Assembly: GCA_965645245.1 (NCBI GenBank)
Contig: OZ287079.1
Span: 1 to 64,000, forward strand
From: Massalongia carnosa
Lineage: Eukaryota
Direction of reading: 5' to 3'
DNA: 64,000 bases
Shown here: one piece after another, positions 1 through 64,000 of the stretch
Numbering within the stretch: position 1 is the stretch's first letter
Layout of the letters: every line of letters starts with the position of its first letter
Made by a program: the position numbers and the translations under genes
Notes under the pieces: model-generated
The model's database searches: none
What the model saw: only the letters and a program-made list of their open reading frames with translations
Told to the model about the DNA's origin: nothing

Positions 1-364
1 GCTGGTGTTGCTGATCATTTTCATGGTGATTGTGCCAGTTACGCCGAAGGGTCTGGATGCGCTGGTTCCGCAGCCTCCGAAGAAGCAGCAGCAGGAGCAG
101 GTCAACGACCGCACGATCGTCGTCCAGGTGCAGTCGAATGGGGCGGGAGCTCCGACGTACAAGATCAACGAGACTGCGGTGAACAAGACCGCAATCGAGT
201 CGCAGCTCACCTCGATTTTCGCCGCACGGCAGGAGAAGGTCATGTTCGTCAAGGGCGACAAGGATCTTGATTTCGACAAGATTGCCGAGGTGATCGACTA
301 TGGTCACCAGGCGGGTGTCGACAACATCGGACTGATCACCCCGCGGGTTGAAGCGGGACAGTAA
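1..364 (+). CDS. exbD: Bacterial ExbD/TolR biopolymer transport protein (5'-truncated by window edge)
   Basis: LVLLIIFMV transmembrane segment and C-terminal FVKGDKDLDFDKIAEVIDYGHQAGVDNIGLIT; high GC, no introns. Confidence 0.85.
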   Translation, partial: LVLLIIFMVIVPVTPKGLDALVPQPPKKQQQEQVNDRTIVVQVQSNGAGAPTYKINETAVNKTAIESQLTSIFAARQEKVMFVKGDKDLDFDKIAEVIDYGHQAGVDNIGLITPRVEAGQ

Positions 365-386
365 AGAGCCTTCCAGAAAGCTTTTG

Positions 387-427
387 AGGGCGGTGGCCGC
401 GTGTTGCGGCAGCCGCCCTTTCTGTTT
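387..427. terminator. Probable intrinsic terminator between convergent bacterial genes
   Basis: GC-rich hairpin agggcggtggccgc/gcggcagccgccct followed by ttctgttt. Confidence 0.55.
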
Positions 428-466
428 GCCACGGGTTCCCTGGCTCGATCACCCCGGTGAGCAGCT

Positions 467-1000
467 TCAATCGTCTTCGGATGCGGCGGCAAGTTGGGGG
501 GCGAGCCCCGAGAAGTCGTCGAACCGCAGGGGCGGGGCCGCTTCCGCCGTGTCGCTGACCTCGCGTAACGATCGGTTGATGGCACGGGTGCGGACCCCGA
601 GCTTCTGAATCGTGTTCTGCACGGTGCCTACCTGCTTTTCCATGTTTCCCATCAGCGCCTCGAAGTTTCTGAACTCCGTCTTGGTGGTTTCGAGGACCTT
701 CCAGACCTCGTCGCCCTTCTCCTGCAGGGCGAGCATGTGGAAGCCCATTTGGAAGCTGGTGAGGATGGCGGAGAGGGTGGTGGGGCCTGCAATGGTGACG
801 TGGCACCGGGACTGGATCTCCGACTGGAGGGCCTCGCGGCGGATGACCTCCGCATAGAGCCCCTCGGTGGGAAGGAACATGATGGCGTACGGGGTGGTAA
901 TGGGCGCGTTGATGTATTTGCCACAGATACGGCCGGCCTCGGTGCGGATGGCGGCTTCAAAGCTGTTGCCTTCGCGCAGGATGGCATCCGGCAGGTTGGA
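467..1000 (-). CDS. rmuC: Bacterial DNA recombination protein RmuC, C-terminal part, cut at the telomere junction
   Basis: KYINAPITTPYAIMFLPTEGLYAEV...IAGPTTLSAILTSFQMGF...EVWKVLETTKTEF...GVRTRAINRSLREV; frame open up to 1000. Confidence 0.88.
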   Translation of the reverse strand, partial: SNLPDAILREGNSFEAAIRTEAGRICGKYINAPITTPYAIMFLPTEGLYAEVIRREALQSEIQSRCHVTIAGPTTLSAILTSFQMGFHMLALQEKGDEVWKVLETTKTEFRNFEALMGNMEKQVGTVQNTIQKLGVRTRAINRSLREVSDTAEAAPPLRFDDFSGLAPQLAAASEDD

Positions 1001-1170
1001 CCCTAACCCTAACCCTACCCTAACCCTAACCCTAACCCTAACCCTAACCCTAACCCTAACCCTAACCCTAACCCTAACCCTAACCCTAACCCTAACCCTA
1101 ACCCTAACCCTAACCCTAACCCTAACCCTAACCCTAACCCTAACCCTAACCCTAACCCTAACCCTAACCC
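1001..1170 (+). repeat. Fungal telomere repeat (CCCTAA)n, about 28 units, left chromosome end orientation
   Basis: Direct reading; one variant unit (CCCTA) near 1013-1017. Confidence 0.97.
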
Positions 1171-3170
1171 CAGTGTAGCGAGGTATTCAGTCGGAGGTAA
1201 CCTTCCATCACTAGGTAGTGGTGACGGCGAAATGAAGCTACATAGCCTGAGGCATGTAGTGAGGGATCTAGCCGGGGGTAGAATTGTTCTACCTTGCAAG
1301 GGAAGATCTAGAAGGCTGCTCGAGGCTGACTAGATGATCCAGCGAACGCCGAGTTCGTGGATGGATCCTGAGGGATGGTTGGATGTAATGCGATAAAGTC
1401 GGATGTGGATTGCAAGGCTGTAATGCTCGCAAGACTCCCAAGGCTTGCAAGGCTCCTAAGGTTCCAAGGCTCCCAAGGCTATAGGCTTGGGGTGAGTAGG
1501 ATAAATATCAGAACGAATCTTGTAGTATTCGTTAGCAATTAGTCTTTATTCTATGAACAACCTACGTTTGGGTCTCGGACGAGATCTCTTGGTCCAAGCA
1601 CTTCCACATCCATTAGTTCTTTGGATCACATATACTCTCGGAGACTAGCACGTAGTAGCTATCTTCCTCCTCTCACGCTGAGCATTTCCCCTTTCGAGAT
1701 CAGTGTCGCTCGTGATAAGCTTACTGGTCTCGTAGCCCATTACACTGATCTATGCCTGGATTCTTCTGCTGAAAATAATCCAACAAGGCCTGTTGATAAT
1801 TCAGTACTGAATTTAAAAGACCAACCGTCGTACCCCATCTGGTGAGAACGTTGAGAACCAAGGAACGACGCTGTTTGTATGCCTTCATTTGGTATTTCCA
1901 TAAACTGGCTAATTCCTTAATTGATCCGCGAAAACTGATGACGATCAACTGAGCCTTTTCTATTGTGGTGGGGCGACATGTGTCATCTATGGTCAGGTGA
2001 CATGGCAGGCCTGTGTGGGGATAAAACGGGTTTTTTGCTGGCGTTTTCTTCATCATCTCCGGACATTATCTTCTATCACCTACGCTGTCATCATCATTGT
2101 CGTGTCACATAGTCATTGACACACGTTCATTTCGTGCATCAACTTGTCATTCAGTCGTTCAGTCGTCGAGCTCTTTTCATGTCTATGCAGTCGTAGGTCC
2201 ATTCAGACGTTTTTCTGTGTGTGTATGTCCACTGCTCAGTTCGCCATCTATCATCACGTACCACCACCTTCCATTAGCACGCACGACTACCCTTCTTCAC
2301 TATAACATCTGTAAAATAAGGAAATTTCAAAATGTCTCCTAACAATAGCTGCAAACCATGACTATCGCAAGGTACGAAGAAAACATGATTCATCTCTGCA
2401 CTTTTCGAAATTTCCGTCCACATGGCTTTCATTGTAGAGCACGTGTCGATGCAGATACAATTAACCCTTTCAAGCTGATTGTTGGTAGCATCCCTATATC
2501 CATTTATCACCCATTCAGCTTGTACGACTGCCGTCATTTTTTCCGCCACTCCGACATCAGCTTTTAGCTGAAATCCTCCGCCACTAGAAGTGACAGATGT
2601 GGGAACGTGACAGCAGAGATTTATTACTCGCTCTTTTCGAATGTTGGCTGTCTCGTCGGTAAAAAAGCTGAGATAATTGCAAGAATTCAATTCTTGATTT
2701 ATTTTGAATTTAACTGTTTCATAGGCTTCATCCAACAATCGTCCAGCCATCAGTCTGGCATGAGCGGGCTTGTATCCAGGAGAAAGAGCTTGAAATGCCG
2801 CAATAACATAGGGATTCTCGAAGTGGTTGAAGGGAAGATTTGTCATATAAACAGACATCGCCGCCTTGCGATGAGTATGAGCAATTTGACTCTGGCTAAG
2901 GGGACGAATCATGGTGGTAATGGGCAGTTGGATGGATCTAGAACTGAACGAGGCATCTTCCTTCTTTGTTATCTTCTGTTTGTAGGTATCACATTGATCT
3001 AAATGTGATAGTCCTCTTACAGCATTCTTGGTAGTCTGATGACCACAATGAATGCATCGATGCTGAGGTTTTTTCGATCCCATGGTGATCACGTCTTTGA
3101 AATTCTCCTCAATTAGAGAATTTTTCATTCTTCCACCGCGTTGAGCCATGAGTATAAAATAAGAAGATAC

Positions 3171-3981
3171 TGTTACAGCGCCGCCGTATAAAGCTGATTA
3201 TTACTAAGCCTGATGACTCAGCGGTGCTGAACACAGTCATACTATAGTCAGGTCAAGCGATGACTAATGGGACGGGACAGAAGGTCTGAGCCCACGGAGG
3301 AACGTCCGCCCTTAGTTGGCATAGTTGGCAGAGTACTGAAGAAACTCGACCTCGACTATTCCCACTGATCTATATAATATGGTGTTAGGCCCACTTAGAT
3401 AGATCATCTTACAATTTAACTACTCCGTACAAAATTGTTCTACTCTTAACCCACTACACTACTCCTAGTCCAGAGTCATGTCACGGACAAGGTCCAGATA
3501 GGGAGATATAAAAGAGTTACTATTTAGAAAGCTAGGTCTAGGGATAGTATACAAGACGTCCGACGAAGAGCTCCAAACACCTGAGAAACCACATAGGTTT
3601 TATAGCCATGGCTTCCAACTCCCCTATTCTTGACTTGCCCTCATCTCTGTTCCTGTTCTAATTTCCTAACCATGATCGCTTTGACCTGTTCCGCCTTTCT
3701 CCATGCCGAAGCAATCTCTCTCTGCTGGGCAATCCCAGTCGTAGGCTTGGATAGTGGAGACGTTGAGATTGGATTCGGGATATAGGAGTTTGGGAGTGCA
3801 CTGAAGGCAGCGGAAGAACGTCTGAACACATGGGGCGAGGTTTCAGGATAGTTCGGAATAACGGGCCACGGTTCTATTCAACATGCAGGGCAGGTTTCAC
3901 GGCAAGAGAGCCTGTTAAATACTAACCCGATCAGGAAACGTGGGAGGGTGCGAGGTAATTCCATGACAAGTCACTCTCACA
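3171..3981. mobile_element. Solo LTR (about 316 bp net) containing a second solo LTR
   Basis: TG...CA ends; 5-bp TSD GATAC at 3166-3170 and 3982-3986. Confidence 0.7.
3479..3968. mobile_element. Solo LTR, 490 bp, Ty3-like
   Basis: Ends TGTCACGG...CCATGACA; TSD AGTCA at 3474-3478 and 3969-3973; shares tatacaagacgtc.gacga with the LTRs at 51069 and 57970. Confidence 0.85.
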
Positions 3982-4339
3982 GATACCTTTAAATGTATGA
4001 GAGTGACTATCAAAATGAGGTATCGATCTATCTACAAGATATGTATATGTGCTTAGTAATAAATTTCGAAAATTTCATGCTTGGCGCGCACACGTGATGA
4101 AATTTTCGTGCGACCTTGTCAAATTTCGAAATTTTCAGAGCCCTACCTGTCGGCCGGCCGGGAGGAGTCACGAGATAGCGCGGAAAACTCTTTCGCGACC
4201 TTACTGAATAGAGACTAGAGAGCGCGTTGCTTTATAGGGAACGAGTCCGACTTTTCGAGTCTTTCATTCCTCTTTATCTTTATTGTTTTCGTTCATGGCG
4301 TCCCTATGACTAGCCTCTAGGTAGACCGTAACAAGAAAT

Positions 4340-4520
4340 TATAAGTTTATGTAAGAACAGAAGTTGAAAATTGTCAAGAAGTATATTGACGAATATATAA
4401 AAGAGGAATTCATTTGTTCTAATTCGTCGATAGCAGCTGCTTCAGTTCTTCTAGTTCGAAAACCAAATGATAAATTGAGATTTTATGTAAATTATCGAGT
4501 CTTGAGTATAATCACAATAG
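4340..4520 (+). pseudogene. Degenerate Ty3/gypsy reverse transcriptase fragment
   Basis: KKYIDEYIKEEFICSNSSIAAASVLLVRKPNDKLRFYVNYR parallels the RT N-terminus of the pol ORFs in this window; AT-rich. Confidence 0.7.
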
Positions 4521-7500
4521 ACACACTAAATTCAACTCCACCAAATGCAGAGATTGATGATCCATTCAAGCATCTACCCGAGCACGAGAAAGAAATCCTG
4601 AAGAGGCAGCTGGACCTGCCCGCCGTCGAGGTCAATTACATGACCCTATACCGTTATGCGACAAGGAACGACACGATAATCTTGGTCATCGCCGGGCTCG
4701 CGGCGATCATAGGTGGTGCACTCTTGCCACTCATGACTGACTGTACTGTTTGGAGGTCTTGCAGGTACCTTCCAGGGCTTTACCCTAGGCAACACATCTC
4801 CGAGCCAATTCACCAGCGAGCTTGCCAGGTACTCTCTGTACTTTGTCTATCGTGCTATTGGCGAGTTTGTGATGGTATACATAGCCACGGTGGGCTTCCT
4901 GTACGCAGGTGACACATTTCCTCAAAGATAAGAGAGCGGTTCTTGGCCGCCATTCTCCGGCAGAACATTGCTTTCTTCGACCAACTCGGTGCCGGTGAGA
5001 TCACTACACGAATCACAGCAGACACCAGCCTGATCCAAGAAGGTCTTTCAGAAAAAGTTGGATTGACCTTGACAGCTATTGCCACCTTTGTGGCAGCGTT
5101 CGTCATTAGTTTCATACGATATTGGAAGCTCACGCTGATTTTGTCTTCGACCGTAGTAGCCACTGTTGTCACATTGGGTGCTGTGGGCTCGTTCATTGGC
5201 AAGCTCAGCAAAACATACATTGCACATTTCGCCGAAGGCGGAACGGTTGCAGAAGAGGTCATCAGCTCCATCCGAAATGCAACCGCATTTCATACTCAAG
5301 AGAAGCTGGCTCGACAATACGATACATATCTCATTAAGGCAGAGAAGGCTGGATTCAAACTCAAGTCCACCACTAGTTCCATGATTGGTTTTCTCTTTCT
5401 GTATGTACAGCAAATGGCAAAATGCCCTGCCGTCCGCAGGGCAGTCCCTTAAATCACCTCAAACAACATGATGTTCTGACCTTGTCTTCTAGGTTCATAT
5501 ACCTCAACTATGGACTCGCTTTCTGGATGGGCTCTCGCTTCCTTCTGGATGGATCCGTCGGCTTATCGCAGATCCTTACCATTCAACTGGCTATCATGAT
5601 CGGGGCTTTTGCTCTAGGGAACGTTGCACCGAACATTCAAGCCGTCACCTCAGCTGTCGCTGCGGCGAATAAGATCTACGCAGTAATCGATCGTGTCTCT
5701 CCTTTCGATCCTGCATCGACCGACGGCAAGAAGCTGGATGCAGTCCAAGGCAATGTGGAGCTTAGGAACATCAAACACATATATCCTTCCCGGCCCGAGG
5801 TTGTTGTGATGGAGGACGTAAACCTACTAATACCCGCCGGCAAGTCCACCGAGCTTGTTGGTGCTTCAGGTTCTGGCAAAAGCACTATTGTTGGTCTAGT
5901 TGAACGTTTCTACGATCCAGTCGGCGGAAGCATTTACATCGACGGCCATGATGTCAAAGATTTGAATCTATGCTGGCTGCGACGACAGATATCTCTGGTG
6001 AGCCAGGAGCCAGTCTTATTCGCCACTTCCATATACGACAACATCAAGCACGGTCTTTTTGGAACAACGCAGGAGCAGGAGTTCGGAAGAGCGGTTCGTG
6101 AGCTGGTAGAACGTGCTGCTAAGATGGCGAACGTAAGTACAGCTAATGGCATAAAATTCTCCCTCAGACATACTCTCTATGCAAAAACTCTTGATGGAAT
6201 GATGTTCTGACCTTGTTCTTTCAGGCCCACGAATTTATTATTACCCTTCCTGAAGGCTACGAGACGAACATTGGGGAACGAGGCTTTCTTCTCTCAGGGG
6301 GTCAGAAGCAACGCATTGCCATTGCAAGAGCTATAGTTAGCGATCCCAAAATCTTGCTACTTGACGAAGCGACATCCGCACTTGATACGAAGAGTGAGGG
6401 AGTTGTTCAAGCAGCACTTGACAAAGCTGCCCAAGGACGAACCACTGTGATTATTGCTCACCGACTATCTACCATCAAGCATGCCGACAACATTGTGGTC
6501 ATGTCTGAAGGACGTATCATCGAGCAGGGCAGCCACGATGAACTCCTTGAGAAGAAAGAGGCTTACTACAACTTGATCGAGGCTCAGCGAATCGCCACTA
6601 AGGAAGAATCTAGGAACCAAGATGAAGATGCCATACTGTCTGAAAAGGACGATAACTTGCTGCGATTCGAGTTCGCTGAGAAGGGGAGCAACTCGGGCAA
6701 AGAGGCTCATGGAGAAAACTTTGCTGATCTTCAGCTTAGCAAGACACAGACAAATAGGACTGCGTCGAGAATGGCACTTGCGAAGCGACAAGAGGATAGC
6801 GGCGACAACTATACCTTATTCACGCTGGTACGATTCATTGCCGGCTTGAACAAGAAAGAACGGAAGATCATGGTCTTTGGACTTTTACTTTCTGCCATTT
6901 GCGGTGGAGGTAATCCAACACAGGCTGTCTTCCTCGCCAAGTCCATCACAGCCCTTTCGCTTCCTCTTTCCGAGCATGCTGAGATACGGCGCCAAGCCAA
7001 CTTTTGGTCTCTGATGTATCTGATGCTTGCCTTTGTACAGCTCCTCGCTCTTATCTCCTAGGGTATTGCTTTTTCATATTGCGCAGAGCGACTGACCCAC
7101 CGGGTCCGCGACCAAGCATTCCGATATATTCTACGGCAAGACATTGCCTATTTCGACAAAAACTCGTCGGGTGCCCTCACTTCTTTCCTATCTACCGAGA
7201 CCACCCACCTGGCTGGACTGTCCGGGATTACTCTCATGACGTTTCTCTTGCTCATCACCACTTTAGTTGCCGCCTCCGCCATTGGTCTGGCCGTAGGGTG
7301 GAAACTTAGTCTGGTGTGTATCTCCACCATTCCTCTCCTTCTCGCTTGCGGGTACTTCCGTTTAGCCATGCTTGTCACATTCCAGAAGGAGAAGAAGAAA
7401 GTCCACGAAGAGTCTGCAAGCTATGCTTGTGAGGCCACTTCAGCCATTCGGACCGTCGCTTTCTTAACCCGCGAGGATGACGTTTGGAATCACTATCACG

Positions 7501-8636
7501 AACAGCTTCCTCGGACAAAGCCGCCAGTTAGTTGTATCGATTCTGAAGTCATCCGTACTTTATGCTGCATCTCAATCTCTTCAGTTTCTTTGCATGGCGC
7601 TCGGCTTTTGGTATGGAGGTATCTTGTTTGGCAGACATGAATATAGCATGTGAGTAGATGACATACTTTTTCCATACATCGTGAAGTCAATTCTGACTCT
7701 TATTTTAGGTTCCAATTTTTTCTATGCTTTAGTGTGATTATTTTCGGAGCACAGTCTGCAGGAACTGTTTTTGCCTTTGCGCCGGACCTGGCCAAGGCCA
7801 GACATGCTGCTGCTAGCCTTAAAGCTCTTTTCGACAAGAAGCCCGAAATTGATAGCTGGAGCCAAGACGGCACGAAGGTCCAGAGCATAGAAGGCCATAT
7901 TGAATTCAAGGATGTGCACTTTAGATATCCAACACGATCGAACCAGCCTGTTCTTCGAGGCCTCAACTTGCAAGTCAAGCCAGGACAGTACGTCGCCTTC
8001 GTCGGAGCTAGTGGATGTGGCAAGTCGACCGCGATTGCCCTACTAGAGAGATTCTACGATCCACTCGTTGGCGGGATCTATGTCGACGGTACGGAAATCT
8101 CATCATTCAACATCAACGAATACCGCTCCCATCTAGCGCTTGTCAGTCAAGAGCCAACTCTCTACCGAGGCACCATCCGCGAGAACATTCTGCTAGGTAC
8201 TGATAGAGACAACATTTTGGAAGAGGAAATAGTGCAATGCTGTAAGGGTGCAAACATCTACGACTTCATCATCAGTCTACCGAGCGGTCTTAATACTCTT
8301 GTTGGCAGTAAGGGCTGCATGCTGTCGGGTGGTCAGAAACAACGCGTTGCGATTGCTCGAGCATTGCTCCGTAACCCGAAGATCCTCTTGCTGGACGAAG
8401 CCACTTCAGCTCTTGATTCGGAATCTGAGAAGGTCGTGCAAGCTGCTCTGGATGCCGCGGCTGAGGGCCGCACCACGATCGCTGTTGCCTATCGTCTAAG
8501 TACGGTAAAGAAGGCAGATATGATCTATGTCTTCAACCAGGGCCGAATCATCGAGTCTGGCACTCACGATGAGCTGATGCAGGAGAAGGGCGCGTACTTT
8601 GAATTTATCAACCTGCAGAGCTTGAGTAAGACGTGA
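4520..8636 (+). pseudogene. Full-size ABCB (MDR/P-glycoprotein-type) ABC transporter pseudogene, native 5' end missing
   Basis: TMD-NBD-TMD-NBD; Walker A GASGSGKS and GASGCGKS, two LSGGQKQR signatures, [10 protein letters not shown]; lesions: 4-bp duplication 4736-4743, TAG at 7059-7061, frameshift near 7510; spliceosomal introns. Confidence 0.9.
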
Positions 8637-9207
8637 ATGTTTTGTGGTAGAAGTTAGCTGGGATGGGAGGGGCTCTGTATATTGACCCTGCAAAGATGTA
8701 GGTAGCAGAACAATCAGACTTTATGACCACTTGATTATGACTTTGACCCAGTAGTGCGTATATTTCAAGAGGGATATCTCAAGGGACAGTGTTTTCCCGT
8801 CTCGAACAGGCAAACAGTAGGAATCATGCATCAGTTGTTTCACGTCTCCCGATGTAGCAAAGAGCAGACAAATTACGTATTTAGAATCTGTTCTATCCAC
8901 TCCACCAATCCGAAAATGAGCCACCAGGACGCTTTGGTGATTCGCATAGAAGGGGTCAGGCTAATTGGAGGCTGACTCCGCATCAGGAAACCTCCGAGTG
9001 AGCGACGCTGGATGGAAGAATAGGAAATATCCAACGATGCCGATTCAGGAAGGCTTCGAGGATATGCCGGCCGTGTGCTGCTCTTAGACTTATAACATAC
9101 GACTCTAAGAGTACAGCATAATTACCGAGTCATCCGAGAGTCCATGCATCTTCATTCAACAGAGACACTACAAATTACCTTTGCATCATAGAGATCAGCT
9201 GATAGAG

Positions 9208-12200
9208 ATGTCAACACTTAGTAACGGCACCAATGGCGTCCATAGGGACAGCGGACCTGGCAAGGCCGACGACAGCCCGGCCGGGAATGCTACAGCTCCG
9301 ATTGCTATTGTTGGGATGGCTTGCCGTTTCCCTGGCAACGTGACCTCGCCATCTCAACTTTGGGAGTTGTGTGCTTCTGGCAAAGACGGGTGGCAGCCGA
9401 TCCCCGAGTCACGTTTCGATAACAAGTCATTGTATCACAAGAACTACTCTAGAGCTGGAAGGGTAGGTTTGCAGGACATCATCGAACCATCCTCGTGTAA
9501 TTGACTAACGGTGAATTTAGAGCCATGTTGAAGGTGGCTATTTCATGGGCGAGGATATCGCCTTGTTCGATGCTGCTTTCTTCAATCTTGCTGCGGATGT
9601 TGCCAGCGTAAGTCCCCTGGGCCTCAGAGAAGGCTTTTCTACAGCCTTTGTATCCGGAAAGCTGACCTGCTTTCTCTAGGGACTGGATCCTCAGGCTAGA
9701 CTTCTGCTTGAGACTGTCTACGAAGCTACCGAAGACGGCAAGTCCCTTAGTCCTTGTGTTCATCCCCCCTGAGAGCACCAACTGACCTGTGAAACACAGA
9801 CGGCATCCCCATCGAAATGCTTGCTGGCACCAATACCTCTGTATACGCCGGTACATTCAACAAAGATTACCATGAGATCCAAACCAAAGATGCAGAGGTC
9901 CTTCCTCATGCCTTCCTTGCAGGCATTGGCACTGCTATGATTGCTAATCGTATTTCTCATTTCTTCGACCTGCAAGGCCCGAGCATGTCTATAGACACTG
10001 GTTGCAGCGCGGGCATGGTGGTAGTTCATCAAGGCTGTCAAAGCATCCGCACTGGAGAGAGTGACATCTCGGTTGTCGGCGCAGCTAGTACCCTTCTCAG
10101 CCAGGATGCCTTTATCTCGGCATCTACCATCGGGTGAGTATCTTTTCTGTTCCTGCGTCCCACATTGTGGGAGAAAAGGCCGATAAAGCTGACGGGTATA
10201 CCATCACAGTGCTATTGGCGCAGAAGGCAAATGCTTTGCCTGGGATGAGCGTGCTCACGGTTACGGTCGTGGCGAGGGTGTTGCAGCACTCATACTCCAG
10301 CCTCTCGACGCTGCACGCAAGGCTGGTAACAGAGTCCACACAGTCATCAGGGAGACCGGGCTCAATCAAGACGGGATGACCACAACAATTACCTCGCCCT
10401 TTGCAGACGCCCAGGTCAAGCTTGTCCGGGAATGCTACGCTCGTGCAGGCTACGATCTCAAAGACACCGGCTACGTTGAAGCCCACATGACTAGAACAGC
10501 AGCTAGAGACCCCATCGAAGCCGAAGCCATCGCCAGGACGTTCGGCAAGTCCCGCGAAGCACACGACCCTATTGTCGTCGGGTCAATAAAGACAAATATT
10601 GGACACACCGAGCTAGTGAGTGGTCTTGCCGCTATCATCAAAACGACGTTCGATTTGAAGAATCGCCTGATCCCACCGAATCTGAATTTTGAGATACCGA
10701 ACCCGCAGACCGATTTGCAAGGGTGGCACTTGCAGGTGCCGACCACACCCGTGCCGTGGCCCCAAGACAAGTTGCTGCGTGCGTCAGTCAACAATTTTGG
10801 ATATGGAGGAACTAACTCCCACTTGATCCTGGAACCCCCTCCAGCGTCGTCTACCAAGAAGAATGGTCTTAATGGACATGCCAATGGCCACAATGGAGTC
10901 CACAACGGCGAGGCCAATGGCAATGGAATTCTCAATGAATCCAGCAATGGAGTCCACAATAGCAACGGACACGCCGATGTCGATCAATCGCGTGTTTTCA
11001 TCCTGAGCGCCAAAGATTCCGTCGCCTGTCAAACCATGATGGATATCTTTGCTACCCATGTGAGAACACAAAGCCATCCGTCAGTGATCTCGCCTATACT
11101 CTGGCAAACCGGCGACCAATGCATCCTTGGGTCGCAGCTGTTCGCGCTCGAACTATTGATGAATTGGCGGAGCGTCTGTGAGATCCACTTATCAAGCCTT
11201 CGAGCCCTTCCAAACGGCCCCCTCTCGCATTCGTCTTCAACGGTCAAGGTGCGCAATGGCATGCGATGGGGCGGGAGCTCATCGATGCCTATCTGGTCTT
11301 TGGCCGCAGCATCCAAGAGGCCGATGAGATCCTCAAGGAGTATGGTGCCTCCTGGTCGCTGAAAGGTATGCATGAATTTCACCTTGAGAGCTGCATTGCC
11401 ATTTTCAATTCTTGAATGGTGAGGTTAATGACTTGTATCAGACGAACTCTTGCGCGACGAAGCTACAACTCGCGTGGCTGACATCGATCTCAGCCAGCCT
11501 ATTAGCGTGGCTGTTCAGCTCTGCCTTATCAACTTACTGGAGTCTTGGGATATCTTCCCAACAGCCGTGACTAGCCACTCTAGTGGTGAGATCGCCGCTG
11601 CGTATGCCACAAATGTACTCTCATTCAATGAAGCGCTCGGTGTTGCTTACTTCCGTGGAGAACCTGCCCTAAAGCACCAGAAGCTACATTCTCTAGCAGG
11701 AGGGATGCTTGCCACTGCTATCGGACCCGAAGATGTCGAGAAATACATCAGTGACACTCCAGGTGGAACTGTTTTCGTGGCCTGTGTCAATAGCCCCAGT
11801 AGCATCACGCTTTCAGGAGACTTGGCTGCTCTCGATGAGGTAGCTTCTCGCCTGCAGAAGGATGACATCTTTGCCAGGAAGCTCAAGGTCCCCATGGCAT
11901 ACCACTCTCATCACATGTCACACATCTCACAAGAGTACGTCGACCAACTCCAGTGCATACTTCCTCTGCCTAAGAAGACTTGGGGTGATGCCGCGACGTT
12001 TGTGTCGCCTGTCACAGCAGACAAAATCACATCGCCAAGTACCTTGACTCCTGAACATTGGGCCCACAACATGACGCACCCGGTCCTTTTCAGCCAGGCG
12101 TTTGACAAAATGTGCTTTGAGGAAGCAGGCACTTCCAATGTTGACATGGTCGTGGAAATTGGTGCACACAGCACTTTGGCAGACCCGATACGACAAATCC

Positions 12201-15200
12201 TCAAGGCACGGAACACGGAGCTGCCCTATGAATCGTGTCTCAAGCGACCCGACAACGCTGTTGAAACCATGCAAGATGTTGCCTGTGCCCTGATCGCTCG
12301 AGGCTATCCAGTCAATCTCAAGGCAGTAAATTCACCCTTTGGGGTTGAAGGTCAGCTGGTCACCGATCTTCCGTCATATCCTTGGAATCATACAAAGCGT
12401 TTCTGGGTTGAACCTAGGATCAGCAGAGACCAGAGATACAAGAAATTCCCACCTCATGAGCTGCTTGGAACGCCCATCAATGGAGGCAATGCTCTAATAC
12501 CAACTTGGCGGAACTTCATTCGCCAATCCGAAATCGAGTGGTTGAAAGACCACCAGATCGATGGCTCAGTGGTGTTTCCGGGCGCTGGATACATTGCTTC
12601 GGCCATCGAGGCTGTGCGTCTTCTCACGGATCCTTCGGAAGCGACGATTCAAGGCTACAAGCTGCGGGATATTGATATCATGAACGCGATGGTCATTCCG
12701 GATTCCGTTTTTGGGCTGGAAACTCAGCTTAGTCTCCAGAGCTGTAATGATAAGCACCTAGATCACGACGGCTGGTACGAGTTCAAGCTTTGCTCTTTGA
12801 CGTCTGGTGGCTCTTGGATAAAGCACTGCGAAGGATTCGTCACTGCCGATACGGACGACAGGTCTAAGGCTAGGACTGCTGAATTGACTCACAAAGTGGA
12901 AACGCCTCGGGATGACACATACCTTCAGCAGGGTCTAGGAAGTGCAGAAGACACCTCCGCGACCAAAGTTGACATCGAGGCTCTGTTTTCAGGGCTCCGT
13001 GACAGAGGAATCTACCACGGACCCGAGTTCCAGAATCTGATCGACAGCCGCACCGCTGGACAGCGGGCAATCACCAACTTCGCTATAGCAAAGATTGCAT
13101 GCACGGAGCATGAATATGTGCTGCACCCAACTACACTCGACTCCGTATTGCAAGCTTCCTTCAGTAGTCTGCCCAAAGAAATGGACAAGGACGTCATGGT
13201 TCTGCCTAGGTTTATTCGAAGCTTGACTGTGCCGAAATCCCTTAAGAGACAAGGTGGAGACAAGTTACAGGCTTTCTCCGAATTAGTGAAGGCCGACAAG
13301 CGTGGCTACACATCCAACATTGCCATCGCGGCGGCGACGCCAGAGCCTGAGGATGACAACTCGATTTTCCCCAATTTCTTGCAAATGCATGGCTTTTTCG
13401 GTCAAGCAGTGCCTCGACGCACCGATGATTCGAGCCAGGAGGCTGGAATCTGCTCGAAGAGCTGCTGGGAGCTTGATATCCTCCACAACGTGCCTGCGGA
13501 CTTAAGGGCTTCTCTAGCCATTCCCTTGGCGGAACACGAAGTCGAAACCGAGAGGAAGCTCGTTCGGGTCTCTTACAACTTCATTTGCGAGGCTATGGCA
13601 GAGCTGCGAGGCCAGGATCCCGAAGCTTTTGAATGGCATCACAAGCGCATGTATGATTGGATGAAGGCTGTCGTGCAAGATGGCCACGACGGAAAGCTCG
13701 GAGCTGGAAGCCAGTCGTGGTCAAAAACCAGCAAGGGTCTCAAAACCATGCTCGCAGACGAGCTCAACGCCCAGAATGCAGCTGGTCGACTCACTGTCCG
13801 TGTAGGACGGAACCTTGCGGCCATCATCCGTGGCGAAATTACCTCTCTTGAGTTGATGATGGAAGGAAACCTGCTCAATCAGTTCTACATGGACCACGAA
13901 GCCCTCAAGACCCGTTCCTACAAACATCTTTCTACCATTGCAGAGCTCTATGCTATCAAGAACCCAGGCGCCAATGTCCTCGAGATAGGTGCTGGCACCG
14001 GTGGTGCAACAACCACAGTCTTGGAGGGTTTCGGCACTAGGGGCGATGGCACTGGATCCATACTTGGACATTACACCTTCACGGACATCTCACCAGGCTT
14101 CTTCGAAGCGGCTAGGTCCAAATTTGCGGCCTGGTCGTCGTTGATAGACTTCAAGAAGCTAGACATCGAGGTCAACCCACTCGAGCAAGGCTTCACCAAC
14201 GGCACCTACGACTTGATCGTGGCCGCATCGTGTCTCCATGCCACTAAGAACCTCAACACCACTATGTCGCATGTCCGGCAGCTACTCAAGCCGGGTGGAA
14301 CACTCTTGCTCATCGAAGCCACAGCAGACCGCCTGGAAGGCCAAGTGATCTTCGGCACTCTGCCCGGATGGTGGCTTGGAGAGGAACCCGAAAGACAAAT
14401 GAGTCCGAACGCATCTCTCGAGATGTGGAAGCGGGTTCTGAGTGAGGTGGGCTTCACTGGTGTGGACTTTGACGTGCCCGATTTCCAGTCTGCACGCGTC
14501 ATGCTTTCCAGGGCAACGACCACCGTCCAGTGTCCTTTCTCGATTGTGGTGTCGCCAAGCCAACAGCCCTCTGGAGGGCGGACAGTATGGTTGCGTGAAA
14601 TGTCGGATGCCATCGCGTCGTTGACCGGCAAATCTCCGTCGACGGTGTCACTCGAGGACGTGGAGGCGTGGCATGACACAGTCTGCATCTTCACGGCCGA
14701 GATGGAAGCACCTTTTGTAGATGGCATGGATGAAACCGCCTTCGATCAACTCAAGAAACTTCTTATCCAAAGCTCCGGCCTAGTCTGGCTTAGCTGCGGT
14801 GGCCTCGTCGATGCAATAGAGCCTTCCTTTGGCGCGACTGATAGTCTGATACGAACCATGAGACAGGAAGATGCAGGCAAGCGATGGATCCGACTGGATT
14901 TCGAGAGGGATGCGAGCCCATGGTCCAGCGACAAGATTCAACATGTTGTTCATGTGTTGCAGCAGAGTTTCGATGCCACTCTTAACCCTACAGACGTAGA
15001 GTGGGAGTATGCTGTCAAAGACTCAATGCTTCAGGTGCCTAGGACATATCCGGATAAAATACAAGACGCACTCTCGAAGAACCTTGCAGTCGATCTGCCT
15101 CCAGAGTCACAACCGTTCCATCAGCCGGGACGGCCGCTGATATGGGAGACCCCCAGATCAGGCGCTACAGGAAGTAACCATCCCTTTTCCTTGTTAAAAA

Positions 15201-17600
15201 GCTTTTGTTTATAGGCGGTTGAGAAGTGATAGGAGTGATTCAGGGGTGCGGCCATAAGAGTTTCTTATATAGACGTGCTTCCGAGTCACTCCCAAATCAC
15301 TCCCAAATTACTCCTTAATTACTCTCGGCCTCTTGCAGATTTTTGCATTTTTGTACTGACATTCGTTGCAGTCAACCCATACTTCGTCGACAATGCAGAG
15401 ATCAGCACGACTGATGTCCCCAACGGTATGGTGGAGGTGGAAGCCAAGGCGTTCGGTCTTAACTTCCGCGAGGTCATGGTCGCGTTGGGAGAACTCGATG
15501 AGCCTCTCAAAGGACATGAATGTGCTGGAGTCATCACTGCCCTGGGCCCGGACACCGAAGCAAGCGGACTCAAGGTTGGTGCTCGTGTCTGCGCTCTGGT
15601 CCGAGGTCGTCTTGCTAGCAGAGGTCGAACATGGTGGACTTCGGTGGCGAAGTTGCCCGACGACATGGATGTCTCGTGGGAGCATGCTGCTTCATTCCCG
15701 GCAGCATACGTCACGGCCTACGGCAGTCTGATGCAAATTGCCAGGCTGCAAAAAGGCGAAAGAGTCCTGGTTCATGCCGCATCAGGAGGAACCGGTCAAG
15801 CGGCTGTGATCTTGGCCCAGTCTGTCGGCGCGGAAGTGTATGTGACTTGTAGCACCAAGGCGAAGCGAGACCTCATTGTCCAGACCTACGGCATCAATCC
15901 CGACCACATCTTCTCGAGCAGAGACGCCAGCTTCGCTCCAGCCATCATGGCAGCAACAAATGGGAAGGGTGTTGACGTGGTGCTCAACTCCTTGTCAGGA
16001 CCATTGCTGAACGCTACATGGGACTGTGTGGCCCGGTTTGGTCGCCTTGTTGATATTACCAAGGTCGACATCGAGGCGAACCGTGGTCTGGAGACTGCAC
16101 CTTTCGGTCGCTGCGCCGTTTACACCAGCTTTGACTTGCTGCAGCTCACAGAGTACCGTGGTAGCCTGACACATGAAGCCCTGGTGGAGTGTGTCCGCAT
16201 TGTTCGTGAACGTCACGCTGCTCCCGTTCATCCTATCACCCTATTCTCGATCACTGATATGGCCACGGCAATGCGTCAAATGCAAGGGGGGGCACATATG
16301 GGAAAGTTGGTGCTGGTACCAAATCCTGGCGACAAAGTCAATGTAAGTATCCCTTGGCTTGCCTCCTTTGGTGTGAAGTAGAAATGCTGACCGAGTACTC
16401 TCTCTACAGGTCGTCACACGCCCACCGCCTGTCTCCCTGGACAAAGAGAACGCTACATATTCGGCATCCGGCGGGCTGGGCGGTATTGGTCGCGCGGTCG
16501 CCCAATGGATCATCCGCAAAGGCGCCAAGAACGTTGTGCTTGTTTCTCGCAAAGCCAGCTCCCATCCCGAAGCTGCGAAGCTCATCGCGGAAGCAGAAGC
16601 TGGTGGATGCCGGCTTCTGATACGCGACTGCGATGTCGCAGACGAGAGTAGCCTCCTCCAACTCTTGAAGCAAGTTGCTGAAGCCGGGTTGCCTCCAATC
16701 ACGGGAGCGATCACTGGTGCTATGGTGCTGGACGACACCGTTATGGAGCGCATGACATTCCAGCAATGGTCCAATGGAGTGCGACCCAAGATCAACGGCA
16801 GCCTCAACCTACACAAACACCTTCCCAACCTGTCCTTCTTCATCATGCTGTCCTCTGTCGCCGGTGTAGCAGGCCACATGTCGCAGGCCAACTATGCTGC
16901 AGGTAATACCTTCCAGGACGCTCTCGCTCGCCACCGCACGGCAAATGGCAAGCCAGCCGTCACTATCGACCTGGGCGCTGTACGCTCCGTCGGCTACGTG
17001 GCAGAAAGAGAAGCAAGCGGCGACGAACGCCTCCGTGCGCGTGTCGAAAACGTCGGCTTCGGCTCCGTCGACATCGAAGCCGTGCTCGGAATCATCGAAG
17101 GCGGCATCAGAGACCCGTTGCGAGGTTCCCTCGCGGACAGCCAGGTCATCGTCGGGCCTAACTTCCACGCCTTCGCCACCGAGTCCGCCATGCGGAACGA
17201 CCGTCGCTTTGGCACGCTGAGAATTGCGAGCGAGGTCGGCCTCAACACTACTACAGCGTCCGATAGCAAGTTCGCCACGGCCGCATTTATCCAGGCTTTC
17301 GCGGCGGCGGCTAGCATCGATGCGGCCTCGAATCTGCTCGTGAACGCCCTTGGCGCTAAGCTGTCGGACATCTTCAACATCCCGTTGTCTGACATCGATC
17401 CCGAGCTGCCATTGTCGCGGTACGGCGTTGACTCTCTTGTCGGGGTCGAGCTGCGCAACTGAATTAGCAGTACCGTCAAAGCCAAGGTCTCGGTCTTTGA
17501 GATTCTTCAATCTGCGTCGCTCAATGAATTTGCGCTCTTAGTGGCGGGCAAAAGCGAGTATATGACGCCGAAGGGCGAGCCGAACCAGGCGGGGTCATAG
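9208..17600 (+). pseudogene. Highly reducing iterative type I PKS (KS-AT-DH-cMT-ER-KR-ACP) pseudogene
   Basis: KS DTGCS, EAHMT, NIGHTE; AT SHSSG and YHSHHM; DH HQIDGSVVFP; cMT LEIGAGTGG; ER HAASGGTG; KR GGLGGIG and YAAGN; ACP GVDSL. Lesions: frameshift near 11070, TGA at 11179-11181, TGA at 17460-17462. Confidence 0.92.
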
Positions 17601-18554
17601 GGGACTGATGTACTGTACTTAGAGTAGATACTTTCTTTCTTGCTTAGGTTGATTGTGCGACTCACAGTCATGGGAGAGGCTCCGGTGTACTTTCGTTAAC
17701 ACTAAATACATCGATGCTTGTATGCTTTCAGAAAGCCAGAAGAAAGTTTCTAAATTTCATACCACATAGCTCCCGCTGCATAATTAGTCAGCCCTCTAAC
17801 CTCCTAAGGGCTAAAACTAAATGTTGATGTAAATATTGGACGCGTCTCCCCCATCTCACCGTCTTCAATAATTATACCTCGCTGTCTCCAACTTTTGAAG
17901 TTATTCAACATGTCTTCATATTTCGATGCCACCAAACCCGAAAGCGACGTTGATAGTCAAGACGCCGTCAATCAAGACGTCAATAGTCAACTGACTGTCG
18001 CCCGAGGACTAGCTTCCTCTGCTCCGCTTCCGCTTTCCACCTTGTTGTCTCTTCCTTGCCTCAGTACCTCAGACGTGCGTGGCTCAATGAGCCGGCTAAG
18101 CCCCTCCGGGTTAGCCTATTTTCGCTAAGCCCCTTCGGGTTAGCGTCGCTGCTGACTAACATCAGTGCGATAGCACGTCTGAGCGCAAAACTCAAAATTA
18201 CGGCCAGATCCGCGTAATAAAAATTTTAGCAGTGCAACCATTCCTTTTATGGATTTAATACAATGATTAGGGTCGTATTAGTTTACCAGAGACTGTATTT
18301 TATACCAAAAACGCACCTCTCAAGATGGATGACTCGATAATCATGTGTTATAACTACTGTCAGGCTAAGAAAAGCGATGTGAAAGTCGATTAAGTGATAA
18401 ATTGTTCGCTTTCGCTCAATTTTGAGGTTGATGAACTGATTATTTTCATGTGGCGCGATTACATTGAGTTACAAAGATCATGATGATATGAATAACGACG
18501 GCCAATCAATGGTATTGTATGATTTATCTAGATTGAAGCTATCTGACGAAAGCC

Positions 18555-21266
18555 ATGGCTCTTATCGGGGGCCCCTCCTCGCCACTTACCGACCTACGGA
18601 CAAGTCCCTTGACTCCCGCCGGTGCGCTCAAGCGGCCCCACCCATCGCCGTCAGGCAGTAATGATAGCTCACCCTCTTCCTCCTCCCCTCCTGCCTTACC
18701 TGAAAAAAATGGAGGCGCGAAACGCCACCGCCGGCGCAAATCAGATTACGACAAGCTGGTTGAGGTGCTTAAATTTCTGAGCTCTCTAAATTGGTCGGTA
18801 AAAGATTTTTTATCAACACTTTGTAAGAATCGAGCCCGTCATAGTATGCGAAAGGCGCAAGGCCAGCTCTTCGATTTTGTCTATGTCGATATTGTGCGGC
18901 AAGAAGACTTTTCAAGCCTCATTGGGCCTGGTAGAATATCCACTATCCTTCGCGAGAGAGGATGGGTTTGGGCCGCGGATGTGCTTCGTGAAGAAATCAA
19001 AGCTTTGGCAGATCACGCAGCCTTTGGCCCTTTCCAGCCGCCCTCTGCGACAGTCGAGTTTGGGACCTTGGAGGCTATTAAACTTGCTGCATCTGCCGCC
19101 AAGCAGTTGGCGCCACGATGGCTTGAGCTAATTGATAGTGTTTGTCGCGAGGCTCGCCCGCAGGAACCTCTCGATGTGACGTTGGATTCTCCCAGCGGCC
19201 GGCACACCGTTATATTGGCAATGCTTTGTCACAAATTGCGACCAAATAAGGCGACCAATATTCAGTCCGTCTTAGGCCTTTATATTTATCAAGGTGGGGC
19301 GAGGCGGCGAGTTCTAGATACACTCTGTCATTTTGACCTGACGATGTCATATACTACCCTGCAGCGGCGCATGTTGTCCTTGATTAAGGAGGCCGAACGA
19401 AAGGTTCAGATGCTAGGACAAGGCTCAAACATGATCTTGACATACGATAACTTTGACTTCGCAGAAGGTAAACGAGGAGAGCGCACGGGGGATAATAGAG
19501 ACGTCAGATCAATCACTACCGCTCTAATTTTCCAGGGGCAAGGATTCGATGCCGGCGCTTTGAGGCAGGATATGTGGCGCCCCGCCACGCATCTTTTATC
19601 AGCTGAAAGAATTGCGCGAAAGCTGGAGACTGGTGATCTCGAGATGCAGGTGAGTTCAATACAGGACGAGGTGTATATACCGCGCTCAATCGCTAATGCA
19701 CCGCGTACCTAGATTCGTCTTCATCATCTAGAGTCAGCGATTCGAGCGCTTTATGGCCCAGAGATCGGCGACGTTCAACTTCCTTGGTCGACTGCAATGC
19801 CCGTGCTGAATAAGATGAAAAAATACAAGACCAATTACATTCCTATCAAACCAGTCATGAAGGATGAGAGCACAACATCTAATAATATTCAAATATTGGA
19901 GGATATATTTGTGCGACAGTTCAAGTTCAAGGAGGATGACTCGACGTTTGCGAGCGTCATTCGGCTTATCTATGGTGACCTCAAGACATGGTCGAGAATG
20001 CAATCTGTCAAGGAATTACGTCGTGGGATATCGGAGCAATCTTTCGATCGGTTCGACTGGATTTTACCGAGATTAGGGTTATGGCATCTTCGCTTTAACA
20101 TGCTGCAGCTTATTCATAAAATACATTGGGGAGAGGCCCAGCCGGTTGATCCTTCGACTCTTCAATATGCCGCCGATCGGTGGGGCCGCGCTTGTGTCGT
20201 GCAGCCGAACGATTTCCAGGCCTTAGAGGATCTGATCATTCAGAGCTATCAAGCTAGAATCGTTGGGACGTGGATTAGGTTTTTACGAAAGGATGGATAT
20301 GCTCCGCAGCGAATCGAAGCAACTATTTCGTGGCTCACAGCGCAGACTTGCGGGCAGGATGGCACCTGGATGAATATGTTGGGCAGGATATCTCGCAAAC
20401 TTCACGCGGAATTACCCTCAACGTCAATAGATATGCTTCCTCCAACGCTTGATCAACAATTTCAGAATCATCAGAACTTCTGTGATCACGTTGAATCGTA
20501 TCTAACACTTCGATACGCAATCAAGTATGCGGATATTGGACTACTTCGTCACGCATTGCGCCACGCAACGGTGATCTTTCAGGCAAGCGTAGCTGGCACC
20601 CCGAAATATGCGCAAGCTCTTCTATACACCCTTCATGCGATTGATTCTTCCGCAGCGACCATAAGGCTACAGGAAAGTATTTTAATGAATAGTCTTGTCA
20701 ATTTACGCGGTGACGAAGAGTCGAGTTTTGAGACTGATCGGCTTTTAGAGATACTAAACAATAACCTCAAGACGTTCCAGCACGAGCGATCTTATTTTTC
20801 AAAGTATAGTGACACCTTGCTCGAGAACTGGGCACTCAACGGTCCATATCTTATGAAGCTCAAAGAAATCGTTGAGTTTTACTTTGGAAGAGTCAACTCT
20901 TCAAGGCATCCAGCAAAATCGGCCGCAGAGGATGTGTGGGGCATGGCTACGGCACTAACGCATAAATCACTCTGTAAAAGAAGCTATGATCGATTTTCAA
21001 CTAATCCAACAGCTAATCTTTATGTTGAGGGATTGAAGAAACTTGGAGAAAATGTATTAAAATACAATCAGCAGTATCTTTCCGAAGAAATTTCAAAAGA
21101 AATTTCAACAGACGACCTTGAGGGTAAGTATGAAGCCGAGCCCGATTTTGTCAATGAAACAAAGCAGGTCCCCGACAGCCCTGTCATTTCAATGGCCCGT
21201 CTCGAGATATCCGGCGGTATGTTTTTGATTAAATCATCGATACCACGAGATAGCCTAGTCATGTAA
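18555..21266 (+). CDS. Putative Academ-type (DUF6589-like) transposase
   Basis: Two ORFs joined in frame by GT-AG intron 19650-19712; motifs YDNFDF, GDLKT, LGLWHLRFNML, ETDRLLEILN. Start codon uncertain. Confidence 0.72.
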
Positions 21267-21291
21267 ATCCGCGCCGCGCGGCTTTACAGAG

Positions 21292-23466
21292 TCAGAGGTA
21301 GCGGACGGGGCACTTTCTTTCTTGTCTAGATCGTGTCGGAGGAAGGGCCATGGGTACATTCAGCGACAACGCTTCCATAGGATCTCGAGGCGCTTTTTTG
21401 GTCTTTGATGCCTTCATCGATGATTTAAGAGCATCAACATCGTCAACAACGAGCGCCGCATCGGAGATATTGTGATTAGGCGCAGGATTCTCGCCCGATG
21501 GCTCCGTGCTCTCGCTTTCCTTCGAGACTTTCTTCTTGACCGCATTTCGCTTTTTAAAAACCTTTCTCGACATATACCCTTGTTTGCTCATCCAGTTTTT
21601 CCTCCGTTCCTCAAATTCAATACTGGCGGAGTTGCATGTTAGGCTGGGTAATCGTTTTCTCTTTATGTCGTTGTGTCGTTTCCATTCCTCGAACATGTCT
21701 CCCTCGTCTAATCTCATTGCTTGACCCCGCTTTAAAATTTCTAAAAGCTCGGCGCCGTAGGGCCTAATACCAGTCCATGTGTTACCAATCCATCGCCGCA
21801 TGGTGGGCTCGTCCACAATCTGATCCGCCCAAGTAGTCAAAGAATTCAGTACCTCATCGGGCATTATCAATGATGGGAAGTATCGCATATGTGAATTTGG
21901 GAACTTTTCCTGCGCCTTGGCCTCCCTCCATTCTCGAAGTTTAAGGGTGAACCAAGGCCGCCTAGACGAGTCACGCTCGGCCGTTCTATTTAACATCTCA
22001 TTGGCGGCTGTTGATGTCTGAAAACTTGGATCGCAAATTGAACAGCAAGGTTGCGGCTTAACATAGGCCGACGTTAGATACACTTTATCATTGAAGAAAT
22101 TCAAGCCAATACCTCGAACGCAACCATCTGAAGGCACATTGATTATCTCCCAAAGACCCGGTGGCATATCTCGTCGCCGATCAGCATCCTTTTGATTGAT
22201 GCGGCGTTTACTGGCCTTGGATTCAATCTCGATTCCCGCGTCATATCCGTCCTGTTCGTCCATTTTTGATCCGCTTCTTGGACCCATGCACCAAGAAGGA
22301 TGCAAAAGAGTAAAATGCGCCTGTCCTCGACCGCAACGCAAAGCACGACCTAAACGTTGGTATAGCTTCGCCATTGACGAGGGTAGCAGCCATTGCGTAA
22401 CTCTCATAACGTCTGGATTATCAATACCAAGCCCGTATGCATCCGTTGCGATCAGGATTCGAGGAAATTTACATTGATTCGAGGGCATTTCGAAGCGAGC
22501 CGCAATCCTTTCTTTGTCTTGGGTGGCCATGTCGGAAAAGAAAGGCGCGACCCAACTAGCAGCCTCAATTGGATAGGACAATTGATTTATCCATACTTTC
22601 ATTAGCGCACACGCCTTTTTGATAGATGAAATTGAATCCATGAAGATAATCGTTTTCGGAATATCAAAAGGACTCTCAGCCCGTGTTGGTAAAAGATGTT
22701 GAAATCGATCATGCTGTTCATAGGCCGCTGTAGACTGCTTGTCTGTATGTATATCTCTGAACGATCAAGCGCTGTTTGAATAACAGTACTTTCGTTATCA
22801 AAGCCACAGCGATCTTTAACGCTCTCTAGGGTTCTTGGATCCAGCGTTGCAGACGCACCCGGAAAAGGAATACCATCTGGTAATCGTGTACGAAGCACAC
22901 CGAGATTGAAGTATTCGGGCCGGAAATCTCGCCATTCGGATACAAGATGCATCTCATCAAGAGCTAAAAGACATAAATTCAAGAAGAAACTTGGATGCCT
23001 CAGAACCTCCTGATTAAACAGCTTTGACGTCGCTATCTCTGGGCTAGTAAAAACTATTCATATTAACGAGTAAGTTTTTATATTTATCTCAATCATAATT
23101 TGAATACACACCATGCGTATAATTGTTTTCACGAATTAACTTTAAATTAGAAGTATTATTACTATCACCGTCCAACACGAAAGGCTTGCATCCCTCGATA
23201 ACGCTCAATTTCTTGCACTGTTGAGCTTCTAAGGTCTTGAGAGGCATGATAATTAAAGCGATCTTAAGACAAGAGAACATTAATGGCATAGCTTGAAAGA
23301 TAATACTCTTTCCAAATCCAGTCTTGGCGATAAATATCAGATCCTTTTGATCTTGTGCTAAAGTCATGATAGCGTCAACTTGCTCATTCTTTGGATAAAA
23401 GCCGAATTTACTTAAAATCACGGTCGTCACCTGCTCGCTAGTTATCGACGCTATAGGATCGTCCAT
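21292..23466 (-). pseudogene. RecQ-like superfamily 2 helicase of the transposon, one frameshift near 22703
   Basis: Motifs AKTGFGKS, DEMH, SAT, ATDAYGLGID, QRLGRALR, Cys cluster CCSICD, HRDC-like C-terminus; intron near 23056-23111. Confidence 0.82.
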
Positions 23467-24547
23467 TTCGATGTGTTCGCGAGCGATATTCGACGATTCG
23501 CGAGTTGGATTCTTAGCCCGCAAAACGCACATCAAGCAAGTTCATCACATTCAACGATTTTAGGCTTTCGAAAACAACGCTCGGAGGATCAGATTAATGA
23601 TCAGAAGCGCCGACAATGAAAAACTGGAGCTAGTGACCCGTTGAGTCTGCTGTGGTGGTGTCGAAATTTCGAGTCAAAGTCGAGTCCTCGTCGCGAGATC
23701 GATATTGCGACTCAATTTTGCATCGATATATAATTAAAATATTGATTAATCGATAGAATGTATATCAAAGCATCATTTCTATTATTACATAATTTATGAA
23801 ATGTCGTTGCGCGTTGTTGATTTCGCCGTCAACTTGATTCTTGATGATTTTTGAGGTTAAGCCAAAAATTTGTATGAGCGCGCACCAAAATAAGCCGGAT
23901 CTGACAAAAATACAGAGTTTTGCGCTCAGACGTGCCGCCCGTAGCATGCGTAGTCAGCTAAAGGGCCGCTAACCCGAAGGGGCTTAGCGAAAATAGGCTA
24001 ACCCGGAGGGGCTTAGCCGGCTCATAGAGCCACGCACGTCTGAGGTACTGAGGCAACTTAGTATTGCTATCCGCCTTATCATGACTAAGCATCCGGATTA
24101 TCAGTCACCCGGTCTTCTTGGGTGAGTCATCTCAGGAGCTAGCGCAGTCCTGTATTGCCGCGCTATTACAATTACCTCCCTTCTAGTAATGAGCTCCTGC
24201 GAAATTCATCCCAGGTAGTTCGTGCGTTCAGCCCATCATCGCGTGGTAATTGCAAGCGGTTAATCGTGCCGATGGCTTTAACGTCGATGGCCGCTTGAAT
24301 GCAGGCTAGCAAGAGTTGGGATTTGTAAGAGCTTGGAAGATATTAGGATAACATAACTTGATGCTCTGGCTCAGCCTCATTAAAAACCTCCCACCTCCCT
24401 TCTAGGGAAGGTGCTAGGAAAAGAGCTACTGGCCTGGATGGAATCAAGCATGACGTTACTGCAACACATTGCTGAGCTCCTAGCGCAGCCTCATTAAAAA
24501 CCTCCAACCTTTTTTCGTGGGCAGGTGGTAGGAAAAGAGTGCTGGCC

Positions 24548-27500
24548 TTATTTAGTCCTCTTTGTGCGTCGTCCTGTTTCTTTCGCTAATGAGGGAGTCC
24601 TAGTGGCCTGAGGGGTGGACTTTGCTGTTGGCTTGGTAGGATTTTTCTCATGAAATTCCCTCAATAGCTTTCGTAGATGTTTGACGCCGGCGACGGGCTC
24701 CCATGTGTCTTCCGCGTCGGGATAACCTTTCCAATGCACTAGATAATATAATCCAGCCGGTCGTCCGTCTTCTGCTTCTTTTGCATAGACTGCACTATCT
24801 CGTATGCACTCTACTTCATACTCTTGCATGTCATCGTCTTCGAATTCAAGCTGTTCAGCCATTTGTTCGTCTACTACCTCCCTTCTGGTGGTGTCTCTTT
24901 CCGGCAGAGACACATGAAAGACTGGGTGTATTTTCCAACTTTTCGGAAGTTCTAGCTCGTAAGCTTGAGTGCCTACAGGCCTCAACACCTTAAAGGGACC
25001 CAAGAACTTATGCTCAAGCTTCTTGTTCCTTTTCGTCTTAATATGTTTGCTGTTTAGCCAAACCATATCATCGGGAGCGTAGCAACGTTCTTTCACCGTT
25101 CTATTGTGATATTTGGCTTGATTGTCTTGGGCTAATTGCAGGTTATTTTTCAACTCTGCTAACAAATCGCGTAGATTTTTAGCCTGTTCCTCAGCTGTCT
25201 TCGACTTCGATCGAGGGTCTTGGTTATCTTCATAACTCATCCTTGGGTGGTAGCCTATATTAGCCTCGAACGGGGTGAGCTTGGTGCTTGAATGACGGGT
25301 GTTATTGTATGCAAATTCAGCGGTAGGGAGCCATTGCACCCAGTCATCTTGCTCGAAACGGCAGTAAGACCTAAGGTAAGCTTCCATGGTACTATTTTGA
25401 CGTTCTGTCTGACCGTCTGTTTGTGGATGGAAGGCTGTGCTTAGCCTACGCTTTATCTTCATGTAATAGCATATGGATGACCAGAAGTTTGATGTAAATA
25501 GCGAGCCCCGATCGGTGACTATGGAGTCAGGTAGGCCGTGATACTTGAACACGCAGTGCCTTAGCACTTCAGCTAACTGTTCAGCAGTCAGCGTTTTCTT
25601 CACTGCCTCATAGTGCACCATCTTGGTGAGCCTATCAACGCCGACTAGGATGGAGTCATAATCAACTCCCCTCCAGTCCTTACTCTTAGGTAAGCCAGTG
25701 ACGAAGTCCATCGTAATGTCCTTCCACTTATGAGTTGGTATAGGCAACGACTGCAAGTTTCCATAAGGCTTATGCCTCGTAGCTTTGCTACTCATGCAGA
25801 CGTCGCAACCCTCTACATAGCGTGCTATGTCTGACTTCATCGATGGCCAGTAGTACTTTCTACTCACTAGCTCAATCGTCTTGTCTTTCCCGAAGTGCCC
25901 TGCCAGCGGATCATCATGATTTAACTCAAGAATTTCTCCTCGTAAGGAGGCTGGGATGTAGGCCTTTCCTTCATGGAATAGACAGTGGTCCGAGTCCGAC
26001 CATGGCTCGCTGGAGGGCGCCACCTCCTGTGTCCCCGACACGTCACTGTCTTTCAAGGTAGCTAACCTTTTCCGAACAGTGATAGCGACCTCGTCAACCT
26101 GTTGCAACTCAGGAAGACGCTCTAATACTCCCCTAGAAGCGGGTTGAGTATAAGGTGACTCGCGCTGTGCGAGAGAGTTTCGCAATGAACTCCAGTATGC
26201 CTTCACCTTCGGAACAACCAATGTTCCGCATGTTATGATCTTCCATATTTCACCGTGGTGAGACCCCGTCGGGCCAGAAGCATCATCTAACGACTCCCCT
26301 GACATTGCCCTCATTAGACAAACGCGTGCGTTCTTATCTGCTAGGGATGTCTGCAAAAGGTGGAGCGTTTTGCGGTTTTCAACCAGCACTTCGCCATCAT
26401 CATCGCCAGCGGTAGGAGGTCTTGACAGCCCATCGGCTGGGTTCCTCTTACCCTGACGATAATCGATGCGGATATTATACCTGGAAAGCTCTTGAGCCCA
26501 CCTTACTTGCCTGCCGCTTAGGCGCTTGGTATCCATAAACCTCGTAAGGTTATTGTGATCAGTCAACACGAGAATTTCGTGAGACGACCCCTCAAGGTAA
26601 TGTCTCCAAATTTTGAAGGCCTCGACTATCGCTAATAGTTCAGCATCATGGGTCTCGTAATTACGCTCAGCCGGTAGCATCTTGCGTGAGTAATAGGCAA
26701 CAGGGTGCCATTGTCCCTCGTCATCTTGCTGAGCCAATATGCCGCCAATAGCATAACCTGACGCATCGGTTTCCACGCGTACTGGTTTACTAGCATCGTA
26801 ATGCCTTAGTACCGGGGCCTCTATGAAAGACTTTTTCAGCTTCTCGAAAGCCTCTAGAGCTTCCTCCGTAAGGAACTCGCTTTCGACACCCTTAGGTGGT
26901 TTCTGTCTATGATTAGCGGGCTTTGTTTTCAGCATAGCGGTAAGTGGCCCTGCTATTTTACTGAACCCACGAATGAATCGTCTATAGAAATTCGCGAAGC
27001 CTATGAACACCTGTACATCGCGTACGCATGTGGGCCGTGGCCAATTTTGCACTGCTTGGATGCGATCTTTTCGCATATAAACACCCTTAGGATTGATGAC
27101 ATAGCCTAGGAATTCGACTTCGTCGGTGCTGAATCGGCATTTTTGTAAGTTACAAAATAAGCCATGCTTGCGGAGTTGTTCTAACACCCATCGCACAGCA
27201 TCTTCATGGGCCTTACCCTTCTGTTCGGTATAGATCAGTATATCATCCAAATAAACGATGCAGAAGACATCCAGTTTTAGTGCCAACGCTTTATTGATAT
27301 AGGCTTGGAAGGAGGCCGGAGCATTGGATAATCCGAACGGCATGACGCAGTATTCGAAATGGCCATATCGGGTGCGAAAGGCTGTCTTCCATTCGTCGCC
27401 TTTCTTAATTCTGATGCGATTATAGGCTGCAGTCAAATCCAATTGGGTGTACTGTTTGGCCCGTCCTAGTCGATCTAAAGACTCGCCTACTAATGGTAGC

Positions 27501-28477
27501 GGGTAGCGATTTTTAACTGTAAGATTGTTCAGACCCCTATAATCCACGCAGAGCCTCAGGGTACCATTTGCCTTAGGCACGAAGAGAATAGGAGCTCCAG
27601 CTGGTGAGGTAGATGGCCGGATAAACCCATTAGCCAGGTGAGCATCGAGGTAGGCCCTTAGCACTGTGAGCTCTGTTTCTGATAGGCTATAAATAGGTCC
27701 ATATGGAGGCTGCTTTCCATCCACGAGGTCGATCGCATGATCATGTAGCCCGTGCTCTGGTAGCTCGGCTGCACTATCTTCCGAAAAGACATCTGCGAAA
27801 TCCTTATAAGCCTCAGGGACCTTGATTTCTTGTACCTTCACTGAGGCTATTCTAGCTCGACGGCTTGAATGGATGTTATCTACACCTAGCGCCTTAGCAT
27901 GGACCACGTAGGTCGGTGTATCTTCTGATAACGCCTCTTCTATGAAGACTTCTGGTTCTATAATCTCTATCCGATGAGTAGTCATCAGGGCCGATTGAAC
28001 GCTTAGTTCTCGCCAATTCAGGGTCCTTGCTGACCAATCGATATCGGGATTGGCTAGCTGCAGGAATGGCATGCCCAACACGATATTATGAGGTATATCT
28101 GCTATTAGGAATGTTTCCTCAAAGAAACGTTGCTGACCTAATTGATCAGTTACCCCGAACACCAACAGACCCATGCCATGTGTCATGACTTGCTGGTGAT
28201 TAATAGCTTCCAAACTGACGCTGGAGTGTAACACTGTCAGAGCGCATATATTTGCGTAAGCTCTAGAAATAAGGTTAACTTCACTTCGGCTGTCAATTAG
28301 TGCTTTTGCTGTTTCTTTAGCGTGTGTTATTTCGTACTCTATGCAGGGTACGACTTCCAATGTCTTAGGACTTGCCGATGCCTTTTTGATAGTAGTCGCC
28401 GGTAGGGAGGCAGCAGCGGCGACTATGCTTTTTTTGGATGGGGACAGTCTTTTACCCAATGTTCGAGGGATCCACAA
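24548..28477 (-). CDS. Ty3 Pol (PR-RT-RNase H-IN-chromodomain)
   Basis: ALIDSRS (protease Gly altered), YLDD, TDASG, HHCC finger, integrase core, YLVHWKGY...TWEP chromodomain; overlaps gag across an A-run, consistent with ribosomal frameshifting. Confidence 0.92.
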   Translation of the reverse strand: MWIPRTLGKRLSPSKKSIVAAAASLPATTIKKASASPKTLEVVPCIEYEITHAKETAKALIDSRSEVNLISRAYANICALTVLHSSVSLEAINHQQVMTHGMGLLVFGVTDQLGQQRFFEETFLIADIPHNIVLGMPFLQLANPDIDWSARTLNWRELSVQSALMTTHRIEIIEPEVFIEEALSEDTPTYVVHAKALGVDNIHSSRRARIASVKVQEIKVPEAYKDFADVFSEDSAAELPEHGLHDHAIDLVDGKQPPYGPIYSLSETELTVLRAYLDAHLANGFIRPSTSPAGAPILFVPKANGTLRLCVDYRGLNNLTVKNRYPLPLVGESLDRLGRAKQYTQLDLTAAYNRIRIKKGDEWKTAFRTRYGHFEYCVMPFGLSNAPASFQAYINKALALKLDVFCIVYLDDILIYTEQKGKAHEDAVRWVLEQLRKHGLFCNLQKCRFSTDEVEFLGYVINPKGVYMRKDRIQAVQNWPRPTCVRDVQVFIGFANFYRRFIRGFSKIAGPLTAMLKTKPANHRQKPPKGVESEFLTEEALEAFEKLKKSFIEAPVLRHYDASKPVRVETDASGYAIGGILAQQDDEGQWHPVAYYSRKMLPAERNYETHDAELLAIVEAFKIWRHYLEGSSHEILVLTDHNNLTRFMDTKRLSGRQVRWAQELSRYNIRIDYRQGKRNPADGLSRPPTAGDDDGEVLVENRKTLHLLQTSLADKNARVCLMRAMSGESLDDASGPTGSHHGEIWKIITCGTLVVPKVKAYWSSLRNSLAQRESPYTQPASRGVLERLPELQQVDEVAITVRKRLATLKDSDVSGTQEVAPSSEPWSDSDHCLFHEGKAYIPASLRGEILELNHDDPLAGHFGKDKTIELVSRKYYWPSMKSDIARYVEGCDVCMSSKATRHKPYGNLQSLPIPTHKWKDITMDFVTGLPKSKDWRGVDYDSILVGVDRLTKMVHYEAVKKTLTAEQLAEVLRHCVFKYHGLPDSIVTDRGSLFTSNFWSSICYYMKIKRRLSTAFHPQTDGQTERQNSTMEAYLRSYCRFEQDDWVQWLPTAEFAYNNTRHSSTKLTPFEANIGYHPRMSYEDNQDPRSKSKTAEEQAKNLRDLLAELKNNLQLAQDNQAKYHNRTVKERCYAPDDMVWLNSKHIKTKRNKKLEHKFLGPFKVLRPVGTQAYELELPKSWKIHPVFHVSLPERDTTRREVVDEQMAEQLEFEDDDMQEYEVECIRDSAVYAKEAEDGRPAGLYYLVHWKGYPDAEDTWEPVAGVKHLRKLLREFHEKNPTKPTAKSTPQATRTPSLAKETGRRTKRTK

Positions 28478-29578
28478 TTATAGCAGCTATTTTTGTTATT
28501 GTCTTGTATCTCGGTCACAGTGCCTAGCGGAATGGCATTGCTATTGGTCGACGGCGCGCTAGTACCAGCCGGAGCCTCATTCCTGCCGCCTCGGCCTCTT
28601 CCGCCTCTATTGCCTCTTCCGTGGTGACTACCTCGATGACCTCTTCCGCCTCGACCTCCGCGAAGATTAGTTGGATATGGTTCTCGGCGGCCCTGATCGT
28701 TAGAAGCCGGGGCACCTTGCTCCCGCTTGGAGTAGCCTCTACCTGTTGATGATGGCAACACAGCCGCTCCCTCAGCTAGTTGTGCATCACTGATGAATTC
28801 CGCTATGGTAGCGGGATGTCGATGACCTAGTGCTAAGGAGTTCCGAATTATTGGTATGACTCCCGTACGAAGCTTCTGGACCATCTGTTCTTCGGTAATA
28901 GGATGTTCCGGATCTGCATCGGCTAATATTGTTCGTAGGCGTTGTAAGTAGGCCGCAAAGGATTGAACAGTATCATTGGGACGTTGTTGTGCATGATGGT
29001 ACTGCATCCAGGTTCGATCTTTGAAAACTTCTGTAGAGCCTAGTTGATTCATGAGGTTCTTTTTGAACTCCTTCCAGGTAAGATTCAGATGACCCCCTCG
29101 TGATAGTATCTCATGCCAATTGTCGCTAGGGGTGTCTCGAAGGTAGCTGCCTGCATAGGCTATACGACGATCTTGTTCCGTTTCAGGCATGCCACTAGTG
29201 TTAAAGACAGCCTCGCATTGTCTGGTGAATTCGAACAAGGTCTTATGGTCCTTGCCATAATACGGGTCGGGCGACTTAGCTTTGAGGTTATACCTGACAG
29301 ATCGTTCCATGGAGCGAGGACGACGAGACTCTCTTTCCTCGTGCAGTCGTTCTAATTCCCTTTCATTGGCAGCGAGACGGGTACTTTGCTGAGTCAACAA
29401 GGTGGCCTGGGCCTGCATGGCTGCTGTCTGTTCGGTCAAATGGGCCTGCATGGCTCTAATCTCGTCGATTAGCTGGTTTGGGTGGTGTTTGTTCCAGCGT
29501 ATCGTAGTCCAGTAGGTCATCACCCTGATTGGACGTGGGATTGGCCGAATTCTGGCCGCTTCGTCCTCGTGTGTTCAT
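28423..29578 (-). CDS. Ty3 Gag with CCHC knuckle; probable 1-nt frameshift near 29480
   Basis: CYNCGSLEHWVKDC, RGG-rich segment; the ATG at 29578 is out of frame with the main ORF. Confidence 0.8.
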
Positions 29579-29847
29579 TTTGACGATAAATAGTTTGAAT
29601 TGTTTGGACGGTAGGTGTGATAGGATTGAACTATCAACAGTCGGACCAAGCTATCCTAAGATATGGAGCTTTTAGAATTATAAGAGGGACAGTAGACACT
29701 AGTCCTTATGGGTTATAATGCTCAGTGTGACTGCTAATAGATTGGTAGGTGCTAAAGCTAAAAGCTGATTCCCTGAAGATGGGAATCGAGCTTTCTATAT
29801 ACCCCTTGGGGTCCTATTTACTAACTACTTGTCTGGTTACCTGTCTG

Positions 29848-29970
29848 CCTTGTTGCCTTCAGCTGAGGTCTAGTAGATAGCCTTGCTGCCTTCAGCTGAG
29901 GTCTAGCAGATAACCTTGTTGCCTTCAGCTGAGGTCTAGCAGATAGCCTTGTGGCCTTCAGCTGAGGTCT
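29848..29970. repeat. About four 32-bp tandem repeats inside the LTR
   Basis: ccttg.tgccttcagctgaggtctag.agata repeated. Confidence 0.85.
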
Positions 29971-31069
29971 CCTAGGCGTCCCAGGCCTCCCATGAGATCG
30001 AGGCTTATCTGAATAGCTTCAGTTGCTGCCTAACAAACTGGTAAGGCTGATTGCTGATGGCTTAGTATTGCTATCCGCCTTATCATGACTAAGCATCCAG
30101 ATTATCAGTCACCCGGTCTTCTTGGGTGAGTCATCCCAGGAGCTAGCGCAGTCCTGTATTGCCGCGCTATTACAATATAGGTGCCCCGCGCTAGGTACGT
30201 CACCGTACCTCCTCAGGCGCTCATGTATTGCGTCCGCTGGTTAGCAGTACTTAGTACCGCTGTAACACTGTAAAGGGATAAACTGGATGGTGGCGAACGA
30301 TAGAAGGATGAAACAAACAAAAAAATGACCGAATCAACAGAGCCTCACTGCGTCGATAAATAAATCGTCATGCCTATCAATAGCCGACTAGCTGTATGAA
30401 TGAAAGTGTCTATGATAGCTGTATTTTGATAGCAGTATGATCCGAAGCTGGATATCCCGAAAGATGAGAAGGAAAAGTGCGAGAAAAAGACTCATATAAC
30501 CGGAATGCCAAGACGCCAGCACCCGACCACCTGACCAATCACATACTCATTACCTGACTTGCCACCGACCCGGTGGAGTTCCACTCCACCCCTCTACTAC
30601 ATATATTTAATATCCAGTTTGGTTGAATCTTCAGGATTGTACCCATTGTTGCGAGATTTCTTTCCATATCAATTGATAGAAGATGTGCTGACGCCGGTGA
30701 TCTTTGCGATCTCTTTAGTACTGATGCCGGCCTCAGCTAAGCTCAAAGCTTGCAATCTGAGATCAGTTGGATTGCATAATTGCCTTCGAAGACATGATTT
30801 TAATTCAGTTATGTAAATAGCTTCAACAATTTCATTTTTAGACGTTTACAATATTTGCAAATTCAAGCTATAAGGTAAAAATTAAGGAAAACTTCATCCC
30901 TGCATACAAATTTGCAGGGGTATAAAAATTTACTGAAAGCCTAAAACCTAGCTGCAGATTTTAGGGGGGACGTAGAATTAATTGTGTCACACTCCGTATA
31001 CACCCTTACTTTAATGATTACCTTTACACTCGTTTGTGGTTACGACAATATCAAATAGAATCCATACAC

Positions 31070-31671
31070 TAGCCCTCTTCGAGTCCCGGCCTCAATCCTA
31101 TCGAGTACATGTGGAAAGGCTGTAAACAGAAGATCAAACGATATCTCGTTTAGTCACGAATGCAAGGAATATACTCATAGCAGGAACGAACGAATGGAAC
31201 GATTTGGTGCTGAAGAATAAGCATGTGAAATGGATCAAAACGATGCGGAATCGTTTTCGGGCTTTGATTAAAAATCACGGCTTTTTCACCAAATATTGAG
31301 TGAGTTAAAAGGAGACTCTGGTTGCAGGTAATCGCATTGACTATATAGCTATCTGAAAGGAAAAGAGCAGACTTTTCACCAAAGGGCAAAGCACGCTAAA
31401 CCTAAAATCTTCCTAGAGAAGATTGGACTACCCGCTATCCACGCAGTGAGCCCAACAAGCCATTATAACCATAATCGCAACCGCCATCCAACAGAGTGTA
31501 AAATATGCCTCAAATTTTCAGATTTACTAGTTCATACGTACATCTGACTTCGCTATCAATTGTAAAAATAATCATGTTGAACTGAAGGTGTAATATTTTT
31601 GATTGTTGAGATTGACAGATCGATTTTGATTTTCTCGCTTAATCCGTCAATACTCTTCACCCGAACCTTCG
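31070..31671 (+). mobile_element. 3' remnant of a Tc1/mariner element of the same family as 35557-36905
   Basis: Matches the transposase C-terminus (LNPIEYMWKGCKQKIKR) and 3' TIR aatccgtcaatact.ttcacccgaacc, followed by TA. Confidence 0.85.
31303..31493. mobile_element. 191-bp insertion, probable solo LTR
   Basis: Absent from the intact Tc1 copy; flanked by GAGTG duplication (31298-31302, 31494-31498); ends AGTTA...CAACA. Confidence 0.6.
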
Positions 31672-31673
31672 TA

Positions 31674-31872
31674 CGACTCCTGTGTGTTGCGATGACAACG
31701 CCAGCACGGCCGAACTGTACGGATTAGGTGACCCCCTCTTTGATTCTCCAGACGCGAATATAGTACGCACCAGATATCATGTCTCGTCCGGGTGCTTTGG
31801 TACTGACCATACAGTATTGTCTTCGTCCACGGGCTCGGCGGCGACGGAGTGATAACCAACCTGGACATGGGA
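31674..31872 (+). pseudogene. Second, fragmentary copy of the 5' end of the SesB-like hydrolase gene
   Basis: Clear nucleotide similarity to about 47278-47475, including the intron and IVFVHGLGGD. Confidence 0.85.
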
Positions 31873-34800
31873 CCAAACGCTCCCAATGATGGCTTCACTT
31901 GAATCAAACCATAAGCCTCGCGGTTCAGGATTCCTCAATGACACCTTCAGAAAATTAGACAACCTTATCCTATCGGATTGCAGCAGCCCTATTACCCAAT
32001 TTCGCGCCACGGTCAATAAGCTTCGCACCTTCTCAAGCAAGCTAAGCCTGGACGAAAACTGGCTTATCTATCGCTTTTGTTGAACAAAAAATCAACCAGG
32101 CATACGGCAGCGGGATGCAGGAGAAGAGGGTCTAGGGCTATCAATGATAGGCAAAGAGAAGTGCTTGGCAAACGTGATGCAGGTACTCCGTATTTCCAGT
32201 GAAGATACTCCAAATTTAGCTATCTGCTGAACTGAATTCTGAACGACTGAATAGCTAAATTACATGAGGAATCACCGTCTCTTTATACTGCTTGAGGGCC
32301 TCCATCTCGGCCTATATCAAATGCATGAACCTGCTTCCTTTGAACCATTTCAGCTGGGCAAAATACACCTCGATGCTGACCGGAGACACCGAGACACTCA
32401 GTAATCATGAACAGCTGAATTGCCTCCGAAATGTAGCATTCTTGCTGCATACTTTTGCCTCCTCGTAATTGCCGAAGTCGTGCCGATATCTGAAGCTTTT
32501 CGCATATAGCATATGATTGCCTAATCTGGAAATTAGTAAGCAGGAGGCAAAAGAACCTCGGTCGCAAATATTCAGGTATCTCGGCAAATTCCAATACTCC
32601 CACTCCGAGTATCTGAATGGCTTCATACCCTCGCATGCCCAAAAAAGAATTAAAAGAAATCCTCCGCGTTCTGCCCATCTGAACACGATGCTCAGGTAGG
32701 CCATGGGCCCTCGTGGGCCGATGTGGTTGCGATAAACTATCGCTAACTCTCTAGGTTTCCTTCATACCTAGTAGAGCACGTCCGCGTTCAAAAGCCGCCT
32801 TGGTCAAAGGCTTTGTTAGAATATCAGCTGCCATCTCGTTGGTGGGAACATAGCTGATTTGGATAAGTCCATCCTCCACTACCTCGCGAATGTAGTGATA
32901 TTGCACATCGATGTGCTTCGTACGTGAGTGGTTTTCGGGGTTTCTGACGAGTGCAATGGCCCCTTGATTATCACACCGAAGTTCGATGGCTCCTCTCTCT
33001 CTAATCCCAAGTTGCTGTAGCCAGCGACCTGCCCAAACGAGCTGTTTTGAAGCCTGGCATTGCGAAACGTATTCGGCTTCAGTGGTTGAGGTAGAAACAG
33101 TGCGTTGTTTCTTGCTGGTCCAGATGCATGCTGAATTTGCAATAAGCAAAGTCATGCCATGTGTGGATTTTCGATTTTCCGAGGAATCGGCATAAGCCGC
33201 ATCCGCGTACCCTATGGGGGTGTTGCCTTTCGGGCTAGGGCCATAGACTAGGCCTAAGCTTGCAGTGCCTTTCAAATACCTAATTACTCTATCCAGCGCA
33301 ACTCGATGCTTTACACCTGGATCATGACTGAATTGACTTAACTTGCCAATTGCAAAGGCTATGTCAGGTCTGGTACTTGTCATGGCATACATTAGACTTC
33401 TTATCCTTTTCTGATACTCCAGTTGGTCGGTCCTGGGTTCCGTGGGGGTGGCGGCAGTCAGTGCTGCATATCCATCAATAGGAGTTGAAACTGGGTGTGC
33501 ATTTTCCATCCCATATTTCGAAATGAAGTTGTTGATGTATACTGACTGATCTAGTGTTAGATTTCTACATTTTCGGTTCCTCCGCACTCGCATTCCCAGG
33601 ATATGGTCCACCTCTCCCAAATCCTTCATCTTATACTCCCGTTTTAGCTGTGCCTTGACTGCATTGATGCGGGATATTTTAGCGGCAAAGATGAGAAGAT
33701 CATCGACGTATACTGAGATAATGACGCCGGCTTGGAGGTTTATGAACACACAATTGTCGGCTGAGATTGGTTCGAATCCAATGGATCTCAGATACCTTCT
33801 GAACTTTCTGCTCCAGATTCGGCCGGATTGCTTGAGACCATAAAGGCCTTTTTGCAGTAGAAGGGCCTTATTTTTTCCGTTCGGAACATCCATTCCCTCT
33901 GGTATTTCCATGTAGATTTCTTCTTCCAACTCACCTTCTAAATAGGCATTTGAAACGTCCATTTGATGTGCTTCCAGGTTCAGTAACGCAGTAATTGCCA
34001 TTAACATTCTCAGAGATTCGAACCTTAAGGTGGGTGCAAATGTCTCTTCGTAATCAATGCCATATTTCTGACTGAAACCTCTAGCACAAAGTCTGGCCTT
34101 GAACCGCTCAATAACTGCGGCGGATGTGTATTTGATTTTGAGCACCCATTTCGAAGTTATTAGCTCACGGTTTTTCGGCCTCGGCACGATGATAAACGTG
34201 CGTTTCCACCGCAGCGCTTCCAGCTCTTCTTCCGTTGCCCCCCTCCATTCACGGCGATTTGGTCCAGTCATGGCTTCCTTATAGGTAGCCGGTTCAGGCA
34301 ATCGAGCTATATAAACGATAGCCATTGGTGCTTTTGACTTATCAAATGCCTTGGAGTCATACGGCTTTTTCGTGCGTCTTGACCGGGAAGATGCTGCGGA
34401 AACAAGCTGTTGATTTTTTGGTGGGAGCGTGGCTTTCTGCCCCCTTTTTGAATTCTGTGCTGGCTCTGGCGAATTTCGCCCAGTAGTCGGCAGACCTTCG
34501 AATTCTGGCGCTCGGATTTCAGTTTCCGAGGTCTCGTTTCCTTCTTCTTGATTTCCCGGAGTTTCGCGATTTCCGGGAATATCGCCTTCATTCAGTGAGG
34601 GATTCTCTGCACCCTCAATACTTTCTCCGGGAACATTATCGCCTAGAACTATTGCGTCGTCATTTTCTAGGTTTGATGTTCCCTGAAACTCTAAGGCTGT
34701 CTCAGGGTTGGTAAGTTTGTGCGTAGGAACTCCTTGTTCCTCATCCGGTTCGTAGTCCGAATCTGCAACATCTAACTCCCACTCACCCGGTTCCACTGGT

Positions 34801-35556
34801 GCGTTCAGTAAAGGGCCTCCTGGCCAATCCTCGAAAAACTTCACTGAGGTATGTACTCCCACTGTTTTCGTATCAGGATTATGCACCTTATACTGTCTTG
34901 ATGACCGGAATCCAACGAGAATTCCCTGATGGGATACCTTATCCATATTCGCACGAGTTTCGCTAGGAACGTGCACGTGTACGAGGCATCCATAGGTCCT
35001 TATATGGCCTACCTCTAGCTTCTTCTGGTGCCACATCTCATATGGGGTCTTCATATCAAACCGCTTCGACGGAAGCCGATTCTTCAGATAATTGGCAGTC
35101 AGTACTGCGTCCCCCCAAAATGACCTAGGCAACCCAGACCACATCTGCATCGCTGATACCATCTGCATCAGCGTTCTATTGAGTCTTTCTGCAACCCCAT
35201 TCTGCTCAGGGGTATAGGCCGTGGTAAACTCCACCACTATTCCTTCCGGCAATATCGTTCTAGTCAGTTTTTCATACTCCAAAGCGTTATCACATCGCAA
35301 GGTCCTGATTCGCTCCCCTGTCTCGATCTCGGCACGATTTTTGAACATCCGAAAGAGCTTTTCTAGCTCGCTCCTGGCCCCGAGGTAAACATCCGAGTAG
35401 CCGGTGGCTTCGTCGGTGAAGGACACAAAATACTTGGTCCCCTGGTTATTGGGCACCCGATATGGACCCCAAAAGTCTGAATAGACTCGTTCCAGACGGC
35501 GGGTAGCCCGTTCTGGTGGGTTTCGGTTGATTATTCGAGTCATTTTCGTCTGAGTA

Positions 35557-36905
35557 CTAGGTTCGGGTGAAAAGTATTGACGGATTAAGCGAGAAAATCA
35601 AAATCGATCTTTCAATCACCTCCACAATCAAAAATACTAAACCTTCAATTCAACACGATAATTTCTACAATTGATGTCGAAGTCAGACGTATGTATGTAG
35701 TAGTTGATCTGAAAATTTGAAGCATGTTTTACACTCAATACTTGGTGGAAAAACCATGATTTTTAATCACAGCCCGACAACGATCTCGTATCGTGTTGAT
35801 CCATTTCAGATGCTTATTTTCCACCACTAACCCGTTCCATTCGTTCGTTCCTGCTATGAATATGTCTTTTGCATTCGTGACTAAACGAGGATATCGTTTG
35901 ATCTTCTGCTTGCAGCCCCTCCACATGTACTCGATGGGATTGAGATCAGGACTCGAAGGGGGCCAGGTCATGACCTCTATCTGATGTTGTCGTAGCCACA
36001 AACGAGCCTCTTTGGAATCGTTAATGCTCGCATTGTCTTGCATGAAGATAGGACGGTGGCCTTGTGCTTTGAGAGCTTCGTACCAAGGAAAAAGGCATGG
36101 TTCCAAGATCTGATTGATGTAATCAGTGGTGGTTATCGAGTCCTTCAATAGGTCTTTGTTTTTCCCCCTCTTCATCTTCTTCAAAGTCTTCTTAAACTCC
36201 ACCAATTCGCTGGCCTGCTGTCCACATATGCCTCCCCAAACCATGACTGACTGTCGACCCGAGTGCTTAAAGCTATTCAGACAATCAGGACAGTACTTTT
36301 CCCCTGACCTTCGGGTAACGAACTGACGAGCTCTCTGTCCCGTTTCAAACGTGCTCTCATCGATAAAAATAATACGCAACCAGTCTTCTTCTTGCCAAGA
36401 CAGATGCTCTCGTGCCCATTTGAGACGTTTGCGACGATTGATCCAGGAAACCAGGGGCTTGGGACAGGCCACACAGCGACGAAAGCCTGCTTTTCGAAGC
36501 GCCTTTCGAATAGTCGACATTGAAGCTTGAATTCCAAGATCTTTGGCTATCTTCATGTAGGATGCTTGTCTACCATCTTTAGAACTCGTCACTGCACGCA
36601 CAAGATGTCGCACGTCTCTGGGGTTGAGTTTGACAGGTCGTCCCGAGCGAGGATGTGCATCGTGCCGAGGCTCTCCAGATTTGATCCATCTTCGCACAGT
36701 TGGTGTGGGTACACCAGTTGCTCTAAATATTTGAGCAGCTGGCATATGACTGTCATGATATAGATCTAGTACTCGCTGACGTGTGGGAGTTTCCCATTCG
36801 GAATTGGGCTGATGGGAGGGGTGATTCATGATGATGATGTGGAGAAGAGGAGGGGAAAAATGCAAAATAAGCGAAAATCCGTCAATACTTTTCGCGCTAA
36901 CCTCG
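35557..36905 (-). mobile_element. Tc1/mariner DNA transposon, DD34E
   Basis: 30-bp TIRs (26/30 identical), TA TSD at 35555-35556 and 36906-36907. Confidence 0.93.
35735..36829 (-). CDS. Tc1 DD34E transposase, open frame
   Basis: HTH N-terminus, FIDES, QDNA-(34)-SPDLNPIE; usual His after the second Asp is absent. Confidence 0.88.
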   Translation of the reverse strand: MNHPSHQPNSEWETPTRQRVLDLYHDSHMPAAQIFRATGVPTPTVRRWIKSGEPRHDAHPRSGRPVKLNPRDVRHLVRAVTSSKDGRQASYMKIAKDLGIQASMSTIRKALRKAGFRRCVACPKPLVSWINRRKRLKWAREHLSWQEEDWLRIIFIDESTFETGQRARQFVTRRSGEKYCPDCLNSFKHSGRQSVMVWGGICGQQASELVEFKKTLKKMKRGKNKDLLKDSITTTDYINQILEPCLFPWYEALKAQGHRPIFMQDNASINDSKEARLWLRQHQIEVMTWPPSSPDLNPIEYMWRGCKQKIKRYPRLVTNAKDIFIAGTNEWNGLVVENKHLKWINTIRDRCRAVIKNHGFSTKY

Positions 36906-39900
36906 TACATGTGATGCATTTGCATTCCTTCTCATGGTCATGTAACTTGGCTCCCACTCCATTAGTGGCTTCATGGAGGACAGTGAGTCTGTATGCTCCC
37001 ACGTGCCCCATGCGGCCATGCCATAGTAGGTATCGGTCTCTTTCTAATTGGGACCGAGTGCTAATTGCTTTTTTGTTGTCTTTTGCATTTTCTGGCATTC
37101 TTGGCAAATTCTGATTTCCGGACGATCTTTCGCTGATATTTGGATCAGAAGTAATAGGGATTTCTTCCTCGGGATCCTCAGTGGCTATCAGGGCCACTCC
37201 GCTTCCTGCGGATCGGAGCAGGTACGTTTTTCCCACCAAAAACCCGGTGGCGAGGCAGGTACCTCTCCTCAAAATTTCGACGCAACTCAATCCAAACCTC
37301 ACAATCATTCCTCTAGCTTGTAATGCCGAAATTGACAACAAATTCGCATCCAGCTCAGGTACGTATAACACTTCTGTGAGTTTGAACTTCTTATCCTCCA
37401 GCTCCACAGCCACATCACCTTTACCAGGTGATTTAATCTTTACCCCATTAGCTATCGTCACCCAACTTACCTGCAGTGTAAAGTTTGTGAATAGCTTCCG
37501 ATTGGCCGTCATATGGCGACTGGCCCTTGAGTCAATAATCCACTCATTCGGGGGTATTACTTTGGAAGTGAGTTTTGCCACTCTAGCAAAACTCTTAGGG
37601 GAGGAGCACTTCTGGGAAGTGCGATAGCGCGCCCCATTGTTGACGTAGTCGGTGTAATCCTCATGGTCGCTCTGGTCCACGTGGTCAATGGCCATGCGAC
37701 CGTACACTGACTCGTCGTCGCTATCCTCACTGTCGCTGTCCCTTGTGCCGGATGCTTTGCGTGCAAGGTGACCTCCTCGGCCCTTGCCACGTCTGCCATC
37801 CCTTAACTTTTCCTCTCCCTTACCTCCGTCCTTGGCTTTCTTGCCCTTTGATTGGGCCGTGCTGGCGGTATCTTCATTGTAGGCCTTGCCTTCGTCACTG
37901 GCAAGCCATTCAAAACACTTGGTTTTCACGTGACCAGGTTTCTTGCAGTGGTAACATTTCCCCTTAAACTTATAGGGCTTGGCGGAGACCTTATTAGCGA
38001 TTTCATAGGGGGTCCCCGCGTTATCTCTGGCCATCTGCTCGATTTCCTTATATTTTTCAATCACCTTCCGAAACGTGAGGTTTTCCAAGTCGTTTAATTG
38101 CAATTTCACCGCATTATACCGCTCGTGATCCACCGAATCCATTAGGACTAGGGCCATCATGATATTGGATGGCTTCACCTCTGGGTTGATGTTTGCGATG
38201 ATATCCCTCATATCTTCTAGCTCTGCTGCAGTCTCATCCACTCCTTCCTCTGCCTTGGCCTTATACGTATGAAATCGGCGGAGCATGGGGACCAAGCGTG
38301 TTCTGGAGTCTTTGCCGTGAATTTCCTTTTGGGCATCCCATACCCCTTTGGCAGATTGCTGCAGTTGCACATGCTTCTGCTGCCTTTCATCCATGGCTCC
38401 CATGAGGATGGTGATTGCTGTGGCGTCATCAAAGATCCACGAGTCTCTATCCAAAGGCATGCTTCCTGGTGGTTCGAGTATCTCTCCACTGACTACTTTC
38501 CAGAGCCCTTTGGCAATTAAGTGCACCTTCAAAAGGTGGGACCACAGCCTGTAGTTGTCGCTAGTAAGTTTTGGCAGTTTTACTTCACCTTTCACACCGG
38601 CACCCCTTTTATATCCCCCATCAATGGCTGTCATAGCCGCTAGGCCCTTGTCCTTTGATGAGGAGGCCTTGCTAGCCTCGGGGGTGGTGGATGCCCTCAT
38701 GGCACCTCCGGTATCTTGGCTGTCTTCTGAGGCAGACATTTTGGTGGTGAAGGAGTCGTCCTATTCGAGTGCCGAAATGGATAGCTAGGAGTTCAAACAA
38801 GCACACGGGCTATATCCCCTAAGATAAAAGATCTAGTGATAAAATACTCCTGGATTTGAATAGAGTGCTATCCGGGCTCATAACCTGTTGAACAAAAAAT
38901 CAATCAGGCATACGGCAGCGGGATGCAGGAGAAGAGGGTCTAGGGCTTTCAAGGATAGGCAAAGAGAAGTGCTTGGCAAACGTGATGCAGGTACTCCGTA
39001 TTTCCAGTGAAGATACTCCAAATTTAGCTATCTGCTGCACTGAATTCTGAACGACTGAATAGCTAAATTACATGAGGAATCATCGTCTCTTTATACTGCT
39101 TGAGGGCCTCCATCTCGGCCTATATCAAATTCATGAACCTGCTTCCTTTGAACCTTTTCAGCTGGGCAAAATATACCTTATTGCTGACCGGAGACACCGA
39201 GACACTCAGTGATCATGAACAGCTGAATTGCCTCCGAAATGTAGCATCATTGCTGCATAACTTTGCCTCCTCGTAGTTGCCGAAGTCGTGCCGATATCTG
39301 AAGCTTTTCGCATATAGCATATGATTGCCTAATCTGGAAATTAGTAAGCAGGAGGCAAAAGAACCTCGGTCGCAAATATTCAGGTATCTCGGCAAATTCC
39401 AATAGCTTTCATACCAATTTAGGCCTCGAATACAACAGCTATTTTGAACGATACGCTCAGGATCATGATCCTTTCAATGAAATGGGTGAACCCAAGCACA
39501 CATTAAGTCAGGCTATGCAGCATTTCCAAAACACGGTGACCAACCCAAGCAAGTCCAACGATAAGGCCGTAATCGCAATGGCAGCTGTTTCAAACGTGGA
39601 GCTCAACCTGGAACAGCCCATTCTCGAATCATCACCAAGACCATCAAGTATTGCAACCATTGCGGAAAGGACTATCACGTAGAGAGCGAGTGTCGTGAAA
39701 AATATCCACACCTCGTTAACCAAGACTCACGGCGTAAGTCCAATAAGCGTCGCAGGAGTTCCAAAAGTCAAGGTCAAAGTCAAAAGCCAACCGGAAACAA
39801 TGACTCAACTAAAGGAGCCTTCTGCGCCTACATGGCCACCGCGGATATAACCAAAATATCTAAGCTCTGGATCTGTGACTCTGGAACTAGCCAACATATT

Positions 39901-42900
39901 ACCCACGATCGCTCCATATTCACCTCATTCAAGACATCCGATTGCCCACCAATTCAAGGCATTGGAGGAGTATTAATTCCCAAAGGAATAGGTAACATCA
40001 TGTTGCTGTGTGCCGGTAACAAGGGTCTTCGGGAGTTCCCTCTTTTCGATGTGTTATACGTTCCGGACGGAGGCCTAAACCTCATTTCCCAAGGACAATT
40101 ACAACGAGATGGATGTCCCCTGAAGATCGTACCAGAGGGAATTGAAATCGGGAACTATGGTATCACTGCTCGCCGCCAGGACAACAATCTGTATATCCTG
40201 AACATGTGGAACGTCTCTGAAGCCGCTCTCGCTCTCGCTGCAATTAATAGCGAGGCGATAAAAATGTAGCACGCTCGTTTAGGCCATCTTGGAAATCAAA
40301 ACATTCTCAAGCTCGCTGGCATGTCAAAAGGAATGGACCTCACCAAGCCCCCGCCCCAAGACGCCTGTCCACCGTGCGCCATCGCTCGGTCCCAAGTAGA
40401 ACCACACCGGGCCCCCATCCAACTAGGCAAGCACCCGCTGGACTTAACTCACAGCGATGTCTAGGACCTTTCCCAGAAGCCTTGAATGGCGCCAAATATT
40501 TGGTGACTTTTCTTTGCGATTTCGATAAACGGTCTCACGTCACTTTTACTGCGCGTCAAAAGCGGAGTCCTTCAAGGCTTTAAAAACTACAAGAAGCAAA
40601 ACGAATATGTGGACAAACGAGTTAAGCGCTTGCGATCGGACTGCCGGGGGTGAGTATGACTCCAAAGACTTCGAGAATTTCATAAACGAGCATGGCATTC
40701 AGTGGGAGCCTACCGTACCGGGAAATCCACTCATGAACGGGACAGCCGAGCGCCTAGGTCAAACGCTTCACAAGTTAGCCAGCACCATGCGAGAAGGCGC
40801 TAAACTCGACATCAAATATTGGGCTGAAATGATTCTCACCGCCAACTACCTACGAAATCGACGACCGACTGCGGGACGCTCCATCACCCCCTATGAGTCT
40901 CACACCGGCAGCCTACCAGAACTAGGACATCTAACGATAGATAATAGGATAGACTGGCTATGCGCAAAATCGCAAGCCCTCCACCGGATGGAAGAAATTT
41001 CAGGAACGAACCACCAAATGTACTGTAGTAGGATACGAAGGCGATCACATCTATCGAATGATAAATCCACGGGGCGCGGTCATGCGTTATTCCAATGTTC
41101 AGTGGATAGATAACAATCCCCCAACTCCTCCTTCCTTATCATTCTCTCAAACTAAAAGAGCCCTACATGTTGGACAGTCAGGACCGCCCACGAGAGAGCA
41201 AAAAAATTACCCATCATACGGACGCCCCTCATACGGACTTAGTCGACGCTCATGAATCCATAGAATCAATTCCCACTGGACCTCTCCCACCAAACGCTAG
41301 ACAAGAGGCATTGGCAAACCAACGGCCCATCGAGCCTCGGTCCCAGGCAGATATCCTCTCTAAGCACTCAGAACTTCGTGCCCCCTCGCCTGACCCACTA
41401 GCTTTTTGGCCCTTCTTGCTAGAGCCAATGACCCGGAGCCATACGAGCCTAAATCCTATAAACAGGCCGTAGACAGTCGGTAGGAAAAAGATTGGCGAAG
41501 GGCAATGCAGGAAGAAATCGACTCTATCAACGAAAATAATACCTGGATCCTCACCTCCCTGCCCTCGGACCGCAAAGCCCTGCGAGGCAAATGGGTTTAT
41601 AAAATCAAACGAGGCCCGGCTGGCGAGATTCTTCGTTACAAGGCTCGATGGGTGGTCAGAGGCTTTGAGCAACGTGAAAGCATTAACTACAATGAGACTT
41701 TTGCTTCAGTAGTGAAGCCAATGAGCTATAAAGCCATCTTCGCTATCGCTGCAGCTAATGACTGGGAATTCACCAAATGGACGTAAAATAAGCCTTCTTG
41801 TAGGGAAGGGTGGACGAGGAAATCTACGTGGAGCAACCAACCGGTCTGGATGACGGGTCAACGAGAGTTTGCAAGTTGAAGAAAGCTCTTTATGGCCTGA
41901 AACAGTCGTCTAGAATCTCGTATGAAACGATCACTATTTTTTTCAAGTCTCATGCACGACTTCGTTCGAGTCAATGCCGACCTTAGCGTTTTTGTTAAAG
42001 AAGGGGTTATCGTAGCCATTTATGTCGATGATTTAATCATCACTGGCCCTTCTTCTTCCAAGATACAACGTGTCAAGAAACTGCTGAGCGACGAGTTCTC
42101 GATGTTTAATTTAGGCCCTATCAATTACTACCTGGGCATGACGATAACTCGGGATCGGGCCAACAGGATTCTTCGCCTTGGTCAGTAGGCCTATCTGGAA
42201 AAAGTAATACGCGACCATGGCATGTGGGACACTTAGCCCGTGGCTACCCCGATGGATGGGCGACTGGAGGCTGCACCAGAGGGCCATCAGGGCTCAGATG
42301 ACTCTCGCCTCCGCTACCAATCAGCGGTGGGCTCTCTTATGTATGCTATGCTAGGCACCAGGCCTGACTTAGCCTACATCGTACCGGTGGTCAGCTGCCA
42401 TGCCTCGAACCCGACCGACACGCACTGGAAGGCAGTCAAACGCATCTTTCGATACATCAAGGGCACTCTTCCGTTGCAGTTAACATACAAAGGTCGCCTA
42501 CAACCCTTGAACTGTTACACTGACGCGGATTGGGCCGGAGATCATCATACCCGAAGGTCTACTACCTCTGGCTTCGTGTTTAATGTTGGTAGTGGCGCTA
42601 TTAGCTTGTCTTCCAAACGACAACCGACCGTAGCCCTATCTTCATGCGAAGTCGAGTACATGGGTCAGACCCAAGCCACCAAAGAAGCCGCCTGGTTGTC
42701 TAGTCTTCTCGACCAACTCTCAACACCTCAAGTCCTTGGGAATAACTATATCCAAACCCAGAGCACCTCTGTAGCCCTTGCCTACTTGCCTATATCTTTC
42801 GCCCTAAACGCTATCATCATTCACTGCGACAATCAAGGAGCAATGGCTTTGGCCAGAAATCCCCAGGCACACGCGCGGAGCAAGCATATCGACATCCAAT

Positions 42901-43699
42901 GGCACTACCAAAGAGAGAAGATCGAAGACAAATCAGTGGAATTTCGCTATGTTCCTACCGAAGAGCAGGTAGCTGTCGGCCTAATCAAGGCCCTACCAAA
43001 CGATAAATTTGTTGTCTTTCGAAGGGCTTTAGGCTTAAAGTAAAAGCAGAAGCCCTTTGTCGTAAAAATCCGAACTTAACCCCCGAAAAAAAGTATCACC
43101 CACAGCTGAGCCTGCGGGGGTGTTTTCGTACATCACCAGCAGCATTAGCCTGCGGAGTACACTGACTCACCTGCAGGTGATCCACTAGGAAGCATGATAT
43201 TATACTGGAGTATGTGGGAGTTATTGAATTTCTCTTTATCATGTGGGAGAGCTATTTCAGTGCCTGAGTGGGAGTGTTAGAATGTACAAATCAGGCTACT
43301 TCATTTCAGCCGCACTCACCTTCTACCGCACGAGTATGGCGCACGCTAACTAATGGCTAGACGTATCGCTAGTCTAATACTAGGATACCGTACATTGTCT
43401 ATAAATCTAGCTATTCCCACTATATAGAACAAAAGCAAGCGTTCTATCCTCTATTGACTATATATTACTATACTGCCTTTTGATAACATCAGGTTCTGAA
43501 CATCAGACGGCCCATTTCCGAAATGCTACTTATGCTACTTTCGGGTTGAAAGATGCAGATATGTCAAGGGACTGTGAACTAAGCTGAGGAGAAGATAATT
43601 AACCTCGACTATGATTTCCCTTACTGTGGCGGGCTTTATCACGATATGAAGATCAGCCGGTCATGAATGACAACAGGCTTGCAGCGTTCAATGAATACG

Positions 43700-43865
43700 A
43701 AGTCATCCTGAGAATGATCGAGGATGCTAAATTGGTAGATCTGGAGGCACAAGATCAGCACTGGCGGACAGCGTAAATTTGGGCAGCAGAACTAGGCTAC
43801 GAGAAGGTTGTGGAGATGTTGCTGGACAAGGGCGCGGAGGTGAATGCTCAAGGGAGAGGGTTTGA
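43700..43865 (+). pseudogene. Ankyrin-repeat gene remnant
   Basis: DLEAQDQHWRTA*IWAAELGYEKVVEMLLDKGAEVNAQG. Confidence 0.6.
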
Positions 43866-44113
43866 CGACTTCCTACTATTTGGAACAGTTAGAGCGCACC
43901 GCTTAGGCCTCTCTGCTAACGCGGGCGAGTGTAAAACCTAGGGGTAGTCGCGTGCGTCAGCGAGCTCGATCATTCTGTCATTCACGTTCTAAACTTTCAG
44001 CTTTGGACAAAATAAAAAGTAGTATTCTTACACTGCCTTGTTCATCAACCGCTCAGAAGATCAGGATAGGTTTCAAGGGTAATAGGATTTAGTTCTGAAT
44101 TATATGAATCGCT

Positions 44114-46968
44114 TTAAGACTCCAATGATAAACTCTCCATCTGCCACTCATTGAGATACTTAAGCGAAGACTCTGTATGAGAATGTTGAGGACCCAGCTT
44201 GTGTTTTTGGAGCTGAAAACATTCCTTTAGCAGTGAGAGAGCCTCATCATTGCGGCCTTGAGACTTCCACGTGAATGCAAGGTTGCTCATGCTAGTCAGC
44301 GTGGAAGGATGCTCCGCCCCTAGCACCCTCTTTCTCGTCTCCATCACTTGCACCTCCAGTTCTTCGGCCTCCGTCAATCGTCCTTGATCCGTGTACGTCG
44401 ACGCAAGATTGGCCATGCTGATCAGCGTGTCTAGATGCTCCGCCCCTAGCACCCTCGCACTCGTCTCCATCACTTGCACCTCCAGCTCTTCGGCCTCCGT
44501 CCATCGTCCTTGATTCCTGTACGTCGACGCAAGATTGGCCATGCTAGTCAGCGTGTCTGGATGCTCCGCCCCTAGCACCCTCGCGCTCGTCTCCATCACT
44601 TGCACCTCCAGCTCTTCGGCCTCCGTCCATCGTCCTTGATTCCTGTACGTCGACGCAAGATTGGCCATGCTGATCAGCGTGTCTGGATGCTCCGCCCCTA
44701 GCACCCTCACACTCGTCTCCATCACTTGCACCTCCAGCTCTTCGGCCTCCTTCCATCGTCCTTGATTCCTGTACGTCGACGCAAGATTGGCCATGCTAGT
44801 CAGCGTGTCTGGATGCTCCGCCCCTAGCACCCTCGCGCTCGTCTCCATCACTTGCACCTCCAGCTCTTCGGCCTCCGTCCATCGTCCTTGATTCCTGTAC
44901 GTCGACGCAAGATTGGCCATGCTGATCAGCGTGTCTGGATGCTCCGCCCCTAGCACCCTCACACTCGTCTCCATCACTTGCACCTCCAGCTCTTCGGCCT
45001 CCGTCCATCGTCCTTGATTCCTGTACGTCGACGCAAGATTGGCCATGCTGATCAGCGTGGAAGAATGCTCCGCCCCTAGCACCCTCGCACTCGTCTTCAT
45101 CACTTGCACCTGCAGCTCTTCGGCCTTCGTCCATCGTCCTTGTCCCTTGTATGCCAAGGCTAGCATAGCCATACTATTCAATGTCTCTTCATCCTCTGGA
45201 CCAAGCACTTTTTGCCTGATTCTTTTTGCTTTTAGGGCCATTGTCGCTGCTTCAGCGTAACTCCCTTTCGCCCACGCATACCATGCAGCGTGATATAGTA
45301 TCAAGGCCCAGTCTTGTAATGAGCTTTCGACAGCTGGCTCCTGCGCTACTGCCGACTTTGCGTGAGGAAAAAGCGCTTGACACTTTGTCCAATTCTCGTA
45401 ATTTCCCGTCGGAAATACTGTACAGAGATTCTTGATGTATTGCTGCTTCCATCTTTCGAGCTGATTGGATGCTTCTAGCCACTTTCTGATCGCTAGCTGC
45501 ACTAGCCCGTGCATCTCAAAGGTGGTTTCATCTATGCTGATGGTGATGAACGAGAAGTTTCTCAAGACAAGTATGTCGTCTTCAAACTCGTCGACGCTGG
45601 AATCGGATACGGTATCCTTATTGCTATCGTCTTCGTGGTCATCATCTTCGTCATTTCCAGCATTTTCTCCCGTATTTTCATTTCCTGCCTCGTTTTGTGT
45701 CTTGAGTAAAGCCTCAGGAATTCCCTGTCGATCGAAAAAGCTCATAAGCGACAGCAGATTAGCTGCCGAAGGCTTGATCTGATGAATATGATCAAACGAT
45801 ATTTGCCAGGTTATAATGATTGAATTTTTAGCATCCAGGTCCCTGCGAAGATGTCCCGCTTCGTGATTCAACAGACTGGTCTTTCTTTTATCATTTTTAT
45901 AGAACTCTTTTATGTATTGTCGAACAGAATATCTTGGTACTCTTTGTCGAATGTATGCGGCCGCTTGAACGATGGCAAGCGGCATGAATTCGAGTGCTGC
46001 TGCTAGCTCAGCAGTATCATCTCTGTCCATCTGTTCTCCCAGCTTCTTTTCAAGGAGCGCTAGCGCATGTGTATCGTCCATCGGCTCAACTGGTATTATG
46101 TCTCTTTCTTCTGCTAGCCGCAATGCCACGCTTTTAGTCCGGGAGGTGATGAGAATCGAGCCGTTTCGACTCTGAGGTAGATATGCTAACAGTGATTGCG
46201 TGAGCCCGCTTCTAATGCCGCCATCCTGCGCCTTCTGGCCTGTAGCATGAGTTTCGAAAAGCACAGTAGCTTCGTCGGCATTGTCGAGGACCAGAGCCCA
46301 CTTTCCGTTCTTTTCGTCGCGTAACCACTTGTCAACTAGCCGGAATATGTCCGCCTTTGGGTCCTCCCTGCCAGGAATCTTGACTTGCTCTGCAACATCC
46401 CGATAACCTTGCTCGATACGGGCTGCATTACTAGCGTGTATCCAGAACACCCACGTCGTCGGCAACTGCTCTCTGATTCGATAGCAGTACTCGATGGCAA
46501 GCTGCGACTTTCTTTGCGAAAGTAAGCTATTAGAACTAGCCTGAGGCCCTTTGGCTTACCCAACGCCGCCTAGGCCGACAAGCGCTACCCTTGATGCTGG
46601 CGCGGAGCACTTTTCGTGGATCTGATCAAGTAGCGTTCCGCGATCGACGAAATCAGGGTCGCGGGGGAAACGAACAGCAGATGATGGGCTTGGTGGGGTA
46701 TCGGGTCTTTCTACAAACGCAGAATGCTATCAGCCTTGGCTCACAGGACGCTATATTATTGTGAATGGCGACTTGCCTGGATATTGAACAATATTGTTTG
46801 TCTGAGAGCCTAATCAGGATTTAGCATAAGATCAATATCGATATGAACAGGACGCAAACCAATCACTTTCGCATAGCCTGAGACGTCACCGATCACAGCG
46901 CCTTGGTTGCCAGAAATCGTGCCGAAATCCTTCGTGCCTGTAGAGACTACTGGCGTGTTACCGGCCAT
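44114..46968 (-). CDS. Fungal NLR: short N-terminal motif, NB-ARC domain, about eight TPRs
   Basis: ATG 46968; introns 46810-46859, 46711-46776 (GC-AG) and 46512-46559 give MAGNTP...FPRDPDFVDR...GLGGVGKS (Walker A), then LVLDNAD, PLAIVQAA, MHGLV and TPRs; no lesion seen. Confidence 0.9.
44290..45150 (-). repeat. Near-identical 126-bp TPR-coding tandem repeats
   Basis: 42-aa unit HPDTL(I/T)SMANLASTYRNQGRW(T/K)EAEELEVQVMETS(A/V)RVLGAE. Confidence 0.95.
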
Positions 46969-47298
46969 TGCTGCGTCGGAAGATTGTAGACATTAGAGCT
47001 CGGAGCTATATTGAATAAGACTTGAAAACCATTACCTTTACCGTGCTCAGGACCGCACCTAGGCTCGGCCGGAAACTCGACGCCCAAGACTTTCTAAAAG
47101 CACTGTTCATCTCTAAGTATAAATATAGGCACGGACTCGCCGATGGAGGGCCCCCCGCCATCATGCGGGATAGATGGCTGATAGAGCCAAGGCTATGCAC
47201 GTGCTGAAGCGCCTGGTCTCTCCATGCAGGCGGTATCACAATTATCTCGCATAAGTCATAGTGCTAAATTTGAAGCACGACCCCTCTGTAGTATTGCG

Positions 47299-48580
47299 AT
47301 GACAACGCCAGCATGGCCGAACCGTACGGATTAGGCGACCCTCTTTGATTCTCCAGACGCGAATATAGAGTACGCACCAGATGTCATTTCTCGTCCGGGT
47401 TGCTTTGTATTGACCAAACAGTATTGTCTTCGTCCACGGGCTCGGCGGCGACAGAGTGAAAACTTGGACATGGGAGGGTCGAGATAGATCGCTGTTGTGG
47501 CCGCAAGATCTCTTACCTCAAGCCTGCCCAACAGCTCGCATCCTTCTTTTGGGTACAATGCGGACTTTGCTCACTTCTATCCGTTTGTTGGACCGAAATT
47601 CATCCCGGAGCATTTGACTATTGATGATCACGCGACTGCAATGTTTCAGAGCCTAATCGGTCTCCGCGAGAAAACCAAAACTGTAGGAATCGGCACACCC
47701 CTACCCTTTCCACCAGAAATATGCTAATAGGATGTCTATGTCCAGGCTCAACGGCCGATTATTTTCGTCTCGCACAGCCTAGGGGGTCTCGTGTGCGCCA
47801 ATGCGTTGTCAAGGCACAATGGTACCGACATTGCTAGCACTACCCTCGTAGAGAGAACGATTGGAGTCGTCTTCCTTGGAACGCCCTTTGAGGGATCGTC
47901 AAAAGCAAAATGGGGAAGCAGGGCTCTACAGATACTGGGCTGGATAAGCACCACGCATAAGCAGGATATAAAGGATCTTGAAGAGCGTTCGGCAAAGCTC
48001 ATCAGCGTTAACGAGGCCTTTCAGAAATTCCTGAAAGCACGGGATCGTTCAGAATCAAGAGAGTTTGTGGAAGTAGCTTGTTTCTTTGAACAGTATGTAT
48101 GCTATGTATGAGGGAGGGACGAAGATGGGATTTATCGTGCCCAAGGAATCGGCTTGCCTACCTGGTATCGATCCACAGTCGATCCAGGCGAATCATGTTG
48201 ATATGTGCAAGTTTGAGGATGAAGACCGAGAGGGATACAAGAGAATTTCACAAAAGTTGGTTCAATGGATATCGGATCTTGATAGTCGATCCAAGGGGTC
48301 TGGAGAGGATCGCCAGGTCTGACATCTCTTTCGCGTGCTTGAAGTTAGCTGTAAATCAACAGAACCATTCGGTTCGTATAGGCGATGTTAACTTTAGGGG
48401 CAAAATCGATAATAATCGAGGTGTGATTATGGGTCATGCAAATAGTACGGCCACAGAAGGGGTTAAAATATCTGCGAGTAGTATCACTGTAAGGATCACC
48501 TATCCTTTCGATAGCGATGTACAAGCTGACAGAAAATAAAGAATAGTTATCATGGCATTAACCCAAAAGACTCTGTGTAG
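47299..48580 (+). pseudogene. SesB-like alpha/beta-hydrolase with C-terminal candidate prion-forming domain; disrupted
   Basis: DIVFVHGLGG, WPQDLLP, RPIIFVSHSLGG, FLGTPF, IVPKESA, ANHVDMCKF; lesions: TAG 47332-47334, 1-nt frameshift near 47545, 4-bp duplication near 48094-48101; four predicted introns. Confidence 0.82.
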
Positions 48581-49219
48581 ACCGAGGGATAGGCAATCAT
48601 TGCGGAGTCATTCTAGGAAACTATTCAGGGACATGAAATAATCAATTGACTTTTTGACGTCTTTCAAAACAAAGTTTTTTTGCGCAGTCATCAGCTTCGG
48701 GTGAAAGTTGACTCCTTGTGAGACGTGAAGAGCTCGCATGACAAGAGTTCCAGGCTTCAAATATGCCGCAGCTAGAGGGGGCCTCTTAGCAGAGAATGCT
48801 TATCCAACTTATGTCCGATCTCTGAATCCTGCCCTTGCTTCCGTAAGCACTTCAGAACAAAAGTCTAACAAGATCTCAAATCATTATTAAATGAATAAGC
48901 ATCTTACTTCATTGAGCTATGTAGATGCAATAATGGAGATTTTCAAAGACGTACAATCAGTGCTTACGCCTGTCAAGCCTTTAATAAAGTACGCTAAAAT
49001 TGTAAAGCGACTGAGCATCACAATCGACGACATAGCTGAAGATGAGACGAGCAATTACAATACATCAAATCCTGACATCTATTCCTATCATTTTCATTAT
49101 GTCAGGTTAGTACGTTGACATTATTGAGATTTGTTTCGACATTTCAAAGCCTTTAAGCAAGGACTAAGGTTGACAGAAAAACCTTCACTGATCTAAGTGA
49201 TAATTGACTTGCGATTCAC

Positions 49220-49499
49220 AGAGATGAAGTGCAAGCGACATCAAAAGAAGATCATGATCAAGCATTGCAGCTGCTGCTGAAGAAAAGAGCCGATAAGAAC
49301 GCTCGAGGTGGAGCCATTGACGATGCAACTGCAGACGGCGTCATTTAATGATCATGATCGAGTGATGCAGATATCGCTCGACAAAGAGGCTAATCTCAAC
49401 GCACAAAGTGAAGGCTGTGACTACACATTGTGGACGGCATCAGCGAAAGGTCATGATAAGGAGATGCAAATGTTATTTGCCGCTGGTGCAATAGGGTAG
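49220..49499 (+). pseudogene. Ankyrin-repeat gene remnant
   Basis: LQTASFNDHDRVMQISLDKEANLNAQ...LWTASAKGHDKEMQMLFAAGA; degenerate. Confidence 0.6.
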
Positions 49500-49639
49500 A
49501 AACATAGCACCGATGTGACGAGCTAACTACTGATCTAGTGATATAGTGACACGCGGTGAACAAAAAAATCCACACACCCGCTGATAAGTAAAAGATTCAA
49601 ATTTGATAATTATCGTCTAACCCGTTAAAACCCTCGCAT

Positions 49640-51068
49640 TCTTGTCTATCTAGAGTTTGGCTGCTCCCTCCTATTCGCACCACGCTGGCGCCCTAGGGGA
49701 TCAGGAACGCTCGGCTCAGAGGGCCCAGCTTGCTCGCTGAAATGCTGGCCCCTGGTGCGAGTGACAGAGAAACTCCCAAATCCCAAAACTGAATGGCCTG
49801 CTGGCAGTGCCGTTCCGACCGATGCTGGCCTGACTGATGCTGCTTCGACTAAGGCTCAACCGGGCGAGGATAAAGGGCGCTGAAAACGTATAGATGTGTT
49901 GAGAACTTAATCTAAACTAGACTGAATGTAAAGCTGGTATGCATTCGATTTCTATCGTCCAAGTTGCTATATTTCTTTAGAAAGTGCGTTTGTTTAGCTG
50001 TGGTTGCTGCTCTTCTTCTGAATGTCTGGAAATTTTCATTTTATGCCTAGCTAATTAATATCTGATTGGAGCCGGATGACGAAATACTCTTTTATAACAG
50101 AGCCGTCTTTTGAATAAAATAAGAGGCCAGAAGAATGTCGTGGAAATTGGATGAACAAGTTTCGGAGAGAGGAAATTGCGCAAGTTCCACCGTAAGCATT
50201 ACGCCTTTTCTGACTCGATCAGTTTCGAAGCAAGAGCTTATTAAACCGAATTCCTGCTGCTTGTCTTATTAATTGTCATGACGCAAATTCAGGATTCTGA
50301 AAATCTTTATTTAAGCAGGTGAACTTTCCTGCTCGGAGAAAAGTTGCAAAAGTTAAACAGTAAGCGGCGCGTATCACTGCTTGTGATTCGACTGTTAAAT
50401 CAAGCTGTGACACTAGTTGTAAAAGAAAATCCTTTGTGATAGGAAGACGCTCGCGATTGTCTTCTTCCCCTCGTCTTCTTCTGATGCCCGTGATCAGTCT
50501 CTGAAGTGAAGAATGATAAAAGATTGCCAGATCTTCCACGCCAAAATCAATTAACATAGATGTAAGCCAGGCAAGGTAACCCTTGAGGGTTTTAAAGGCA
50601 ATTTTCCGTTTGACTAGCTCGGTGATTTCTGAAGCTATTCTTTGCAAGATAACAGGAAAATAGGAAAAGATCTTGTTGACTTGTCAATGAATCTCGTAGC
50701 TTCTTCTAGCTGAGGAATTAAAATCTCAAGTCTTGGTTGCTAAATCCAATCATATCAGATTGATTGACTCTTTGTCAAAAGAAGTCAAAGAAGTTTGAGT
50801 GCAAAAGATTGGAGGATCATGAACAAAGGTGTTGCTAATGTCTGGAAATTAGAATAGCTGTCAGCGATCTTTGGTATTTTTCCTCGAGACAACATGTCAA
50901 TAGCAGCATTGTCTCTGGTGCTGATTCATCAAGGTTTAATCTTAATGTCATTCAAAGCGGCCAACAAGGCAATTGCTAAAGGGCATGTATAGTACTACCT
51001 CGAATAGATGTTGTTTTTACTCCTATTGCAACAGCAAAATTGTCACAATGATGAACCAAATAGCTTCC
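49640..51068 (-). mobile_element. Degenerate tyrosine-recombinase retroelement (DIRS/Ngaro-like)
   Basis: RNase H tail IALLAALNDI...RDNAAIDMLSR near 50880-50980; recombinase RERLPIT and FATFLRAGKFT; decayed FRRRAAT...LGR*KSNAYQLYI near 49920-50030. Left boundary approximate. Confidence 0.7.
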
Positions 51069-51549
51069 TGTCAAGGACTGGGTTGGGAATTGAACTAATG
51101 TTCCTAGGAATTGGATTGGATGATCAAGATGTCTTTATTAATGAGGCTATAGCTAGGAGGTGGTTTGCTATACAAGACGTCGGACGAGGAGTCAGCTATC
51201 TACTGGATATGTCCTCTTTTTATACCTGAGCCAGCCCCTTCTTTCTCATGTTTTACCTTCACCCTAGATGAGAGATTTGGGTGATGGTGGCGGCGATAAG
51301 GTGGAGCGATAAGTGGGCCAGTGGATGTGATCGTTCTAGCGATAAGAGGGTGTAGTGGAGTGAGGAGATTGGTGGAGTGGAGTAAGGGGTTTATTCAGAC
51401 TCATACCGAGGATGAATCTGAATAGGCTTTCAGGTGGCTTTTACCTCGATCGCCGCTTGGCGGTTCGGGGTAATCAATTGGGTTTTAACTCGAACTTTAT
51501 TTCATGACAGTAGCTCCCCCTTCGAAGGCTGAGCTCCTGCGATGCTGGT

Positions 51550-54500
51550 TCAGTCATGACACTGACATCGAGGAATGAGACAAGGGATTATGTGAGGCCC
51601 TATGGCATGAGGGTAAGCTTCATGAAATTCATCGATTGCTTGCTGACAATTGGTTAGCAGGTTAAAAGGTTCCCATGTCATAGGATGTCCTTCCCAATTC
51701 ACAAGATATTTGAGGAGCGGTGGTTGATAACGTCGATCCGTCTTTGAGTTGAGATTACTGTTGACATACCACTCGCGTTGACCGTCTGTACCGACTATAG
51801 GGTTTCGAGGTTCGTGAAGTTGGCCAGGAAGAGGATCTTCTGCATCGTGCTGCAGAAGGTTGACATGAAAAACGGGATGAACTTGTAGCGTGTCGGGCAG
51901 TTCAAGCTGAACGATAAGAGGATTGGAAAATACTTTGGTGACCCTATAGGGGCCGGCGTGTCGATCATTCAGTTTGGCTGCCGGTCGGGCTGTCTGAATG
52001 TTTCGAGTATTTAACCATACCATATCATCCACGAGATAGCGGGGGCACGGCGACGATTCTCGTTAGCGGTGGCTTCGTAGGAGGCTTGTGCGATTAACAT
52101 TTCGTCATGAAGATGAGCATCTACATCCTTCATCTTATCCACGAACTGATTAGTGGCAACTAGGTTGGCTCTTCCTTGAGCGGTCAGATCATGGGGTAGA
52201 GGTTCTTCGGGCTCGAATCCTACTCGAGGATGTTGTCCGTGATTGGCTAGGAAGGGAGAAGCGAGGATACTGGAGGAGTCGGTGTTGTTGCTAGCGAATT
52301 CAGCACCTGGTAAGTACTGAGCCCAGTCGTCTTGCATATAATTGACATAGGCTCGAAGATAGTGCTCCATGGTCGCATTAGCCCTTTCGGTTTGGCCGTC
52401 GGTTTCAGGGTGAAAGCTGGTTGATAACCTAGCATCAATCTTAAGACGTTTACACATGAGTTCCCAGAAGTCGGAGGTGAACTGAGTGCCTCGATCGGAA
52501 GTCAAGGCGTCGGGGAGTCCGTGTAATTTCCACACGTTCTGATAGAAGGAGCTGGCAGCTTCTTCTGCCTCCATGGAGGTGGTAGGGACAAAGTGTCGCA
52601 TCTTGGAGAGACGGTCGATGAAGACCAGAACATATCGATAGGTGACACCCATGAAGGTACTAGGAGGCAGTGGTCCTACATAGTCCATAGAGACATCACG
52701 CCATCGACGTTCAGGCGGGGATAGAGGGCGCAGCCAGCCTTGATATCGTTGATGGGACGGTTTGGGTCGCTTACAGGTGTGACAGTTGCGAATGAATCTT
52801 TTTACGGTTTGATGCATATTGGGCCACCAGTACGATCGACTCATCAACTCATAACACTTGGAGCGGCCAGGATGACCACCCGCTACACTGTCGTGGGAAT
52901 GCTGGATGAGACGAAGTCTCAGGCGATCTGACTTGGGTACGTACTTGCGATCGCGAAAATAAAGAACTCCATCTCTATTCTCACACTCGGCTAGCTGAAT
53001 TTTAGGATGATGACGGACGTTGTCATGGAGTGCGTCTAGGATTTTTGATGCGAATTGATCTCGAAGTTGAGCCTGTTCCCATAACAGTTGAGTGGGGACA
53101 TCTAGAGGGTCTTGATCGGGATCGACTTGATCGGTAGGTTGATCCAACTGGGGTTCGTCAGCTCGGTCGGGTTCGATGAACTCGGGATCGGGTTCAATGA
53201 ACTCGGGGTCGGGTTCGATGAACGTAGGGGCTAGCATTATGGTGGAGAGGAAGCTTGCTGCAACTTTATCATCTAGGTTGTGAGTTTTCAGTATGGTTTG
53301 ATGCTGGTATTTTTGTCTTTCGTCGGTTTCATCCCCCTCTTTAGGGAGATCTCCTGATCGACGAGTTAATGCATCTGGCTTTCCTCCAGCTTTTCCGGGT
53401 CGATAGACTATTTTAAAGTCAAAACGAGACAAGAATTCAGACCAACGGGCCTGTCTGCGACTGAGCTGCTTGGTGGAAGCGAAGTATTCCAAGTTTTTAT
53501 GGTCTGAAATTACGCTAATGGGAAAAGCAGAGCCTTCCAACTCGGGTCTCCATTCTTCAAAGCAACGGACGATAGCCATTAACTCTTTGTCGTAGATCTC
53601 GTAGTTGCATTCGGCCGGATTGTGTTTTTTGGAGAAGTAGGCGATGGGGCGCAGCACGTTTTCATCATCATATTGCGAGAGAATACCAGCGGAGACATAA
53701 TCGGAAGCGTCAGTTTCGACGATGATGGGTTTGTCAGGGTCGAAATGCAGAAGCACTTTTTCGGAGGTAAAAGCCTTTTTGAGAGTATTGAAAGCTTGCT
53801 GACATCGATCAGTCCAGTTGAACTCGACTTCCTTCTTGGTTAGATTCGTTAGTGGACCGGCTATATTACTGAAGCCATAGATGAATCTTCTATAGAAGTT
53901 AGCGAATCCCAAAAAGCTTTGAACATCCTTCATGTTGATCGGGGTTGGCCAGTTGGTTACGGTTTCGACTTTGGCAGGATCCATTCTGATACCCTCGGTG
54001 GTTACGATTAATCCTAGATATGCAACTTCTTTAACATGGAATTTGGATTTGGTGATGTCGCATTGTAGCCCGTTTTCTATCAATTTGTTGAGAACTCTTC
54101 TGACATGGATCTCGTGTTCGCCTTCGATTTCACTATAGATAAAGATATCATCGAGATAGGCTGTACAGAAATCGTCAAGAAATTCTCGAAGAATGTCGTT
54201 GATGAAATGTTGAAAAGAGGCGGGTCCGTTGCACAGACCGAAAGGCAAGACCAGGGATTCGAATAGGCCGAAACGAGTTCGAAAGGCTGTGAGTTCCTCA
54301 TCCCCCTCTTTGATTCGAAGGCGATTAAAGGCTGCAATGATATCTAACTTGGTGAATATCTTGGCCCTGGCTAATCGATGCAGGGTTTCAGCAATCAGGG
54401 GAAGTGGATATCGATTTTTTACGGTGACTGCATTGAGACCTCGATAGTCCACGCAAAAGCGAAGTCCTCCTCCCGGCTTTTTTACGAACATAACCGGGGA

Positions 54501-55793
54501 CGCGGCGGGCGATTTGCTCGCTCGAATGAAACCTTTAGCCAGGTTCTCATCCAGATAGCGACGAAGTTCTTGAATCTCATCACGGCTCATGCCGTAAAGA
54601 GCTTGATTGGGTGCCGGAAAGCCTTCTTTTAGCTTGATGGCATGGTCATAGGGTCGATGATCGGCTAAGACGTCAGAGTCTTTTTTGGAAAAGGCGTGCA
54701 ATAGGTCGTGGTATTGCTTGGGAAGCAGGAGGGCTGGATCGACGTTTTTCTGCTTGCGATATTCGTCTAATTCTTGGGCGGTCACTGATGTCTGCAGTGT
54801 CAGGGCTTGGTTCATGCGAAACAGGGCTAGATGAAGTTCCTTTTCACTAGGACTGTGACGCGGGTTGGGTTGATAGGTTGGTTTCGGTTTATTCAGACTG
54901 CTATGGCGACTGAATTCGGTTGCGGATTGGATTTCGGTTTTGGGTTCGGTTGGGGTCACTCCGAGGAAGCGATCGATTTCTTTCAAGGAGAGGCTAAACA
55001 TCTCGTGGTTTTCTTTGCGTCCGAGACAATTGAAGTTCATGGCGCTTATCTCGCAGATTTCCATGACTGAGGGTTTGATTTTTTGCTGAGCGGCGCGTCT
55101 TTCGACCGAAGTTCGTTTGGAGGAGGGGCTTCGGTATCGAATTTTTGGTGAGTTGCCTTGTTCAATCGCTTTTTCAATGCGACTGACGTCTTTCATCTCC
55201 TCCTTCACGGAGGTCTCCTGGCCGACGTTTTCGGGCGTGATTGTGATTGTTGAGGTTTCAATTGAGGTTTCAATTGAGGCTGGATTTATTTCCTCGGATT
55301 TCCACACCTCCTGACTTTCAGCAGGCGAAAGAAATTCTTCCTCAGTATGAGCTTGTACTGTGACCGGACGAGGAGAGCAGTGAGCGAGGCAGAAAGGAGA
55401 CGCCAATGATAGAGAGTTGGTGTTGAAATCGATATGGGCTTGATGCCGACGCAGCCACGGGTGTCCGAGAACAATGGGGTATGTTCTCAATCCAGTTACG
55501 AAGAGAAACATTTTTTTCGTGTGTCCGTTTAGATCCATGATTACTTCGGCCGCATGAGTGATGTTTCCAGTCAGGGCCGGTTGACCGTCAAAACCTTCGA
55601 GGCGTCGAGCGTATTTCAGAGGATGAAGAGGGATTTGATTAGTTTGCGCGAATTTCTTGTCAATGAATGCATAGCCGGATGCACCACAGTCAATCAAACT
55701 AAGAGTTTGAATTCGAGATCTACCGAGACGTAAAGTACATGAAACCACTAAGTGGCTATCTCTAAACGCCTCTTCAGACTCAAATTGCTCCAA
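51550..55793 (-). pseudogene. Ty3 Pol with frameshift near 52030 before the GPY/F and chromodomain
   Basis: LIDCGAS, YLDD, TDASD, HHCC, integrase; WYVNS...YLVNWEGH..TWEP in a second frame. Confidence 0.9.
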
Positions 55794-56566
55794 AGCGGTT
55801 GCTGCAGAAAAGCGAGTGTTTGATCGGAGGGGGGGAGAAAAAGAATTGGCTAGCAGACAAGAAGAAATGAGAAATGGTTCCTGCGCGCGACGATGCGCAG
55901 GACCTAGGCTTTTTTCGAGTCTTCGAGCTCGGAAATGGAGGTCGTATCTGATGAGCGAAGACTGGTTTTCTTATTAGGACAGTCGATGGCTGTCTTCCCC
56001 GGGTGTTTTTGCTTGCAATAATGGCAGAGATTCCATTTATCACAGATATCCCTCACCCCTTCCGTTTTCAGAGATTTACCTTTGACGGCTGCCATAGCCT
56101 GGCTCAGGTCCATGGGATCTCCGATAGAAGAAGTTGGGACTGGTGCGGAAGGGATATCCGGTATGCGAGCAAGGGGTGCGGCGAGAGTGATGGTCGCGTT
56201 ATCCTTTCGCTGAGACGAGGTGGTTGTGGATGTCGGGATAGTCCTGTTGTTGGGAGCCAGGTGTTTGATCTGGCGAATTTTCCGATCGGTATTCAACCAC
56301 ATTGCGACATGTTGATCGAAGGTGACTGGTTCCAGGTTGGTTCCGGGGACTCGATAGTGGACGGCGGCGGCTTGAATGACATAATTGATGTTGGACTTCA
56401 TGGCATCAATTAGAGAAGCATCCTCCATTTGGAGCGATCCTTTTTCTGGGCGAATAGGTTATAGTACTCTTCGAAACTCAGAGTACCATGTTTAAGGGTT
56501 TCGCGAAGATACTTGCGAGCATCTTCCTGCTCGAAGGGGTTACCGCAAGCCTTACGAAGAGCGGTA

Positions 56567-57383
56567 GGCCTGCTAGGTCAGAAACCTCTACGTGGTGCAG
56601 GCTATCAACACCTCCTCGGAGGTGGCCAATATCTGATCATCGCCAACGCTGAAGCCCACCTCGGTGGCCGTTTGAATGATCAACGTCTCTACTGATCATT
56701 CATCACTTCGAAGGCATACAAAGCCCATTCATTCGGAATGGCCACACCCCTCAGGCGGAAGCCTTTCACCTCATCGAAAAAGTCCATTCAGTCGGAATGG
56801 CCACACCCCCCAGGCGGAAGCCTTTCACCTCATCGAAAAAGCCCATTCAGTCGGAATGGCCACACCCCCCAGGCGGAAGCCTTTCACCTCATCGAAAAAG
56901 CCCATTCAGTCGGAATGGCCACACCCCCCAGGCGGAAGCCTTTCACCTCATCGAAAAAGTCCATTCAGTCGGAATGGCCACACCCCCCAGGCGGAAGCCT
57001 CTCACCTCATCGAAAAAGCCCATTCATTCGGAATGGCCACATTTTCACATCTTCATTTATACGACACCACGATCTGCCCTCGATCATGGCCAGTCTATCA
57101 TCTATTGAGCCAAAACGGTTAAAGAGAGAGAATGTTCGTCGAACGTGTGGAGATACACTGTCTAGTTCATCGGGTCTATAGGATTCCTAGCGCTTGAATA
57201 TCTGGGTGTATGCACCGCGTGGTAGAAGAACGATCTCGTTGCGTTCAATATGGAATAAAAGGGAGTGGTTTTACCCTGGGGGCCAGTTTTCCACTTCCGG
57301 ACTGTTGTTTATGTACATAAATAGCAGTCACAGCGTCATATCCTAAGGATGCATACGCTTAATGAATAAATAAAAATAAAAAA
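56567..57383 (+). mobile_element. 817-bp non-LTR-type (SINE-like) insertion in gag
   Basis: 13-bp TSD ACGAAGAGCGGTA (56554-56566, 57384-57396); A-rich 3' tail aatgaataaataaaaataaaaaa; no recognisable coding domain. Confidence 0.8.
56719..57040. repeat. About 5.4 copies of a 59-bp tandem repeat
   Basis: Unit starts recur at 56761, 56820, 56879, 56938, 56997. Confidence 0.95.
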
Positions 57384-58388
57384 ACGAAGAGCGGTACGCC
57401 ATTCGAAGAAGGTCTTCAGCGTGCAGATGCCGTCTAATCGATAGGCGTTCATGAGGTTGTGAGCTCTTTTCCCAATGGTGAGTCGGTTCTCCGCATAGGC
57501 GATCTTGGCGACGTCGGTTGGATAACGATCATGATTAACATGCATTCGTTGGATCAGGCTTTGTTCCCAGGAGTCCAATTTGGCTTCCTCACCATCGTAT
57601 TCGGAGATGTCAGGGAGCTTCTCGGAACGGATATCGACGGGTTTCTTGGCTAAGAGGATCTTCATCACCTCAGCCAGCTGAGAGTCCAAGGTGGGATTGA
57701 TAGCGGGAGCGGGGACGGGAGTGGGGACAGGAGCCTGAGTCGACAAAGCATTGATTCGTCGATGAAGTTCCGCATTCTCGGCTTGCATGCGAGCGATGCT
57801 ATCAACGAGTCCTTGAGGGTTGTCGTTGATATGTCCTTGAAGATATTCTGCGGCGGTTTGTGTTGATTCGGTATCCATTTGATCAGTCATGACGATGGAT
57901 TATGGGAGAGGAGATAGATCGAAGAAAAAATGCTTTGGAGGGCACTTATAATGATCAGGTCCGACGTAATGTCAAGGACTGGGTTGGGAATTGAACTAAT
58001 GTTCCTAGGAATTGGATTGGATGATCAAGATGTCTTTATTAATGAGGCTATAGCTAGGAGGTGGTTTGCTATACAAGACGTCGGACGAGGAGTCAGCTAT
58101 CTACTGGATATGTCCTCTTTTTATACCTGAGCCAGCCCCTTCTTTCTCATGTTTTACCTTCACCCTAGATGAGAGATTTTGGTGATGGTGGCGGCGATAA
58201 GATGGAGTGATAAGTGGGCCAGTGGATGTGATCGTTCTAGCGATAAGAGGGTATAGTGGAGTGAGGAGATTGATGGAGTGGAGTAAGGGGTTTATTCAGA
58301 CTCATACCGAGGATGAATCTGAATAGGCTTTCAGGTGGCTTTTACCTCGATCGCCGCTTGGCGGTTCGGGGTAATCAATTAGGTTTTA

Positions 58389-59732
58389 CAGTCCCGTGCC
58401 AAAAATCTGCGGCCCAACCCGTAATTTTCGTGATTTCGCGTTTTCAACTCATCAACCCCCTATCTTCCACCTCATCATTTCACCATGCTTCGTGCTTCTT
58501 TGACCCCCATAAGTGGTAATCGGCCTCGTAACACTGAATTGACGACATATCAACGTGGTATGATTGTTGGGGCCCAGGCGTTGGGGCACACACCGACCGA
58601 GATTGGGAAGACTCTTAATTTCACTAAATCGACCGTGCAGAGCACCATTTAGAAGCACTCAATTCGCAACGACGGCGTGTCTGAATCAGGTTCTGGACGG
58701 CCTGAAGTGCTGTCAGAACGCGATCGACGTTATATCATCAGCATGCACGAATCAATCCACGAATCACTTATGCACAAATCAAACTAGAAGTGGGGCTCGG
58801 CTGTAGTCGTACGACTATTTATCGGGCACTCAAACTGTATGGTTTAACCAACTGGGTGGCTAAAAAAGGACCTTTATTGACGCCTGAGGTGGCCAAGAAA
58901 CGATTGGATTGGTGCTTGCTGCGGCGTGAGTGGACTTTTGAGCAGTGGTCAAGAGTTATATGGTCAGATGAGTGCTCGGTGGAAAAGGGGTCAGGAAAAC
59001 AGCGTCAGTGGGTGTTCAAATTGCCGAAAGAAAAATGGAATAAAGAGATGATACAACCTGTCCCCAAAGGCAAAGGAGTCAGTGTCATGGTCTGGGCAGC
59101 TTTTTGGGGAGATGACAGGTTAGATCTTTACAAATTGGCTCGTGATTTTGCTGCGAAGAAGATGGGGTACTCGGCGAACTCATATATGGAAGGAATTATT
59201 GAACGATAATCTGCTTGGAATTTGGCAACCGGGCCTCATTTTCATGCAGGATAACGCACCTATACATAAGGCTAAAAAGGTGATGGAATGGTTCAATGAG
59301 AACGGCATAGAGGTCATCGATTGGCCCCCCTATTCACCTGATTTAAATCCCATCGAGCACGTCTGGTATGTGCTCAAAAAGCTCGTCTATCAAGTCAACC
59401 CGAACATAGATTTGGTGATCGGCAGTGATGAAAGTGTTCGTGAGGTACTTTGGAAAGCGTTAGAAGAAGCCTGGACGTTGATAGATGTGAAAATGAAGAG
59501 GAGGTTAATAGAGAGCATGAATAGGAGGATAAAAGCGTGTATAGCGTCGGAAGGATGGTAAATCTAAATATTAAAAATTAATTTTTGGGGGAATTCTTGT
59601 TTAGTATGTATGTAAAATCATTATGTAAAGTTTCAAGACATTTCAGCAATCGTGACGTGGTTGATTGTTGATTGAATAGAATGATTCAAATGTTGGTGGG
59701 GTGCGGGGCCGCAGACTTTTGGCCTAGTACTG
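58389..59732 (+). mobile_element. Tc1/mariner element, frameshifted DD34E transposase, inserted in an LTR
   Basis: 27-bp imperfect TIRs CAGT...CTGCGGCCC; TA TSD 58387-58388 and 59733-59734; WSDECS, QDNAPIH, SPDLNPIE. Confidence 0.92.
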
Positions 59733-59759
59733 TAACTCAAACTTTATTTCATGACAATA

Positions 59760-61243
59760 ACGTATTAGCCACCCATTCGGGCCAGCCACCCAATCGGGCC
59801 ACCCCTCAAAATCTAGTAGCCGAATATTAATCTTTTCCTTCCAATCCACCACCATCACTCCTTTATCGATAAACTATATATAAAATGCCTAAAAACATAC
59901 CCGTACATGACTCTGCTACTAGATTACACTTGGCTATTGAAGAAATACGCAAAAACCCGGGCATTTCGCCGCGGGAGATAGCGCGCATTTACAGAGTTCC
60001 CCGATCGACCTTACAGGCCAGTTTTCAAGGCAGACGTGACGCAAAAACCTCCCATGAGGCCACTCAAAGACTATCAGTAGAAGAAGAACAGGGCTTGATC
60101 ACGTGGATAGATCGGATGACTGCATGGGGTTGGCCACCTAGTATTCAACACCTTGAGGGCATGACCAAAAGTCTGCTGGAAGCAAAAGGGGACTCAAAAC
60201 CCCTAGGACATCATTGGTATAAAACTATCATGAATAGACATCCCCAATTCAAAACTAAATTTAAAAGAAACTTGGATCAATCCAGAAAAGACGCAAGTCA
60301 TCCCTGTAACGGTTCGACCATGGGTGGTGCGGACGGCAGGACCTACAGCGAACATAGCAGGAGTCCCAGTTATAGTAGAATAGAGGTTGGTCTGCGGACT
60401 AAGTATTGTGCCTTTTGGTCGGGAGGACAGGTGGCGCAATGGTAGAAATCTATTCACTATATCGCTTCGTCACAATCCCAAAATCCTGAAGGAATGGTTT
60501 GAACTGTACATGACCACCCGAGCAAAGTATGGAGTCGCAGATGAAGATATTTACAATATGGATGAAAAGGGTTTTGCCATGGGCATTGCGGATAGTTCTA
60601 AAGTGATAGTCAAGAGGGAAACAACCTCATCAATATCATGAATGCATGGCGGGGGGGCAGGTCTTATTCCATACAATCCCGAGCATGTTTTAGGCAAACT
60701 GCCTAGATATATCATTCCTTCACCTCGCAACATCGTTACCACTACCCTCACAACGAACAAACGCATTTAGGTAGCTAGCGATGCTTTGTTAACCCGTGTA
60801 ACTCCATCTCTCCGCGCGCATGTTGAATTGCTTCAAACAACCGCATTGAATGCCGTGGCTGATAGAGTTATTCTACGGCATTTCAATCAGGAACTATTTG
60901 AAAAACAGCCTCAGCGACGCCAAAAGGCGTCTAGAAAGGGGTGTGATAAAGTGAGGGTGCTAACTGTGGGTGAGGAGCTGGCTAAGATCGAAGAGAAACA
61001 GCAAAAAGAGGAGGCATTAGCCAGAGAAAAGGAGCGATATCATGCTTTGAATGGTAAAGTGAAGTTCGCAAAGGCCGTCTGGAAAGAAATGCGTATGGAT
61101 AGTGATATTTTTAGTTAATTTTGGGGATGGTAGAAGCATCGTGGTGATGTTGTTTTCCTTTTGGTGGAAGGGGATAGTTGGCCAGGATATTTTTGATGGG
61201 GTGGCCCGATTGGGTGGCTGGCCCGAATGGGTGGCTAATACGT
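59760..61243 (+). mobile_element. pogo/Fot1-type transposon with internal deletion
   Basis: Perfect 46-bp TIRs ACGTATTAGCCACCC...; TA TSD; HTH and CENP-B-like N-terminus and YNMDEKGF, most of the catalytic core missing. Confidence 0.92.
60305..60474. mobile_element. 170-bp solo LTR inside the Fot1 transposase
   Basis: TGTAACG...CGTCACA ends; TSD ATCCC (60300-60304, 60475-60479). Confidence 0.85.
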
Positions 61244-61572
61244 TAGGCCTGTGCAGCCGAGAGTCGGGATAAAAGGGGCTTTTTGCTGTCGTTTTCTCCT
61301 AAACCTACACATCTCTACATATCCAGCTCACACCTACATATCTTTTCACATCTATCTCACACCTTTATATCTCTACAAATACATCTCTATACACCATTAC
61401 ATTTCTATATATGTACCTTCACATCTCTACATATCCATCTCACATCTACAAATCTTTTCAAACATCTACATATATCACACGACACATATCATCTTTGTCA
61501 CCTAGCTATGCCGCGCAACGGGTTGGGTTTTCGCCCCAAAATTGCTTTTTCGCCACCGGGTTTTTCTTTGAA

Positions 61573-64000
61573 TGTCAGGGTCCTAGCCTGACATAAGGCT
61601 GAGATGGAAGGGGGGATCACGGGAGCACGCGAGGCTAGCGCGACACTCGGTACAGATATTTCTAGCGAGTCGCGCACAATGATTCTTTTCTTCTTTTGTA
61701 GATAAATTTTAGTTTAATAGCGGTTGATTAGAATCGACGACACCTTCCTTACACAATTTATCTACCTATTAGTATTCTTTCTTCCAGAACTTCCAGTAGG
61801 GACGAGGTCCCGTTCCAGCAACTTTCTTCCAGATAGGGTGAAAATCCGTTCCAGTAACTTTCCAGACTGATCGTTTGTGCGAATCCAAACCGATCCAAAT
61901 TCCAGAACTTCCAGAACTTTTAGAATCAGGGAATCAAGCTTTCCCATTTTCAGAATCCAGTCATGAGCTCAAAAACGCCCATGACGGCGAGAAAGGCCGT
62001 AGCCCCTCCCGCAGAGGCCAGACCGGCCTAGCATTTAACACCCGCGCTCGTTCCGTCTCCCGCCATTCGTCTCGCTCGGATAGCAGCATGCCGGGAACGT
62101 TTGAAGACTCCGAATTACCTCAGAACGAACAGATTAAAGAAACAACGTAGGGGACGTGGGAAAAAACCCCAAGAGCAGGACGTGAAAAAGAAAGGAGTTT
62201 TTTCAGAAGATCGATGTCTCCGATCATCCATATTACGAGAAGGATGCCGCGGAACATCCGTCCCACGTTGCAGCACACAATTTGAAGGAATTGCAGAGCA
62301 TTTTGCGAGACGAGACAGAAGGACCCCGATGGTATGACTTCCTCGCGAGAGCGCTCGAATACGACTAGACCCTATTCAACAAATACATCTCCTTGCAGGG
62401 CGACCTGGAGAAGCTTGGCGAGGCCAAAAAGATCAACAGACGTTACAAACAAGTACATGAACGTCTCATCACGGAAAAAGACGATGCCGAACGAGAGGCC
62501 CTTCTCGCGCAAGAAGAACTATCGCATAGAGATATCGAATTGGAGGCAATGACTATAGCAAAAGAGAGATTACAGAAAGACATAGACTCCCTGGTCCGCC
62601 AGTTAGCGGAAACACGGGAAACACCACGTCAACAACGAGAAGATACCGTTGCTACCCGAAGCACCAACGCCAACCCCCAGAATTGGCGACCCCGTGGTAT
62701 AAACCATAGCAAGCCACTTAAAGGTGAGGACTCGGAGGAGTATAGCCCTTGGGCGTACTCCGTCCGCAATAAACTGAAGACAGACGCACCCCTCTACGCC
62801 GATGAGAACGAAAAGGTCGGTTACGCGCTGTCTCAAATGGAAGCGCCGATCTTCGGGGCTATGCACTCTTGGATAGTGGATATGGGAGACTCACTATCGG
62901 CCGACGCTTTATTCGAAGAGATATAGCACTATATGGGCATTCACCTCCAGAGCCGCGACGCCAAGAAAGAACTCCTCACCGTCACCATGAAAGGGGGCGA
63001 AAGCGTCAGCGAGTAATATCACCGAATCTTCAAGCTATGGCAGAAAGCTAAAACTCCCGTTGACGAGCGAATTGAGAAGTTCCTCGTGACGTTAAAGCCT
63101 AGCATCTCCAACTCTCTTATGGGTTCAGTCTTTACTGATTTTCGCCCTTTACTTGACGAAGCACGAAGAATCGAAGACCGCCGCAAAGATGTGGCGCACC
63201 ACTTTCCTCGTCCCGATAAACCAGCCGCAACGAAGAATTCCAGCCAACGAAGCAACTTCTCCGGCGGACAATCCTCAACCCAGTCCTCCAGCGGAAAGTC
63301 CGCCTCATCCTCCATCAATCAAACCAGCTCCAAGAAATCTGATGATCGGCCAAATGCGAAGCTGATGCCAACGATAGTCAAACCGGCCGGTTGGGTAGGC
63401 ACCTGGTAAGATCCAGACCCAAACCCAAAGAAGCTGAAGGACGACGAGCGCGAGTCCCTCTCCCGTCAACGCCGATGCTGGGCATGCAGGGGATCAGGAC
63501 ATCGAGGGAACGATACTATTTGTCCTCAATACAGGGACAAGAACTTGAGCACCATGAGGACAACAGAAACAGATTCGGGAGCGGAATCTGAGGCGGGAAA
63601 AGCCTAGTCCTTGATCTAAATCGCGATCAAGGGCTTACAAACAAGGAGGTTGTTAATGGGAACGGTGACACTGAAACGAAAATGGTTAGGGTCTCTACTT
63701 GTGCTGTCCGCGATACTGAAAAGAAAATCGAGGGCAAGCATTTAGTTTTTAAAACTAGCATAGCTGGAATTAAAACCCGTTTACTTATCGATAATGGAAG
63801 TGAAGCTGAACTCATTGACGAATCCTTTGTGCGTAAACACAAATTGAACACCTTCAAATTGGATAAGAAGGTGAAACTTACTTTGGGAAATGGAGAGGTA
63901 GTGCAGCTCCTCTCGAAGGCCGCCTTGATCGACGTGAAAATCGGAGATCACGAAGAGCAAGTCTTATGTTATTTGGCAAAACTAGAAGCGTATGCAGTCA
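61573..64000 (+). mobile_element. Ty3/gypsy element no. 3, degenerate, running off the window
   Basis: Candidate LTR TGTCAGG...CCTTACA 61573-61753; gag fragments with stops and a CWACRGSGH knuckle; protease LLIDNGSE near 63780. Confidence 0.75.

What the first reader, a model, noticed from the sequence alone, without database searches (positions are those of the whole stretch)
44114..48580. NLR and SesB-like hydrolase, head to head, share a candidate new amyloid signalling motif
Seen: the ORF track misses three short 5' exons. Spliced, the NLR begins MAGNTPVVSTGTKDFGTISGNQGAVIGDVSGYAKVIGSQTNNIVQYP and then goes straight into NB-ARC with no effector domain. The divergent gene 330 bp away is a SesB-like hydrolase whose last exons (48363-48580) add NHSVRIGDVNFRGKIDNNRGVIMGHANSTATEGVKISASSITNSYHGINPKDSV. 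The two tails align as VxxGxx[DN]F(x)GxIxxNxGx[VI][IM]Gx[VA][SN]...K[VI]x[GA]SxxxN. Established: fungal NLRs activate adjacent cell-death effectors by amyloid templating through a shared NLR N-terminal / effector C-terminal motif (NWD2/HET-S HRAM, sigma with SesA/SesB, PP with HELLP/SBP). Inference: this is such a unit. The motif resembles PP/RHIM but lacks the central Gln of NxGxQxG, so it may be an unnamed family. I cannot exclude that it is already in published motif catalogues.
Basis: partly seen in the sequence, partly recalled or inferred. Interest (0 to 1): 0.9.

Follow-up and report, generated by a model that had tools for sequence, protein, structure and literature searches.

The report
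NLR–lipase pair sharing amyloid-like motif
A fungal immune-receptor gene and its neighbour, a lipase gene that is broken in this genome, carry matching short tails of the kind fungi use to pass a cell-death signal by amyloid templating; this tail type is common on such lipases but has no name in the catalogues I could check.

Summary
The NLR (44114-46968, minus) is intact: a roughly 45-residue N-terminal motif, then linker, NB-ARC and TPRs, with no effector domain. RNA contigs from a ~90%-identical lichen relative splice NLR introns 1 and 3 and hydrolase introns 1-3, but retain NLR intron 2.

One of them also occurs in a second organism.

The hydrolase tail is not private. 36 of 65 SesB-like homologues from many Pezizomycotina carry it at their C-terminus. 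A tail HMM built without the window picks the NLR's first exon as the best unrelated hit in the window (E 0.011). Profile-profile comparison gives P 1e-4. The pairwise signal is weak (p about 0.03).

Pfam's PP, sigma and HET-s profiles and the PDB sequences do not match the motif, although PP-bearing relatives of this NLR do hit the PP profile. The core keeps PP's N-x-G-x-x-x-G spacing, but a hydrophobic residue replaces the central Gln, and the conserved block is about twice as long as PP.

Best reading: a decayed PNT1/SBP-type amyloid-signalling pair using an unnamed, Gln-less, PP-like motif family. It is a new variant of a known kind. Amyloid behaviour is untested.

The parts
46860..46968 (-). 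NLR exon 1: start codon at 46968 and residues 1-36, holding most of the N-terminal motif (core N-Q-G-A-V-I-G)
   Evidence: It is the first in-frame ATG after a stop. The X1 RNA contig of a relative covers it and joins it to the downstream exons. It is the best unrelated hit of the tail HMM in the window. Orthologue P0003 starts the same way.
46810..46859 (-). NLR intron 1 (50 nt, GT-AG)
   Evidence: It is skipped in X1 record 1, whose pieces lie at 46560-46808 and 46859-47143.
46777..46809 (-). NLR exon 2 (33 nt), the end of the motif region
   Evidence: The orthologue model P0003 has the matching 11 residues.
46711..46776 (-). NLR intron 2 (66 nt, GC-AG, donor AG|GCAAGT). It holds an in-frame TAG, so it must be removed to make the NLR.
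   Evidence: It is NOT skipped in the one RNA contig that covers it. It is spliced in the NCBI model P0003.
46560..46710 (-). NLR exon 3: Pro-rich linker (ERPDTPP...) up to the first part of Walker A
   Evidence: The linker is conserved in NB-ARC homologues.
46512..46559 (-). NLR intron 3 (48 nt, GT-AG), splitting the Walker A codons
   Evidence: It is skipped in X1 record 1.
44114..46511 (-). NLR exon 4: NB-ARC, DUF7779 and TPR_10 repeats, up to the stop codon
   Evidence: Pfam: TPR_10 E 2e-112 with 9 stretches, DUF7779, weak NB-ARC. 13,369 homologues at E<=0.001.
44277..45142 (-). Tandem array of 126-bp (42-residue) TPR units, 6.9 copies, 94% matches
46969..47312 (.). 344-bp divergent intergenic region. 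RNA of the relative reaches 47143 from the NLR side. From the hydrolase side it starts 79 nt of mRNA upstream of the 47422 exon junction, which I reckon as about 47291.
47313..47369 (+). Hydrolase exon 1, with frameshift 1: two C missing from a C run at about 47338-47342, giving a TGA at 47346
   Evidence: Other copies have CC put in behind 47338 (X3 69.2 of 69.2; X5 12,490 of 109,378).
47370..47421 (+). Hydrolase intron 1 (52 nt)
   Evidence: The X1 record 2 loose end ...AATATAGA joins directly to 47422.
47422..47682 (+). Hydrolase exon 2, with frameshift 2: one T missing at about 47544 (ARIL|SFGY)
   Evidence: Other copies have T put in behind 47543 (X1 all; X2 403.7 of 2,982.6; X5 11,121 of 107,396). 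The T is absent in organism B (X3 0 of 62.2).
47683..47745 (+). Hydrolase intron 2 (63 nt)
   Evidence: It is skipped in X1 record 2 (47683 to 47750, with 3 letters between).
47746..48316 (+). Hydrolase exon 3: GxSxG nucleophile elbow (HSLGG) and the rest of the alpha/beta-hydrolase domain. Frameshift 3 is a 4-bp TATG duplication at 48094-48101.
   Evidence: Pfam, (DUF676, Hydrolase_4, weak). Homologues are 73-89% identical.. Four letters are left out at 48093 in X1 (all), X2 (2,371.7 of 5,227), X3 (67 of 89.1) and X5 (34,846 of 58,220).
48317..48362 (+). Hydrolase intron 3 (46 nt), in front of the tail exon
   Evidence: It is skipped in X1 record 2 (48310 to 48360, with 3 letters between). 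Six of 65 annotated homologues end at ...SQV, that is, they read through this donor.
48363..48488 (+). Hydrolase exon 4: 42 residues of the C-terminal tail motif (core N-R-G-V-I-M-G)
   Evidence: 72.7 bits to the HMM built from non-window tails.
48489..48541 (+). Hydrolase intron 4 (53 nt, GTAAGG...AAG), not covered by RNA
   Evidence: After splicing, the end of the tail matches P0009 and others.
48542..48580 (+). Hydrolase exon 5: the last 12 residues and the TAG stop

Best explanation
This is a two-gene NLR/effector amyloid-signalling unit of the PNT1/SBP type, in a lichen-forming ascomycete related to Lobaria. It is caught in decay.

The receptor is intact. It is an NB-ARC/TPR NLR whose only N-terminal module is a roughly 45-residue Gly/Asn/hydrophobic motif.

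The divergent neighbour is a SesB-like alpha/beta-hydrolase (putative lipase). Behind a disordered linker, its C-terminus carries a roughly 45-residue tail of the same motif type.

Inferred mechanism, by analogy with NWD2/HET-S and with PNT1/HELLP/SBP:
1. Ligand binding by the TPRs oligomerises the NLR.
2. The clustered N-terminal motifs fold into a cross-beta nucleus.
3. That nucleus templates the homologous tail of the lipase and so relocates or activates it.

The motif belongs to a widespread and strongly conserved tail family of SesB-like proteins. This family keeps the PP/RHIM spacing N-x-G-phi-X-phi-G-x-x-x-G/S but has Val or Ile where PP has its central Gln. It extends on both sides to about 45 residues. 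The PP, sigma and HET-s profiles do not recognise it.

In this genome the adjacent lipase copy is dead (three frameshifts). If the NLR still signals, it must do so to a paralogous copy elsewhere.

Shown: gene structures, splicing in a relative, the frameshifts, how widespread the tail family is, and the profile results. Inferred: homology of the two motifs, amyloid folding, templating and the outcome.
For: Gene models and an intact NLR.

RNA of a relative puts the motif exon on the NLR transcript and the tail exon on the hydrolase transcript. The orthologous NLR in Lobaria immixta has the same N-terminus and exon structure.

The hydrolase is SesB-like: 65 homologues, several of them named SesB or SesB-related by their sources.

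The tail family:
- 36 of 65 homologues are hit at E<1e-3. Three of these were not used to build the HMM and score 42-50 bits.
- In 31 of the 36 the match ends within 18 residues of the C-terminus.
- One Gly is invariant, and the second Gly and the Asn are nearly so.

The link between the two sides:
- The tail HMM built without the window scores NLR exon 1 at 12.2 bits (E 0.011 among 1,546 sequences). The next unrelated ORF scores 4.7 bits.
- Among 67 N-termini of NB-ARC homologues the best score is 5.5 bits, so the one NLR that sits next to a tail-bearing gene scores highest.
- hhalign gives P 9.8e-5 over 37 columns with 41% identities.

The relation to PP:
- 20 of 48 short N-termini of the closest NB-ARC homologues have strict N-x-G-x-Q-x-G in front of the same linker.
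- hhalign puts the cores in the same register (tails vs PP P 0.0054; NLR N-terminus vs PP P 0.05).
- 3 of 33 tails have Gln at the central position.

AlphaFold2 on homologue P0009 folds residues 1-289 with block-mean pLDDT mostly 80-95, apart from two low-confidence loops (about 71-90 and 151-190). The tail (290-354) stays at pLDDT 34-53 with almost no secondary structure (one short helix near the end, none over the motif), as expected of a free tail.

Two other head-to-head SesB-like/NB-ARC pairs in metagenome contigs (L045, L069) each share their own terminal motif (0 of 5,000 shuffles reach the score). This shows that the layout goes with motif sharing.
Against: - The two sides in this window are only about 30% identical. 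The pairwise local score is reached by 148 of 5,000 composition-preserving shuffles. The L045 and L069 pairs are far closer. Both peptides are Gly/Asn/Val-rich, so part of the signal may be compositional.
- The effector is a pseudogene, so no working adjacent pair exists here.
- I found the NLR-side motif only in this lineage: the window, P0002 and P0003 (3 hits among 23 candidates). None of the 67 other NLR N-termini has it.
- Co-occurrence of this particular motif at NLR N-termini and effector C-termini in other genera was not shown. Of 80 metagenome loci only L002, a 1.65-kb contig without neighbours, carries the tail. The L045 and L069 motifs are not hit by the tail HMM.
- NLR intron 2 is retained in the only RNA contig that covers it.
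- No test of amyloid formation was possible.
Confidence: 0.6

Rival explanations
1. The motif is simply a divergent member of the PP/RHIM family, not a separate family. A PNT1-type NLR and an SBP-type lipase use a PP motif in which the central Gln has drifted to Val/Ile. Catalogues would file it under PP.
For: The NLR's closest relatives carry canonical PP at the same place, in front of the same linker. The core spacing N-x-G-x-x-x-G-x-x-x-G/S is shared and hhalign aligns it in register. Three of 33 tails keep G-V-Q-phi-G. SesB-like lipases with PP motifs next to PP NLRs are published (Daskalov 2012, passages read; Wojciechowski 2022 S5 table).
Against: Pfam's PP profile PF17046 hits 5 of 5 PP-type N-termini of this NLR's relatives. 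It hits none of the window peptides, the 10 tail-bearing homologues, P0003, or the 3 Gln-containing tails. My own PP HMM gives no hit to the window NLR or tail at E<=20 among 1,579 sequences. The literature describes strong conservation of the Gln-centred pseudopalindrome (Bardin 2021, passages read). The conserved block is about 45 residues, against 17-23 for PP.
Confidence: 0.2
2. The resemblance between the NLR N-terminus and the hydrolase tail is fortuitous (shared Gly/Asn/hydrophobic composition). The NLR's motif signals to some other effector, or to none. The SesB-like tail family has partners elsewhere.
For: The pairwise score has only p about 0.03 against shuffles. The HMM score is 10-12 bits. 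The NLR-side motif was not found beside tail-bearing genes in any other genome. Five relatives of the NLR (P0102, P0121, P0141, P0154, P0164) carry another Gly-rich N-terminal motif that also looks somewhat like the window's, by eye only.
Against: The NLR exon is the top unrelated hit of an independently built tail HMM in 64 kb. It also scores highest among 68 NLR N-termini, and it lies 344 bp from the only tail-bearing gene in the window. Profile-profile P is 1e-4 over 37 columns, including the distal G-S-x-T-x-N segment. The head-to-head layout is the one seen in the motif-sharing pairs L045 and L069.
Confidence: 0.12
3. The conserved C-terminal tail of these SesB-like proteins is not an amyloid signalling motif. 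It is a regulatory, membrane-targeting or oligomerisation segment of the enzyme, and the NLR similarity is irrelevant.
For: The tail is unusually well conserved across classes for an amyloid signalling motif (up to about 70% identity between Dothideomycetes and the window). Partner NLRs are not documented. No amyloid data exist.
Against: AlphaFold2 leaves the tail unstructured and detached (pLDDT 34-53). It sits behind a variable low-complexity linker at the extreme C-terminus. It has the Gly/Asn/hydrophobic pattern of known motifs. SesB-like lipases are an established effector class for sigma and PP motifs.
Confidence: 0.08

Closest known systems
PNT1 / HELLP / SBP PP-motif cluster of Chaetomium globosum (and PNT1/HELLP of Podospora anserina)
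   Same: An NB-ARC/TPR NLR with a short N-terminal motif and no effector domain. A SesB-like lipase effector (SBP) carries the related motif at its C-terminus. The genes are adjacent. The core spacing is N-x-G-phi-X-phi-G. The window NLR's nearest relatives carry canonical PP.
   Different: The central Gln, described as strongly conserved, is Val in the NLR and Ile in the tail. The conserved block is about 45 residues, not 17-23. Pfam's PP profile does not detect it. No HeLo-like third gene carries the motif in the 64-kb window. The lipase copy is a pseudogene. I could not read the CgSBP motif sequence (it is given only in a figure), so a direct comparison is missing.
het-eN / SesA / SesB sigma locus of Nectria haematococca
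   Same: A SesB-type alpha/beta hydrolase with a C-terminal prion-like extension shared with the N-terminus of a neighbouring NLR. The extension is about 40 residues long and built of repeated sub-units.
   Different: Sigma is made of G-x-G-x-Q-F-N and G-G-T-Q-N-I-N-T units, which are rich in Gln. Neither unit is present here. Pfam NACHT_sigma gives no hit. The NLR there is NACHT/ANK.
NWD2 / HET-S (HRAM) of Podospora anserina
   Same: The signalling logic is the same: the NLR N-terminal motif templates the C-terminal motif of the product of the adjacent gene.
   Different: That effector is a HeLo pore-former with two 21-residue repeats forming a beta-solenoid. There is no match to Pfam HET-s or to PDB HET-s/HELLF sequences.
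PUASM (Wojciechowski et al. 2022)
   Same: A recently added fungal motif family, found by pairing NLR N-termini with the C-termini of neighbouring effectors.
   Different: The PUASM pattern is F-x-G-x-G-x-Q-x-x-G-x-G-x-F and it is tied only to PNP_UDP effectors. That pattern is not present here.

Membership tests
NLR/effector amyloid-signalling gene pair (NWD2/HET-S paradigm) | NLR with a short N-terminal extension in place of an effector domain | tested here: met
   97 residues lie before the Walker A Lys. There is no Pfam domain in them.
NLR/effector amyloid-signalling gene pair (NWD2/HET-S paradigm) | Adjacent gene encodes an established effector domain with a C-terminal extension | tested here: met
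   A SesB-like alpha/beta hydrolase lies 344 bp away, divergent, with a tail of about 54 residues behind a linker.
NLR/effector amyloid-signalling gene pair (NWD2/HET-S paradigm) | Sequence similarity between the NLR N-terminus and the effector C-terminus | tested here: met
   Met, but weakly: HMM E 0.011; hhalign P 9.8e-5; shuffle test 148 of 5,000.
NLR/effector amyloid-signalling gene pair (NWD2/HET-S paradigm) | Both genes intact | tested here: not met
   The NLR is intact. The hydrolase has three frameshifts.
NLR/effector amyloid-signalling gene pair (NWD2/HET-S paradigm) | Motifs form amyloid, behave as prions and cross-seed | not testable with these tools
   This needs peptides or in vivo reporters.
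PP motif (Pfam PF17046, named Ses_B) | Match to the PP profile | tested here: not met
   No hit at E<=10 for the window N-terminus, the window tail, 10 tail-bearing homologues, P0003 or 3 Gln-containing tails. Five of 5 PP-type relatives hit with E 5.7e-7 to 7.2e-4. That PF17046 is the PP profile comes from passages of PMC12261475. HMMER filters drop most matches above about E 0.1.
PP motif (Pfam PF17046, named Ses_B) | Pseudopalindrome centred on a conserved Gln (G-phi-Q-phi-G) | tested here: not met
   The NLR has G-A-V-I-G and the tail has G-V-I-M-G. The central residue is Val or Ile in 24 of 33 tails and Gln in 3 of 33.
PP motif (Pfam PF17046, named Ses_B) | Flanking Asn and Gly at the spacing N-x-G-x-x-x-G-x-N-x-G | tested here: inconclusive
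   The Asn and three Gly/Ser positions fit, and hhalign aligns them in register (P 0.0054 and 0.05). The second Asn is absent.
PP motif (Pfam PF17046, named Ses_B) | Length about 17-23 residues | tested here: not met
   The conserved block spans about 45 columns.
sigma motif (Pfam PF17106) | Three-fold G-x-G-x-Q-F-N / G-G-T-Q-N-I-N-T units; profile match | tested here: not met
   There is no Pfam hit and the units are not present in either peptide.
HET-s / HRAM (Pfam PF11558; PDB HET-s, HELLF) | 21-residue repeat matching the HET-s profile or solved sequences | tested here: not met
   There is no Pfam hit. The tail profile against 177,635 PDB sequences gives one chance hit at E 5.8 and no HET-s, HELLF or RHIM. 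HRAM1-5 sub-family profiles were not available.
PUASM and BASS1-10 | Match to the published motif profiles | not testable with these tools
   The profile files (.hmm supplements) could not be read. The PUASM text pattern is absent on inspection.
SesB-like alpha/beta hydrolase (DUF676 / Abhydrolase_6) | Homology to SesB-type lipases with the GxSxG nucleophile | tested here: met
   65 homologues up to 89% identical. Weak DUF676 and Hydrolase_4 hits. HSLGG is present.
NB-ARC/TPR fungal NLR | Walker A, NB-ARC, and TPR repeats with high internal identity | tested here: met

The most novel reading that the evidence does not exclude
The roughly 45-residue, Gln-less tail (pattern: phi-S-V-x-phi-G-D-V-x-Y/F ... 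N-N-x-G-V-V/I-M/A-G-H/N-A-x-S/G-T ... R-I-T-G-S ... Y-Y/H-G) is a distinct, so far unnamed family of fungal amyloid signalling motifs. It is the dominant C-terminal module of a pan-Pezizomycotina clade of SesB-like lipases. It would derive from PP by swapping the Gln ladder for a hydrophobic one and adding two flanking strands. This lichen-fungus NLR would be the first receptor-side instance. The family escaped pair-based catalogues because the NLR's motif lies in short 5' exons, and the tail lies in a separate 3' exon that gene models often miss.
Probability: 0.35. Interest if true: 0.6.

Novelty: new variant of a known kind. Interest (0 to 1): 0.5.

Why it matters
Fungal NLR signalling by amyloid templating is known for a handful of motif families: HRAM, PP, sigma and PUASM.

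If this tail is a true signalling motif, it adds a widespread family attached to lipase effectors in many ascomycete classes. It would also show that the Gln at the heart of the PP/RHIM core, thought to be strongly conserved, can be replaced by a hydrophobic residue. That bears on how such folds are stabilised and on how specificity between parallel pathways evolves.

It also flags a practical blind spot. Six of 65 annotated homologues stop exactly at the intron in front of the tail exon, and many NLR models lack their 5' motif exons. Pair-based motif surveys that use annotated proteins will therefore undercount such systems.

The pseudogenised effector beside an intact receptor is an example of turnover in these loci.

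Tried and rejected
- Whole genome: none is held, so I could not look for intact paralogues or for other NLRs with the motif.
- Complex prediction (two copies of the NLR N-terminus plus the tail): no verdict.
- Metagenome scan for SesB-like loci: 80 loci, 701,599 bases, 21,434 ORFs. Only L002, a 1,653-bp contig without neighbours, carries the tail at E<=1.
- NB-ARC lies near the hydrolase in 21 of the 80 loci. In 18 it lies downstream on the same strand, which looks like the fused all-in-one NLR form; I judged this by position only. It is divergent in L045 and L069. In L014 it lies 4.7 kb downstream.
- L045 and L069 each share a terminal motif between NLR and hydrolase. By eye I took L045's for the same family, but neither the tail HMM nor the PP HMM hits them. 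They are analogues, not members.
- Tail profile against PDB sequences: nothing relevant.
- Supplements of Wojciechowski 2022. Eleven short core strings and six accessions of tail-bearing proteins gave no relevant match in the files that could be searched. Files 9 and 10 and the .fa/.hmm files could not be searched, so absence from that catalogue is not proven. In its Fig. E, the only motif primed from a SesB-type domain is PF07819_017. In the part of the S5 table that I read, its pairs overlap those of NANBNtm_023. I take that group for the sigma cluster, but the flattened figure text does not settle this.
- Daskalov 2016 (PMC4790977) is not held, so the CgSBP motif could not be compared.
- Earlier findings of this scan: none.
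- RNA run X1 holds only a small share of the stretch and comes from a ~90%-identical relative. It says nothing about expression in the window's own organism.

Full report
**What is there**

On the minus strand an NLR gene runs from the ATG at 46968 to the stop at 44114. It has four exons:
- 46968-46860
- 46809-46777
- 46710-46560
- 46511-44114

The introns are 50 nt (GT-AG), 66 nt (GC-AG, donor AG|GCAAGT) and 48 nt (GT-AG). The spliced frame is open for 897 codons.

Pfam finds nine TPR_10 stretches, DUF7779 and a weak NB-ARC in the long exon. It finds nothing in the first 36 residues or in exon 3 at E<=10. The TPR region is a 126-bp tandem array of 6.9 copies with 94% matches, which is typical of fungal NLR repeat domains. 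They run straight into a Pro-rich linker and Walker A.

On the plus strand, 344 bp from the NLR's ATG, a SesB-like alpha/beta-hydrolase gene starts at 47313 and ends at 48580. By my reading its exons are:
- 47313-47369
- 47422-47682
- 47746-48316
- 48363-48488
- 48542-48580

After splicing, the end of the tail matches homologues such as P0009.

**Transcript evidence**

One RNA run (X1, Logan contigs of a lichen metatranscriptome) holds contigs about 90% identical to the window, so they come from a relative.
- Its 1,991-nt minus-strand contig lies on 45300-46511, 46560-46808 and 46859-47143. It therefore removes NLR introns 3 and 1 and carries the motif exon on the same RNA as NB-ARC. It runs through the 66-nt intron 2 without a skip.
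- Its 1,020-nt plus-strand contig joins exon 1 (loose end ...AATATAGA) to 47422, skips 47683-47750 and 48310-48360, and ends inside the tail exon. So the tail exon is part of the hydrolase mRNA.

Intron 2 of the NLR holds an in-frame TAG in the window, and no ATG lies downstream before Walker A. It must therefore be spliced for the NLR to be made. The NCBI model of the Lobaria immixta orthologue (P0003, MMC22_008330, 800 aa) splices it. I count that splice as likely but not shown.

**The hydrolase is a pseudogene**

Three-frame translation and tblastn with homologues P0007 and P0009 show three frame breaks:
- After MAEPYGLGDPL the frame hits TGA at 47346. Homologues continue in the +1 frame.
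- At ARIL|SFGY (about 47544) one T is missing.
- At 48094-48101 a TATG is duplicated.

The laid contigs show the repaired state in other copies:
- CC behind 47338: X3 69.2 of 69.2; X5 12,490 of 109,378; X2 none.
- T behind 47543: X1 all; X2 403.7 of 2,982.6; X5 11,121 of 107,396; X3 none of 62.2.
- Four letters absent at 48093: X1 all; X2 2,371.7 of 5,227; X3 67 of 89.1; X5 34,846 of 58,220.

The 1-bp deletion is therefore also present in organism B, which comes from another study. A 4-bp duplication is not a homopolymer error. These are real mutations, not assembly noise.

The mixed depths in X2 and X5 suggest further copies or strains that are intact at some sites. ORF fragments P0004-P0006, 72-93% identical to the tail, lie on contigs other than the window's own. 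The catalytic HSLGG and the downstream His region are still readable, so the decay looks recent.

**The tail is a widespread family**

The hydrolase's largest exon finds 65 longer homologues at E<=0.001 among 269 candidates. They are up to 89% identical, come from Dothideomycetes, Eurotiomycetes, Sordariomycetes, Leotiomycetes and others, and several are named SesB or SesB-related by their sources.

An HMM built from 33 of their C-termini (window excluded) hits 36 of the 65 at E<1e-3. Three of these were not used to build it and score 42-50 bits. In 31 of the 36 the match ends within 18 residues of the C-terminus. Six of the 29 proteins without a hit at E<1e-3 end at ...SQV(V), exactly where the intron in front of the tail exon begins. 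Those models probably lost the tail.

Conservation is high:
- one Gly in 33 of 33 tails
- the next Gly in 31 of 33
- Asn two residues before the first Gly in 26 of 33
- the residue between the two Gly is Val in 16, Ile in 8 and Gln in 3

AlphaFold2 on P0009, with a 22-sequence alignment, folds residues 1-289 with block-mean pLDDT mostly 80-95, apart from two low-confidence loops (about 71-90 and 151-190). It leaves 290-354 at pLDDT 34-53 with almost no secondary structure: one short helix near the end and none over the motif. The tail is thus a free appendage, not part of the enzyme fold, as far as a shallow alignment can tell.

**Is the NLR N-terminus related to the tail?**

The tail HMM, built without any window sequence, was run with filters off against 1,546 sequences: all six-frame ORFs of at least 25 residues in the window plus eight extras.
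- After the tail itself and its close copies, the best hit is the ORF holding NLR exon 1 (12.2 bits, E 0.011). The spliced NLR scores 11.5 bits (E 0.018), aligned over residues 8-42.
- The next unrelated ORF scores 4.7 bits.
- The same HMM run on 67 N-termini of NB-ARC homologues gives at most 5.5 bits.
- hhalign of three NLR N-termini (window, P0003, P0002) against the 33 tails gives P 9.8e-5, 37 aligned columns and 41% identities. The alignment includes the distal G-S-x-T-x-N segment and needs one 4-residue gap.
- A plain Smith-Waterman test is weaker: score 36 against 24.3 +/- 4.9 for shuffles, and 148 of 5,000 shuffles reach it.

The NLR lacks any effector domain and sits 344 bp from the only tail-bearing gene in 64 kb. 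Taking that with the scores, I judge the two motifs related with about 75-80% confidence.

**Which motif family?**

Pfam's three amyloid-motif profiles give no hit to the window's N-terminus, the window's tail, ten tail-bearing homologues or P0003 at E<=10. HMMER filters drop most matches above about 0.1. A 2025 paper states that PF17046, named Ses_B, is in fact the PP profile (passages of PMC12261475).

As a control, 5 of 5 PP-type N-termini from relatives of this NLR hit PF17046 (E 5.7e-7 to 7.2e-4). None of three tails that do contain Gln at the centre hits it.

The tail profile finds no HET-s, HELLF or RHIM chain among 177,635 PDB sequences at E<=10. Sigma's units (G-x-G-x-Q-F-N and G-G-T-Q-N-I-N-T; Daskalov 2012, passages) and PUASM's F-x-G-x-G-x-Q-x-x-G-x-G-x-F (Wojciechowski 2022, section read) are absent.

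**Relation to PP**

A phmmer search of 1.84 billion representatives with the NB-ARC part of the NLR gave 13,369 hits at E<=0.001. Of the best 150:
- 71 have a recognisable Walker A.
- 48 of those have a 40-200-residue N-terminus.
- 20 of the 48 carry strict N-x-G-x-Q-x-G a few residues from the start, in front of the same ERPETPP linker as in the window.
- 6 more carry a relaxed G-x-Q-x-[GAN].
- 2 look HRAM-like.
- None has a Gln-less N-x-G-phi-phi-phi-G.

So the window's NLR is a member of the PNT1-type clade, and its motif stands where PP normally stands. hhalign places the tail core and the NLR core on the PP core in the same register (N-x-G-x-X-x-G-x-x-x-G; P 0.0054 and 0.05).

However, a PP HMM built from the 20 strict instances gives no hit to the window NLR or the window tail at E<=20 among 1,579 sequences. 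Its best tail hit is the Gln-containing P0048, at 8.1 bits. The literature describes PP as a pseudopalindrome centred on a strongly conserved Gln, about 17-23 residues long. Here the centre is hydrophobic and the conserved block is about 45 residues.

I therefore file it as PP-like in its core geometry and in its evolutionary setting, but not as a member of PP as currently defined.

**Is it in print?**

I read sections and tables of Wojciechowski 2022, its Fig. E text and part 1 of its S5 pair table. Its 16 NLR-side and 22 paired motifs include only one motif primed from a SesB-type domain, PF07819_017. In the part of S5 that I read, its pairs overlap those of NANBNtm_023. I take that group for the sigma cluster, but the flattened figure text does not settle the assignment. 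SesB-type effectors otherwise appear with PP-cluster motifs.

Eleven short core strings and six accessions of tail-bearing proteins gave no relevant match in the searchable supplements. Files 9 and 10 and all .fa/.hmm files could not be searched. Daskalov 2016 is not held. The CgSBP motif is shown only in a figure. I cannot rule out that the tail is counted somewhere under PP.

**Co-occurrence elsewhere**

This is the weak point. The NLR-side motif was found only in this lineage (3 hits among 23 candidates). Of 80 metagenome loci with SesB-like genes, only one carries the tail, and its contig is too short to show neighbours.

Two loci (L045, L069) have the same head-to-head SesB-like/NB-ARC layout. 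In each, the NLR N-terminus and the hydrolase C-terminus share a motif strongly (scores 66 and 76; 0 of 5,000 shuffles reach them). Those motifs are not hit by the tail HMM or the PP HMM. They show that the layout goes with motif sharing. They do not show that this family recurs.

**Surroundings**

The pair lies in a transposon-rich stretch:
- gypsy-type elements at 24.5-29.6 kb and 52.0-56.0 kb
- copia-type pieces at 32.7-43.0 kb
- Tc1/mariner pieces at 35.7-36.9 kb and 58.7-59.2 kb

Ankyrin-repeat ORF fragments lie on both sides of the pair. No third gene with the motif, such as a HeLo-like one, is present in the window.

**Verdict**

The most likely reading (0.6) is a decaying PNT1/SBP-type amyloid-signalling pair that uses an unnamed, Gln-less, extended PP-like motif. 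The effector side of that motif is widespread in ascomycetes.

Amyloid formation, templating and any present-day function are inferred, not shown.

Noticed in passing
window 24551-29574, 32754-43040, 52014-55970, 58706-59206: Dense transposon content around the pair: two gypsy-type polyproteins (RVT_1, RNase H, integrase, chromo), copia-type gag/RVT_2 pieces and two Tc1/mariner DDE_3/HTH pieces.
   Followed up: partly
window 43615-43941 and 49208-49499: Short ORF fragments that read like ankyrin repeats, interrupted by stops, on both sides of the NLR/hydrolase pair. They may be remnants of another repeat-domain gene.
   Followed up: no
window 4355-8633 and 10193-17459: An ABC transporter (ABC_tran, ABC_membrane) next to a highly reducing polyketide synthase (KS C-terminal part, AT, DH, methyltransferase, ER, KR, ACP). 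Probably a secondary-metabolite cluster.
   Followed up: no
window 467-1186 (-): An ORF with a clear RmuC-family match (E 2e-27), a family I know mainly from bacteria. It is odd in a fungal contig.
   Followed up: no
window 19713-21263 (+) and 21295-22764 (-): A DUF6589 ORF (E 6e-62) beside a helicase C-terminal-domain ORF. This may be part of a large mobile element.
   Followed up: no
L069:8650-9400 (-) and L069:10700-11500 (+); L045:700-1300 (-) and L045:2300-2696 (+): Two metagenome contigs with head-to-head NB-ARC NLR and SesB-like genes. Each pair shares its own terminal motif (0 of 5,000 shuffles reach the score), and these motifs are hit neither by my tail HMM nor by my PP HMM. They may be further unnamed motif types.
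   Followed up: partly
proteins P0102, P0121, P0141, P0154, P0164 (N-termini): Five NB-ARC relatives share a non-PP N-terminal Gly-rich motif (roughly F-x-x-x-A-x-D/N-G-S-x-x-F-x-G-x-x-x-G-N-V). I did not identify it.
   Followed up: no
proteins P0010, P0013, P0020, P0022, P0023, P0038: Annotated SesB-like models that end at ...SQV(V), the read-through of the intron donor in front of the tail exon. The tail exon seems to be missed by gene prediction in these genomes.
   Followed up: partly
loci L032, L066, L063, L039, L056, L030, L041, L037, L080, L018, L074, L022 and others: In 18 of 80 metagenome loci an NB-ARC follows the SesB-like domain on the same strand. This is the fused all-in-one NLR form of the same effector, judged by position only.
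   Followed up: no
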